Below are positions 1-42,769 of a stretch of DNA of 42,769 bases, one piece after another. The DNA is taken from assembly GCA_001775965.1 (NCBI GenBank), contig MEZG01000043.1:1-42769 (forward strand), written 5' to 3'. The position numbers were made by a program, and so were the translations under genes. How positions within the stretch are numbered: position 1 is the first letter of the stretch; each line of letters opens with the position of its first letter. Source of the DNA: Candidatus Bathyarchaeota archaeon RBG_13_60_20 (GTDB lineage: Archaea > Thermoproteota > Bathyarchaeia > TCS64). Below the pieces are notes generated by a model. It was given only the letters and a program-made list of their open reading frames with translations. It was not told where the DNA came from and ran no database searches.

Positions 1-945
1 GTCAGGATGGCGGCCAGGCTCACAGGCCGCCGCAGGGTACTGGTCCCACGAAACGTGAGCCCGGCGCGGCTCAGCATCATGCGCAACTTCTGCGCCTCGG
101 CCCAGCAGAGCGCGGGCCTGGAAGTCGAGGAGGTCGGGATGGACCCTGAGACCGGCATGGTGGACATAGCTGACCTGGAGTCCAGGTTAGGTGAGGACGC
201 AGCCTGCGTATACTTCGAGAACCCCAACTACCTAGGCGTCATAGAGGCAGGGGGAGCCGAGATCAGCGCCCTGGCCCACAGCGCGGGCGCCGAGAGCGTA
301 TGCGGTGTGGACCCCATAAGCCTGGGGGTGCTGGCGCCGCCCAGCGACTACGGGGTAGACATCGCCTGCGGGGAGGCTCAGCCCCTGGGAGTCCACATGC
401 ACGCGGGCGGCGGCTCATGCGGGTTCATCGCCAGCCGCGACGAGGTGAGGTACGTGGCCGAGTACCCCCTGAGGCTGGTGAGCGTCGCCGGGACCTCCGA
501 GCCCGGTGAGTATGGGTTCGGCCAGGCCCTGTACGAGCGGACCAGCTACATGGCCAGGGAGAACGCCAAGGACTGGGTGGGCACCACCACGGCCCTCTGG
601 GGGATAACCGCGGCCGTCTACATGAGCCTCCTGGGCCCCGAGGGCATTAGGGAGGTGGGAGAGACCATCCTCCAGAAGAGCCACTACGCCGCCGGGCTTA
701 TGGCCGAGATACCCGGTGTGAAGGTGCCGTTCAAGGGTTTCTTCAAAGAGTTCCCTGTCACGTTCACAGGAACGACGGTGAAAGACGTCAACAAGTGGCT
801 TCTCAGGCGCAGGATGCTGGGCGGCAAGGACCTGTCTGGGGAGTTCCCGGCCCTGGGCCAGTCGGCCCTCTACTGCGTCACGGAGGTCCACACCCTGGAG
901 CAGATAGATGCGCTGGGCGAGGCGCTGAGGGAGGCGCTGGCATGA
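1..945 (+). CDS. gcvPA: Glycine dehydrogenase (decarboxylating) subunit 1 (glycine cleavage P-protein, GcvPA), C-terminal part; the 5' end lies outside the window
   Basis: The frame is open from nt 1, so the ATG at 7 is internal. The DIACGEAQPLG...GGGSCGF segment is typical of P-protein subunit 1. The stop overlaps the next start as ATGA (942-945), the usual gcvPA-gcvPB arrangement. Confidence 0.85.
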   Translation, partial: VRMAARLTGRRRVLVPRNVSPARLSIMRNFCASAQQSAGLEVEEVGMDPETGMVDIADLESRLGEDAACVYFENPNYLGVIEAGGAEISALAHSAGAESVCGVDPISLGVLAPPSDYGVDIACGEAQPLGVHMHAGGGSCGFIASRDEVRYVAEYPLRLVSVAGTSEPGEYGFGQALYERTSYMARENAKDWVGTTTALWGITAAVYMSLLGPEGIREVGETILQKSHYAAGLMAEIPGVKVPFKGFFKEFPVTFTGTTVKDVNKWLLRRRMLGGKDLSGEFPALGQSALYCVTEVHTLEQIDALGEALREALA

Positions 946-2480
946 GGGTGAGGGAGTACCACGCGGCCCGTTGGAGCGAGCCCATCATCCACGAGCTCAC
1001 GAGCCCGGGCGAGCGCGGCTTCATACCCCCGGAGGCCGAGGAGAAGATCAGGGCCAGGGTCGGAGAAGCCTCAGAGCTGGTGCCGGCCTCCATGAGGAGG
1101 AGGGAGAAGCCTGGGCTGCCCGAGCTCAGCCAGGCTCAGGTGCTGCGCCACTATCTGCGCCTCAGCCAGATGACCCTGGGCATGGAGCTAGGCATAGACG
1201 TGGGGGTGGGCACGTGTACCATGAAGTACAGCCCCAAGGTGAACGAGGACCTGGCCCAGATGATAGCGGAGGTCCACCCAGAGCAGCCCGAGGAGACTAT
1301 CCAGGGCCTCCTGCAGATACTGTACGAGTTCGGGGACGTGTTCCTCAGGGAGATAAGCGGCATGAACGCCTTCAACTTCCAACCACCAGGCGGATCGGCC
1401 GGCGCCTACAACAACGCCCTAATGATGCGCAGGTACCACCAGGTCCACGGCGAGCCGTGGAGGGACGAGATAGTGACCACCATATTCAGCCACCCCTGCG
1501 ACGCAGCGTGCCCCGCCACTGCCGGCTACAAGGTGCTGACCCTGTACCCAGACTCGGAGACTGGGTTACCCGACACTGAGGCGCTTAAAGAGGCGGTCGG
1601 CCCGAGGACGGCCGGCTGCTTCATCACCAACCCCGAGGACACCGGCATCTTCAACAAGCAGATAGACGAGTGGACCGGCATCGTCCACGACGCGGGCGGC
1701 CTGTGCTCATACGACCAGGCCAACGCCAACGCCATCATGGGAGTCACCCGGGCCAGGGAGGCCGGGTTCGACATGTGCTTCTTCAACCTCCACAAGACCT
1801 TCAGCAGCCCCCACGGCAGCAGCGGCCCAGGCTCCGCGGCCATCGGCGTCACCGAGGAGCTGGAGCCCTACCTGCCCGTGCCCGTCATCGTGAAACGGCG
1901 CCGAAGGTACCACCTGGACTATGAGAGGCCGCTGAGCATCGGCAGGGTCAGGGACTTCATGGGTAACGTCCAGGCCGTGGTCCGCAGCTACGCCTGGTGC
2001 ATGGCCCTGGGTGCCGAGGGCATCAGGGAGGCCGCCGAGGTAAGCATGATCAACAACCAGTACCTCTCCGAGAAGCTGAGGCGGATCAGGGGCGTCTCGC
2101 TGCCCTTCGGGGGCAGGCGCCTCGACCAGGCCAGATGGAGCCTGGCCAAGCTCAAGGATGAGACCGGCGTCGGCGTACAGGAGGTGAACAATAGGTTGGT
2201 GGACTACGGGGTCCAGAGCATGTTCACAAGCCACCACCCGTGGCTGGTGCCCGAGCCCTTCACCCCCGAGCCCTGCGAGACCTACAGCAAGGCGGACATC
2301 GACTACTGGGTCGAGGCGCTTGAGACGGTCATCGAGGAGGCCTACGCGGACCCCGAGCTGGTGAAGGCGGCGCCCCACAGGAGCAGCAACCACAACGTAG
2401 CGGACGGGGGCTTCGACGACCCCGCGAGGTGGGCCATGAGCTGGAGGGCCTACCAGAGGAAGAGGGGTGATGAGCGGTGA
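942..2480 (+). CDS. gcvPB: Glycine dehydrogenase (decarboxylating) subunit 2 (GcvPB)
   Basis: The 512-aa product starts at ATG 942. The ORF-track start at 795 would overlap gcvPA by about 150 nt. The PLP-lysine signature FNLHKTFSSPHGSSGPG is present. Confidence 0.9.
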   Translation: MRVREYHAARWSEPIIHELTSPGERGFIPPEAEEKIRARVGEASELVPASMRRREKPGLPELSQAQVLRHYLRLSQMTLGMELGIDVGVGTCTMKYSPKVNEDLAQMIAEVHPEQPEETIQGLLQILYEFGDVFLREISGMNAFNFQPPGGSAGAYNNALMMRRYHQVHGEPWRDEIVTTIFSHPCDAACPATAGYKVLTLYPDSETGLPDTEALKEAVGPRTAGCFITNPEDTGIFNKQIDEWTGIVHDAGGLCSYDQANANAIMGVTRAREAGFDMCFFNLHKTFSSPHGSSGPGSAAIGVTEELEPYLPVPVIVKRRRRYHLDYERPLSIGRVRDFMGNVQAVVRSYAWCMALGAEGIREAAEVSMINNQYLSEKLRRIRGVSLPFGGRRLDQARWSLAKLKDETGVGVQEVNNRLVDYGVQSMFTSHHPWLVPEPFTPEPCETYSKADIDYWVEALETVIEEAYADPELVKAAPHRSSNHNVADGGFDDPARWAMSWRAYQRKRGDER

Positions 2481-3280
2481 CGCTTGAGGGCAGGGTAGCC
2501 GTTGTTACAGGCGCCATGCAGGGCATTGGCGCAGGCATCAGCCGGGTGCTCGCCAGGAACGGCGCCACAGTGGTCCTCACGGACGTGTCCCCCAGGGTCG
2601 AGGAGATGGCCCGGGCCATAACCGCCGAGGGCCACAGGGCCGAGCACGCCGTCATGGACGTGACCAAACCGGAACAGGTCGTGGAGGTCATGTCCGAGAT
2701 CGAGGGAAGGCACGGCAGGGTGGACATCCTCGTGAATAATGCGGGCATCTATCCGCGCCGACGGCTCGTCGAGATGGACGAGGAGTTCCTTCACAGGATG
2801 TTCGAGATCAACGTCTTCGGCATGTTCAGGTGCGCCAAGGCTGTGCTCCCAGGCATGACGGAGCGCGGGTACGGCAAGATCGTCAACATGAGCAGCGTCA
2901 CGGGCCCACTGGTGGGTGCCCCAAGCGGGGGCCAGACGGCCTACGGCTCGACGAAGGCGGCCGTCGTAGGATTCACAAAGGCACTGGCCCTGGAGACGGC
3001 CCAGAGCGGCATCAACGTGAACTGTATCCTCCCCGGCTACATCCACAGCCCCAGCGCCTACGGGCTCAGAGGCAGCACCGGCGACAGTGACGCCGAGGAG
3101 AAGATGCGGGAGTTCGGCTACAAGATTCCCGTTGGTAGGCAGGGGACCCCCGAGGACGTGGGCAACTTGGTCCTGTTCCTGGCCTCAGACGAGTCCAGCT
3201 ACCTGACGGGCAGCGAGATCGTCATTGACGGGGGCAACATCCTCCAAGAGGAGTACTTAGGCCCCTACAAGCCCAGGTAG
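2477..3280 (+). CDS. Short-chain dehydrogenase/reductase (SDR) family oxidoreductase
   Basis: The GTG start overlaps the gcvPB stop (GTGA). It carries the Rossmann motif TGAMQGIGAG, NNAG, and the catalytic YGSTK (YxxxK). Confidence 0.85.
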   Translation: MTLEGRVAVVTGAMQGIGAGISRVLARNGATVVLTDVSPRVEEMARAITAEGHRAEHAVMDVTKPEQVVEVMSEIEGRHGRVDILVNNAGIYPRRRLVEMDEEFLHRMFEINVFGMFRCAKAVLPGMTERGYGKIVNMSSVTGPLVGAPSGGQTAYGSTKAAVVGFTKALALETAQSGINVNCILPGYIHSPSAYGLRGSTGDSDAEEKMREFGYKIPVGRQGTPEDVGNLVLFLASDESSYLTGSEIVIDGGNILQEEYLGPYKPR

Positions 3281-3985
3281 CTACTCTAGGGCCATAAGCC
3301 CAGTGTAGAAGCCCAGTTTCTCGTCGTCCAGCTCGTCCAGCCCGTAGACCTCCAGGAACAGAGGTATCCACCTCTCCTTGGACTCCCGATCCCCATAGTT
3401 GTACTTGAGGCTCCTGAGGCAGGAGGCGAGGTCCACGTAGGGGTCCGCGAGGCCACCGTGGTCCCAGTCTATGACACCGCTTAGCCGGGGGACCACGGTT
3501 ATTACATTGGGGAGGCAGTAGTCGCCGTGGGTGAATACTAGCGTCTCGGCTGGGGCACGCTCCATCAAATCGTCTAGTTTCCTCTTATCCCTCCGACTCA
3601 GCGTCGGTTTGAGGGCATTGACGCGATCCTTGATGGTGTTGGTGTAGGGGCAGGCTTCAGTGTCAAGCTCGTGGATGCACCTCAAGGTGAAGGCTAGTAC
3701 CCGCACGGCCTCCTCTCTCTCCTCGGGCTGCACCTGGTAGGAGGGGGTGCCAGGCACCTCGCGGGTCAGCAGGTACTCTGCGCCCCCCGAGGACATGTAG
3801 TAGAGGGGCTCCGGCGAGGGCAGCCTGGCCCCGATCCACTTGAGGACCTCGTACTCCCTCCTGAGCCCTGACCCGCCACCCCTCAAGACCTTAAGGTAAA
3901 GAGGCGGCTTATCATCGTGCACGAGCCTGTACACCTCGGCGGCCGTCTCCCTGTAGGGGTGCCTGGAGGCCCTGTAGCCCTCCAA
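3281..3985 (-). CDS. Aminoglycoside/choline-kinase-like phosphotransferase (APH family)
   Basis: Kinase-fold motifs HGDYCLPN and IDWDHGG are present, with the N-terminal VYRL...LYLKV strand. Its stop abuts the convergent SDR stop (TAG|CTA at 3278-3283). Confidence 0.75.
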   Translation of the reverse strand: MEGYRASRHPYRETAAEVYRLVHDDKPPLYLKVLRGGGSGLRREYEVLKWIGARLPSPEPLYYMSSGGAEYLLTREVPGTPSYQVQPEEREEAVRVLAFTLRCIHELDTEACPYTNTIKDRVNALKPTLSRRDKRKLDDLMERAPAETLVFTHGDYCLPNVITVVPRLSGVIDWDHGGLADPYVDLASCLRSLKYNYGDRESKERWIPLFLEVYGLDELDDEKLGFYTGLMALE

Positions 3986-4010
3986 GAGCTCGTCGATGGC
4001 GCCGCCCAGC

Positions 4011-5117
4011 CTAATCGACTTTGACGATGGTTCTCCTTCCGTACCCGGTCACCACCCTGTAGTAGCCCCTCAGCTCCTCGTCCAGGCCCTGGTCCCCCGT
4101 GTCCACCTTCAGGGGCCGGCCCCTGAGGGACGCCAGCTTCTCCGGTGTCGCCACGACTATGATGTTCTCTTTGCTGACGCGCCTGATGATGCTGGGGCTT
4201 ATCTGCTGGTTGCCTCTGCCCAGTATGAAGCCCTGACCCCCGATCACTGACAGTACCGCGACGCCTCTCCTCCCCTCAAGGAGCCCTAGGAGGGTCCCCT
4301 CAGAGGCGTCCCGCGCGACCAGCTCGCCGTCCAGCACAGCGTCCACGCCAAGCAACGTTTTTTCAATGCCTAGCTTCTCGGCTACGGGTACAGTGGTCGA
4401 GCCGGGCCCCAAGATGTAGAGGACCCCAGGCTCCATGTTCTCCACCACGTCGGCGGCTATGGCCTCCAGCGTGTACTCGTCCTGGTGCCCCGCACCCTCC
4501 TTGCCACCCTGCAGGTGCAGTATCGAGTTGGGGACTCTCATGTAGCCGTAGAGGCTGGCCGACAGGCTTCCACGCCTGAAGGCGTCCTTGTCTATGTCCA
4601 TGACCTCGGCGTCTCTCAGGGGGGCCTTGCCCGTCAGGTATAATGCCGCCAGGTTGCCTGCGGCCTGCGGGTTCACAGCGAAGACGGCCGAGTGGACTTT
4701 GACTCCGGATGGCACCCCAAGGACCGGCACCTGGCCGCCCACGGCCTTGTATATGTCCCGTGCTGTGCCGTCGCCGCCCACGAAGAGGATGAGGTCGACG
4801 ACCAGCTCCTTGAAATCCTTGGCCGCCCTCCGCGTGTCATCTGCCGTGGTCGCCTTACCTGTCTCTCCGATGACCTTGGCGTCTACGCCCGCCTCACGGC
4901 ACTCGTCCTCGCCCATGGGCCCCGGGTAGGTGTAGACGGCGACGCTGGGGAGGGCTGACCTCAGGGCTTTTAACGCGGCCACGGCTCTGCCTGGAGAGAC
5001 GCGTGTCGCACCCAGCTCCAGGGCCCTGCGCTGGGTCTCCTCACCGTCGCTGCCCTTCAGCCCCACGGCTCCGCCAATCCCCGCTACGGGGTTGACTACG
5101 AGACCGACGGTGTTCAA
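4011..5117 (-). CDS. ATP-NAD kinase family protein (long, two-domain NAD-kinase-like type)
   Basis: It has the GGDGT motif (FVGGDGTARD) and the N-terminal VVNPVAGIGG. Length is 368 aa. Confidence 0.7.
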   Translation of the reverse strand: MNTVGLVVNPVAGIGGAVGLKGSDGEETQRRALELGATRVSPGRAVAALKALRSALPSVAVYTYPGPMGEDECREAGVDAKVIGETGKATTADDTRRAAKDFKELVVDLILFVGGDGTARDIYKAVGGQVPVLGVPSGVKVHSAVFAVNPQAAGNLAALYLTGKAPLRDAEVMDIDKDAFRRGSLSASLYGYMRVPNSILHLQGGKEGAGHQDEYTLEAIAADVVENMEPGVLYILGPGSTTVPVAEKLGIEKTLLGVDAVLDGELVARDASEGTLLGLLEGRRGVAVLSVIGGQGFILGRGNQQISPSIIRRVSKENIIVVATPEKLASLRGRPLKVDTGDQGLDEELRGYYRVVTGYGRRTIVKVD

Positions 5118-5169
5118 CTCATAAACCTTGGCCGGGACCGTATATAAGCAGTGGATTAGGGCATGCTGC

Positions 5170-6423
5170 CTAACCCTCGTAGCCCAGGAACCTTAGGACA
5201 GTCAGGGCAAGGGTCCTGGCCGTGGCCTCTAGTTCCCCGAGGGATACGCTCTCGTTGGCTCCGTGGGCGGTCCGCACGTCGCCGGGCCCGAACACGACGG
5301 TTGGTGTCCCCCCCACGTTAATGAGGAGTCTAGCGTCCGAGGCATAGGTCATGCCCTCGTAGACGGGCTCCTGGCCCGTGGCGTCCTTGTAGGCGCTGCC
5401 CAGTGTCTTCACTATGGGGTGGTCCACAGGCACCCTGCTGGGAGCAAAGCTGTAGCCCGACCACTCCACGGTGGGCCTGTGGTCCCTAAGCCACGGGTCG
5501 CCATCAGCGATCTCCCGCACCTTCCGCTCCAGCTCGTCTCTGGCGTGCTGCTGCGTCTCTCTCACTGCCACGCCTATCCTGCCCTCGAAGGTCACACTCT
5601 CGGGGACCGTGCCGGGCCACTGGCCGCCTCTGATCATCCCCACGTTCAGGGCGTAGGGCGTCTTGTATCGCTTGTAGAGGGGGTTTGACACCCGGCTGTT
5701 CCGTTCGGCCTCAAGCTCCATGAGGCCGTTGAGGACGGTCACGAACTTCTCTATGGCGCTGACGCCTTCGTCCCTCACGCAGGCGTGGGCGCTCCTGCCC
5801 GGGATGGTGGCCTTGAAGCTCATGGCTCCGGCCACCTCAGGCGCCACCTTGGTCTCGCTGGGCTCCATGATGATCCCGGCGTCGGCCTTGTAGCCACGGA
5901 GGCAGGTGGCTAGGGCGCCGCAGCCGCCGTCCTCCTCGCCTATGCAACTCTCGTATATGAGGCGCCCCTTGAGCGTCACGCCGGCGTCCATCACGGCCTT
6001 GGCGGCGACGAGGGCCGCGGCGAGGCCGCCCTTCATGTCGCATACGCCCCTACCGTAGAGCCGACCATCCTTCACTGTGGCCTTCATAGGGTCCATCGCC
6101 CAGTTGTTTGGATCGCCCGGGTCAACCGTGTCGATGTGACCACACAGGATCAGGCTCCTGTCGCCGGCGCTCATGGTCCCCACTACGCCCAGCCCCTCGT
6201 CCCTGGGGATGCTCATGCTGAAGTCGGGATGCCTCCTCAGTTCCCCGAAGTCCAAGGCCCAGGAGTCCACCTCGAAGCCGAGCCCGCGCAGCCTCTCGGC
6301 CATGAACCTCTGGACACGCGACTCCTTTCCACCGTGGCTCGGGATCGCCACGAGCTCGCCAGCAAGGCGAGTGATGTCCTTCAGGTTTACGGAGTCGAGG
6401 ACGCGCCTCTCCACGGCGTTCAT
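5170..6423 (-). CDS. M20 family metallopeptidase (ArgE/DapE/ACY1/CPG2-type deacylase)
   Basis: Metal-ligand contexts CGHIDTVDPG and CIGEEDGGCG are present. Length is 417 aa, typical for the family. Confidence 0.8.
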   Translation of the reverse strand: MNAVERRVLDSVNLKDITRLAGELVAIPSHGGKESRVQRFMAERLRGLGFEVDSWALDFGELRRHPDFSMSIPRDEGLGVVGTMSAGDRSLILCGHIDTVDPGDPNNWAMDPMKATVKDGRLYGRGVCDMKGGLAAALVAAKAVMDAGVTLKGRLIYESCIGEEDGGCGALATCLRGYKADAGIIMEPSETKVAPEVAGAMSFKATIPGRSAHACVRDEGVSAIEKFVTVLNGLMELEAERNSRVSNPLYKRYKTPYALNVGMIRGGQWPGTVPESVTFEGRIGVAVRETQQHARDELERKVREIADGDPWLRDHRPTVEWSGYSFAPSRVPVDHPIVKTLGSAYKDATGQEPVYEGMTYASDARLLINVGGTPTVVFGPGDVRTAHGANESVSLGELEATARTLALTVLRFLGYEG

Positions 6424-6470
6424 GCTGGAACCTGCACGGTTCAGGTTTATATCACCTTCACCGGCTAGGC

Positions 6471-7433
6471 TCAGACCCTGCCCATCACCCTATCGGCGAA
6501 GAGCCTTAGGGACCTGAGCTCGTCCCCGTAGTGCCACCGCAGGATGAAGTGGTCGACCCCGAGGGACACGTACTCTCGGAGAAGCTCGGCCAACTCATCA
6601 GGCGTAGCCGACACGTTGGGCTTCTGCCGGCTCAGGTACCTCATGTACTCGGTGTCCCGGCTTAGCCTCAGCTGCTCCAGTCTGGCATCCACGCCCTCAC
6701 GGGTCTCGTCAAGCACCACCATCAGGCCCACCGAGACCCGTATCTCGGAGGGGTCGCGCCCCAGCCTCCGGCAGTGGCGCCTCAGCATGCCCAGCCGCTC
6801 CTCGATGAAGCCTGGCGGGTGGCTCCAAGAGAAGTTCACTGCGTCTGCGTGCTTGGCCGATACTCGCAGCGTCCTGTCTCCTGTGCCGCCCACCCAGACG
6901 GGGAGGGGGCTCTGGACGGGCTTCGGTGAGCATAGTGCCTCCTGGATGCTGTAGTACTTGCCCTTGAAGCTAGCCCTGTCATCGGTCCACATACGCCTGC
7001 ATATCTCAAGAGCCTCGTCCAACTGCCCTATCCTGACGCCGGGCCCAGGGAATGGGTACCCGTAGGCGTTGTATTCCACATCTTTCCACCCAGCCCCTAT
7101 GCCGAAGTTGAGGCGGCCGCCGCTGATGTGGTCAAGGGACGCAACGACCTTAGCCAGCAGAGCCGGATTACGGTAGCTCTGCGACGCCACCATGGCGCCC
7201 AGGCGCAACCGACCCGTGTCCCGGGCCAGAGCCGTGAGCACCGTGTAGCACTCCAGGCAGTTGGTTTCCACTGTCTGCGGGGTGAGGAAGAGGTGGTCGC
7301 TGACCCAAATTGACTCGTAGCCGAGCCCCTCAGCTGCTCGGGCCACGGCCCTGATCTGGTCGTAGGTGAACCCGTACTGGGGCTCGATCTGGACGCCGAA
7401 GTCTAGTGGAGCCATGATAGGACTGTGCCCCAT
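6471..7433 (-). CDS. LLM-class (luciferase-like) flavin/F420-dependent oxidoreductase
   Basis: The N-terminus FGVQIEP...GYESIWVSDHLF and the GGRLNFGIGAGW segment are typical of luciferase-like TIM-barrel oxidoreductases. The true start may be the Met at 7415. Confidence 0.8.
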   Translation of the reverse strand: MGHSPIMAPLDFGVQIEPQYGFTYDQIRAVARAAEGLGYESIWVSDHLFLTPQTVETNCLECYTVLTALARDTGRLRLGAMVASQSYRNPALLAKVVASLDHISGGRLNFGIGAGWKDVEYNAYGYPFPGPGVRIGQLDEALEICRRMWTDDRASFKGKYYSIQEALCSPKPVQSPLPVWVGGTGDRTLRVSAKHADAVNFSWSHPPGFIEERLGMLRRHCRRLGRDPSEIRVSVGLMVVLDETREGVDARLEQLRLSRDTEYMRYLSRQKPNVSATPDELAELLREYVSLGVDHFILRWHYGDELRSLRLFADRVMGRV

Positions 7434-7500
7434 GGATTATTGGCTGTTGCGATGCTGGAAAACATTAAGACTCGGCGCATCACACCCTTTGGGATACCGC

Positions 7501-8526
7501 ATGAAGGCCGTGATGAAGACGAGGCCAGAGCCGGGGGTCGAGGTCGTGAACATACCGGTCCCCAAGGTAGCTGGGGATGAGGCCCTCATCAGGGTGAGAG
7601 CCGCCGCCATATGCGGCAGCGACCTAGGAATCTACAACTACACGCCGGCCTACAGCGGGATGAGGCTGCCTGTGGTCCTCGGCCACGAGTTCGCGGGCGA
7701 GGTCGTGGAGACGGGCCCGGAGGCGCGGGGGTTAAGCGCCGGCGACAGGGTCCTCGCTGAGTCCGTGAAGGCGTGCGGCGAGTGCGGCTTCTGCAAGGCC
7801 GGCATGAGCAACCTCTGCGACGCCTCAGCGCTGTTCGGCATCCACACGGACGGGGGGTTCGCGGAGTACGCCGCGGTCCCCGTGTCCCTACTGCACAGGG
7901 TGCCCGACTCCATGAGCTTCGAGGAGGCCGCCCTAGTGGAGCCCCTAAGCAACGCCTTCCACTTCGTCAGGGACATCACCCCCTTCAGGTTCGGGGACCT
8001 TGTGGTGGTCCATGGCTGCGGCCCCATCGGCCTCTTCAGCGCACAGCTCTTCAGGCTGGGAGGCGCCAGGGTGCTGGTCACGGGGCTCACAGCCGACTCC
8101 GCCAGGTTCAGGATCGCGGAGAGGCTCGGCCTAGAGACCCTGAACATCGAGGAGGAGAACCTCGCGGAGAGGGTGAACGGGCTCACAGGCGGGGCGGGGG
8201 CGGGCGTCGCCTTAGTGGCCACGGGGGCGCCCCAGGCAGTGAAGCAGGCCGTAGAGATAGTCAGGAAGCGAGGCCACGTCACGGTAGTGGGCATCTTCGG
8301 GGGCGACGTGCCCGTTGACATGACGCGGGTCGTCCGGCGCGAGGTGACCATCACCGGGGCCTACGACGCCAGGCCAGACAACTTCCCCCAGAGCATCGAT
8401 CTCATCACAGAGGGCAAGGTTAACGTCCTGGACGTCCTCACCCATAGGTTCAGCCTCGACCGGGCCGAGGAGGCCTTCAGGGTGGCCCTGGACAGGTCCG
8501 GCGGCAAGGTGGAGTTCACACCCTAG
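7501..8526 (+). CDS. Zinc-dependent alcohol/threonine/sorbitol dehydrogenase family (MDR) oxidoreductase
   Basis: I place the start at ATG 7501 (MKAVMKT). The ORF-track start at 7366 overlaps the divergent LLM gene. It has catalytic Zn GHEFAGEV, structural Zn CGECGFCKAGMSNLC, and the NAD fold VHGCGPIG. Confidence 0.85.
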   Translation: MKAVMKTRPEPGVEVVNIPVPKVAGDEALIRVRAAAICGSDLGIYNYTPAYSGMRLPVVLGHEFAGEVVETGPEARGLSAGDRVLAESVKACGECGFCKAGMSNLCDASALFGIHTDGGFAEYAAVPVSLLHRVPDSMSFEEAALVEPLSNAFHFVRDITPFRFGDLVVVHGCGPIGLFSAQLFRLGGARVLVTGLTADSARFRIAERLGLETLNIEEENLAERVNGLTGGAGAGVALVATGAPQAVKQAVEIVRKRGHVTVVGIFGGDVPVDMTRVVRREVTITGAYDARPDNFPQSIDLITEGKVNVLDVLTHRFSLDRAEEAFRVALDRSGGKVEFTP

Positions 8527-8537
8527 GAGAAGACGAT

Positions 8538-9197
8538 TTGACCCTGAGGGACAACTGGCTCGGCTTCCTGGGGAAGCTGCCGAGCCTCTTCTTCGGCCTC
8601 TTCCTGTTCGCCCTGGGCGCTGTCATGAACCTGTACTCGGACCTGGGGATGAACCCCTGGGGCGTGTTCCAGGTGGGGATCACGTACCAAGTGCCCATGA
8701 CGCTGGGCCAGGTCTCGCAGGTGGTGGGCCTCGTCGTCCTCGTGATCGGGTGGCTACTGGGGTTCGCGCCGGGCTTCGCCACCTTCATGAACATGTACTT
8801 CATCGGGCTGTTCATCGACCTCATTATGGAGTGGGGACTGGTCCCCAGGTACGGGGACCTCCCCGGGAAGCTTGCCCTCCTCCTCGGCGGCATAGTCGCC
8901 CTGGGCATCGGCAGCTTCTTCTACATGAACCCCAAGCTGGGGGCCGGCCCCAGGGACGGCCTCATGCTGGGCTTCGTCAGGAAGCTGGACAGGCCCGTGT
9001 CCCACGTGAGGGGGGCAATCGAGGTCACGGTTCTTGTGCTCGGGTACCTACTTGGGGGCCCGGTAGGCATAGGAACCGTGGTGACGGCCCTCACCGTGGG
9101 GTACAGCGTCCAGCTGTTCTTCAGGCTGGGAAGGTACAACAGGAGGTCCAGCCACATGGACCTCTACGAGCTCGCCAAGCACCTCACCAAGGGCTGA
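8538..9197 (+). CDS. Polytopic membrane protein, YczE/YitT-like family
   Basis: TTG start. There are 5-6 hydrophobic helices. The N-terminal FFGLFLFALGAVMNLYSDLGMNPWGVF resembles YczE-type membrane proteins. The family assignment is from memory only. Confidence 0.55.
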   Translation: MTLRDNWLGFLGKLPSLFFGLFLFALGAVMNLYSDLGMNPWGVFQVGITYQVPMTLGQVSQVVGLVVLVIGWLLGFAPGFATFMNMYFIGLFIDLIMEWGLVPRYGDLPGKLALLLGGIVALGIGSFFYMNPKLGAGPRDGLMLGFVRKLDRPVSHVRGAIEVTVLVLGYLLGGPVGIGTVVTALTVGYSVQLFFRLGRYNRRSSHMDLYELAKHLTKG

Positions 9198-9239
9198 AAA
9201 CATATAACGACGAGGACCATCATATAGCCCCGATCAGAC

Positions 9240-9743
9240 TTGCCTAAGACACCTGGCCTCGAATGGAGGATAAGGATGGCGGAGGAGGAGGACATCCCCG
9301 TCGTGATGGACCTATGCCGCCAGCTCAGCGTCTACGAGAAACTGGAGTTCAAGGGCACCCCCGAGCTCTACAGGAGGTACGGGTTCGGCGAGGACAAGAT
9401 ATTCGACTGCCTGCTGGTGGAGAACACGGGCAAGGTGGGCCCCCCGTATTTAGGCATAGCTCTCCACTACTACACCTTCAGCACCTTCGAGTCCAAGCCC
9501 ACCCTGTGGCTGGAGGACCTGTACGTGCCGGAGGAGCTCAGGGGCAACGGCATAGGCACAGCCCTGCTGAAGAGGTTGTGCCAGATAGCGGTGGAGAGGG
9601 ACTGCGGACGCGTCGAGTGGACGGTCCTGGACTGGAACGAGCCCAGCCGACAGTTCTACTACAGCCTGGGCGCCGTCTCCATGGACGGGTGGACCACCTT
9701 CAGGCTGAGTCCCGACGCCTTTAAGAGGCTGGCAGGACCCTAG
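9240..9743 (+). CDS. GNAT family N-acetyltransferase (diamine/SSAT-like)
   Basis: It has the acetyl-CoA P-loop-like motif RGNGIGTALLKRL and the first strand RIRMAEEEDIP. That strand requires a start upstream of the Met at 9276, so I keep TTG 9240. Confidence 0.8.
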   Translation: MPKTPGLEWRIRMAEEEDIPVVMDLCRQLSVYEKLEFKGTPELYRRYGFGEDKIFDCLLVENTGKVGPPYLGIALHYYTFSTFESKPTLWLEDLYVPEELRGNGIGTALLKRLCQIAVERDCGRVEWTVLDWNEPSRQFYYSLGAVSMDGWTTFRLSPDAFKRLAGP

Positions 9744-9800
9744 CATACGCCCGTGATGTATTATATAGGTCGAGGGACAACATCATCACCGGTTTGAGAT

Positions 9801-12362
9801 ATGGCGAAGAAAGTTACCTCGCCTGAAGAATTCTTTGGACACCGGATGGGAGCCGACAGGAAGATCGCCCGTTGGGACAGGATCGTGGAGTACTTCCACA
9901 GGCTCCAGAAGGAGTCCAAGAGGATCAAAGTCATTCACATGGGGCCCTCCACGGAGGGGCACCCCTTCCTCACCGTCATAGTCACCAGCGAGGAGAACAT
10001 GAAGAACCTGGATAGGCTCCAGGACATCAACGTCACCCTCACCAACCCGGGGGAGCTCACAGAGGAGGAGGCGAGGCCCCTTGTGGCCGAAGGCAAGGCA
10101 GTCGTCATCCAGAGCATGAGCCTCCACGCCTCGGAGATCGGGGGCACCCAGATGTCCCCAGAGCTGGCCTACGAGCTGGCAACCCGGGAGGACGAGGAAG
10201 CCAGACGCATCAGGGACAACGTAGTCAGCATCATGGTGCCCAGCTTCAACCCAGACGGTCAGATAATGGTCACGGACTGGTACAACAAGTACCTGGGCAC
10301 CGAGTACGAGGGCGTGAACACCCCGTTCCTGTACCACAAGTACACGGGCCACGACAACAACAGGGACGCCTTCATGACCAACATCGTAGAGAGCCGCTAC
10401 ATGGCCAGGCTCATGTTCCACGACTGGCCGCCTCAGGCCTATCAGGACCACCACCACATGGGCAGCTACGGCGCCCGCCTATACGTGGCGCCTTACAGCG
10501 ACCCCATCCATCCCCACGGCGACCCCCTGGTCTGGCGCGAGCTGGCCTGGTACGGGGCCCACATGGCCTATAAACTGGAGGAGGCGGGGAAGAGCGGCAT
10601 CGTCAACGCTGCCATATTCAGCGGTTGGGCCCACCTGGGATTCCACTGGTTAGGCATCTACCACAATATACCCAGCATGCTCACCGAGTCGGCCTCGGCC
10701 AAGCTGGCCACCCCCCTCTTCATCCACCCCGAGCAGCTGAAGGAGGAGACTAAGATGAGCACCCTCGTTGGCACGAGGATGCTGCCCCATTACAAGCCCA
10801 CCACCAACTTCCCCAACCCGTGGCCCGGCGGCTGGTGGAGGCTCCGCGACATCGTGGAGCAGCAGAAGGTGGCCTCCTGGGCGCTACTGGACCACATGGC
10901 CCGCAACAAGGAGACGATTCTGTGGAACGCGTACCAGAAGGCCGTGAGGCAGACGGAGAGGGGCGCCGAGGATCCCGTTATGGCTTACGTGGTGCCGTTG
11001 TCCCAGCACGACCCGCGCACCATGGAGCTCATGATAGAGAAGCTCCTCGTCCAGAACGTCGAGATATACAGGGCCAAGAGCCCGTTCACTGGGGACGGGG
11101 TGGTCTACGAGGAGGGCAGCTACGTCATCCCCCTCGCCCAGCCAAAAATGGGGCTCATCAAGACGCTGCTGGGCCGGACCCGGTTCCCGGACGACAGCTT
11201 CACCAGGATGCCCGACGGCTCACCCCACAGGCCCTACGACTCGGCCACGGACACCATGGCCGAGTTCATGGGCGTGGCCGTGGACCCTGTGGAGTTCATC
11301 ACGGAGGTCGAGCTGGAGCCCATGGACGATTACAAGCAGCCAGTGGGCGCCGTGGACGAGTCCAGCAAAGTGGGCTTCCTCCTGGACGCCAGGGAGAACC
11401 ACGCATTCAAAGCCGTGAACATGCTGCTGGCCGAGGAAGTCCCCGTCATGCGCGTCACCGAAGCCTTGATGGCGGGGGACTACGAGTTGCCCCCCGGCTG
11501 CTTCATAGTGGAGCCTGGCCACGAGGAGAAGCTCACAGACATCGCCGAGGAGACGGGCGTGAGCTTCCACGCCCTCGTCGAGCTGAAGGCCGACACTGCG
11601 CCGGTTAAGCAGCTGCGGGTCGGCATGTACCAGCGCTACTGGGGCGGCAACATGGACGAGGGCTGGACCCGCCTATGCCTGGAGCAGTACTGCTTCCCCT
11701 ACGCGACCCTCATGGACGAGGAGATCAAGAAGGGGGGCCTCAGGGAGAGCTACGATGTAATAATTCTGCCCAGCGACGCGCCGGCCATGATCACGGGCGG
11801 CGACGAGCTGAAGAAGTGGTGGAAGGAGCAGAGGCAGGGCTGGGAGCTCCCCGAGTACCCGCCGGAGTACAGGAGCGGCCTAGGGGACGAGGGGAAGAAG
11901 GCTCTCAGGGAGTTCGTGGAGAAGGGTGGTACCCTCTTGTGCCTCGGAGAGTCGTCCATGTACGCCGTGGACGCCCTTGAGCTGAAGGTGGCCAACGTGC
12001 TTGAGAAGGTGCCCAGTAGGGAGTTCCACTGTCCGGGCAGCACCCTCCACATTGATGTGGACACAGAGCACCCCATAGCCTACGGGATGCCCGAGGACGC
12101 TCTGGCCCTCTTCTGGGGGGACCCGGCCTTCAAGATAATCCCCAGCGCCGACAACCACAAGTACAGTGTGATAGCCTCCTACCCCGACTCCGACATCCTG
12201 GAGTCGGGCTGGCTTGTGGGCGAGGAGCGTATAGCCAACAGGATTGCCGCGCTCCAGGCCGAGGTCGGCGAGGGGAAGGCTGTACTCATAGGGTTCAAGT
12301 GTCAGCACAGGTGCCAGACCCACGGAACCTTCAAGCTGCTCTTCAACAGCCTCCTAGGCTAA
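9801..12362 (+). CDS. Large M14-family zinc carboxypeptidase-like protein (853 aa)
   Basis: An HxxE zinc motif (SLHASEIGG) sits in an N-terminal carboxypeptidase-like domain, followed by a long C-terminal extension. A T6 run follows the stop (12369-12375). Confidence 0.7.
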   Translation: MAKKVTSPEEFFGHRMGADRKIARWDRIVEYFHRLQKESKRIKVIHMGPSTEGHPFLTVIVTSEENMKNLDRLQDINVTLTNPGELTEEEARPLVAEGKAVVIQSMSLHASEIGGTQMSPELAYELATREDEEARRIRDNVVSIMVPSFNPDGQIMVTDWYNKYLGTEYEGVNTPFLYHKYTGHDNNRDAFMTNIVESRYMARLMFHDWPPQAYQDHHHMGSYGARLYVAPYSDPIHPHGDPLVWRELAWYGAHMAYKLEEAGKSGIVNAAIFSGWAHLGFHWLGIYHNIPSMLTESASAKLATPLFIHPEQLKEETKMSTLVGTRMLPHYKPTTNFPNPWPGGWWRLRDIVEQQKVASWALLDHMARNKETILWNAYQKAVRQTERGAEDPVMAYVVPLSQHDPRTMELMIEKLLVQNVEIYRAKSPFTGDGVVYEEGSYVIPLAQPKMGLIKTLLGRTRFPDDSFTRMPDGSPHRPYDSATDTMAEFMGVAVDPVEFITEVELEPMDDYKQPVGAVDESSKVGFLLDARENHAFKAVNMLLAEEVPVMRVTEALMAGDYELPPGCFIVEPGHEEKLTDIAEETGVSFHALVELKADTAPVKQLRVGMYQRYWGGNMDEGWTRLCLEQYCFPYATLMDEEIKKGGLRESYDVIILPSDAPAMITGGDELKKWWKEQRQGWELPEYPPEYRSGLGDEGKKALREFVEKGGTLLCLGESSMYAVDALELKVANVLEKVPSREFHCPGSTLHIDVDTEHPIAYGMPEDALALFWGDPAFKIIPSADNHKYSVIASYPDSDILESGWLVGEERIANRIAALQAEVGEGKAVLIGFKCQHRCQTHGTFKLLFNSLLG

Positions 12363-12429
12363 ACCCCATTTTTTAATGACGCTGTTCCACTGAACTAGTG
12401 GCTAAGCTCGTGGATGGCAAGCCGCTTTT

Positions 12430-12660
12430 CTATTCTTTTTTACGTTTTTTACTGGGCTTCGCCCCCTCGGCGGGGTGGCTGTCCTCGCTGGCTCCGATAC
12501 ATTCTAGGCAGAGCTTCTCTGCGACGCTCCCGCAGTAATGGCAGAACCTTTTCCCGCACCCCGTGCAGGTGTAGAGCTTCCCCGTGCTCTGCCCGCATAT
12601 CTCGCACTCCTCCAACATGCAACCGCCGCCATAGTGGTTTAACCTGAATGATCGCTGCAT
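12430..12660 (-). CDS. Small 8-Cys cross-brace zinc-finger protein with a basic C-terminal tail
   Basis: The Cys pattern is C-x2-C-x9-C-x2-C-x4-C-x2-C-x7-C-x2-C (CEICG...CTGCGKRFCHYCG...CLEC). The tail is PSKKRKKE. The start could be the Met at 12618 instead. Confidence 0.5.
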   Translation of the reverse strand: MQRSFRLNHYGGGCMLEECEICGQSTGKLYTCTGCGKRFCHYCGSVAEKLCLECIGASEDSHPAEGAKPSKKRKKE

Positions 12661-12686
12661 GAACCCATGACCATAACCCTCTCATT

Positions 12687-12872
12687 ATGCCTTGGGCTCA
12701 AAACCTCTTGGCCACTCAATGTTTAATTGATTTAAAGGATAAATTTCTTTATATCCTAGATATCGAACAGATAGCACTTATTTTTGAAGAGTATAAGTCA
12801 AACCAGTCATTGTTTCAGCGTGTATTTGATTCAAATATTAAAGAAGCTGTGAGTCCACATCCCCATCGGTGA
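12687..12872 (+). CDS. Hypothetical 61-aa ORF spanning an AT-rich island; possible foreign small gene
   Basis: The reading frame stays open across about 27% GC DNA, where stops should be frequent. I recognise no homology. Confidence 0.2.
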   Translation: MPWAQNLLATQCLIDLKDKFLYILDIEQIALIFEEYKSNQSLFQRVFDSNIKEAVSPHPHR

Positions 12873-13020
12873 CGCGCCTTGCACTCTCCAGACGTCCCAT
12901 GATGCGGATTGAGGCATCCGCCTCCGCCTCCTAGCTCACGGTTTCCCAAGACTGCTCAAAGGTCCCTTGATGCCCGGCATGCAACTGCCTGTGTGTCGGA
13001 AGGTGATAATGGCGGGCGGG

Positions 13021-13908
13021 CTACCCGCCCTTAAAGTGGGTATAGACGTTGAGGCTGACCTGGGCGATGACCTCCTCCGCAGAGTAGACGTCCTCGGCCC
13101 CCATAGTGAAGCAGCTCAGCGCGTAGCGCTCACCCGTGGCCCTCAGCGTCACTATGCCTACATCGTTCCTGATCCCTGGCAGGCTCCCGGTCTTCCGCTC
13201 CAGCCTCACCTCCCTCGCGGGCAGGTATTTGGGTATGCGGGCTGGACCCGTCTGGCACTTGGCCATGATCCCTAGTATCTGGTCGCAGCTCTCCTGGCTC
13301 GCGGCTTTACCTTCCGATACGAGCGCGATGAGCCTGTTCATCTCGTTGGGGGTGGTTACGTCGTTGTTCTCGGTCCCCAGGCTCCAGGAGGGCGCCCCCT
13401 CACCCGCTTCCATGGCCTTCTCGTAGAGGCTCAGGGTCATCTCCCCCCTCGGCACATCGTTGACCCCAACCAGGTCGAAGAGTATCTCCCTGCAGTACCT
13501 GCTTATGCTTGTCCTGGTTAAGCCCAGCCCCCGCAGCGTCCTGTTCACGTTGTCGAATCCCACTCTCCCGGCCACCAGGTCCGTGGCGGTGTTGTCGCTG
13601 ACGATCATCATGAGGCTCAGGAGGTCCCTGAGGCTCACCTCCAACCCCTCGGTGAGCTCCCTGAGTATGCCTGACCCGGGAACCTTATCCACTTCTCTTA
13701 GGGTGACCCTCTCGTCCAGGCTCAGGACGCCTCTCTCCACCTGCCTGTAGAACTCCACGATGACGGGGACCTTAAATACGCTGGCCGTGGGGAACAGCCT
13801 GTCGCCGTTCAGGCTGGCGGATTCTCCCGTGCCCAGGTGATTCACGGATACACCCAGAACCCCCTTGAAGCCCTCCGCAGGCTTCTTCACAGCTTCCAGT
13901 AGGCTCAT
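13021..13908 (-). CDS. Class A beta-lactamase-like serine hydrolase
   Basis: It has SxxK (SVFK), SDN (VSDNTATD) and KTG (RKTGSLPG) in canonical order and spacing. No N-terminal signal peptide is evident. Confidence 0.75.
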   Translation of the reverse strand: MSLLEAVKKPAEGFKGVLGVSVNHLGTGESASLNGDRLFPTASVFKVPVIVEFYRQVERGVLSLDERVTLREVDKVPGSGILRELTEGLEVSLRDLLSLMMIVSDNTATDLVAGRVGFDNVNRTLRGLGLTRTSISRYCREILFDLVGVNDVPRGEMTLSLYEKAMEAGEGAPSWSLGTENNDVTTPNEMNRLIALVSEGKAASQESCDQILGIMAKCQTGPARIPKYLPAREVRLERKTGSLPGIRNDVGIVTLRATGERYALSCFTMGAEDVYSAEEVIAQVSLNVYTHFKGG

Positions 13909-14007
13909 GGGTGATCAATGGTTCGCCGCAACCTAAAACAATAACTGGCCTCTCAGGCGCCGGGCCCCAGCACTGGAAGCTTAATAACGGGTCAAGCTGA
14001 TTCACTG

Positions 14008-14274
14008 TTGATGGACATGCCCGAGGAGCCAGTATACATAGCCGAGGTCGTCAGCGTCAAGAAGAGCTGCAGCGCAGGCCACGAGGCGGGCGACAGGTTC
14101 GAGATAAACACCCATAAGACGGGTGGCATCTGCGGCTACTGCTACCACGAGCTGTTCCCCACCATGATGAACATGTGCTACGGGGGACAGATACCCTGGA
14201 TGAACAACCAGGAGTTCAATTACGAGTGCCCGGACAGCTACAACCTGGTCACTTTCAAGGTCACAAGGAAGTAG
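14008..14274 (+). CDS. TIGR04076-family small Cys-rich protein
   Basis: The 88-aa protein has CSAGHEAGDRF...GGICGYCYHELFP, typical of the TIGR04076 family (recognised from memory). The start may be ATG 14011. Confidence 0.6.
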   Translation: MMDMPEEPVYIAEVVSVKKSCSAGHEAGDRFEINTHKTGGICGYCYHELFPTMMNMCYGGQIPWMNNQEFNYECPDSYNLVTFKVTRK

Positions 14275-14305
14275 CCCCTCTTTCTAACATCTGGGAGCAA
14301 CACGG

Positions 14306-14313
14306 AAAAAAAA
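14306..14313 (-). terminator. Oligo-T (T8) archaeal-type terminator after the four-gene membrane operon
   Basis: A8 on the + strand is T8 on the - strand, beginning 13 nt after the TAG stop at 14326-14328. Confidence 0.5.
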
Positions 14314-14325
14314 TAGGATTGTTTT

Positions 14326-15003
14326 CTACCGGCCGCTGTACCACTTGATCTTCTTCGTGTAGTACCCGTAACCCAGCCCCAGGGCCACGAGCAGCAGCAT
14401 GGCGTAGGTGTATAAGGCCACCTCCGGCCTCAGCATGTCCACGAGCCGCCCGATGACCAGCTCGAACCTGAAGCTGACGGTCTGCCCGTAGGTGACGCCG
14501 AAGGCCGCCAGGAGGAAGATGCGCCCGGTCTGGTTGACGTACTTGTAGGGCCCCTCCATCTGGGCCGTGAAGATGAAGTAGGCGGCGGCCGTGACCGTCC
14601 CCACTATCATCACGAGGTTGTTGATGTTGTTCAGAGGCAGAACGGTGGCGTTGATCTGGCCGAGGAAGTCCGCCATGACGCTCGTCCTGATGGCCAGGCC
14701 GAGGCCCGCGCCCACGGTCACCGCCACGGGGTACCTGGAGAGCCAAAGCCACTCGATCTTAAGCCTGGAGAACAGCATCACGCAGAGGATAACAGCGACG
14801 ACGAAGATGTAGTTGCCCTGAAGCACGGGGTTGATGGCGCTGGTCCTGACGTAGTTCCAGTTGGTGGCGAAGATGAAGCCGCCCAGGATGCCCATATACA
14901 GGTTCTCGGTGAACTTGCTCAGCGGGTTGTCGCCTATCAGCACGGAGTACGCGCCGATGGATACGAAGGAGCCCGCTATGAGTCCCAGTAAGAAGCTGTC
15001 CAT
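14326..15003 (-). CDS. Uncharacterised polytopic membrane protein (about 6-7 TM), gene 4 of the membrane operon
   Basis: Its ATG abuts the upstream stop (TAG|ATG at 15001-15006). Multiple hydrophobic helices are present, with no known motif. Confidence 0.7.
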   Translation of the reverse strand: MDSFLLGLIAGSFVSIGAYSVLIGDNPLSKFTENLYMGILGGFIFATNWNYVRTSAINPVLQGNYIFVVAVILCVMLFSRLKIEWLWLSRYPVAVTVGAGLGLAIRTSVMADFLGQINATVLPLNNINNLVMIVGTVTAAAYFIFTAQMEGPYKYVNQTGRIFLLAAFGVTYGQTVSFRFELVIGRLVDMLRPEVALYTYAMLLLVALGLGYGYYTKKIKWYSGR

Positions 15004-15846
15004 CTACTTAGCTCCCCCCTCTCTCCTAGCTACGAAGTACAGCACGTTACCAAGGACCACCAGTAACGCCCAGAGCAGGCCGCCGAAGTTGGTTGCCATA
15101 GCCTGACCCAGGGCGAGCCCGGGCATGCCCATCAGGTACTCGTACTCGGCCGAGCCCCTGACCCCGCCGATGATCCCTATCATCTGGCCCGAGTTGATAT
15201 AGGGCGTGTAGTTGGGCACCTCGTTAGTGGTGCACATACCAGTCATAGGCACGCCGAAGGGCGTGACTATCTGCCTGATGCCGAAGGGTATGCTGCCCTC
15301 TGAGCCACCCCACCAGAAGAGCGCCGCGAAGTCGGATGCCTTGTTGATGTCACTCATGAGGGGTATCTGACCTATGGGGGTCCCGAAGTGGTCCTCAGTC
15401 TTCACGCTGCGAATGTCGTTCGCGAAGGCCGCCACGCCGGACTCTCCGCCCGGAACGTAGCCCATGTGAACCCAGTTCACGCCGTTCTCTGCTGCGACCC
15501 CGGAGGGTAGCTTGGCTAGCGCGTTATCGATGGCCGTCACGGTCCACGCAGCCGTCTCCGTGCCTATGCTGAAGAAGACCAGTTTGATGTCCTTGCTCAG
15601 CAGGTGCACGATCTGCACCTCGAGGCCTGGGCCGCCCTGCGGGTACGTGGCTGCGCCGAGCCCGCCCTCGATGAGGACGACCGAGCCTGAGGGTATGGAG
15701 TCGGCGAACTCAAAGGAATCCCTGGAGTACTGCTGTATATTCATTGGGAGTATTACCGGGCTGAGTATCGGGAAGGCCAGCGCTATGAACATCAGCGCGA
15801 AGATGATCCTCTGGTCAAGCGCCAGCATCTTATCCATCAGACTCAT
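15004..15846 (-). CDS. Uncharacterised bitopic membrane protein (N- and C-terminal TM helices flanking a ~200-aa domain), gene 3
   Basis: Its start overlaps the upstream stop by 4 nt (15843-15846). Terminal helices are RIIFALMFIALAFPILSPVIL and GGLLWALLVVLGNVLYFV. Confidence 0.7.
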   Translation of the reverse strand: MSLMDKMLALDQRIIFALMFIALAFPILSPVILPMNIQQYSRDSFEFADSIPSGSVVLIEGGLGAATYPQGGPGLEVQIVHLLSKDIKLVFFSIGTETAAWTVTAIDNALAKLPSGVAAENGVNWVHMGYVPGGESGVAAFANDIRSVKTEDHFGTPIGQIPLMSDINKASDFAALFWWGGSEGSIPFGIRQIVTPFGVPMTGMCTTNEVPNYTPYINSGQMIGIIGGVRGSAEYEYLMGMPGLALGQAMATNFGGLLWALLVVLGNVLYFVARREGGAK

Positions 15847-16496
15847 TCCGAGTCCCTCCTCTCCTCCCTGATCCCCAGGTGCTCCTTCTGCCGGCCCATG
15901 AACACCCTGACGCCCAGGCCCATGATCCCCAGGCTGGTCCCGATGATCATGCCCCTGAACCCGGCCCCACTAGGGAAGCTCCTGATCCATTCGCCCAGCG
16001 GCACGACCGGCGGGAACAGTATTGCGCCTATAGGGATGAGCATCAGGAGCACAACCAGTGCGCACACGAGTAGGACCGCGGCGTTCCAGTTCCTGGCTCT
16101 CAGGACCCTGTACGCGGCCGACGTGATGTAGAAGGCGGTCAGCGAGTAGAGGGCTGCGCCGATGGGTGACGTCATGTTGTTGTAGATCCACAGGAACGTG
16201 GTGTCCCTGACGTTCAGGACGCCCAGCCCCGCCGTGACCACGAAGGCCACAACGTAGACGATGCTGTAGTACCATTCGCTGCCCCTGGTGCCGACCTTTT
16301 TGGTGTGGAATATGGTGAGCACTATGGTCCCCAGGATGAGCGCCGTCGCCGAGATGATGGTAACGAACGAGCGGAGCGTGACATTCAGGCTCGTCACGGA
16401 CGCGGGCATCGGGAAGAAGAACTCGATGATCATCAGGAGCCCGATTACTGCGGTCAGTATCATCGGGATCTGCATCTTAACTAATCTATCTGACAC
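15843..16496 (-). CDS. Uncharacterised polytopic membrane protein (about 6 TM), gene 2
   Basis: A GTG start is preceded by a GAGGTGA SD in the 11-nt gap after gene 1. Confidence 0.7.
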   Translation of the reverse strand: MSDRLVKMQIPMILTAVIGLLMIIEFFFPMPASVTSLNVTLRSFVTIISATALILGTIVLTIFHTKKVGTRGSEWYYSIVYVVAFVVTAGLGVLNVRDTTFLWIYNNMTSPIGAALYSLTAFYITSAAYRVLRARNWNAAVLLVCALVVLLMLIPIGAILFPPVVPLGEWIRSFPSGAGFRGMIIGTSLGIMGLGVRVFMGRQKEHLGIREERRDSE

Positions 16497-16507
16497 TTCA
16501 TCTCACC

Positions 16508-17287
16508 TCACATAGACAACAGTCCCTTGATGCTCATACCAAGGGTTATGAGAACGGACCCGAGCACGATCAGTATCACCGCGATGAACTTGCCGACGTC
16601 TTGCCCTGCCAGGGACGAGGACACGGTGGGGTCCTCCGACACGTAGGCTCCGAGGGCGTATAGCTCCTCGCCAATGATGCTGTAGTCGCAGATGGCCACC
16701 AGGAACGGTATGTTGTGTGTGGTGTCTGTTCCGCCGAGCATCATCGCCCCCACGCGGGCCGCGTTCTCGGTGAATATAACGGCCTTGTGGTACCAGCTCC
16801 CGAGGAAGAAGGCCCCAGCCATCCCGTCGCTCCACATATGGTTGATGATGTACATCCTGTCCGCACCGTCGGGGAGGTACATCACCGCCTCATCCAGCTT
16901 CAGCTCGTCCTGCTTGTTCTCGGCCTTGTACGCCTCGTCAACTATCTCGCTCGCGATAGTGTAGGCCAGGCCCTGGGTCACCGGGACGAAGAACCTGGCC
17001 CCCAGCCTGGCGGCGCTCCGCGCCGTGTAGGCCAGTATCTGGAAGGCGGCGACGGTCGGGGCCAGCACGCTCGGGTTGTCCATGGTCACAGTGTCCATGA
17101 GGTAGTAGGCGGGGCGCCCCATCTCAACGCACCTTCCGAGGATCTCGTCGATCTGGTTCACCGCTGCCAGTCGTCTGAGTTTAGGTAGTTTACCTGAGTA
17201 CGCTCTCTGCATGTAGTAGATTATCGATCCTGCTATGATTAACAGGGAAAGTAGGCCGATGACTCGGCCCTCAACAATTAGTGCCAA
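16508..17287 (-). CDS. Uncharacterised membrane protein (N- and C-terminal TM helices), gene 1
   Basis: TTG start at 17287. The next in-frame Met would delete the first TM helix. It lies downstream of a 253-bp AT-rich promoter region. Confidence 0.65.
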   Translation of the reverse strand: MALIVEGRVIGLLSLLIIAGSIIYYMQRAYSGKLPKLRRLAAVNQIDEILGRCVEMGRPAYYLMDTVTMDNPSVLAPTVAAFQILAYTARSAARLGARFFVPVTQGLAYTIASEIVDEAYKAENKQDELKLDEAVMYLPDGADRMYIINHMWSDGMAGAFFLGSWYHKAVIFTENAARVGAMMLGGTDTTHNIPFLVAICDYSIIGEELYALGAYVSEDPTVSSSLAGQDVGKFIAVILIVLGSVLITLGMSIKGLLSM

Positions 17288-17540
17288 TTGTCATTCCCCA
17301 AGAAGATGTGCACGTATTTACTATAAATATTTTCAAGGGTGGACACGAAAAATATTAGTTAAACGCATTAAATTGTTGGTTTTTCACACTCGCCCTTTAT
17401 CATTTAAGCCCCAACCCTCACTGAATTAATATCAAGCGATGGGCGTTCAACATAGATGTTAAAAGGTTAGCTACAGCAATGTGACGCATTATAAAAAAGT
17501 TTATTAGTTGTACAGAGTCACGTGCTACGAATTTTAAAGG

Positions 17541-18872
17541 ATGGATGTTGTGGGCGAGGCGGCAGAGGGAAGGGGCATGTTCTGGTTCATACAGGGCAAC
17601 ATCAAGGTTCTGATGTTCTGCCGCGTCCTGTGGAGCTTCAGCACCAGCATCATCTACCCCTTCTTCAGCCTCTACATCCTTGCCCTGGGGGGCAGCAGCA
17701 CGGAGATCGGGCTCATCAGCAGCCTGGGGCTCATCGCGGGCATGGTCCTCTACCCCCTGGGCGGCTACATCGCCGACAGGGCCGGCCGCGTCAAGCTCAT
17801 AGGCTACAGCACTTTCCTGTACGCCTTCGCTCACCTGTTCTTCGTCTTCGCCACCAACTGGCAGATGATAGCCATCGGCCAGTTCTTCAGCCAGCTCCTG
17901 CTCTTCTACATGCCCGCCATGAACGCCCTGGAGTCTGACAGCCTCCCTCCGGGTGTCCGGGGCAAGGGGTTCGCCATTATAATGGCTGTGCCCGGCTCGG
18001 TGAGGATCATTGCCCCGCTGGTGGGCGGCTACGTCATTGAATGGTTTAAGACCTCCAGCGGCATGACTGGGAACGAGGCTACGGCGCAGGCTGTGCGCAT
18101 CTGCTGGGGGATCGCTTTCCTCACGGGCCTGCTTGTGGCCTGGATAAGGCTGAGGAACCTCAAGGAGACCATCACCGAGGAGGAGGGCAGCCACAAGATC
18201 AGTTTCAGGGAGATACCGGGGATGGTCATCCCCGCGTACAGGAGCATACTGGACAGCGTCAAGTGGATGAACAGGAGCCTCCGCGTCATCGTGATCCTGG
18301 AGATGGTGGCCAGCTTCTTCATAGCTATGAGCGCCCCCTTCTACGTGGTCTACGCCACAAAGCTCATCGGGCTATCCGAGGCCCAGTGGGGGCTGGGCAT
18401 GTTCATCAGCGGCCTCATCGGCATCATGCTTGCGTTCCCCCTGGGCAGCGCGACCGACAGGGTTGGCCCTAGGAGGATGATCATGTTGGGGATGTTCCTG
18501 GTACCCTTCATGATCTTCAGCTTCCAGTACTCGGGTGGGTTCCTGGGCGTGGCAGCCGTCCTTATCGGCGTGCAGATATGCAACAACATCATGGTCCCCG
18601 CCTTCAGCACCATCATCGCAAACACGATCCCAAGGAGCCGCAGAGGCCGCCTCTACAGCCTGATAGGCGAGCGGGGGATATCCATTAACTTCGGGAACTT
18701 TTGGGGCGGGGGCTTCCTCCTGTTTCCACCGGCCGCGCTGGGAGCGTACGTTGGCGGGTGGGTCTACCAGCTGGACCCCAACCTGCCCTGGATCATTACG
18801 AGCGGGGCCCTGCTGGTCTGCGCCCTGATGGTGTACCTCTTCGTCCAGGAGCCTGAGGAGGCCCAGCACTAG
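17541..18872 (+). CDS. MFS transporter
   Basis: It has about 12 hydrophobic helices and MFS motif A (GGYIADRAGRVKL). Confidence 0.8.
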   Translation: MDVVGEAAEGRGMFWFIQGNIKVLMFCRVLWSFSTSIIYPFFSLYILALGGSSTEIGLISSLGLIAGMVLYPLGGYIADRAGRVKLIGYSTFLYAFAHLFFVFATNWQMIAIGQFFSQLLLFYMPAMNALESDSLPPGVRGKGFAIIMAVPGSVRIIAPLVGGYVIEWFKTSSGMTGNEATAQAVRICWGIAFLTGLLVAWIRLRNLKETITEEEGSHKISFREIPGMVIPAYRSILDSVKWMNRSLRVIVILEMVASFFIAMSAPFYVVYATKLIGLSEAQWGLGMFISGLIGIMLAFPLGSATDRVGPRRMIMLGMFLVPFMIFSFQYSGGFLGVAAVLIGVQICNNIMVPAFSTIIANTIPRSRRGRLYSLIGERGISINFGNFWGGGFLLFPPAALGAYVGGWVYQLDPNLPWIITSGALLVCALMVYLFVQEPEEAQH

Positions 18873-18971
18873 GCATCATCGGGGGCCACCCCTAAATCCT
18901 TATACAAAAAACACTTAAAAGTCAGACACGGACAGTCTGTTCAGCGCGAGGAGGGATAGAGGTGGACGAAA

Positions 18972-20174
18972 ATGCTGAAGATAAACCGGGGCCAGCTGCA
19001 CGCTTCAGTGTCGAAGGTCTACGAGTCCCTCCTGCCCCTGTCGTTTAACCTGACTGGGCTGGTAGCCGGGGTATTCGTGGCGACGTTTTCAGGTGTCATA
19101 GCCACTGTGCCATGGGGGTTCCTGATCTACCCGGGGATTCTGAGCATCAGGGGCGCATTGGGCGGTCTCTTCGCGGGGAGACTGAGCACGGCCCTGCACC
19201 TTGGAACGGTGAAGCCGCAGCTCAGAGACAACACCGTGCACCTCAGCATCCTTGTGAAGTCCATCGTCGCCTTGACCCTGCTCAGCGGTGTCTTCATAGG
19301 CTTGACGGGCTCGGTCTTCAGCGGCCTATACACAGGCTTCAGCGCCGTGGAGTCATTGAAGATAATCGCTGTCACCATCGCTACCATGGCTGTCTCCAAC
19401 GTGGTGATATCACCGATCACGTTCGGCTTGTCAATAGTATCGTTCAACAGGGGCTACGACCCTGACGTGGTCCTCTATCCAATAGTGTCCACGGTCGCTG
19501 ACATCATGATCACGATCACGTACATCGCCATGGTCTGGCTGTCCCTGAGCCAGACGGGATTGATCATGATCACTGCAGTAGCGACCGGGTTCACGGCCTG
19601 GTCGGCTCTTGTCATTAGGGAGAACATGGCAGAGGACGAGTTCAGCCAGACCATCAGGGAGTTCCTGATCACGCTGGTGATAGTCTCCGTTATTGTGGGC
19701 ATCACGGGGACCACCCTGGAGCGCATCTCCGAGAGGATACAGGGGGCCAGGGAGATCTACGCAATATACCCGGCGCTCATCGACACTATCGGCGACGTCG
19801 GCTCGATCATAGGCTGCACGCTCACCACGAAGCTGGCCCTCGGGACCGTGCCGTCCCACCCGAGGCGGCTCAGCGACCTCAAAGGCGAGCTCGGCGAGGT
19901 TGTGAGCGCATGGGGTGCATCGGTTATCCTCTTCGGGATGTACGCGCTCATCGCCTCGCTGATCTACGCCCCGGCGGGACTGGCCGCCCTCACCCTAAGG
20001 CTCCTGGCGCTTAACCTCATCTCGGTCCCGATCATAATCCTGGTGGTCTTTGTCATCACCTACGCCACATACTCCAGGGGGTGGAACCCCGATAACTTCC
20101 TCATCCCGATAGAGAGCAGCCTGGCCGACACCGTGACCACTCTGGCGCTGCTCCTGGTCCTGCTATTGGGTTGA
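18972..20174 (+). CDS. Divalent-cation (Mg2+) transporter with two MgtE-type membrane domains (SLC41-like architecture)
   Basis: There is an internal duplication: PGILSIRGALGGLFAGRLSTALHLG and YPALIDTIGDVGSIIGCTLTTKLALG. No cytosolic N/CBS domains are present. A GAGGTG SD lies 8 nt upstream of the ATG. Confidence 0.6.
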   Translation: MLKINRGQLHASVSKVYESLLPLSFNLTGLVAGVFVATFSGVIATVPWGFLIYPGILSIRGALGGLFAGRLSTALHLGTVKPQLRDNTVHLSILVKSIVALTLLSGVFIGLTGSVFSGLYTGFSAVESLKIIAVTIATMAVSNVVISPITFGLSIVSFNRGYDPDVVLYPIVSTVADIMITITYIAMVWLSLSQTGLIMITAVATGFTAWSALVIRENMAEDEFSQTIREFLITLVIVSVIVGITGTTLERISERIQGAREIYAIYPALIDTIGDVGSIIGCTLTTKLALGTVPSHPRRLSDLKGELGEVVSAWGASVILFGMYALIASLIYAPAGLAALTLRLLALNLISVPIIILVVFVITYATYSRGWNPDNFLIPIESSLADTVTTLALLLVLLLG

Positions 20175-20205
20175 TAATAAATATGGAGCCAGCAGAGTCT
20201 ATCTC

Positions 20206-21168
20206 ATGAAGCATCTTGTGCTGATAAGCTCCGACATCTTGAACGTCCCGGAGGACGTGGCTGGTGCACTCAAGCCCCTCGCTGAGGTGACTTATGTTAA
20301 GGCTCCTTACGACGACCTACTAGCCAGGGCCTCTGCGCTCCTGGTGGGCGGAGAGAAGGTGGACAGCGGGTTCCTGGAGAGGGCACCTAAGCTGGGTATC
20401 GCCGCCAGATTCGGCGTCGGCTACGACGCCGTAGACGTGGAAGCCTGCTCGAAGAGGAGGGTCTACGCGACCCACACGCCGGACGTGCTCTCAGGCGCCG
20501 TGGCCGACCAGACCTGGGCCCTGATCCTCGGATTCATGAGGAGGATTCCTGAGGCCGACCGTAACGTCCGTGAGAGCTGGGCCAAGAAGGACAGGCGCAT
20601 GCCCTTCGGCTGGGACATGGAGGGCAAGACCCTCGGGGTACTCGGCTTGGGTAGGATTGGCTCACAGGTGGTTCGGAGGGCTCAGGGATTCGACGTGGAG
20701 CTAGTATACAACGATGTGGTCAGAAAGCCGGACATGGAGAAGCGGTACGGGGTGAGGTACCTGGGCTTCGATGATCTCATGAGGTCTAGCGACATACTCA
20801 GCCTCCACGTGCCCCTGCTGCCGTCCACGAAGGGGATCATAGGTGAGAAGGCCCTGTCCATGATGAAGCCCTCGGCCATCGTAGTGAACACGAGCAGGGG
20901 CCCCGTTATCGAAGAGAAGGCGCTCTACAAGGCTCTTACGGAGGAGAGGATCAGAGGAGCCGCCCTCGACGTGTTCGAACAGGAGCCGACGCCTCTCGAC
21001 AACCCCCTCCTGAAGCTGGATAACGTGGTCCTGACGCCCCACAGTGCCTCCGCGACATGGGAGACGAGGCGTAAGATGGCTGAGATGGCCGTCAGCAACA
21101 TTAAGGCGTACCTTGAGGGCCGCAGGCCGCCCAACGTGGTGCCTGAGCAGAGTGGCCTAACCTTCTAG
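20206..21168 (+). CDS. D-isomer-specific 2-hydroxyacid dehydrogenase (glyoxylate/hydroxypyruvate reductase-like)
   Basis: It has the NAD fold GVLGLGRIGSQV and the catalytic region NTSRGPVIEE...LDVFEQEP...TPHSAS. Confidence 0.85.
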   Translation: MKHLVLISSDILNVPEDVAGALKPLAEVTYVKAPYDDLLARASALLVGGEKVDSGFLERAPKLGIAARFGVGYDAVDVEACSKRRVYATHTPDVLSGAVADQTWALILGFMRRIPEADRNVRESWAKKDRRMPFGWDMEGKTLGVLGLGRIGSQVVRRAQGFDVELVYNDVVRKPDMEKRYGVRYLGFDDLMRSSDILSLHVPLLPSTKGIIGEKALSMMKPSAIVVNTSRGPVIEEKALYKALTEERIRGAALDVFEQEPTPLDNPLLKLDNVVLTPHSASATWETRRKMAEMAVSNIKAYLEGRRPPNVVPEQSGLTF

Positions 21169-21554
21169 CCCTATGCATCGTTGAATACCTCGTAGGCATA
21201 TGGAGAGAACCGTGTGGTGGGCAGCGGAGTCGACGAACGCGGCTGCGCCCCTAGGGTTTTTTCCGCAAGTACGATGAGGAGAAGGCTTGGACCTGTGGCT
21301 GAACCCTCCGGTGATGAGCATACCTTCCATCGTCTCTCCACAGGATCACATACCTCCTCTTCATCAGGGTGGTGCCCATGAACAGACACATGTTCTCATA
21401 GACATGATCCCGGAGGAGGCATGCGAGCGTCTTGAGGGCAGAGCCGACAGGAGATGTTTGAGACCCTATTGAGGTTTGTGAAGGCCCGGAGAAGACGCTG
21501 GTCCTCGCCCTCAATGGGGGATGGACAGTCATAGAAGGCTACTGGCCGCAACGG

Positions 21555-22757
21555 TCATCCACGAGGAGCTGAGCCTGCACCTGGGTCTCTGATCCTGAGG
21601 ATGAGCGCCATGCCCAACGTGAGCGTCGCGACCTGCACGTAGAGAGGGGCGTTGAATCCGTAACCCTCCAGAAGCACCCCCGCCAGCCACGGGGCGGGCA
21701 CGGCCCCTATCCTGCCGTAGGCGTCCAGCTTACCCATGATCGTGCTACGCTTGTCCTGGGGCACGATCTCGACCAGAAGGCTGGTCCAGCTGGGCATCCA
21801 GAAGCATATGTCGATGGCGCTCACCCCGTTGAACAGTATGTAGGCCGCGGGGGACCTGAACAGTATGAAGCCGAGTATGGTGACCATGCCCATGACTAGG
21901 CTCCCGAATAGCATCCGCCTCCTGCCCAGCCTGTCGCTCAGCTTTCCGAGCGGTATGCTGCCAAGCGCCCAGACGAGGTTGAAGCTGGTGCTCATTAACC
22001 CGAGGTCCAAGGTGGTGAAGCCGCGGTAGTCTGTGAGGGCCCCATAGAAGAGGCTGTAGGCCACCGCGTACCCGAAGCCCTGGACCAGCATTATCGCGTA
22101 CAGGTTCAGGTTCCCAGGCTCGGGCAGGAGGGCCCTACGCAGCTTCTCGATGGGTGAGGAAGCTGATCCCACGCCGGGTTTGTGCGTCTCCTTAATGAAG
22201 AAGAGCAGGGTGAAGCCCAGTATGTCAGAGACCAGTGTGGCGTATAGAATGGGCGTGTACCCCATGGTCAGGGCGATGTAGCCGCCCGCCGATGCCATGA
22301 GGGTGCTCATGCCCTGGCTAAGTGCGAGGAGGGTGCTGAGGGCGGTGGCCCGCCTGGTGGAGTCCACGCTCTCGGCTATCAAGGCGTTGCGGCCCGGGTT
22401 ACCCATCTGGAACATGGCGGTGAAACCGATGAGGAAAGCGAACGCGATGAGAGCCGGGAAGCTCTTGGATGCTATCAGCGCGATCATGGCCATGATCCTG
22501 CACGCGTCGGCGGCCACGACGACGGGCTTGCGCCCGTACCTGTCGCTGATGTATCCCCAGAGGAAGAGGCCGAGGCCTGTGCTGACGTTGATCATGGTCT
22601 GGACGAGGCCTAGCTGGCTTAGGGTGATCCCTGTGCTGAGGAGGTAGGGCTGCCAGATCACGTAGAACATGCCGAAGCCCACCTGGCTGATGAGGGTCTG
22701 GGCGGCTAGCACTCGTATGTTGCCTTCGAGGGCGAGGAATCGGCTGATGGACCCCAT
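21555..22757 (-). CDS. MFS transporter
   Basis: It has 12 predicted helices and motif A (GYISDRYGRKPV). A TTTTTAT TATA-like box lies about 38 nt upstream of the ATG on the - strand. Confidence 0.8.
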   Translation of the reverse strand: MGSISRFLALEGNIRVLAAQTLISQVGFGMFYVIWQPYLLSTGITLSQLGLVQTMINVSTGLGLFLWGYISDRYGRKPVVVAADACRIMAMIALIASKSFPALIAFAFLIGFTAMFQMGNPGRNALIAESVDSTRRATALSTLLALSQGMSTLMASAGGYIALTMGYTPILYATLVSDILGFTLLFFIKETHKPGVGSASSPIEKLRRALLPEPGNLNLYAIMLVQGFGYAVAYSLFYGALTDYRGFTTLDLGLMSTSFNLVWALGSIPLGKLSDRLGRRRMLFGSLVMGMVTILGFILFRSPAAYILFNGVSAIDICFWMPSWTSLLVEIVPQDKRSTIMGKLDAYGRIGAVPAPWLAGVLLEGYGFNAPLYVQVATLTLGMALILRIRDPGAGSAPRG

Positions 22758-22847
22758 GGCTGCCAGAACCTAGGATATGTCTGGTTGGCTGGCATAAAAA
22801 CGAGGCGGAGATACCCTGCTACTGGGTATAAGCGTTTTCAGCGGCTC

Positions 22848-22877
22848 ATGACTACTGTAGTCATAATTGTTTTTTTT
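22848..22877 (+). other. 17-bp perfect palindrome ATGACTAC-T-GTAGTCAT followed by a T8 run (terminator-like on the + strand)
   Basis: Read directly. The 8-bp arms span 22848-22864 and T8 spans 22870-22877. No + strand CDS lies upstream. Confidence 0.4.
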
Positions 22878-22912
22878 AGGCCGCTGGCCGACGCCTCAAA
22901 CCTAGAGAATGT

Positions 22913-22956
22913 GCCGTGATTTGGTATAGAATGGCCCGTGATTTTGACTAGAATGG
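22913..22956. repeat. Tandem 22-bp direct repeat (18/22 identical)
   Basis: GCCGTGATTTGGTATAGAATGG (22913-22934) is followed directly by CCCGTGATTTTGACTAGAATGG (22935-22956). Confidence 0.7.
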
Positions 22957-23150
22957 CGGAACATCGGAACCGTTCCCGGGGTCCTTCACGTGAGAAGCAG
23001 CTGAAAACGGCTCGCATCGCTCACCTCCCCTCCCCTCTCGTGGCTGGGGAGGCGGTGCACTTTCCTGCTACACTATGGAAGCGTTTAGGCTGGTTCCCCG
23101 AATCGTAGCCGCTCATAGGGGAACATGCAGAGGTCCCCCCAGGCGTCAAG

Positions 23151-23984
23151 CTACGGCGATGCGGTTTTATGGAGTCCGAGCATCTCGTTGAGCAGCCTGA
23201 GGTTGCTCCTCACGTCTGCGGCGTCGTACATGCCGATGTTCCAGGCGTCTATGAACTCGTGGAACCGGAAGGCGTACCTTATGGCCTCGTCCGCCCTGTC
23301 CCTGAGCCTTCCCGCGTTCAGTATCTTGATGACGTAGACGAACCTGCCGTCCTCGTGCAGGGCCCTCAGCGCGTCGAGCCTGTCCTGCTGGGTGCCGTCG
23401 TCCAAATACGCGCCGGCGACATTCAGGGGTGCGCAGACCACGTCTATCTCAGGGACCTCCAGGACCTGGCGGAGGGTCTCGGTGCTGTGGGTGGAGAGGG
23501 CAGTAGCCCTCACCCGGCCCGCCTCCTTGGCCTCCAGGAAGGCCCTGAGGGCGCCTGTCCGGCTGCTCAGCGGCCCGCACACGTAGGGGCGGTCGGAGGC
23601 GTCCAGCCTCTCGACGGGCCTCGGCGGCACTATGTGGAGGAACATTATGTCCACGTACTCGGTGCCCAGGTCGCCCAGGCTCATGTCCAGGGCCCTCAGC
23701 CCCTCCTCGTAGGTGTGGGCGTTGGTCTTGTCCGCGACCACCACCTCGCTGCGTGGGACCAGCCTCAGGCCCTCTGCCACGTGGGGGTGGGTGCCATAGT
23801 CGTCGCTGGTGTCCCAGAAGTCGACGCCTAGCCTGTGGGCCTCTGCCAGCCTTCTCCCGGCCTCCGGCGGGTCCACGTCGCCCTGGGTCTTGGCGCCTTC
23901 CGGGCCCTTCTTGAATGTGAAGGGCTCGGTGCCGTAGCAGAGTCTGGAGACGGTGAGCCCCGTGTCCCTGATCCTTGCCTTCAT
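23151..23984 (-). CDS. Aldo/keto reductase family oxidoreductase
   Basis: It has the N-terminal LCYGTEPF...GVDFWDTSDDYG (catalytic D/Y region) and a length typical of an AKR TIM barrel. Confidence 0.8.
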   Translation of the reverse strand: MKARIRDTGLTVSRLCYGTEPFTFKKGPEGAKTQGDVDPPEAGRRLAEAHRLGVDFWDTSDDYGTHPHVAEGLRLVPRSEVVVADKTNAHTYEEGLRALDMSLGDLGTEYVDIMFLHIVPPRPVERLDASDRPYVCGPLSSRTGALRAFLEAKEAGRVRATALSTHSTETLRQVLEVPEIDVVCAPLNVAGAYLDDGTQQDRLDALRALHEDGRFVYVIKILNAGRLRDRADEAIRYAFRFHEFIDAWNIGMYDAADVRSNLRLLNEMLGLHKTASP

Positions 23985-24020
23985 GTCACGCCATTGGGAC
24001 TGAAGGGTGATAAGGGTTCC

Positions 24021-24401
24021 CTAGTAGTTGCTGAAGTGGGCGTGGGCTATCCTAGGTCCCTCGCCCTCGTCGACGTAGACGAGGGTGACGGGACCCCTCT
24101 GGTCCTTGTCGCTGCCCTTGCGCCTGAACAGCCAGTCGGCTTTCACCACTGAGAATCCCCTGAGTCTCTCGACGGCCACGTCTTCGAGCCACAGCTTGTT
24201 GCCGGCGTCCCTGCCGCCCTCCACGAAGCCGAAGCCTCTGTGGTGCTCGACCAACGCGTGGAACCCTTTTATGAGACCCCGCTTCTCGGAGCTGAAGTAG
24301 GTCACCCTGTCGTCGGTAAGGAACAGATCACCCACCGTGTTCAGGTCGTAGCTGTTCCAGAGCCCAACCCACTTCTCCAGAGCCTTCTCGACGGCATCCA
24401 T
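24021..24401 (-). CDS. NTF2/SnoaL-like fold protein (DUF4440-like)
   Basis: The 126-aa protein has the N-terminal helix EKALEKWVGLWNSYDL, typical of SnoaL/NTF2-like proteins. The assignment rests on pattern only. Confidence 0.45.
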   Translation of the reverse strand: MDAVEKALEKWVGLWNSYDLNTVGDLFLTDDRVTYFSSEKRGLIKGFHALVEHHRGFGFVEGGRDAGNKLWLEDVAVERLRGFSVVKADWLFRRKGSDKDQRGPVTLVYVDEGEGPRIAHAHFSNY

Positions 24402-24499
24402 GCTTGCATACTTGCCTCAACGCTTATAACAACAGTCGTTGGCGGCTCGCCTCGTCCGATTGAGGCGGCCTCGCATCCTGGGTGAGCGTGGGTTGAGGG

Positions 24500-25183
24500 T
24501 TGGAAAACAATAAAACCCTCCACTGTCAACCTCTCCATGTGGACAAAGTGAAGCTCCGCAACTTCGCGGGGCTACTGATGCTCATCATGTCGTCGACCTA
24601 CTATGCAATGTTCCACCTTGACCTGAGCGACGGCACAGTCGTGGTTTTCCTCAAGGCTGTGTCGGTTGGCGTTCTGCCCGGCATCGTCTGCTTCAGTTGG
24701 CTATACTTCTGGGCTGACAGCCCGGACCCCTTCAGGTATCTCGCCCTCTGGAACAGCGGCACGCAGGTGCTGTTCCTGGCCGTGAACCTACTCAGGGTTC
24801 CAGCCGCCTCATGGGGAGTATTCGGATTGATGTATCTAATCCTCACCGCCGTGGTCGTAGCCCTCTACCTGACCAGTTACCATGAGACCAGGTGGGGCTC
24901 CTTCGTCCTCGACGGCCTGATACTGCTAAATGTGGTGCTCGCCTTCGCCCTGACCCTCACCACCTACTCGCTCATCCACCCTTTCTTCGCATCCAGCAGC
25001 ACGGAGGCTGTGCGTTACCTGGGCGTCTTCGTATCTGAGCTGGCCGTCATGGGCGCCCTCTTCGCATCCAGCAGCCAGATGTACTGGCACGATATCCTTG
25101 GGAGGAGGCGGGAGGAGGCGCAGGTGGAGAGGATATTCCAGGAGCTTGAGGAGGCCGCGAGAAGGCGGGCGGCAGCCTCGTAG
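24500..25183 (+). CDS. Hypothetical polytopic membrane protein with a charged C-terminal tail
   Basis: It has about 6 hydrophobic helices followed by RRREEAQVERIFQELEEAARRRAAAS. The start is uncertain (TTG 24500 or a downstream GTG). Confidence 0.45.
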   Translation: MENNKTLHCQPLHVDKVKLRNFAGLLMLIMSSTYYAMFHLDLSDGTVVVFLKAVSVGVLPGIVCFSWLYFWADSPDPFRYLALWNSGTQVLFLAVNLLRVPAASWGVFGLMYLILTAVVVALYLTSYHETRWGSFVLDGLILLNVVLAFALTLTTYSLIHPFFASSSTEAVRYLGVFVSELAVMGALFASSSQMYWHDILGRRREEAQVERIFQELEEAARRRAAAS

Positions 25184-25205
25184 GCGCCCGCCACCGGTGG
25201 TCCGC

Positions 25206-25796
25206 CTACCTTGGCTGGGGAGGCGGCTCGGTCCTCAGGCTCCGCAGCACCTTGTCCAACTGGAATGCGCACCAATCATCGCCCGCGCCCTGCCTTAGGC
25301 AGTACACGGCGAAGGTCCTCCCCTCCGGGCTGGCCCAGCCCGCCACGAGGCCCGGGACCCTTACGCCGCCCACGTCGACCTTGAAGCCGCGGACCAGAGC
25401 CTCCTTTCCGCCGATGACCTGGGCGGTGTCGGCGCTCACTTCGGTTATCTCGTTGTACTTCCTCGCCTCACCGATGACCGTGTCCATGAAATCGGATAGC
25501 CCCTCAGGTCCGCCAGCGCTCCACACGACCCCCACGATGGCGGCCTGCTCGCCTGAGGACTCGCCCTGCAGGTCGCCGAGCCAGTATGACGGAAACCTGA
25601 AGAACACCACGGCCTCCCGGAGGGTGCAGTCCGCGGGGTAGATGAAGCTGAGGCCGTTGCCGCTGAACTGTCGGTAGCCGGCTGGCGTGTCGTTCCTGTG
25701 CTGCCAGATGTTGAACCCGGTCACGGCTACGACGACGAGGAGGATTACGGCCGTGTCACGGTGGCGCCTGAGAAAGGTGGTAGCCATGTCGATCAC
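25206..25796 (-). CDS. Hypothetical signal-anchored/secreted protein
   Basis: It has a single N-terminal helix (AVILLVVVAVTGF). Its start overlaps the upstream stop (TAGTG), which suggests co-transcription with the DUF1624 gene. Confidence 0.5.
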   Translation of the reverse strand: MIDMATTFLRRHRDTAVILLVVVAVTGFNIWQHRNDTPAGYRQFSGNGLSFIYPADCTLREAVVFFRFPSYWLGDLQGESSGEQAAIVGVVWSAGGPEGLSDFMDTVIGEARKYNEITEVSADTAQVIGGKEALVRGFKVDVGGVRVPGLVAGWASPEGRTFAVYCLRQGAGDDWCAFQLDKVLRSLRTEPPPQPR

Positions 25797-27043
25797 TAGA
25801 TGTACTGCAGTATAGGCTTAGGGTACTGGCGCTTCAGCTTCTCGTACCAGAGGCACAGCCTCCACAGGACCAGCAGGCCGGCGGCCCAGAACAGCAGCGT
25901 CTCAGGGAGCCCCAGGTAGAAGGGGGGCCTGTAGGCCCCGGGGGCGAAGTCGGGGAACCGGGCCCGGTACAGCCACAGGTGGACCAGGTAGAAGAAGAGG
26001 GGGTTCCTGCCGAAGCTTAGCAGGATGCCCGATAGGCCGCCGTGGAACCACGGCCTGCCCTGGATGTGGATGCCAAGGGCCAGCATGAGGCACATCCCCC
26101 CCAGGGTCCACAGCAGGAAGGCGAGGTCCGGCGGGTACTTGGACACGTACAGCCAGTCCACCAGTGTGTTGCCCATGCGGGACACCAGGTTACCGTAGCC
26201 GTTCAGCCACCGCACAACCACGAAGGCCACGATGGATGCCACGCCCAGGACGGCGAAGGGCCTCTTGAGCCCCTTGACATCCTCGGCGGACTTCCCTGAG
26301 AGGTAGTTGCCCAGGCTCCAGCCTAGGCCCATGACGGCCACCCAGGGTATTATGGGGTATAACCCGATGTAGGGCCACCTGTCGTAGTTGGGCTCATGGA
26401 GTATTATGCGGAGGTACCAGCCCCAGTTGGGCGCAGTCGGGATGAAGCTCAGGTCCAGGAAGCTGTGGTTTAGGATGATGAGCAGCGAGGCCAGCAGGAT
26501 CACCTTGGTGGGCAATCTGCGGGCGACGCTGAAGATTATGAGGCACGCGCCTATGCAGGAGATGACGCCGAAGTAGGTCCACGGGTTGCTGAAGGCGGGG
26601 GACTCTATCGCCGCAGCCAGCACCAGGAGTATAACCCCCCTCTTGGCGATGTGGAGGGTCACCTCCCTCTGCGACTCGCCGCCTTCCAGCCTCTTCTTGG
26701 AGGAGAGGGCGAGGACGGTCCCCGCGAGGAAGATGAAGGTGGGGGCGCAGTAGTGGCTCACGAACCTGAGCAGGAACCAGGTCGTGTCCACGAAGGGCGG
26801 GGCCCGCCCCAGTATCCCCTCGCCGCCGTGGTGGTACTGGTTCCAGAACCCAGAGACGTGGTCCCACGCCATGATGGCCATGACGATCCCCCGGGTGAAG
26901 TCTATAAACTCAAGCCTGTGCGCCCCGTGGGCCGTCCCACCTACAGTCTCCTGCGCCGATGCTGAGGCCATGCCCTTCACATGGTACTCGTGTACTAGAT
27001 AAGAAATGTTCATGTCAGATGCTGGGCGGACAGCATCCATCAT
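25796..27043 (-). CDS. DUF1624 / heparan-alpha-glucosaminide N-acetyltransferase-like membrane protein
   Basis: It has the signature R-x-x-FIDFTRGIVMAIMAWDH near the N-terminus and about 10 TM helices. The true start is probably the Met at 27013 or 26971. Confidence 0.7.
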   Translation of the reverse strand: MMDAVRPASDMNISYLVHEYHVKGMASASAQETVGGTAHGAHRLEFIDFTRGIVMAIMAWDHVSGFWNQYHHGGEGILGRAPPFVDTTWFLLRFVSHYCAPTFIFLAGTVLALSSKKRLEGGESQREVTLHIAKRGVILLVLAAAIESPAFSNPWTYFGVISCIGACLIIFSVARRLPTKVILLASLLIILNHSFLDLSFIPTAPNWGWYLRIILHEPNYDRWPYIGLYPIIPWVAVMGLGWSLGNYLSGKSAEDVKGLKRPFAVLGVASIVAFVVVRWLNGYGNLVSRMGNTLVDWLYVSKYPPDLAFLLWTLGGMCLMLALGIHIQGRPWFHGGLSGILLSFGRNPLFFYLVHLWLYRARFPDFAPGAYRPPFYLGLPETLLFWAAGLLVLWRLCLWYEKLKRQYPKPILQYI

Positions 27044-27260
27044 CGTTCGGCGGCTCCAGCAGCCGCCTCACCGACGCCTCGCACAGGTCGAGCCTAAGCA
27101 AGCCGTTGACTCCCTTCACCACAAGCACTCGGCCCTCCACGAACTCCAGCCCGGTGACCTGGCCCAGCTCGCCCTCGAGGAGCACCTGGCCTCGCGGCCC
27201 CCGGGGTATGGACACCTGGTGGAGGCTGGACCTCCGAAGCTCGACGGAGAATGAGCTCAA
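27015..27260 (-). CDS. Hypothetical 81-aa protein upstream of the DUF1624 gene
   Basis: Codon third positions are G/C-rich with genome-typical codons (GAG, CTG, AGG). Its stop lies 1 nt from the candidate Met 27013 of the next gene. I recognise no homology. Confidence 0.3.
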   Translation of the reverse strand: MSSFSVELRRSSLHQVSIPRGPRGQVLLEGELGQVTGLEFVEGRVLVVKGVNGLLRLDLCEASVRRLLEPPNDDGCCPPSI

Positions 27261-27321
27261 CGCGCCTCACCTGAGCCCATGATCCGTGTGGAGCCGCCTT
27301 AAAATCTGTTAGCGAAGATTG

Positions 27322-27340
27322 ATGGGTTTTTAATACCCAT
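27322..27340. promoter_or_regulatory. Inverted repeat ATGGGT-N7-ACCCAT enclosing a TATA-like TTTTTAAT; candidate operator/promoter of the ArsR-like regulator
   Basis: Read directly. It lies about 40 nt upstream of ATG 27371, and a GATGGG direct repeat flanks it (27321-27326 and 27341-27346). Confidence 0.4.
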
Positions 27341-27370
27341 GATGGGAAAATAGTATCCGGCGTAACCTGG

Positions 27371-28150
27371 ATGAGCTTGGAGAAGCTATGCGACCTGTTC
27401 TTCGAGTTCAGCAACGAGGACCGGCTCAGGATGCTGCACAGGCTAAACGAGAAGCCATCGACAGTGACGACCATATCGAAGGACCTGGGCCTGACCACGC
27501 AGGAGGCTAGCCGCCACCTCACGCGGCTCGGGGAGATGGGCCTCACCGTGAAGGGCCCCAGCGGGAACCACGCCCTCACCCCCTATGGGGAGCTGTCCCT
27601 GGCCCAGCTACGGGGTTTCAACTTCACCTGCAGTCACAGCACGTACTTCGCGGCCCACGACGTGGCGAGGCTCCCCGCCCAGTTCGTGGCCCGCTTGGGG
27701 GAACTCGACCGGTGCACGTACGTGGACGACGTCATGGTGATATTCCACAGGATCGAGAAGGCGATACGGGAGGCCGAGGAGTACGTGTGGAGGCTCACCG
27801 ACCGCTACATCATCACGGCCATACCTGTGTGGGAGGATGCAATAAGGCGCGGCGTCGAGTTCAGGCTCCTGGAGCCAAGGGATATAGTAATCCCGCCGGA
27901 GTTCAACCAGGGCCCCGTGCTCGCGGCCGCCCAGGTCAGCGGCCAGTTCAGGAACAACGTGACCGATAGGGTGGACGTCTTCATGGCCCTGACGGAGAAG
28001 GAGGTGGCGGGCGTATGCTTCCCGGGGCTGGGCGGAAAGATGGACTACAGGGGATTCGCCTCAGACGACCTTGAGGCTCGCGGGTGGGCACACGACCTGT
28101 ACGAGTACTATTGGGACCGCTCATCCGTCAAGCCGCTGCGTGGCATGTGA
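27371..28150 (+). CDS. ArsR-type winged-helix transcriptional regulator with a DUF1724-like C-terminal domain
   Basis: The N-terminal wHTH is RLRMLHRLNEKPSTVTTISKDLGLTTQEASRHLTRLGEMGL. The ~170-aa C-terminal domain resembles that of the archaeal FilR1-type regulators. Confidence 0.7.
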   Translation: MSLEKLCDLFFEFSNEDRLRMLHRLNEKPSTVTTISKDLGLTTQEASRHLTRLGEMGLTVKGPSGNHALTPYGELSLAQLRGFNFTCSHSTYFAAHDVARLPAQFVARLGELDRCTYVDDVMVIFHRIEKAIREAEEYVWRLTDRYIITAIPVWEDAIRRGVEFRLLEPRDIVIPPEFNQGPVLAAAQVSGQFRNNVTDRVDVFMALTEKEVAGVCFPGLGGKMDYRGFASDDLEARGWAHDLYEYYWDRSSVKPLRGM

Positions 28151-28314
28151 GCCTCCCTGGGGGGAAGGAAAAACAATGGCTTTAGGAAGCCGTTTGCTTT
28201 AACCAGGGAGACTCTTCTTCGGTGGAACTCGGCGGCATTTAAACCCTGAGCATCAACAGCTTGAATGACATGAAAGCCCATGGAGGGCCAAAAAAATCCT
28301 AGAAAAAGAGAGTG

Positions 28315-29928
28315 CTAGGCCCTGTACGCGATCCTGCCGCCCACGACCGTCAGCAGCGTCTTGACATTCTTCAGATCCTCGGGGTCGATGCTCAGCGGGT
28401 CCCTGTCCACCACGACTAGATCGGCGAGCTTCCCCTCCTCGACGCTGCCCTTTATGCTCTCCTCCCAGGCGGCGTAGGCGCCGTCTATGCTATAAGCCCT
28501 TATGGCCTCCAGGGGCGTCACGGTCTCGGGTTGGTAGAGCGTCTGGCCGCCGCTGGTCCTCCGTGTGACCATGCCGTAGATGCCGTACCACGGGTTGGGG
28601 GTGCATATACTGGCGTCGCTGTGGCCCGGGGCGTGTATGCCCCTGTCGATGAGGGTCCTGTGGGGCCACATGTACCTCATGGCCTCGGCGCCCCTGTTGG
28701 TCAGGTAGGCGTCCCCCAGGTCGTGGAGGAATCCGGTGGCGGAGGCGTCGATGACCTCCAGCACTAGGAGCCTGTCCTGGATGCTGGGGGTCACGTAGCA
28801 GCAGTGCTCTATCCTGTGACGGTGGTCGGGCCGCGGCTTCCTCTTCAACGCCTTCTCTATGGCGTCCAGGGCCCTGTCGATGCCCCTGTCGCCAACGCCG
28901 TCCAGGCCCACCCTGATGCCCGCCTCGTGGGCCTCCCAGACCCTTCGCTCGATGTCCTCCTGGTCGTAGAGGAGCATGCCCGTGTTGCCAGGCTCCCCCA
29001 CGTAGGGCTCGTAGTAGGCTGCGGTCCGTCCGCTAGTGCTGGTGTCGAAGACCCACTCGGCCTCTGTCACCTTGAGCCACTCGTCCCCGAAGGGCGTCGT
29101 GAGGCCCATGGCTATGGCTCCCTCCACCATGCCCGGGTCCCTGCCGCTCAGGTGCACCGCCGTCCTCACCTTGAGCCCGCCCTCCCGCCTGAGGCGCTGC
29201 ATGGCCCTAAACTCGACTGGGCTAACCATGGATGCGTGGATGCTGGTCAGCCCCAGCCTGACGCACTCGTCGTAGACCATCTGGAGGCCCCTGTAGAGCT
29301 CGTCCTCTGTGTAGGGCGGCAGCCTGTGGTAGACCAGGTCCTTGGCGGCCTCGCGGAGTAGCCCCGTGGGGTTGCCCTCCGCGTCGCGCTCGATCCTGCC
29401 GTGGGGCGGGTCGGGGGTGTCCCGCGTCACCCCGGAGAGCCTTAGGGCGAGGCTGTTGGCGACGCCGTTGTGGCCGTCGCGGCGCTGAATGTAGAGCGGG
29501 TTCCTGGGGGCGGCCTCGTCCAGCTCCTTCAGGGTGGGGTACCTGCCCATCCTGACGTCGTCCATCCTGTAGCCGAGAATCCAGTTGCCGCCCGGCGTCT
29601 CAGAGGCCTTCCTCCTCACAGCCTCCAGCATAACCTCGACGGACGTGAAGTCTGGGCCGCACTCGACGCCCCGGATCAGGTAGGCGCCCCAGCTGCCGCC
29701 GGGGTGCATGTGGCTGTCGATCAGGCCGGGGAGCATCGTGAGGCCGCCCAGGTCGTGGACCTCCGTGGATTCGCCTACCGTCTCCATGACTTGCACGGTC
29801 GAGCCGACCCGCTGGAACCTCTCCCCCTTGATGGCCACCGCCTCGGCCAACGAGTCCTCGCCGTCGACTGTTATAACCTTCCCGTTGATGAGGGCCAGGT
29901 CAGCGCACAGATAACCAGGTGCTGGCAT
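28315..29928 (-). CDS. Amidohydrolase family protein (YtcJ-like metal-dependent hydrolase)
   Basis: It has the HxH metal motif (IDSHMHPG), a C-terminal GSVEEGKLADLVV segment, and a length of 537 aa. T7 and T5 runs follow on the - strand (A-runs at 28290-28296 and 28303-28307). Confidence 0.8.
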   Translation of the reverse strand: MPAPGYLCADLALINGKVITVDGEDSLAEAVAIKGERFQRVGSTVQVMETVGESTEVHDLGGLTMLPGLIDSHMHPGGSWGAYLIRGVECGPDFTSVEVMLEAVRRKASETPGGNWILGYRMDDVRMGRYPTLKELDEAAPRNPLYIQRRDGHNGVANSLALRLSGVTRDTPDPPHGRIERDAEGNPTGLLREAAKDLVYHRLPPYTEDELYRGLQMVYDECVRLGLTSIHASMVSPVEFRAMQRLRREGGLKVRTAVHLSGRDPGMVEGAIAMGLTTPFGDEWLKVTEAEWVFDTSTSGRTAAYYEPYVGEPGNTGMLLYDQEDIERRVWEAHEAGIRVGLDGVGDRGIDRALDAIEKALKRKPRPDHRHRIEHCCYVTPSIQDRLLVLEVIDASATGFLHDLGDAYLTNRGAEAMRYMWPHRTLIDRGIHAPGHSDASICTPNPWYGIYGMVTRRTSGGQTLYQPETVTPLEAIRAYSIDGAYAAWEESIKGSVEEGKLADLVVVDRDPLSIDPEDLKNVKTLLTVVGGRIAYRA

Positions 29929-30004
29929 GAGAATCGGTAGAATACCGGCTTCTACGTATTTAACGGGGACGTGGCGCTCTGCGCCTCCTCTAGTAGCTGG
30001 CCAC

Positions 30005-30952
30005 CTAGCCGACCGTTAGCCATGGGGCTGCCGTCGAGTCAACCAGCACCTTGTCCCTGGATATCAGTGCGTAGCTGTAGACCCCCGGCTCGGCCGGAGT
30101 AAACAGGAAGATATAGCTGCCCTCGCTCAGAGCCGCGAGGGGCGTCTCCTTGATGACCGCGGCCACCTGGACGCCGTTCCGCAGGACGAGCAGCGTCAGG
30201 TTGTCCCTGAAGCTGTGAACCCTGGCCGGGTTCCCCAGCCTCACGTAGACGTAAGCCGCCTCGCCGGCCTCGACCGACCCCGCTGGCTGGCCCTCCATAG
30301 TCCTCCACTCGGAGGAAAGATACACGGGTGACTGCGGCTCAACAAGCGGGTACCGTGTGGTAGTGAAGGGGAGCCAGGCCTCGAGGAACCAGAGGTGTGC
30401 CCTGACCATGCCCGATGCGCTCACCTCCACCTCTCCGCCATGAGCCCGGGCGCCCATCTCGATGAGCTCCCCCATCCTCGAAGGGTCGTCGACGTGGAGT
30501 TCGATCTCCCGGTCGATGAAACTTAAATAGGGTACCTTCGCCTTGGGGAACGACATCATCTCGTCTGCCACCAGCTCCCCTTCGACGAACAACTGCAGCT
30601 CCACGTCTGATACGCTGGGCTGCCTGACCACCACGGGGCTCAGCGCGACGCTGATAAGCCAGCGCCGTGCGTAGTCGGGGATCCTCGTGACCAGCTCAGC
30701 CTCGTCGCTCACGGAGGGCAGCGTCACGGTGATGCCGACGCTGAGCTCCTGAGTCTCCCCGCCGAGGATTCCTCGGAGGTACCCTGAGAGCTCCTCCTCC
30801 TCGATCTTGAACAGGACCTTGAGGCTCTTCATCTCCTCGTAGCTGGCGTAGAAGTTGCCCGCCTCCCGGCCTATCATGACGGTGGCGAACAGCAGGACCA
30901 GCATCAGGGCTCCCACGATCTCGTCCCGCTGAGTGTGCTTGGTTTCAGCCAT
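30005..30952 (-). CDS. Hypothetical membrane-anchored protein
   Basis: It has a single N-terminal TM helix (IVGALMLVLLFATVMIG) and then a beta-rich ~280-aa region. No motif is recognised. Confidence 0.5.
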   Translation of the reverse strand: MAETKHTQRDEIVGALMLVLLFATVMIGREAGNFYASYEEMKSLKVLFKIEEEELSGYLRGILGGETQELSVGITVTLPSVSDEAELVTRIPDYARRWLISVALSPVVVRQPSVSDVELQLFVEGELVADEMMSFPKAKVPYLSFIDREIELHVDDPSRMGELIEMGARAHGGEVEVSASGMVRAHLWFLEAWLPFTTTRYPLVEPQSPVYLSSEWRTMEGQPAGSVEAGEAAYVYVRLGNPARVHSFRDNLTLLVLRNGVQVAAVIKETPLAALSEGSYIFLFTPAEPGVYSYALISRDKVLVDSTAAPWLTVG

Positions 30953-31047
30953 CCTGTGATTTCTGGGTAACCGTGGGTAAAGTAGTTACCGGCAGGGGCA
31001 CCTGAAACCTATTTAGTGACCCGTCTGAGCATTATTTGGTAGTATAG

Positions 31048-32043
31048 ATGAATCTGGGCACGGTAACCCTGGACAGGATCAGGGACGCGGCCGACCTCAG
31101 GAGAAGCCTCAGGGGCTGGCTCCCCGTCGCCGAGTCCGTCATCGTGAAGCCCAACTGGTATAGCCCCCACCCGGCAAACTTCACGGACGCCCACGCCCTG
31201 GGGCTGCTCATGGACGCCGTGGACGCCCGCTTCACCGTGGTGGAGGGGTACAGCCTTGACAGGCAGGACGGGTCCCTGAAGTACACCGTGAACGGCGAGG
31301 AGGTGGACTGGAGGTGGATCATGAGGCACCCTGACTGGGGCTGGATCATGGAGGGCGGCCACCTGGAGCTGCTGAGGACCCAGGACAGGTGGTTCATGGA
31401 AACACACGGGTTCACGGACCTGCTGGACACCCACGACGCGGAGTACGTCAACGTCACCGAGGAGATATGGGGAGGCAGGGTCCTCGACCCGAGGATCGTC
31501 CAGGAGAAGGTCGAGTCCATTTACCCCCCAGCCAGGTCCAGGGATGTCTACGGGTTCATGCCTAGGAGGCTCGCCGACATGGAAGGCTCAACCCTCATCA
31601 GCCTGGGACGAGTGAAGGGCTACGGCGGCACCTACCCGAGCCTCACCGTGAAGAACATGTTCGGGCTCATACCAGACCCCATGAGGAGCTGGTGGCACGG
31701 GCACAAGGACGAGAGGCTTAACGACAGCATCGTGGACGCGGTGAAGCTGTACGCATCCTACTTCACCCTCTACGGCGTCTGCGAGGCCTTCAGGAACCTG
31801 ACCGTGAGCGACCCGCAGGGCGAGGTGAAGACCTCGTGGGGCTGCTACGGCGTCAGGGGGGTGGAAGGGTTCGCCGTGCACGGGCCCAACCTGATCGATG
31901 TAGACGCGGTCACGTGCGGCCTCATCGATGTGGACCCTGGTAAAGTGGGGTACATATCCGTGGGCGAGAAGGCGTTGGGCGCCTACGACAGGGACGCGAG
32001 CCTCAGAGCGGCAGCGAACAGGGGAAAATACATATCCCCATGA
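31048..32043 (+). CDS. DUF362-like protein
   Basis: The N-terminal VIVKPNW...P...FTDAHALGLLMDAV pattern resembles DUF362. The assignment is from memory. Confidence 0.5.
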   Translation: MNLGTVTLDRIRDAADLRRSLRGWLPVAESVIVKPNWYSPHPANFTDAHALGLLMDAVDARFTVVEGYSLDRQDGSLKYTVNGEEVDWRWIMRHPDWGWIMEGGHLELLRTQDRWFMETHGFTDLLDTHDAEYVNVTEEIWGGRVLDPRIVQEKVESIYPPARSRDVYGFMPRRLADMEGSTLISLGRVKGYGGTYPSLTVKNMFGLIPDPMRSWWHGHKDERLNDSIVDAVKLYASYFTLYGVCEAFRNLTVSDPQGEVKTSWGCYGVRGVEGFAVHGPNLIDVDAVTCGLIDVDPGKVGYISVGEKALGAYDRDASLRAAANRGKYISP

Positions 32044-32106
32044 GAGGAGCATGGTAAAGGCTTAAGAAAACGTGTTGTGTATGGAGCCTAACTCGGAGAC
32101 CAAGAC

Positions 32107-33900
32107 ATGAGGCAGCTGATCCACAACGGCGTCATGGTCCCGCCCCCGTACGAGGCCCAAGAGCTCTTGGTTAGGATAAAGGGCGAGGAGCACAGGTTGA
32201 CCCTAGCCCAGGAGGAGCGGGCGGTGGCGTGGGCCAAGAAGATGGGCACCCCATACGTGGAGGACCCGGTCTTCGCCGAGAACTTCCACAGCGACTTCAG
32301 CGAGGTGCTGGGCCTTAAGGTGCTCCCCGGCGACGTGGAATACACGGACATCCACAGGATGGTCCTGGCCGAGCGCGAGCACCGCCAGAACCTGCCCAAC
32401 GAGGAGAAGAAGAGGCTCAGGGACCTGAGGAAGGTGGAGCGTGAGGCCAACAAGGAGAGGTACGGGTACGCGGTCATCAACGGCGAGCGCTGCGAGCTGG
32501 GCAACTACACCGTTGAGCCCAGCGGCATCTTCATGGGCCGCGGCCAGCACCCCTTCAGGGGCAAGTGGAAGGAGGGTCCGCGCCACAGCGACATCGAGCT
32601 GAACCTGAGCCCCGATGCGCCCAAGCCGCCCGGCGACTGGAAGGCCGTCGTCTGGGACCCGGAGAGCATGTGGATAGCCCGATGGAAGGACAGGCTTACC
32701 GACAAGATGAAGTATGTGTGGCCCCATGACAGCAGCCCCATCAAGCAGCGGAAGGAGGTTGAGAAGTTCGATAAGGCTGTTGAGCTCCGCAGGAACCTGG
32801 GCAGAGTCCGTTGCCACATCATGGACAACCTGGCCAGCCCGGACCTGCGCCGCCGCAAGACCGCCACCGTCAGCTACCTCATAGACGCCCTCAAGTTCAG
32901 GGTGGGCGACGAGAAGGACGACGAGGAGGAGGCCGATACGGTGGGCGCCAGCAGCCTCCGCACCGAGCACATCGCCTTCAACCCGGATGGCTCCGTCACC
33001 TTCGACTTCCTGGGCAAGGACAGCATCCCCCTCAAGCTCACGGCCACCCTGGACCCCCGCGCCGCGGCGAACCTCAAGGAGTTCGCGGAGATGAACAGCG
33101 GGGGCCCCCTCTTCGAGGAGGTCAACAGCAGCGTCGTTAGCGAGTTCCTAGGCGAGGTCATGGACGGAGTCACCGCCAAGGTCTTCAGGACGTGCCACGC
33201 CACGGAGGCCGTGGAGAGGCGGCTCAGGGAGACGGAGGTGAAGCCAGACGAGCCAGAATACTGGAAGAGGCACGTCGCCACCCTGGCCAACTTGGACGCG
33301 GCCGTCACGTGCAACCACAAGCGCACCATACCCAAAACCTGGGAGCAGGGCCTGCAGCGCCAGAGGGAGCGCCTGGAACAGACGAAGAGGAAGGCCCGCG
33401 AGAACCTGCGCAAGTCCAAGCAGCGCATCCAGGAAGCCACAGGCAAACACGAAAGCCGGATAGCCAAACTCGAGGCCAAGCTGGAGGAGGACAAGGTCAA
33501 GCTCCAGGGGCTCAAGGAGGAGCTAAGGCAGAGGGAGGAGCAGGGTAAGCCCACAGGTAGCCTGAAGAGCCGGGTATCCTCCAAGCAGAAGAGCGTCCGG
33601 GCGACACGTGAAAGCATACAGCAGGCCAAGTCCAAGCACCGAGATGCCGCGGAGAAGCTGAGGATGCAGATGGAGGAGCGGCGAGCCAAGGACGAGGAGA
33701 CGGTGGAGAAGCTCAGGCTTCAGCTGGAAGCCAGGGAGCTGACTCGCGACTACAACCTGGGGACCAGTCTCAAGAGCTACGTGGACCCCCGCGTCTACTA
33801 CGAGTGGGGCCGCAGGGTCGACTACGACTGGAGGAGCTACTACAGCGACAACCTTGCCAAGAAGTTCAGCTGGGTGGACCCCGCGCCCGACGAGGAGTAG
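32107..33900 (+). CDS. Eukaryote-type DNA topoisomerase IB (long form with coiled-coil linker)
   Basis: All five catalytic positions are recognisable against human Top1: ADTVGASSLRTEH (Arg), FDFLGKDSIP (Lys), KVFRTCHAT (Arg), CNHKRTIPKTWE (His) and LGTSLKSYVDPRV (catalytic Tyr, codon 33778-33780). A K/R/E-rich linker precedes the Tyr domain. Confidence 0.9.
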   Translation: MRQLIHNGVMVPPPYEAQELLVRIKGEEHRLTLAQEERAVAWAKKMGTPYVEDPVFAENFHSDFSEVLGLKVLPGDVEYTDIHRMVLAEREHRQNLPNEEKKRLRDLRKVEREANKERYGYAVINGERCELGNYTVEPSGIFMGRGQHPFRGKWKEGPRHSDIELNLSPDAPKPPGDWKAVVWDPESMWIARWKDRLTDKMKYVWPHDSSPIKQRKEVEKFDKAVELRRNLGRVRCHIMDNLASPDLRRRKTATVSYLIDALKFRVGDEKDDEEEADTVGASSLRTEHIAFNPDGSVTFDFLGKDSIPLKLTATLDPRAAANLKEFAEMNSGGPLFEEVNSSVVSEFLGEVMDGVTAKVFRTCHATEAVERRLRETEVKPDEPEYWKRHVATLANLDAAVTCNHKRTIPKTWEQGLQRQRERLEQTKRKARENLRKSKQRIQEATGKHESRIAKLEAKLEEDKVKLQGLKEELRQREEQGKPTGSLKSRVSSKQKSVRATRESIQQAKSKHRDAAEKLRMQMEERRAKDEETVEKLRLQLEARELTRDYNLGTSLKSYVDPRVYYEWGRRVDYDWRSYYSDNLAKKFSWVDPAPDEE

Positions 33901-34182
33901 TTATCCTCCGCCGATGGGCGGCATCACCCTCACTGTGTCCCCGTCAACCAGAACCTTTCCGAACCCGCCGAGACCAGATATATCAACGTCGTTGACGCTG
34001 AACATCAGGTAGTCCAGGGGCCGGCCGTTCCCGTCAAACGCGTATTCCTCCAGAGGGCCGTGGAGCCCCACGAGGGCGCGAACAAGGTCGAGCACCGTAG
34101 ACCCCTCCGGCAGCGAGACGGCCTCATCACCTGTTCCGGCCGCCTCCCGGGCCATAGCGTAGTACCTGACCCTGACCCTCAC
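33901..34182 (-). CDS. MoaD/ThiS-family ubiquitin-like small protein with a C-terminal Gly-Gly
   Basis: The 93-aa protein ends ...VMPPIGGG and has a MoaD-like N-terminus (RVRYYAMAREAAG). Its stop abuts the TopIB stop (TAG|TTA at 33898-33903). Confidence 0.75.
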   Translation of the reverse strand: MRVRVRYYAMAREAAGTGDEAVSLPEGSTVLDLVRALVGLHGPLEEYAFDGNGRPLDYLMFSVNDVDISGLGGFGKVLVDGDTVRVMPPIGGG

Positions 34183-34263
34183 AGACGGATAATGGTCCTC
34201 GGCCGCTTATGGGTCTTTTCGATAACATTATTGGACGCCGCGACCTGATCATACCTGATTTCA

Positions 34264-36099
34264 TTGTCAAGCAAACTGAAGGGGTACGCGGGGAGGTTCC
34301 TGGACGTGGACCTCACCGGGGCCACCCTGTCCGACAGGGTCTTCGACGAGGAGACCCTCAGGCTCTACATGGGCGGCACGGGCATCGGGTCCAAGCTGCT
34401 CTACGAGGAGGTGCCCAGGGACGCCGCGTGGAACGACCCGAGGAACATGGTGTCCATCGCCAGCGGGCCACTGGGGGGCACCGCGGTGGGCGGCTCAGGT
34501 ACCATAAGCATCGTAACCAAGGGTGCCCTCACCGGAGGCGCCACAAGCGTCCAGGCCAACGGCCTCATCGGGGCCTACATGAGGTTCAGCGGGTACGACG
34601 GCGTCATAGTCAGGGGCGCCTCAAGCGACTGGAAGTACCTAGTACTCAAGGATGGTAAAGCCGAGCTCAGGGACGCCTCGCCCATCCTGGGGCTGGACAC
34701 CTACGAGACTACCGACAGGCTCAGGGAGATGCACGGCGCCAAGGGGCGCGAGGCAAGCGTCCTTAGCATAGGGCCCTCAGGGGAGAACCTCGCCAGGTTC
34801 GCAGGCGTATTCGTGGACCACGGCCACAGCGCCAGCCACAACGGCCCAGGCGCTGTGCTGGGCAGTAAGAAGCTGAAGGCCATAGTCGCGTTCAGGGGCG
34901 GTGGCCGGGTGGACGTCCACGACCCTAAGAAGCTGACAGAGGTGGCCCAGGAGATGTACAAGGACGTCGAGTACTTCAGGGGCACCATCGGCGGCGTCGC
35001 CAACATGTACAGGGGCGCCAAGGGCGACCTCCCCATAAAGAACTACATGACCTACGACTGGGGCGCGTCCCCGGAGGAGGTGGAGTCCTTCACCGAGAAG
35101 AGCATCCGCGACAGGTACCAGGTGGAGCGTATGCCGTGCTGGGGCTGCAGGCTGCTCCACAGCACCATGATGGAGGTCAGGGAAGGCAGGTACAAGTGCC
35201 ACGTTGAGGAGCCGGAGTACGAGCAGATGGCGGCCTGGGGCCCCGTCATAGGCAACTCGGACGTGGAGGCCGCCATGATGCTGAGCGGCTTGACGGACAG
35301 GCTTGGCCTGGAGAATAACGAGGCGGGCTGGCTGGTGGGCTGGGTCATGGAGTGCGCCGAGAAGGGGTACCTAGCGGAGAGCCAGCTGGGCTTCAAGACG
35401 GGGTGGGGCGACGTTGAGGGTGCGGAGCGCATCCTCAGGATGGTATCGAGCCGCGAGGGCTTCGGCGACGTCCTAGCCGAAGGCGTCAAACGGGCCTCGG
35501 AGAAGGTGGGGGGCAATGCAGCAGATTGCGCCATCTACACATTGAAGGGCAACACGCCCAGGGGCCACGACCACAGGACCAGGTGGAGCGAGATGTTCGA
35601 CACCTGCGTAAGCAGCACGTCAACCATCGAGACCCACATGGGCGCCATGAGCCCCCAGTCCCAGGGCCCCGCCAACCCGATGTTGGTGAGCGGAGAGGTG
35701 GCCCGCACCAAGGGGCTCATGCAGCTCGAGGACAGTGTAGGCACCTGCCGCTTCAACACCCGGATGAACGCCGGGAAGCTGGCTGAGGCCGTCTCCGCAT
35801 CCACGGGCTGGGACATGGGAGCCGAGGAGGCGTGGGACGTGGGCAGGCGGGCCGTGAACCTCCTCAGGGCCTTTAACCTGGAGTCGGGCATCGGCCCCGA
35901 GCTGGACAGGCCCTCAACCAGGTACGGCTCCACACCTGTGAACGGACCCACGGCCGGCGTCAGCATCATGCCCCACTGGGACGAGATGCTCAGCAACTAC
36001 TACGCGCTCATGGGCTGGGACGAGAGGGGCATCCCCAGGAGGGAGACCCTGGAGAGGCTCGGCATAGGCCACGTCTGGGCCGGCATCAAGGGACTCTGA
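34264..36099 (+). CDS. aor: Aldehyde:ferredoxin oxidoreductase (AOR) family tungstoenzyme
   Basis: The N-terminus is GYAGRFLDVDLTG. GPGAVLGSKKLKAIV, EEPEYEQ and DSVGTCRF are family signatures. TTG start. Confidence 0.85.
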   Translation: MSSKLKGYAGRFLDVDLTGATLSDRVFDEETLRLYMGGTGIGSKLLYEEVPRDAAWNDPRNMVSIASGPLGGTAVGGSGTISIVTKGALTGGATSVQANGLIGAYMRFSGYDGVIVRGASSDWKYLVLKDGKAELRDASPILGLDTYETTDRLREMHGAKGREASVLSIGPSGENLARFAGVFVDHGHSASHNGPGAVLGSKKLKAIVAFRGGGRVDVHDPKKLTEVAQEMYKDVEYFRGTIGGVANMYRGAKGDLPIKNYMTYDWGASPEEVESFTEKSIRDRYQVERMPCWGCRLLHSTMMEVREGRYKCHVEEPEYEQMAAWGPVIGNSDVEAAMMLSGLTDRLGLENNEAGWLVGWVMECAEKGYLAESQLGFKTGWGDVEGAERILRMVSSREGFGDVLAEGVKRASEKVGGNAADCAIYTLKGNTPRGHDHRTRWSEMFDTCVSSTSTIETHMGAMSPQSQGPANPMLVSGEVARTKGLMQLEDSVGTCRFNTRMNAGKLAEAVSASTGWDMGAEEAWDVGRRAVNLLRAFNLESGIGPELDRPSTRYGSTPVNGPTAGVSIMPHWDEMLSNYYALMGWDERGIPRRETLERLGIGHVWAGIKGL

Positions 36100-36140
36100 C
36101 TCCCCAAGGTTTTATCCGGCTTCAATCCCTTCCTCTAGCC

Positions 36141-36938
36141 ATGAGGAACCTTGTCAAGCGCAAGCTCAAGGCCGGCAGGCCGGCACTGGGCACCTGGGTG
36201 ACCATCGGCCACCCCGACGTTACCATGTACCTAGCCGACATGGGCTGGGACTGGCTGGTCTGCGACATGGAGCACAGCGCCTTTGGGCCCGAGACCTACC
36301 ACTTCATGGTTCAGGGGATGCTGTACGCCCGTGAGCGCTGCATGCCCATGTGCAGGGTGCCGTGGACGGACCTCATCTGGATCAAGAAGGTGATGGACGC
36401 CGGAGCCACCGGCATCGTCTCGCCTAGGATTGAGACCAAGGAGCAGGCCGAGGAGATGGTCAGGCTCATGAAGTACCCGCCCTGGGGCGAGCGCGGCGCC
36501 GGGCCAAGGCTCGCCGCCTTCAGGGACCCAGACTACTTCAAGACGGCCAACGATGAGACCCTCTGCGTCGTCATGATCGAGACCGCGAAGGGCGTGGAGA
36601 ACATCAGCGACATCTTCAGCGTGGAGGGCGTGGACGCGTGCTTCGTGGGGCCCAGCGACCTGAGCCTGGACATGGGAATCCACCAGCAGTACACGAACCC
36701 TGTGTTCCTGAAGACCCTGGACAGGATCGTGGAGGCGGGCCGCGACCAGGGCGTGGCCCCCGGCATGCACTGCTTCACGACTCCGGGGCCCACCAACATA
36801 AACGAGGCCCTAGAGCGGGGCTTCCTGTTCTGCGCCGTGAACAGCGACACCGCCTACATCCGGAACGGGGTGAACGCCGCCATTGGTTCCATCGAGGGAT
36901 GGAAGCCCGGGGAGACAAGTGACGAGGTCGCTCTCTAA
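36141..36938 (+). CDS. HpcH/HpaI-family 2-keto-3-deoxy-acid aldolase
   Basis: It has LKAGRPALGTW at the N-terminus, DWLVCDMEH, and VMIETAKGVENI...VDACFVGPSDLS, typical of class II pyruvate aldolases. Confidence 0.8.
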   Translation: MRNLVKRKLKAGRPALGTWVTIGHPDVTMYLADMGWDWLVCDMEHSAFGPETYHFMVQGMLYARERCMPMCRVPWTDLIWIKKVMDAGATGIVSPRIETKEQAEEMVRLMKYPPWGERGAGPRLAAFRDPDYFKTANDETLCVVMIETAKGVENISDIFSVEGVDACFVGPSDLSLDMGIHQQYTNPVFLKTLDRIVEAGRDQGVAPGMHCFTTPGPTNINEALERGFLFCAVNSDTAYIRNGVNAAIGSIEGWKPGETSDEVAL

Positions 36939-36940
36939 TC

Positions 36941-37008
36941 CATTTATAAATGACTGATCAATGCATTGATCGCTCATTTATAAACAGCTGATCAATCGAT
37001 TGATCAGC
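36941..37008. repeat. Tandem 34-bp module, each copy = CATTTATAAA + 3 nt + perfect palindrome built on CTGATCAAT/ATTGATC half-sites
   Basis: The modules span 36941-36974 and 36975-37008 (26/34 identical). The palindromes are GATCAATGCATTGATC (36956-36971) and GCTGATCAATCGATTGATCAGC (36987-37008). Confidence 0.8.
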
Positions 37009-37042
37009 GGTTTAAAAAATTCGTTCTAAAGTCTATTGAAGC

Positions 37043-37354
37043 TTAGGGCTCACGCGGCTGGAGTATCTCCAGCCTCTTCCCCTCGGTGAGGGCCTGCGCC
37101 ACCTTCATCCTCCCACCGTTGAGGAGCCTCCAGATGGTGCCTCGGCTCACGCCCATGGCCGCGCCCGCCTCCTCCTGTGACATGCCCTCAAGGTCTACGA
37201 GGCGGATGGCCTCAAGCTCGGCGAACTCCAGGTGTACGGGGTCGCCCGGCCTCATGGGCTCCGGCTGGAAGGCTGTGGCAGCAGACGGCTTGCCCACCTT
37301 GACTGGCATGGGAAGCCTTCCGTGTCTCCCCCTTCTTCTTCTCCCGTGCATCAT
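37043..37354 (-). CDS. DUF134 (UPF0251) family predicted DNA-binding regulator
   Basis: The sigma-70-region-4-like HTH is EAIRLVDLEGMSQEEAGAAMGVSRGTIWRLLNGGRMKVAQAL, after a basic N-terminus. The start is essentially leaderless, about 31 nt from the TATA centre. Confidence 0.75.
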   Translation of the reverse strand: MMHGRRRRGRHGRLPMPVKVGKPSAATAFQPEPMRPGDPVHLEFAELEAIRLVDLEGMSQEEAGAAMGVSRGTIWRLLNGGRMKVAQALTEGKRLEILQPREP

Positions 37355-37363
37355 GGGTGGTTA

Positions 37364-37429
37364 TGTGCACATGCACAATATTTATATATTTCTGTGCGTA
37401 TGCACATAACGAAAGTGTGCGTAAGCACA
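37364..37429. promoter_or_regulatory. Bidirectional promoter: shared TATA (TTTATATA, 37381-37388) flanked by three TGTGC-N4-GCACA inverted repeats
   Basis: The repeats are TGTGCACATGCACA (37364-37377), TGTGCGTATGCACA (37393-37406) and TGTGCGTAAGCACA (37416-37429). Confidence 0.65.
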
Positions 37430-37443
37430 GAAAGGTGTGAAAC

Positions 37444-37716
37444 ATGGGATACAGAGGAAGAAGGATGGGAAGGAACCCCGGAAACGGGCCCTTCAGCGAC
37501 CTGCCCCCGTGGCAGCGCCCAGGATGGACCTACGGCTACGGCCGCGGATACGACCCAGGCTACGGTAGAGGATACTACGCCGGTGATCCCAGCAAGTGCG
37601 CCCGGTTCCCGTGGCTGCCCCGCTGGTGGTGGGCGAACCCCGACTACAGGGGAACAGTGCCAATGGCTCCGGTTACAGGGGACGCTCCCGCGGCACCCGT
37701 GGCTCCGGATGAGTGA
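37444..37716 (+). CDS. DUF5320-like protein, N-terminal Gly/Arg/aromatic-rich part, ending at an in-frame TGA
   Basis: It has a GRNPGNGP...PGW segment and a tandem GYGRGY repeat. The composition and gene context match DUF5320 proteins found in NifX/MinD clusters (from memory). Confidence 0.55.
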   Translation: MGYRGRRMGRNPGNGPFSDLPPWQRPGWTYGYGRGYDPGYGRGYYAGDPSKCARFPWLPRWWWANPDYRGTVPMAPVTGDAPAAPVAPDE

Positions 37717-37809
37717 ATGTTCCTGAAGGACCAGATGAAGTACCTGGAGCAGGAGCTCACAGGCATCAGGAAGCGTCTGGACGAGCTGGGTTCAGAGGAA
37801 ACAGCTTAG
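37717..37809 (+). CDS. 30-aa coiled-coil peptide matching the C-terminal helix of DUF5320; in frame with, and directly after, the TGA of the preceding ORF
   Basis: The junction reads GAG TGA ATG TTC. The peptide MFLKDQMKYLEQELTGIRKRLDELGSEETA matches the conserved C-terminal helix of the family. Confidence 0.4.
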   Translation: MFLKDQMKYLEQELTGIRKRLDELGSEETA

Positions 37810-37840
37810 TACCCTAAACCCCCTTTTTTTGGTGATCAAG

Positions 37841-38173
37841 ATGAAGATAGCGGTGCCCACCCGGGGAAACAGAGGGCTGAGGGACAGGGTAGCCGACACC
37901 TTCTCACGTGCACCTTACTTCACCTTAGTAACCGTTGAGAACGGGGGCATCACCGATAAGAAGGTTATCCAGAACAAGGCGTCAGAGATGAATCAGGGGG
38001 CCGGTCCGATGGCCGCGCGCACCCTCATGGACAACGGCGTAGACGTGCTTCTCTCAGGGGAGATTGGCCCCGGCGCCACCAGCATCCTAGAGGCCTTCAG
38101 GATAAGAATCGGCAACGCCTCTAAGGACGAGAAGGTTAGGGACGCCGTAGAGAAGTACCTGGCCCAGCTATAG
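37841..38173 (+). CDS. NifB/NifX-family (dinitrogenase Fe-Mo cofactor-binding domain) protein
   Basis: I place the start at ATG 37841, which has a GGTGATC SD 4 nt upstream. It has MKIAVPT...FSRAPYFTLV...GAGPMAARTLMDNGVDVLLSGEIGPGA, typical of the domain. Confidence 0.75.
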   Translation: MKIAVPTRGNRGLRDRVADTFSRAPYFTLVTVENGGITDKKVIQNKASEMNQGAGPMAARTLMDNGVDVLLSGEIGPGATSILEAFRIRIGNASKDEKVRDAVEKYLAQL

Positions 38174-39031
38174 GCCGAGGAATGAGCTGAACTCGCCCCA
38201 GGCCGCCTGTATTGCTATGGACGCCGGCGAGTCGGGGCTGAAGACTGTCACTGGCTGAGCCTGAACCATAGCCTTCGTGACGTTCTCGTCGAAGGGGATC
38301 ATGCCCAGCACGGGTATCCCCTGATCCTCGCAGAAGCCCCTGATGGACGCCGTGTTCTCCACGTTGAGGTCGTACTTGTTGATGATGACGCTGGGCACGA
38401 TCTCAAAGTGCTCCAGAAGCTGAAGAGCCCTCTTCAGGTCATGTATGCCGCTCAGCGTGGGCTCGACGACGGCGACCGCTGCGTCCACGTTGCTGAGGCT
38501 GGCGATTACCGGGCACCCGATGCCAGGCGGCCCGTCCACGAGAACGAGCTCCCTGCCCGTCTCATCGGCGAGCTTGACCGCGTTCTGGCGCACGAGGGTA
38601 ACGAGTTTTCCGCTGTTCTCCATGCCGGGGGTGAGCCGCGCGTGGCTCATGGGGCCGTACACTGTCTCGCTCAGGTAGGCGTGCCCGCAGACGCGTTCGT
38701 TGAAGCTTATCGCCTCCGCGGGGCAGTTCACGACGCACACTTTGCAGCCTTCGCAGTAGATGGGGTCCACGGCGTAATCGTGGATGGCGTTGAACCGGCA
38801 CAGCTGCATGCATAATCCGCACCTGGTGCACTTCTCCGGGTCGATCTCGGCCAGGTTCAGGCCCTTGAACTCCATGGTCTCCTTTACCTTCGGGTTGAGT
38901 ATCAGGTGCAGGTTGCTTGCGTCCACGTCGCAGTCGGCCAGTACGGGCTCATTCGCCAGGGCCGCGAAGCATCCCGTGATGGTGGTCTTACCTGTCCCGC
39001 CCTTGCCGCTGAGGATCGTTACCTGCTTCAC
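38168..39031 (-). CDS. MinD/ParA-superfamily P-loop ATPase with an inserted 2x[4Fe-4S] ferredoxin module (COG1149-type)
   Basis: The GTG start at 39031 overlaps the upstream stop (GTGA). It has the deviant Walker A SGKGGTGKTT, plus CTRCGLCMQLC and CEGCKVCVVNCP. Confidence 0.8.
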   Translation of the reverse strand: MKQVTILSGKGGTGKTTITGCFAALANEPVLADCDVDASNLHLILNPKVKETMEFKGLNLAEIDPEKCTRCGLCMQLCRFNAIHDYAVDPIYCEGCKVCVVNCPAEAISFNERVCGHAYLSETVYGPMSHARLTPGMENSGKLVTLVRQNAVKLADETGRELVLVDGPPGIGCPVIASLSNVDAAVAVVEPTLSGIHDLKRALQLLEHFEIVPSVIINKYDLNVENTASIRGFCEDQGIPVLGMIPFDENVTKAMVQAQPVTVFSPDSPASIAIQAAWGEFSSFLGL

Positions 39032-39861
39032 GCGATCATCGCCTCCACCGTTTCCATGAGCTCGCGGAACCTGCTGCGCCACTCGGTCATCTCAGCGGTG
39101 AAGGGTATCCCCCTGCTGTACAGCTCCGCTATGCGCCTATCGTATGGTATCTCCATGATCACCGGTATCTCCTCGCGTTCACAGTAACCGTACACGCCTC
39201 GGTCGCCGACCCCGGCGAAGTTCACGACGACGCCCAGAGGGACGCCTAGCTGTTTCACCACCTCGGTGGCGACCTGGAGGTCGTGGAGCCCGAAGGGCGT
39301 GGGCTCGGTGACCATGAGGCAGAAGTCGGCCCCGTGCACGGTCTCCACGAGGAGGCACGCGGCGCCCGGCGCCGCGTCCAGGATGACCAGTCCGTCGTCT
39401 ACCGCCTGCTCCTTGACGGCTGATATCACGGGGACCGCCAACGCTTCACCTACATCGAGTTCGCCGTAGACTAGTTCCATCCCGTGGGACTCTGCGACGG
39501 TTATCGTCCCTATCCGTCTGGGCTTCTCGGTTATAGCGTCCTCCGGGCAGACCAGTCTGCAGCCTCCGCAGCTGTGGCACAGCTCGGGGAATACCATGGC
39601 GGTCTCTCCCACCACGAACAGGGCGTTGTACTGGCAGAACTCTGTGCACCTTCGACAGTGGGTGCACTTTTTCTCATTGATCTGCGGGACTAGCAGCTCC
39701 ACCGGCTTCCTCCTCGGGTTCTCAGGCTTGAGGAATATGTGGACGTTGGGCTCCTCGACGTCGCAGTCTATAACCTGTTTAGCGCCCGTGCTGAGCGCCA
39801 GGTTGACGGATATACTGGTTTTGCCGGTGCCGCCTTTGCCGCTAGCCACGACGAGCTTCAT
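39028..39861 (-). CDS. MinD/ParA-superfamily P-loop ATPase with an inserted 2x[4Fe-4S] ferredoxin module (COG1149-type), paralog
   Basis: It has the Walker A SGKGGTGKTS, plus CTHCRRCTEFC and CHSCGGCRLVCP. Confidence 0.85.
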   Translation of the reverse strand: MKLVVASGKGGTGKTSISVNLALSTGAKQVIDCDVEEPNVHIFLKPENPRRKPVELLVPQINEKKCTHCRRCTEFCQYNALFVVGETAMVFPELCHSCGGCRLVCPEDAITEKPRRIGTITVAESHGMELVYGELDVGEALAVPVISAVKEQAVDDGLVILDAAPGAACLLVETVHGADFCLMVTEPTPFGLHDLQVATEVVKQLGVPLGVVVNFAGVGDRGVYGYCEREEIPVIMEIPYDRRIAELYSRGIPFTAEMTEWRSRFRELMETVEAMIA

Positions 39862-39867
39862 GGCGGC

Positions 39868-40239
39868 TCAGTGCTCGTGTTCGTGGAGGCAGCCCTGGGT
39901 GAGCTCCTGCAGTTCGCCGCGGATGAAAGCCTCCACGTTCTCCAAGCTTCCGGGGTGGGTTCCCTGGAGCACGGCTATCCCCAGCTCCTGGAACATCTGT
40001 ATGGCCTTCATGCCCATCCCCGAGGAGACCACGACCTCGCCGCCCAGGCTTTTAATCTTCTCAGGCGGGTGGCCCGTGCCCCCGAAGTGATCGCTGTCGT
40101 TGGGCACGACGCCGCTTTCAATGATCTTGCCTGACTCCACGGTGTACCACGCGAAGTAAGGCGCACGCCCGAAGTGGGCTGAAAGGGTTTCACCTGACTC
40201 CTCTGCTGCCGGGATAACTATCTTAACCATTTTCCTCAC
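39868..40239 (-). CDS. NifB/NifX-family cofactor-binding domain protein
   Basis: It has KIVIPAAE...HFGRAPYFAWY...VVVSSGMGMKAIQMF and ends in HEHEH. The start is GTG 40239 (GTGA overlap) or ATG 40230. Confidence 0.75.
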   Translation of the reverse strand: MRKMVKIVIPAAEESGETLSAHFGRAPYFAWYTVESGKIIESGVVPNDSDHFGGTGHPPEKIKSLGGEVVVSSGMGMKAIQMFQELGIAVLQGTHPGSLENVEAFIRGELQELTQGCLHEHEH

Positions 40240-40640
40240 TCCATGCCTCGGCGTCCGCCTTTACCCATGCCTCGTCCTCCCTGGCCGAAGTGGCCGCCCA
40301 CCGTGGGGGAGGACACCTCTCTCAGCTCTCCCCGCTTGTAAGCCTCCACTATCTGGCGGACTGTTCCTGAGGCCCCTGTATACACCTTTACACCTGCCTG
40401 GCTTAGAGCCATGTGGGCGTTGGGGCCTACCTGGCCGGTGAGGACGGCTTTGACGCCTGCGCCTACCACTGCCTGGGATGCTCCTATGCCCGCGCCGTGG
40501 GCCGCCCCGATGCCGCTGTTGGGCAGTGTCTCGGCCTGCATGGTCTCGGTATCAACAATGACGAAGACATTGCACCGTCCGAACCGGGGGTCCACCGGTA
40601 GGTCTAAACCATTCCCCGTGGAGCTCACAGCTACTTTCAA
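40236..40640 (-). CDS. NifB/NifX-family cofactor-binding domain protein with a Gly/Arg-rich C-terminal tail
   Basis: It has MKVAVSS...RFGRCNVFVIVD...GVKAVLTGQVGPNA and the tail GGHFGQGGRGMGKGGRRGME. The TTG start overlaps the Mrp stop (TTGA). Confidence 0.75.
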   Translation of the reverse strand: MKVAVSSTGNGLDLPVDPRFGRCNVFVIVDTETMQAETLPNSGIGAAHGAGIGASQAVVGAGVKAVLTGQVGPNAHMALSQAGVKVYTGASGTVRQIVEAYKRGELREVSSPTVGGHFGQGGRGMGKGGRRGME

Positions 40641-41476
40641 CTCTGTTTCACCTTCTCCTCTATCCTCTCAACTATCTTCTTGAACGCCTTGGCGGCTGGA
40701 GTGTTGGGGTGCATGACCACGAAGGGGGTCCCCTCGTCGCTGTCCGTCGATATCCGGGGGTCCATGGGTATGCTACCTAGGAGTTCAACCCCCATCTCCT
40801 CCGCCACCCTGGCACCCCCGTTGCCGCCGAAGACCTCTATGAGCTGGCCGCAGTGGGGGCAGACCATGCCACCCATGTTCTCCACCAACCCGAAGATGGG
40901 CACATCCATCTTCCTCGCGAACGTGATCGCCTTCTTTACCACAGACTGGCTCACCTCGCTTGGTATAGTTACTATGACGACGCCGTCCATGTTAGGTAGC
41001 AGCTGCAGTATGCTGAGGCTCTCGTCCCCCGTCCCCGGGGGCAGGTCCACAAGCAGGTAGTCCAGGTTGCCCCAGTTCACCTCACCCAGGAACTGGCGTA
41101 TGGCGCTCATCTTAAGGGGGCCCCTCCAGATGACCGGTGAGTCGTCGCTGGGAAGCAGAAAGTCCATGGACACAACCTTGATGCCCATGGGCCCCGTGGC
41201 GGGCCCTATACCGGCTGGCCCCGCGTCCAGTCTGGCACCCTTAAGTCCCAGCATCTTCGGGACGCATGGGCCTGTGAGATCGGAGTCGAGGATAGCCACC
41301 TTCTTGTCTCGGGCTAAAGCTACTGCCAAATTAACTGTGACGAGGCTCTTACCCACGCCGCCCTTCCCGCTTATTATGGCTATCTTGTGCTTTACTCGGC
41401 TCATTCGCTGCTTGATGAGCTCCTCATCATTGTTCTTCTGCTCCCAAGGGTTGGGGACATCCATTTTCTCGGCCAA
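40637..41476 (-). CDS. mrp: Mrp/NBP35/ApbC-family Fe-S cluster carrier ATPase
   Basis: It has the Walker A ISGKGGVGKSLV, DLPPGTGD, and the cluster-bridging CPHCG motif. Confidence 0.85.
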   Translation of the reverse strand: MAEKMDVPNPWEQKNNDEELIKQRMSRVKHKIAIISGKGGVGKSLVTVNLAVALARDKKVAILDSDLTGPCVPKMLGLKGARLDAGPAGIGPATGPMGIKVVSMDFLLPSDDSPVIWRGPLKMSAIRQFLGEVNWGNLDYLLVDLPPGTGDESLSILQLLPNMDGVVIVTIPSEVSQSVVKKAITFARKMDVPIFGLVENMGGMVCPHCGQLIEVFGGNGGARVAEEMGVELLGSIPMDPRISTDSDEGTPFVVMHPNTPAAKAFKKIVERIEEKVKQS

Positions 41477-41611
41477 ATCAGTTCACTTTAGGCTAGCTTA
41501 AATCGTATTTCTTTATCCCCAACCATTATAAACCTATCCCCATGGACAAACTCGCTATGATGCCCAGCGCACACAATTCGCAACGTATTTAGGCGTGCCT
41601 AACACAATCAT

Positions 41612-42088
41612 ATGATCTTGATGGTTAAAATAGGTGTGATGATTTGCGACCGCAACCGCACGTGCACCGGCAACAAGTGCTTCAAGTCCATCCTTGAGCG
41701 CGACGGCGCCTTCGCCAAGTACCCGAAGGACGAGCCCATCGAGGTGGTGGGCTGGATGGCCTGTGGGGGCTGCCCTGGAGAGCGCCTGGAGTACGCGCCC
41801 GCCGACATGAAGAAGTACGGGGCTGAGGAGATATACCTGGCCAGCTGCTACCTGGCCGGCTACCCCATCTGCCCCTACATTGAGGACCACAAGAACTACA
41901 TCGAGACCGTGGTGGGGCTCCCCGTGAAGGTGGGCACCCACCCCATGCCGGCCAACTACTTGAAGGCCCACACCAAGATAGGGGACTGGAAGAGGGACGG
42001 CGCCGACAGGTGGCTGGGCCCCGTCACCGGTGACAAGGGCGACGCCGACAAGTACGACTCCACAAACCCCAACTTCCTCAAGAAGTAG
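41612..42088 (+). CDS. CGGC-domain protein
   Basis: It has GWMACGGCPG together with the N-terminal CDRNRTCTGNKC and the downstream SCYLAGYPICPY cysteines. Confidence 0.7.
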   Translation: MILMVKIGVMICDRNRTCTGNKCFKSILERDGAFAKYPKDEPIEVVGWMACGGCPGERLEYAPADMKKYGAEEIYLASCYLAGYPICPYIEDHKNYIETVVGLPVKVGTHPMPANYLKAHTKIGDWKRDGADRWLGPVTGDKGDADKYDSTNPNFLKK

Positions 42089-42190
42089 GGCCCCCCTCAA
42101 CGCTCAGCCCCACGGATGAACACCTTCCTTAACCCACCCGGAATCAAAACGTTTTAGACTAGCAATCACGCGAATCAGACTGGACACTGT

Positions 42191-42730
42191 TTGCGCCCCC
42201 AGGACAGATTCAGCAGGTTGGCGGGCAGGCTCAGGCTGAGCCCCGACGAGTCGGCTCACGCAGCGGTAGCCATCCTCGTCAGACCCACAACCGACGACCT
42301 GGAGTTCTTCCTGGTCAAACGGGCCGAGGCCCTCGGCGATCCTTGGAGCGGCGACATGGCCTTCCCAGGGGGCAAGAAGACGCCAGGCGACAGAAGCCTC
42401 ATGGACACTGTGGCGAGGGAGGTCCGAGAGGAGACGGGTATAGACCTTGACGCGTCCCGTGCGGTCGGCTTCATGGAGCCCCTCTTCTCAAACATGCGCA
42501 AGACCCTGTGCGTCCAGCCCATCATCTACAGGCTGGACGAGACGCCCGAGGTGTTCCTCAACGACGAGCTAACGAACTACCTCTGGGCCCCGCTGACCGC
42601 GCTGCGGAGCTCACGGACCCAGGCCACGGTCAAGGGGTGGAAAGAACCAGTGTTCAGGGTGGGCGGCGAAGTGGTCTGGGGCCTCACCTACAGGATGCTA
42701 GAGAAGATATTGGAGATGCTGGGGGATTAA
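42191..42730 (+). CDS. NUDIX hydrolase (CoA-pyrophosphatase-like)
   Basis: It has the Nudix box GGKKTPGDRSLMDTVAREVREETGI. TTG start. Confidence 0.75.
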   Translation: MRPQDRFSRLAGRLRLSPDESAHAAVAILVRPTTDDLEFFLVKRAEALGDPWSGDMAFPGGKKTPGDRSLMDTVAREVREETGIDLDASRAVGFMEPLFSNMRKTLCVQPIIYRLDETPEVFLNDELTNYLWAPLTALRSSRTQATVKGWKEPVFRVGGEVVWGLTYRMLEKILEMLGD

Positions 42731-42769
42731 AGGAGCCGCTTCAGGGCCTTAGCAACCTGGCTGGGCATC
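42727..42769 (-). CDS. C-terminal 13+ codons of an unidentified gene that extends beyond the window
   Basis: The minus strand reads ...PSQVAKALKRLL-TAA. Its stop shares TTAA with the NUDIX stop. The fragment is too short to identify. Confidence 0.25.
   Translation of the reverse strand, partial: MPSQVAKALKRLL

Follow-up and report, generated by a model that had tools for sequence, protein, structure and literature searches.

What do four tightly packed genes, lying on the minus strand of a 42.8-kb stretch of DNA from a Bathyarchaeote (the whole stretch analysed, hereafter the window) and encoding membrane proteins of 259, 217, 280 and 225 aa, actually build? An earlier note, made from the sequence alone, described them as a translationally coupled operon of unrecognisable membrane proteins with alternating bitopic and polytopic architecture, and proposed that they arose by duplication of a two-gene module and form a hetero-oligomeric membrane complex of unknown function, possibly an undescribed transporter or membrane machine. 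The observation behind this proposal is confirmed, apart from a few details given below, while the interpretation is only partly supported. The four genes, here named P1 to P4 in the order of transcription, turn out to be one copy of a cassette conserved in the same order across Bathyarchaeia and well over a dozen bacterial phyla, none of whose members has a known function, a solved structure or a paper in the library searched, so that it is probably an undescribed membrane machine or transporter.

Positions of the four genes and of the sequence features around them in the window
Feature	Positions	Strand	Description
Divergent gene	from 17541	+	MFS transporter
Intergenic/promoter region	17288-17540	-	253 bp, AT-rich (35.6% GC against 61.7% for the window)
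TATA box	17322-17327		TTTATA, starting 40 nt upstream of the P1 start codon, preceded by a purine-rich BRE-like GAAAA
P1	16508-17287	-	259 aa, TTG start; DUF6754 family protein
P2	15843-16496	-	217 aa, GTG start; 6-TM polytopic protein of an unnamed family
P2/P3 junction	15843-15846	-	4-nt overlap (ATGA)
P3	15004-15846	-	280 aa, ATG start; two TM helices flanking a predicted Rossmann-like domain, unnamed family
P3/P4 junction	15001-15006	-	direct abutment (TAG|ATG)
P4	14326-15003	-	225 aa, ATG start; polytopic protein (5-7 TM) of an unnamed family
T8 run	14306-14313	-	12 nt after the P4 stop; likely archaeal oligo-T terminator

The coupling of the four genes reads directly from the sequence. 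The P1 stop and the P2 start are separated by an 11-nt gap (TGA-GGTGAGATGAA-GTG), in which the GAGGTGA overlaps the stop and lies 6 nt before the GTG, and the two following junctions are an overlap and an abutment, as the earlier note had described. The T8 run, however, begins 12 nt after the last stop codon and not 13 as claimed. The AT-rich region upstream holds a TATA box placed as expected for an archaeal promoter, although promoter function is here inferred from sequence only, in the same way as terminator function is inferred from the behaviour of archaeal oligo-T tracts. That the genes are real is supported by a GC3 of 0.80-0.93, by the tens to thousands of homologues found for each protein, and by the fact that the TTG start of P1 matches the N-termini of its homologues. 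An Rfam scan of the window revealed no RNA family.

Are the four proteins truly unrecognisable? This term is wrong for P1, which belongs to the catalogued but uncharacterised Pfam family DUF6754 (PF20539), with an E-value of 1.1e-55 and 189.1 bits against a gathering cut-off of 27, over model positions 10-251 of 257; it is also 100% identical to a protein of Ca. Bathyarchaeota archaeon RBG_16_57_9, and bacterial P1 orthologues match the same family at E ~1e-120. By contrast, P2, P3 and P4 have no Pfam, NCBIfam, PADLOC or PDB relative, and Pfam searches with 40-43 diverse, cross-phylum members of each of the P2-P4 families gave only scattered noise. In particular, no ABC_tran or permease family, no MFS or other carrier family, no Rnf-Nqr, FMN_bind or other redox family and no defence model of PADLOC-DB was matched by any of the four proteins, nor was any PADLOC model matched by the three frequent neighbours seen at related loci. 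Profile searches of all four families against PDB sequences returned nothing at E<0.1, those run for the two cytoplasmic partners introduced below were equally uninformative, and Foldseek against PDB with the predicted structures of P1 and P3, the two subunits modelled, gave only non-specific matches (E >= 2e-3, TM <= 0.38), short of the E<1e-3 and TM>0.5 required for a structural match. Literature searches on DUF6754, PF13941, GlmL, and combinations of ASKHA, KOW and barrel-sandwich proteins found no relevant paper in the library searched.

The four genes are nonetheless a conserved block. Among 84 related loci, 73 keep the order 1-2-3-4, most exceptions being contig ends, and these loci belong to Nitrospirota, Planctomycetota, WOR-3, Zixibacteria, Acidobacteriota, Bacillota, Bathyarchaeia and others; MAGs carrying the cassette include those of species related to Singulisphaera and Symbiobacterium. 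The proposal thereby passes the synteny criterion that had been set for it beforehand. At least 575 DUF6754 stretches were found in species-representative genomes, and the P2 family alone counts 1,994 representatives at the 50% cluster level with E<=1e-3. Nine of the loci hold two to three tandem copies of the cassette and, in all nine, identity between paralogous copies ranks P1 (50-67%) above P2 (40-58%) above P3 (34-43%), P3 being the most divergent subunit.

How the proteins sit in the membrane was addressed by hydropathy, charge statistics and AlphaFold models. The presence of one N-terminal and one C-terminal hydrophobic helix in both P1 and P3 is confirmed by hydropathy and by the models, which predict for each a TM helix, a Rossmann-like (beta-alpha)6 domain and a C-terminal TM helix, long in the case of P1 (pLDDT 89.3 and pTM 0.84 for P1, pLDDT 94.1 and pTM 0.90 for P3). 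The two soluble domains are, however, predicted to lie on opposite membrane faces. P1 would be N-out, domain-in and C-out by the positive-inside rule, since K+R within 15 residues of the membrane amounts to 6.3 on the domain side against 0.2-0.3 at its termini, and bacterial P1 carries a signal-like segment and an fn3-like ectodomain before TM1, which fixes N-out. P3, with basic termini and an acidic domain, would be N-in, domain-out and C-in. P2 has 6 TM helices, with both ends inside, whereas the count for P4 is ambiguous, between 5 and 7, where about 6 had been claimed for both. Motifs conserved across the families include GRxxEMG, GT, PFF, DYxxIGEE and GQDxGK in P1, A-x-x-F-x-x-S-A-A-Y-R-A-F-R-A-R at TM4 of P2, and DNP..K..E, WLSR, YFFFS and FGxxFGYTVMxR in P4. 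In addition, conserved Arg, Glu, Asn and Gln residues lie in or next to the TM segments of P2 and P4.

About half of the related loci (39-44 of 84) also encode, on the same strand and next to the cassette, a GlmL-family ASKHA ATPase (PF13941) of roughly 610 aa and a 375-aa barrel-sandwich/KOW protein. This extended form is not found here: tblastn with six GlmL-like or 375-aa representatives, including archaeal ones, detected neither gene in the window, where the genes neighbouring the cassette are unrelated, give no substrate clue and include no ABC gene.

Taken together, these data are best read as an obligate four-subunit hetero-oligomeric membrane complex, conserved as a fixed-order cassette (DUF6754, 6-TM protein, external-domain protein, polytopic protein) in Bathyarchaeia, other archaea and more than fifteen bacterial phyla. 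The existence, conservation and architecture of this complex are considered near-certain, even though its assembly is deduced without support from a multimer model or an experiment and its anatomy rests on models and topology statistics, whereas transport is a favoured inference only and its mechanism a tentative one. In this view, P2 and P4 would supply the membrane-embedded core, for a total of roughly 15-17 TM helices, and the complex would move or relay something across the membrane, most likely a small-molecule substrate, with P3 as the tethered outer recognition subunit, P2 and P4 as the pathway, and P1 as the conserved inner coupling or docking domain. Where the cytoplasmic module is encoded alongside, it would probably dock on P1 and supply ATP-dependent work; in this Bathyarchaeote, the membrane module would either work alone, for example ion-coupled, or use a partner encoded elsewhere. 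The divergence ranking of the tandem copies is the pattern expected if the outer subunit sets specificity and the inner one is a conserved engine or docking site, and tandem expansion of whole cassettes is typical of substrate-specific uptake systems. Nevertheless, faster evolution of outward-facing domains is a general trend and therefore weak evidence, no homology to any transporter family or fold was found, the predicted P3 domain does not resemble a periplasmic binding protein in Foldseek but only generic SDR/ADH Rossmann folds (TM<=0.34), and the ATPase module is absent from about half of the loci.

In terms of architecture, the cassette can be compared to binding-protein-dependent importers of the ABC type with a membrane-tethered binding subunit, with which it shares two polytopic subunits of about 6 TM each, one outward-facing alpha/beta domain that varies between paralogous cassettes, one conserved cytoplasmic domain and paralogous expansion of the whole operon. 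It differs from them in that the cassette holds no nucleotide-binding ABC domain, Walker motif or match to an ABC permease family, in that the predicted P3 fold is a single Rossmann-like domain rather than a two-lobed binding protein, and in that the only associated ATPase is of the ASKHA fold. The internal structural repeat seen in secondary carriers was also looked for, but no similarity between the N- and C-terminal halves of P2 or P4 was detected.

Other readings can be weighed against this one. One possibility, though an unlikely one, is that the complex is a trans-membrane scaffold or envelope machine, in which a GlmL-like ASKHA ATPase would work on the inside through membrane-anchored subunits to organise or remodel something on the outside, by analogy with MreB-MreC-MreD, FtsA-FtsQ/W or PilM-PilN-PilO. 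The same-strand link to an ASKHA ATPase in about half of the loci, the alternation of bitopic-like and polytopic subunits with domains on either face, the external fn3-like ectodomains of bacterial P1 and the large inserts in an outer loop of some P2 variants would fit such a machine. However, no homology to MreC/D or PilN/O exists, the ATPase belongs, by its profile matches, to the GlmL/hydantoinase branch, closest to hydantoinase/oxoprolinase enzymes and mutase accessory proteins, whole-cassette tandem paralogy is unusual for morphogenetic machines, and the cassette occurs in archaea, monoderm-type Bacillota and diderm bacteria alike, so no single envelope structure can be its target. Somewhat less likely still is a membrane-bound enzyme complex, whose two Rossmann-like domains would bind a nucleotide, sugar-phosphate or cofactor and modify a lipid, glycan or other membrane-associated substrate, P2 and P4 serving as anchor or substrate channel. 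The weak top Foldseek matches (SIS sugar-phosphate binders, Sir2, glycosyltransferases and SDRs) and the many near-invariant charged residues of P1 (R38, R52, E55, E174, D201, E207, E208, D230 and K233) would be compatible with a ligand or active site, but no glycine-rich dinucleotide-binding motif or other known catalytic signature was recognised, and the poor conservation of the outer domain is unusual for a catalytic domain.

The duplication proposed in the earlier note, which would make P1/P3 and P2/P4 ancient paralogues in a pseudo-symmetric complex, is refuted at sequence level by the criterion set for it and is regarded as very doubtful. P1 and P3 do share the order of their secondary-structure elements (TM, helix, six beta-alpha units, long TM helix) and similar sizes, as do P2 and P4 in size, but the Rossmann-like doubly wound fold is among the commonest ones, so convergence of the plan is easy. 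BLASTP found no significant P1/P3 or P2/P4 similarity, the similar C-terminal ends put forward for P1 and P3 not being significant (E 0.22). Profile-profile comparisons by hhalign, with archaeal and with deep cross-phylum profiles, gave no support (all six pairs under 6% probability with the deep profiles), a domain-only global alignment scored no better than reversed, shuffled and block-shuffled controls, the local probability being 7.8%, P2 and P4 have no shared halves, and the P1 and P3 domains face opposite sides of the membrane. Least likely of all is an ion-translocating redox or energy-converting complex on the Rnf/Na+-NQR plan, suggested by the RnfC_N/NqrA_N-type barrel-sandwich domain of the 375-aa neighbour (best E 3e-7) and by a subunit plan that resembles NqrA/F, NqrC and NqrD/E, with about 6-TM subunits and others anchoring a soluble domain on either face. 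It is already largely refuted by the absence of cofactor-binding residues: no sequence or profile similarity to any Rnf/Nqr subunit was found, conserved Cys or His are almost lacking (only C200 in P1 and isolated His), there are no conserved Cys clusters and no flavin-binding or flavinylation motif, and the barrel-sandwich protein is absent from the window.

One cannot rule out, although it remains improbable on present evidence, that the cassette is the membrane part of a previously undescribed class of machine, for example a primary active transporter energised by the ASKHA-fold (GlmL-family) ATPase acting through the DUF6754 cytoplasmic domain rather than by an ABC, P-type or rotary ATPase, and present in thousands of bacterial and archaeal lineages. 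What was already known is limited to DUF6754 as a catalogue entry covering one of the four subunits; the other three have no family model at all, and current annotation would label all of them as hypothetical proteins, in spite of their presence in environmentally important groups such as the nitrite-oxidising Nitrospira, Planctomycetota, Acidobacteriota, Zixibacteria and Bathyarchaeia. A complex this widespread, this tightly co-inherited and this often multiplied in tandem is likely to do something basic at the cell membrane. If its frequent ASKHA partner really drives it, this would be a new way of powering a membrane process, while a more modest outcome, namely a new family of uptake systems, would still fill a recurrent blank in genome-based metabolic models of uncultured microbes.

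GlmL/MutL proteins are accessory to B12-dependent glutamate and ornithine mutases, but the corrinoid-binding idea that this prompted found no support, as no B12-binding domain appears among the top 50 matches in the Foldseek searches with P1 and P3, no conserved DxHxxG motif is present, and no mutase gene was noticed among the recurrent neighbours. In the same line, a biotin/lipoyl-carrier role for the 375-aa protein was rejected because no invariant Lys sits in the hairpin. As for the GlmL-like protein itself, it matches PF13941 at E 1e-130 but scores below the NCBIfam equivalog cut-offs for GlmL and Or-4 (234 against 475 bits), is linked to membrane proteins, and carries a C-terminal extension beyond the PF13941 match, which ends near residue 489.

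The four minus-strand ORFs, termed P1 to P4, lie exactly where the earlier note had placed them, so that its observation is confirmed (their coordinates, together with those of the other features, are collected in the table below). The junctions also read as it had described: P1 and P2 are separated by an 11-nt spacer in which GAGGTGA overlaps the stop codon, P2 and P3 overlap by ATGA, and P3 directly abuts P4 as TAG|ATG. A T8 tract is found 12 nt after the last stop codon. The 253-bp spacer upstream of P1 has a GC content of 35.6%, compared to 61.7% for the window, and contains a TTTATA motif 40 nt before the start codon, which, as inferred from the sequence, fits an archaeal TATA promoter. 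A GC3 of 0.80-0.93 and the abundance of homologues show that these are real genes, and P1 is 100% identical to a protein of Candidatus Bathyarchaeota archaeon RBG_16_57_9, which identifies the source as a bathyarchaeal MAG.

Positions of the cassette, of other features of the window and of features cited from related loci (handles beginning with L denote the fetched loci related to the cassette)
Sequence	Positions	Strand	Feature
Window	16508-17287	-	P1, 259 aa, TTG start
Window	15843-16496	-	P2, 217 aa, GTG start
Window	15004-15846	-	P3, 280 aa
Window	14326-15003	-	P4, 225 aa
Window	14306-14313		T8 tract
Window	17288-17540		AT-rich upstream spacer
Window	17322-17327		TTTATA motif
Window	14008-14274	+	Cys-rich ORF, 88 aa
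Window	18972-20174	+	MgtE-like protein, 400 aa
Window	9801-12362	+	M14 zinc carboxypeptidase-domain protein, 853 aa
Window	17418-18194	-	Shadow ORF, 258 aa, antisense to the MFS gene
L049	1974-5359		Recurrent module next to the cassette
L002	2251-5213		Recurrent module next to the cassette
L057	9106-12638		Recurrent module next to the cassette
L066	4483-6762		Bacterial P1 homologue with fn3-like ectodomain
L001	6001-7098		Exception to the cassette, DUF6754 alone
L004	5198-8345		Exception to the cassette
L035			Exception to the cassette
L036	5084-6349		Memo-like / AmmeMemoRadiSam system protein B gene (Nitrospira)
L082	9271-10587		Memo-like / AmmeMemoRadiSam system protein B gene (Nitrospira)

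In terms of family assignment, P1 is a clear member of Pfam DUF6754 (E 1.1e-55). The description of the four proteins as unrecognisable, made in the earlier note, is therefore too strong, although DUF6754 has no assigned function and no paper mentioning it was found in the library searched. In contrast, P2, P3, and P4 match nothing in Pfam or NCBIfam, nothing in Pfam when 40-43 cross-phylum members of each family are scanned individually, nothing in PADLOC, and nothing in profile searches against all PDB sequences. The P2 family alone nevertheless has 1,994 representatives at the 50% cluster level with E<=1e-3, and 1,065 at E<=1e-10, these being large families that curated libraries have simply not modelled.

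A scan of one genome per species with the DUF6754 alignment gave at least 575 confirmed stretches, and the six-frame ORFs of the 84 loci fetched were then searched with the four proteins of the window. Homologues of all four lie in the order 1-2-3-4 on one strand in 73 of these loci, while most of the others are cut by contig ends. The hosts include 18 Nitrospirota, 8 Planctomycetota, 6 WOR-3, 6 Zixibacteria, and 6 Bacillota (including MAGs assigned to Symbiobacterium), the other hosts being Fermentibacteria/Aegiribacteria, Ignavibacteria, Acidobacteriota, Eisenbacteria, Elusimicrobia, Cloacimonadota, and several candidate phyla. Five loci are archaeal and belong to Bathyarchaeia, to a Nitrososphaerota-labelled MAG, and to an unclassified archaeon. 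Conservation of the block in other genomes, which had been set beforehand as a test of the proposal, is thereby decisively established, and the main new fact is that the window holds one copy of a pan-phylum cassette. Nine loci (L009, L016, L025, L041, L045, L046, L067, L070, and L083), mostly from Zixibacteria and Ignavibacteria, carry two or three complete cassettes in tandem. Besides, one archaeal MAG (L005 and L007) and one MAG labelled Pseudomonadota (L008 and L010) carry two divergent cassettes on separate contigs. Exceptions to the cassette are L001, where DUF6754 stands alone next to a GWxTD-domain gene, L004, where it sits between an MlaE-family permease gene and a 516-aa protein that only weakly resembles P2, and L035.

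The interpretation put forward in the earlier note is only partly supported since, whereas the synteny holds, its proposal of a duplicated two-gene module fails every sequence test. BLASTP of P1 against P3 and of P2 against P4 gives only short matches between TM helices, and hhalign of the P1 and P3 families gives a probability of 5.7%, while with deep cross-phylum profiles all six pairs are under 4%. A global alignment restricted to the soluble domains scores 3.7, compared to averages of 3.2 for both column-shuffled and block-shuffled controls (SD 2.3 and 2.8, respectively), and the local probability is 7.8%. In the same line, the halves of P2 and P4 are unrelated to each other.

The AlphaFold2 models built with family alignments are confident for both P1 (pLDDT 89.3, pTM 0.84) and P3 (pLDDT 94.1, pTM 0.90). 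Both models show the same plan, namely an N-terminal TM helix, a helix, six beta-alpha units forming a Rossmann-like three-layer sandwich, and a long C-terminal TM helix, and it is this shared plan that the earlier note had sensed. However, Foldseek searches against the PDB give only non-specific Rossmann matches: the P1 model hits SIS domains, Sir2, and a glycosyltransferase, with a best E of 5.5e-3 and TM<=0.38, and the P3 model hits SDRs and alcohol dehydrogenases, with a best E of 2.3e-3 and TM<=0.34. Family-averaged hydropathy and charge counts place the P1 domain in the cytoplasm, K+R being 6.3 next to the membrane on the domain side against 0.2-0.3 at the termini, and place the P3 domain outside, with basic termini and an acidic domain. 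Bacterial P1 homologues (e.g. the proteins with handles P0108-P0116, and that of L066) add before TM1 an N-terminal signal-like segment and a 100-500-aa ectodomain, fn3-like in L066, that the archaeal proteins lack, which independently fixes an N-out orientation. P2 is a 6-TM protein with N-in/C-in topology, and P4 has 5-7 TM helices. Some P2 homologues of 300-500 aa (e.g. P0297, P0325, and P0385) have a large insertion upstream of query residue ~98, either in an outer loop or N-terminal. Finally, almost no Cys or His residues are conserved, which argues against Fe-S or haem chemistry.

Clustering of the flanking ORFs in the other genomes and targeted searches revealed a recurrent module encoded on the same strand as the cassette, usually directly upstream (e.g. 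in L049, L002, and L057). This module consists of a protein of roughly 120 aa, a GlmL/MutL-family ASKHA ATPase of roughly 610 aa, which matches PF13941 at E 1e-130 but falls below the NCBIfam GlmL equivalog cut-off, and a protein of roughly 375 aa with an RnfC_N/NqrA_N/biotin-lipoyl-type barrel-sandwich domain, a strongly conserved central region, a KOW-like C-terminus, and about 50 invariant residues. The ATPase occurs in 39 of the 84 loci and the 375-aa protein in 44, and, of the 57 loci with enough upstream sequence, 28 have the ATPase directly upstream. The window has neither gene. In 13 Nitrospirota loci, including the Nitrospira loci L036 and L082, a Memo-like / AmmeMemoRadiSam system protein B gene directly follows the cassette.

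With regard to evolutionary rates, comparison of paralogous cassettes within the same locus shows that P1 is always the most conserved (50-67% identity), P2 is intermediate (40-58%), and P3 is the most divergent (34-43%), in nine of nine loci. The same ranking holds across orthologues.

Taken as a whole, the analysis itself establishes a real operon that encodes four distinct families, strictly co-inherited in a fixed order, with two Rossmann-like domains on opposite membrane faces and no relative of known function. What goes beyond these data, and is inferred, is that the four proteins would form an obligate membrane complex of four subunits that relays or transports something across the membrane. 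In this view, P3 would be the variable outer recognition subunit, P2 and P4 the membrane pathway, and P1 the conserved inner coupling domain, which in many lineages would be served by an ASKHA ATPase module. This transporter-like reading is the favoured one, but remains tentative. One cannot exclude that the cassette rather encodes an ASKHA-linked trans-membrane scaffold or envelope machine, although this seems unlikely, and a membrane-bound enzyme using the Rossmann-like domains appears somewhat less likely still. The ancient-duplication model, which bears on the origin of the cassette and is compatible with any function, is doubtful, whereas an Rnf/Nqr-like energy converter is nearly excluded by the lack of cofactor ligands. 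Since no known kind of system accommodates the cassette, since no defining feature of any family considered is present except DUF6754 membership, and since no literature was found in the library searched, it is regarded as categorically new, its function being inferred only and its structural description resting on models of P1 and P3.

In the window itself, the neighbours of the cassette are unrelated to it and comprise a beta-lactamase-like hydrolase, two MFS carriers, an MgtE-like protein, and a 2-hydroxyacid dehydrogenase. The MgtE-like protein has two MgtE-type transmembrane domains and no Pfam hit other than MgtE, the cytoplasmic N-domain and CBS domains usual in MgtE being apparently absent. 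The Cys-rich ORF, which has no Pfam match, is convergent with the end of the operon, its stop codon lying about 50 nt from that of P4, while the 853-aa protein combines its M14 zinc carboxypeptidase domain with a weak C-terminal BPL_N-like region. Finally, long ORFs found opposite real genes, such as the one antisense to the MFS gene, are shadow ORFs as expected in GC-rich DNA and not genes, and the same effect inflated some ORF lengths in the high-GC bacterial loci.

Follow-up and report, generated by a model that had tools for sequence, protein, structure and literature searches.

What does a compact set of nine genes (positions 37043-42088) coding for NifX-like proteins, ferredoxin-containing ATPases and an Mrp carrier do in Candidatus Bathyarchaeota archaeon RBG_13_60_20? 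Analysis of the 42,769-nt contig on which they lie (the window, i.e., the whole stretch of DNA analysed) suggests, with a probability of about 0.72, that the region corresponds, in archaeal form, to the gene cluster that encodes the ORP (orange protein) complex in strict anaerobes. Judged from sequence, it is homologous to the Desulfovibrio ORP cluster (orp3-4-5 / orp7-8-9), and clusters of this type are real, widely conserved and involved in metal-sulfur cluster handling. The preliminary description of the locus held that the function of such a neighbourhood had not been defined experimentally. This is superseded by the published work on the ORP complex cluster (PMC6345978, PMC8359166); the more general idea of ATP-dependent handling of Fe-S or other metalloclusters is reasonable. 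The system is already named and partly characterised biochemically, but it is not solved, because the authors of that work still call the physiological role of the complex ‘unclear’ (PMC6345978, PMC8359166).

Table 1. Features of the ORP-type cluster and its two control regions.
Position	Strand	Feature	Match or remark
37043..37354	-	DUF134 helix-turn-helix protein, 103 aa, no Cys, pI 10.7; candidate local regulator	Pfam DUF134 9.6e-21
37364..37429		Control region, three perfect TGTGC-N4-GCACA palindromes	37364-37377, 37393-37406, 37416-37429
37444..37716	+	N-part of DUF5320-like protein, Gly/Arg/aromatic-rich, cationic, 90 aa, pI 9.5	Ends at in-frame TGA
37717..37809	+	C-terminal coiled-coil part of DUF5320-like protein, 30 aa	Frame shared with 37444-37716
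37841..38173 (or from 37829)	+	NifX-like protein 3 (Nitro_FeMo-Co / IPR003731), single domain, no Cys, pI 9.4	Pfam 5e-17
38168..39031	-	ATPase B, MinD-type deviant Walker A, inserted 2x[4Fe-4S] ferredoxin domain, Orp3/Orp4 type	Pfam CbiA and two Fer4
39028..39861	-	ATPase A, MinD-type deviant Walker A, inserted 2x[4Fe-4S] ferredoxin domain, Orp3/Orp4 type, 277 aa	Pfam CbiA and two Fer4
39868..40239	-	NifX-like protein 2, 123 aa, one Cys, C-terminal GCLHEHEH	Pfam Nitro_FeMo-Co 4e-15
40236..40640	-	Orp8 (orange-protein) homologue, 134 aa, short cationic Gly/Arg tail TVGGHFGQGGRGMGKGGRRGME	Pfam Nitro_FeMo-Co 1e-22
40637..41476	-	Mrp/NBP35 (ApbC-type) Fe-S carrier ATPase	Pfam ParA/NUBPL 1e-95
41488..41602		Mrp/CGGC divergent control region, TTAGGC-N2-GCCTAA palindromes	41488-41501 one mismatch; 41589-41602 perfect
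41612..42088	+	CGGC-domain protein, 158 aa, 7 Cys; peripheral member	Pfam CGGC 2.7e-25

The ORP complex consists of five proteins, Orp3, Orp4, Orp5, Orp8 and Orp9 (PMC6345978), and the cluster of D. vulgaris Hildenborough is arranged as orp3-orp4-orp5 / orpR / orp7-orp8-orp9 (DVU2103-DVU2109). MrpORP hands [4Fe-4S] clusters to Orp3-Orp4-Orp8 in vitro (PMC6345978), and a Mo-Cu cluster of the orange protein is on record (PMC6345978, PMC8359166). Expression of the orp genes is limited to conditions of low redox potential, and it was suggested that they arose in archaea (PMC8359166); for the archaeal homologues AF2378-2380, high expression was reported (PMC3949148). The Bathyarchaeota cluster shares with that of D. 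vulgaris a tandem pair of MinD-like ATPases with two [4Fe-4S] ferredoxin motifs each, Di-Nase (IPR003731) proteins that consist of a single domain and among which is a homologue of the orange protein, a CxxC-bearing Mrp/NBP35 carrier, a divergent-promoter layout and an occurrence in anaerobes only. It differs in that Mrp and the Di-Nase domain are unfused, leaving three free Di-Nase proteins, in the attached CGGC gene, and in a DUF5320 gene split by a stop; a DUF134 helix-turn-helix protein, archaeal TATA promoters and palindromic operators are predicted here, whereas D. vulgaris has sigma-54, OrpR and IHF. By homology we could assign ATPases A and B, an Orp8-type protein, Mrp with a separate Di-Nase domain, a third NifX-like protein and a DUF5320 protein; the putative orthology to Orp3, Orp4, Orp5 and Orp7 is based on the arrangement of domains, on the structure entry for the D. 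gigas ORP, on the MrpORP model of NCBIfam and on loci of intermediate type.

All nine ORFs were found at the coordinates first given for them, and in a profile-HMM check eight of the family assignments proposed with them scored above Pfam cut-offs (DUF134, three Nitro_FeMo-Co proteins, two MinD-type ATPases with 2x[4Fe-4S] inserts, Mrp/NBP35 and CGGC), the ninth, DUF5320, passing only when a TGA was read through. The minus-strand genes are as tightly coupled as had been described: a TTGA overlap links the Mrp gene to the 134-aa gene, a GTGA overlap at 40236-40239 links the latter to NifX-like protein 2 (for which ATG 40230, with GGAGTGAGG just before it, is another possible start), a 6-nt gap precedes ATPase A, and a further GTGA overlap joins ATPases A and B. 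ATPase B likely starts at GTG 39031 (287 aa) and not at 39082. Both ATPases have the Walker A sequence GKGGTGKT and, as stated in the preliminary description, two CxxCxxCxxxC motifs each (at C66 and C95 in ATPase A, at C68 and C93 in ATPase B), but the proline given as their sequel follows just the second motif of each protein. The eight motif cysteines are invariant across 35 homologues, and ATPase A matched 815 representative clusters at E<=1e-30. An AF2 model of ATPase A (pLDDT 96.9) has a MinD/ApbC/HypB/NifH-like fold (best TMq 0.64); the inserted 2x[4Fe-4S] ferredoxin domain was found in none of the solved structures compared.

The three NifX-like proteins contain 0-1 cysteines each, and MrpORP is the best NCBIfam model for all of them. 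For the 134-aa protein, the top PDB hit is the D. gigas orange protein (2WFB, 2.2e-21), with 45% identity over 113 residues, i.e., over the whole domain, and almost no Cys in either protein. The D. gigas protein holds a non-covalent [S2MoS2CuS2MoS2]3- cluster; the window protein differs from it by an extra 22-residue cationic Gly/Arg tail (pI 11.7). NifX-like protein 3 is best matched in the PDB by MTH1175 (1eo1, 5e-12) and has relatives of 76-85% identity at the same position in the related contigs L082-L087, while the best PDB match of NifX-like protein 2 is TM1816.

MrpORP (Orp9; NCBIfam NF041136) is a two-domain Fe-S carrier made up of Mrp/NBP35 and Di-Nase domains. It is also the best NCBIfam model for Mrp (Walker A GKGGVGKS, CPHC at residues 206-209, other possible start at ATG 41464), which reaches 340 bits over positions 1-253 of 365, under the cut-off of 450; NifX-like protein 2 matches positions 263-364 (49 bits). 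The Desulfobacterota locus L028 holds a bona fide MrpORP (518 bits against the cut-off of 450), and Desulfobacterota loci of this kind have adjoining ATPase A/B homologues at ~50% identity, which connects the window with the canonical ORP system. Between Mrp and the P-loop part of the L028 protein, identity is 45%, with the deviant Walker A and CPHC in common, and NifX-like protein 2 is 33% identical to its C-terminal Di-Nase domain, the terminal C-x-H included. By these comparisons, Mrp and the 123-aa NifX-like protein 2 look like a split MrpORP (Orp9). However, NifX-like protein 2 reads SAHFGRAP where MrpORP has CxHFGHCE; the Cys of this motif is missing, which may leave the protein unable to hold a [3Fe-4S]-type cluster such as that described for MrpORP.

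Synteny around the ATPase pair, proposed earlier as a check on the cluster, is real and goes beyond chance. The nine genes occur in unchanged order in the near relatives L082, L083 and L087, and the core order is found again in 80 loci of other lineages, spread over many anaerobic phyla. Among these 80 distant loci, 78 have both ATPases in tandem, 73 have at least one NifX-like gene beside them and 63 at least two; 41 have Mrp, 38 have DUF5320-like ORFs and 21 have DUF134. PAS-sigma54 activator genes were found in 24 loci of the sample.

No sigma-70 promoters were found in the two intergenic regions, which contain archaeal TATA-like boxes instead. Beside the DUF134 gene, whose product also has Sigma70_r4/HTH matches in Pfam and scores 92 bits against NCBIfam PRK04217 (under the cut-off of 115), a TATA-like box AATATTTATATATTT at 37377-37391 is flanked by palindromes. 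The only three perfect TGTGC-N4-GCACA sites of the 42.8-kb window all lie in this block, which is almost invariant in six related contigs (L082-L087) and conserved in part in the Bathyarchaeia loci L002 and L004. These palindromes are putative operators to which a protein may bind. The Mrp/CGGC region has a different palindrome, TTAGGC-N2-GCCTAA, with two matches in the window (0.05 expected), both in that region, together with a TATA-like TTTATAAT on the minus strand (41525-41532) and ATATTTAGG ahead of the CGGC gene; these blocks are kept in L082, L083 and L087, and the palindromes are likewise candidate control elements. The suggestion that the cluster is under its own regulator is borne out only in part: the palindrome on the DUF134 side differs from that in the Mrp/CGGC region. 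Both the DUF134-type archaeal control region with its three palindromes and the palindrome pair at the Mrp/CGGC promoters are new here.

The DUF5320-like gene is interrupted in this genome. The 90-aa ORF alone has no Pfam or NCBIfam match even at E<=10, and the 30-aa ORF alone reaches 18.8 bits against DUF5320 (profile positions 77-99); only when the two are joined across the TGA at 37714-37716 is DUF5320 reached, at 30.4 bits (cut-off 27). The ATG at 37717 abuts the stop (TGAATG), relatives have CGA GCG where the window has TGA ATG, and a tblastn alignment with the L046 DUF5320 protein crosses the stop. Orthologues are unbroken in L082-L087, L002, L004 and L007, and the stop is specific to this window. 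Of the residues of the 90-aa part, 15 are Gly, 11 are Arg or Lys and 16 are aromatic. Elsewhere, DUF5320 is fused to Nitro_FeMo-Co (L043, L018, L034 and L012) or to 2xFer4 (L041), 37 of 44 stand-alone DUF5320 ORFs lie less than 400 bp from an ORP gene, and the orange-protein homologues of relatives have long (GMGR)n tails fused to them. Fusion of orange-protein homologues with DUF5320 in relatives is a further new observation.

Such tails invite a comparison with IssA, the thioferrate Fe-S storage protein of Pyrococcus furiosus. IssA belongs to the IPR003731 proteins and has a Gly-rich tail, cationic and aromatic, for which thioferrate binding was proposed; the IssA clade takes in MTH1175, with a Gly-tailed uncharacterised ‘IssX’ clade also described (PMC5524996). 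The NifX-like domains and cationic tails could, by analogy, serve both to nucleate and to retain an anionic thioferrate-like Fe-S polymer that the ATPases and Mrp mobilise into [4Fe-4S] clusters. The MTH1175 match of NifX-like protein 3, the Gly/Arg/aromatic composition of the DUF5320 N-part, the tail of the 134-aa protein and the (GMGR)n tails of relatives all favour this. We nevertheless consider it a minor, tentative candidate: the tails in the window are short or detached, most of the cationic region being encoded apart from the NifX-like domains, by a DUF5320 gene that is itself split and whose product has a coiled coil at its end; among characterised proteins, the 134-aa protein is nearest to the orange protein, a Mo-Cu binder, and not to IssA; IssA is not known to partner MinD-ferredoxin ATPases; and nothing links the cluster to sulfur or iron excess. 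Storage of this type overlaps with the ORP-complex explanation rather than opposing it. It is unlikely that the ATPases are spatial regulators like MinD and ParA, with the metal centres as redox sensors tying division to anaerobiosis. OrpR inactivation in D. vulgaris leads to morphological defects, MrpORP is located at a cell pole and a role in cell division was hypothesised (PMC6345978, PMC8359166, PMC3897727), and the modelled ATPase A is nearest in fold to ApbC and archaeal MinD. But its fold is equally similar to HypB, Cfd1 and NifH, all of them SIMIBI ATPases that handle metals, the partners conserved beside the ATPases carry clusters (NifX-like proteins, Mrp) and are not division proteins, no division or partition gene was identified among recurrent neighbours in the 80 loci, and the published authors themselves grade the role ‘unclear’.

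Still less probable is that the cluster is devoted to maturation of, or delivery to, the neighbouring tungsten aldehyde:ferredoxin oxidoreductase (AOR; 34264-36099), which the preliminary description had named as a possible client. About 1 kb upstream lies the AOR gene (Pfam AFOR_N/AFOR_C), as does a divergent ThiS/MoaD-like gene; L083 keeps the order ThiS-AOR-HpcH-cluster and L082 part of it, and thiomolybdate-type clusters can be bound by the orange protein family (PMC6345978). This linkage is seen between near relatives only (76-85% identity) and reflects shared ancestry; none of the 80 loci of other lineages has AOR, ThiS or HpcH less than 10 kb from the ATPase pair, AOR and cluster are separated by the end of a convergent gene and by an aldolase gene unrelated to them, and the recurrent neighbours identified included no gene for Mo/W transport or pterin synthesis. 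A remnant or accessory part of the nitrogenase-cofactor (FeMo-co) pathway, with nifHDK/nifB elsewhere in the genome, is highly improbable. The three Nitro_FeMo-Co domains would suit it, as would the NifH-like fold of the SIMIBI ATPases. With NifH, NifX-NafY and other SIMIBI metallochaperone ATPases (ApbC, Cfd1/Nbp35, HypB, CooC) the cluster shares a dimerising deviant Walker A fold with Fe-S centres, small IPR003731 carriers and a logic of ATP-gated cluster or electron transfer. But a scan of ~30 large ORFs of the window found no nif gene, as first described, and neither nitrogenase, NifEN nor radical-SAM NifB is encoded here; the Fe-S centres lie in the inserted 2x[4Fe-4S] ferredoxin domain and not at a NifH-type dimer interface. 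In addition, the nearest characterised relatives are ORP, MTH1175 and TM1816 rather than NifX, NafY or NifB, the same cluster is common among non-diazotrophic lineages, and a published phylogeny puts IssA and ORP-like proteins apart from the Nif clades (PMC5524996).

For the ORP-type cluster we propose a working model that rests in part on published Desulfovibrio biochemistry. An Mrp dimer would assemble labile [4Fe-4S] clusters on its CxxC motif and pass them to the ferredoxin inserts of ATPases A and B, a transfer direction that is presumptive. The ATPases may form an ATP-dependent heterodimer, like other deviant Walker A (SIMIBI) proteins, in which nucleotide state is coupled to electron or cluster transfer. 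The Cys-poor NifX-like proteins would be non-covalent carriers of anionic metal-sulfide species, which could be Fe-S fragments or orange-protein-like thiometallate clusters, and the cationic Gly/Arg/aromatic region of the DUF5320 protein with its coiled coil might serve them as a detachable tail. Expression would be archaeal-type, from TATA boxes, and probably repressed via the palindromic operators, one set of which lies beside the gene for the DUF134 protein, a candidate repressor; operators and TATA boxes would replace the sigma-54/OrpR control of Deltaproteobacteria. The CGGC protein, for which no solved relative was found by sequence, stands at the margin of the system: its gene is present in the near relatives L082, L083 and L087 and in just 6 of the 80 distant loci.

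All nine ORFs that the preliminary description had placed at 37043-42088 were found in the sequence, and its family assignments held for eight of them, which scored above curated Pfam cut-offs in our profile searches; the DUF5320-like ORF taken alone was without a match. The IPR003731/PF02579 (Di-Nase) domain, as in NifX, NafY and NifB, is present in three cluster proteins, the 134-aa protein, NifX2 and NifX3. The five minus-strand genes are as tightly packed as had been described, with TTGA, GTGA, 6-nt gap and GTGA junctions. The cluster had been presented as a neighbourhood of undefined function, a view that we revise here. Judged by homology of its parts list, it is a member of the orange protein (ORP) complex kind, which is named and partly characterised and whose physiological role is described as 'still unclear' (PMC8359166).

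Features of the window and of related loci (L numbers), with strand and match where available
Feature	Coordinates	Strand	Match or description
DUF134	37043-37354	-	Pfam 9.6e-21
DUF5320-like gene, first ORF	37444-37716	+	90 aa, Gly/Arg/Tyr-rich
DUF5320-like gene, second ORF	37717-37809	+	30 codons, coiled coil
NifX3	37841-38173	+	Nitro_FeMo-Co, Pfam 5e-17
ATPase B	38168-39031	-	CbiA/MinD + two Fer4, Pfam 1.6e-15
ATPase A	39028-39861	-	CbiA/MinD + two Fer4, Pfam 9.3e-14
NifX2	39868-40239	-	Nitro_FeMo-Co, Pfam 4e-15; 123 aa
134-aa protein	40236-40640	-	Nitro_FeMo-Co, Pfam 1e-22
Mrp	40637-41476	-	ParA/NUBPL, Pfam 1e-95; 279 aa
CGGC	41612-42088	+	CGGC, Pfam 2.7e-25
TGTGC-N4-GCACA block	37364-37429		DUF134/DUF5320 intergenic region
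TATA-like box	37377-37391		DUF134/DUF5320 intergenic region
TTAGGC-N2-GCCTAA region	41488-41602		Mrp/CGGC intergenic region
Orp8-like-DUF5320 fusion	L043:8936-9508		DUF5320, 47.6 bits
Orp8-like-DUF5320 fusion	L018:9328-9948		DUF5320, 36.7 bits
Orp8-like-DUF5320 fusion	L034:1640-2242		DUF5320, 37.7 bits
Orp8-like-DUF5320 fusion	L012:743-1393		DUF5320, 31.9 bits
2xFer4-DUF5320 fusion	L041:878-1360		2x[4Fe-4S] ferredoxin; single case
Low-G+C stretch	12001-20000		G+C 0.56-0.60
Class A beta-lactamase-family gene	13021-13908	-	Beta-lactamase2, 215 bits
Four-gene run	14326-17287	-	three without Pfam match, fourth DUF6754
DNA topoisomerase IB, eukaryote-type	32107-33900	+	597 aa; Topoisom_I_N, Topoisom_I, Topo_C_assoc
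ThiS/MoaD-like protein	33901-34182	-	GG terminus
Aldehyde:ferredoxin oxidoreductase (AOR)	34264-36099	+	
Repeated ~30-nt unit	36940-37015		two copies

[quoted passage not shown] The system has been proposed to be archaeal in origin (PMC8359166), and constitutive high expression was reported for the archaeal copies AF2378-2380 of A. fulgidus (PMC3949148). In the window, the 134-aa protein corresponds to Orp8: it has one IPR003731 domain, akin to D. gigas ORP, which is also its best PDB match (2WFB, 2.2e-21; 45% identical over the whole domain, 113 residues). As for Orp3 and Orp4, ATPase A and ATPase B are adjacent MinD-like ATPases with two [4Fe-4S] motifs each; their genes overlap by GTGA, placing the likely start of ATPase B at GTG 39031. 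MrpORP is the top NCBIfam model for the Mrp protein and the sole model matched by all three NifX-like proteins. Besides the Orp8-like protein, the cluster has a third Nitro_FeMo-Co protein (NifX3) and the DUF5320 gene, which may or may not be the counterparts of Orp5 and Orp7.

One departure from the Desulfovibrio parts list concerns Mrp. Whereas MrpORP is fused in Desulfovibrio, the Mrp of the window aligns with no more than positions 1-253 of the 365-position model and, at 340 bits, falls short of the 450-bit cut-off, and the Di-Nase-like NifX2, the counterpart of what is part of the same polypeptide in Desulfovibrio, is encoded by its own gene two positions downstream. The related locus L028 encodes a bona fide MrpORP (518 bits, cut-off 450); Mrp shares 45% identity with the P-loop part of this protein, and NifX2 shares 33% with the Di-Nase part, the terminal Cys-x-His included. 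In loci of the L028 type, MrpORP adjoins homologues of ATPase A and ATPase B that are ~50% identical to those of the window. These loci form a bridge between the window and the canonical bacterial system. Unfused Mrp is in fact the commoner arrangement, being found in 35 of the 41 Mrp-bearing loci sampled, with MrpORP in the other six. The Mrp protein itself has the hallmarks of the Mrp/NBP35 (ApbC) family, namely a deviant Walker A of the form GKGGxGK[ST] and, towards the C-terminus, a CxxC of the type that bridges a [4Fe-4S] cluster (GKGGVGKS at residue 37, CPHC at 206-209, 319.9 bits to Pfam PF10609), and it reaches 211.6 bits against the ApbC model, under the equivalog cut-off of 348.

Each ATPase was said to carry two CxxCxxCxxxC(P) motifs; both motifs are indeed present in each, with the proline following the second motif only. 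The Walker A motif is GKGGTGKT in both proteins, and the eight ferredoxin cysteines are invariant across an alignment of 35 homologues. The AlphaFold2 model of ATPase A (pLDDT 96.9) has its nearest solved folds in ApbC, archaeal MinD, FlhG/FleN, HypB, Cfd1 and NifH, all at TMq <=0.64, and its ferredoxin insert is absent from all solved proteins in the structure comparison. For the CGGC protein, a sequence search for a solved relative gave none. The ATPase family comprises 815 clusters at 50% identity (E<=1e-30), fused double ATPases being numerous; many of the top-scoring relatives of ATPase A (P0001-P0029) are ~600 aa long with two matched stretches, that is, natural fusions of the tandem ATPases, which support a heterodimer. 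Among species-level genomes, those closest by ATPase A are MAGs of Bathyarchaeia (60, 56 and 55% identity); together with a eukaryote-type topoisomerase IB encoded in the window, this suggests a Bathyarchaeia-like archaeon as the source.

Gene-neighbourhood conservation was examined in 80 loci fetched by ATPase A similarity from Bathyarchaeia, Thorarchaeota, methanogens, Thermoplasmatota, Desulfobacterota, Chloroflexota, Planctomycetota and others. The nine-gene order is identical in three near-relative contigs (L082, L083 and L087), and the core recurs across the 80 loci. With counts that are lower bounds because many contigs are incomplete, both ATPases occur in tandem in 78 loci, at least one NifX-like gene in 73 and at least two in 63, Mrp in 41 (six of them fused as MrpORP), stand-alone DUF5320-like ORFs in 38, DUF134 in 21 and CGGC in 6. 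These counts and the shared order define a core module made up of the ATPase pair and the NifX-like carriers. To this core, Mrp and DUF5320 are often added; DUF134 represents one regulator among several, and CGGC is a peripheral member. Recurrent neighbours elsewhere among the 80 loci are Zn-ribbon proteins (33), PAS-sigma54 activators (24, all labelled bacterial or unclassified MAGs), radical SAM (18), MBL-fold (16), ARMT1/DUF89 (12) and DUF364 (9) proteins, none of which is found in the window. A small Zn_ribbon_8 (FmdB-like) protein and a radical SAM protein are frequent in bacterial ORP-type loci (e.g., L027:7820-8083 and L055:1502-2458), and the latter gave no NCBIfam match at E<=1e-10.

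The control regions of the cluster differ from those of Desulfovibrio, where ORP expression depends on sigma-54 promoters, the PAS-domain activator OrpR and IHF. These are absent from the window cluster, which has in their place a DUF134 HTH protein, TATA-like boxes and palindromes. In the DUF134/DUF5320 intergenic region, three TGTGC-N4-GCACA palindromes flank a TATA-like box; all three are perfect, and the window has no other perfect copy. This block is almost invariant in the six near relatives, despite their proteins being only 76-85% identical. A different palindrome, TTAGGC-N2-GCCTAA, occurs in the Mrp/CGGC intergenic region (two copies in the window against 0.05 expected), one copy lying between the Mrp TATA box and the Mrp start and the other overlapping the CGGC TATA box; both are conserved in relatives. 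A sigma-70 promoter scan of the window found none, as expected for an archaeon, and the 'terminators' that it called at 37364 and 37429 correspond to the operator palindromes. From this layout, we infer control of the repressor type, with DUF134 probably acting on one of the two putative operator types.

The DUF5320-like gene is split in the window. Its Gly/Arg/Tyr-rich ORF ends at a TGA and is followed in frame by an ATG and the short coiled-coil ORF. By itself, the first ORF has no family match in Pfam or NCBIfam, even at E<=10, and the second scores 18.8 bits against DUF5320 (PF17253; cut-off 27), but joined across the TGA they reach 30.4 bits. A single uninterrupted ORF is present in all six near relatives, which come from metagenomes (L082-L087), as well as in the related loci L002, L004 and L007; the L002 protein scores 81.2 bits and that of L085, the only one of the six near relatives scanned against Pfam, 26.5 bits, just under the cut-off. 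At the stop site (37714-37716) the window reads GAG TGA ATG TTC against GAG CGA GCG TTC in relatives, a difference of three transitions. Selenocysteine insertion or programmed read-through was considered for the TGA and rejected: the CGA (Arg) of six close relatives and the new ATG after the stop fit fission or sequence error better than recoding. The split gene is therefore not a case of conserved recoding but either a fission specific to the window, accompanied by a new start codon, or an error of sequencing or assembly.

Several fusions tie DUF5320 physically to the ORP module. In relatives, orange-protein homologues carry a C-terminal (GMGR)n stretch and a coiled coil that scores as DUF5320 (four cases in the table), and in one locus a ferredoxin carries the same domain. 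Stand-alone DUF5320-like ORFs have an ORP gene no more than 400 bp away in 37 of 44 cases, most commonly directly upstream of the Orp8-like gene in related bacterial loci. All counts of DUF5320-like ORFs come from the first round of a custom HMM, minus ORFs overlapping known genes; a second round reached 75 of the 80 loci because of low-complexity Gly/Arg matches and was discarded. Fusion and adjacency are evidence that DUF5320 belongs to the ORP module. The window presents no new kind of system; it is a clean archaeal example. What it adds is modest, namely the archaeal operator architecture, this DUF5320 link and the split DUF5320 gene. Useful handles are its compact control region with two conserved palindrome sets, the evidence connecting DUF5320 with the module, and a MrpORP naturally split into two domains.

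Few gene clusters confined to anaerobes are as widespread as the ORP system, which has been without an agreed function for 15 years. Our best reading is that the cluster encodes an Fe-S or metal-sulfide trafficking complex. A physical ORP complex and Fe-S transfer from Mrp to the ATPases are known only for Desulfovibrio (PMC6345978); such a transfer would operate here by analogy with that biochemistry, and beyond it and the homology-based parts list, the remaining steps of the mechanism are ones that we infer. Fe-S storage of the IssA kind, a less likely reading, overlaps with trafficking. The tail of P. furiosus IssA was proposed to wrap anionic thioferrate, and the 90-aa N-terminal part of the DUF5320 protein (15 Gly, 11 Arg+Lys and 16 aromatic residues) shares its composition class, a resemblance that serves as a lead, not a test (PMC5524996). 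Proteins of the IssA type join an IPR003731 domain to a long cationic Gly/aromatic tail and form thioferrate particles; the 134-aa protein of the window has a tail of only 22 residues (pI 11.7), and a similar composition is found on the separate DUF5320 protein. If DUF5320 were a cationic partner of the NifX-like carriers, the ORP and IssA/thioferrate literatures would be connected, with a bearing on Fe-S or thiometallate storage and trafficking in strict anaerobes.

The other roles that could be considered fare less well than trafficking. A part in cell division, a hypothesis that stems from the phenotype of a regulator mutant in D. vulgaris, finds no echo among the genes that are conserved with the module. 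Involvement with nitrogenase is improbable, as the window has no nif gene: as the preliminary description had noted, nifHDK and radical-SAM nifB are missing, as is nifEN, among the ~30 large window ORFs scanned, and the only nifH-type matches are weak P-loop matches of Mrp. The suggestion that the nearby AOR is a client of the cluster did not survive the synteny comparison: none of the 80 loci has AOR, ThiS or HpcH close to the module, and these genes adjoin it only in near relatives. Trafficking could be generalised further, although we think it unlikely that all of the following holds: ORP-type clusters, this one included, would be a general machine of anaerobes in which Cys-poor NifX-like carriers hold anionic metal-sulfide species non-covalently and a heterodimeric MinD-ferredoxin ATPase spends ATP on loading, reducing or unloading these species, DUF5320 would be a so far unrecognised cationic coiled-coil 'tail' subunit of the carriers (free, fused, or split as here), and the archaeal switch would be a DUF134 repressor on TGTGC-N4-GCACA operators. 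Were this true, the system would be an IssA/NifX-like storage-and-delivery device, not a cell-division factor.

Other parts of the window also merit mention. Rfam and tRNA scans of the whole window gave no matches. The low-G+C stretch, which contrasts with 0.62-0.65 elsewhere in the window, may be acquired DNA; it contains the class A beta-lactamase-family gene and, nearby on the same strand, the four-gene run. Upstream of the cluster lies a eukaryote-type DNA topoisomerase IB, a protein known from only a few archaeal lineages. The ThiS/MoaD-like gene is divergent from the AOR gene, and the order ThiS-AOR-HpcH aldolase is also found in the related contig L083. The aldolase and DUF134 genes are convergent, and in the short spacer that separates their ends a ~30-nt unit occurs twice, each copy consisting of TTTATAAA followed by the palindrome CTGATCAAT-NN-ATTGATC. 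The unit may serve as a terminator hairpin, as the promoter of a small RNA or as a binding site; of the two copies, the first is also conserved in L082 and L083.
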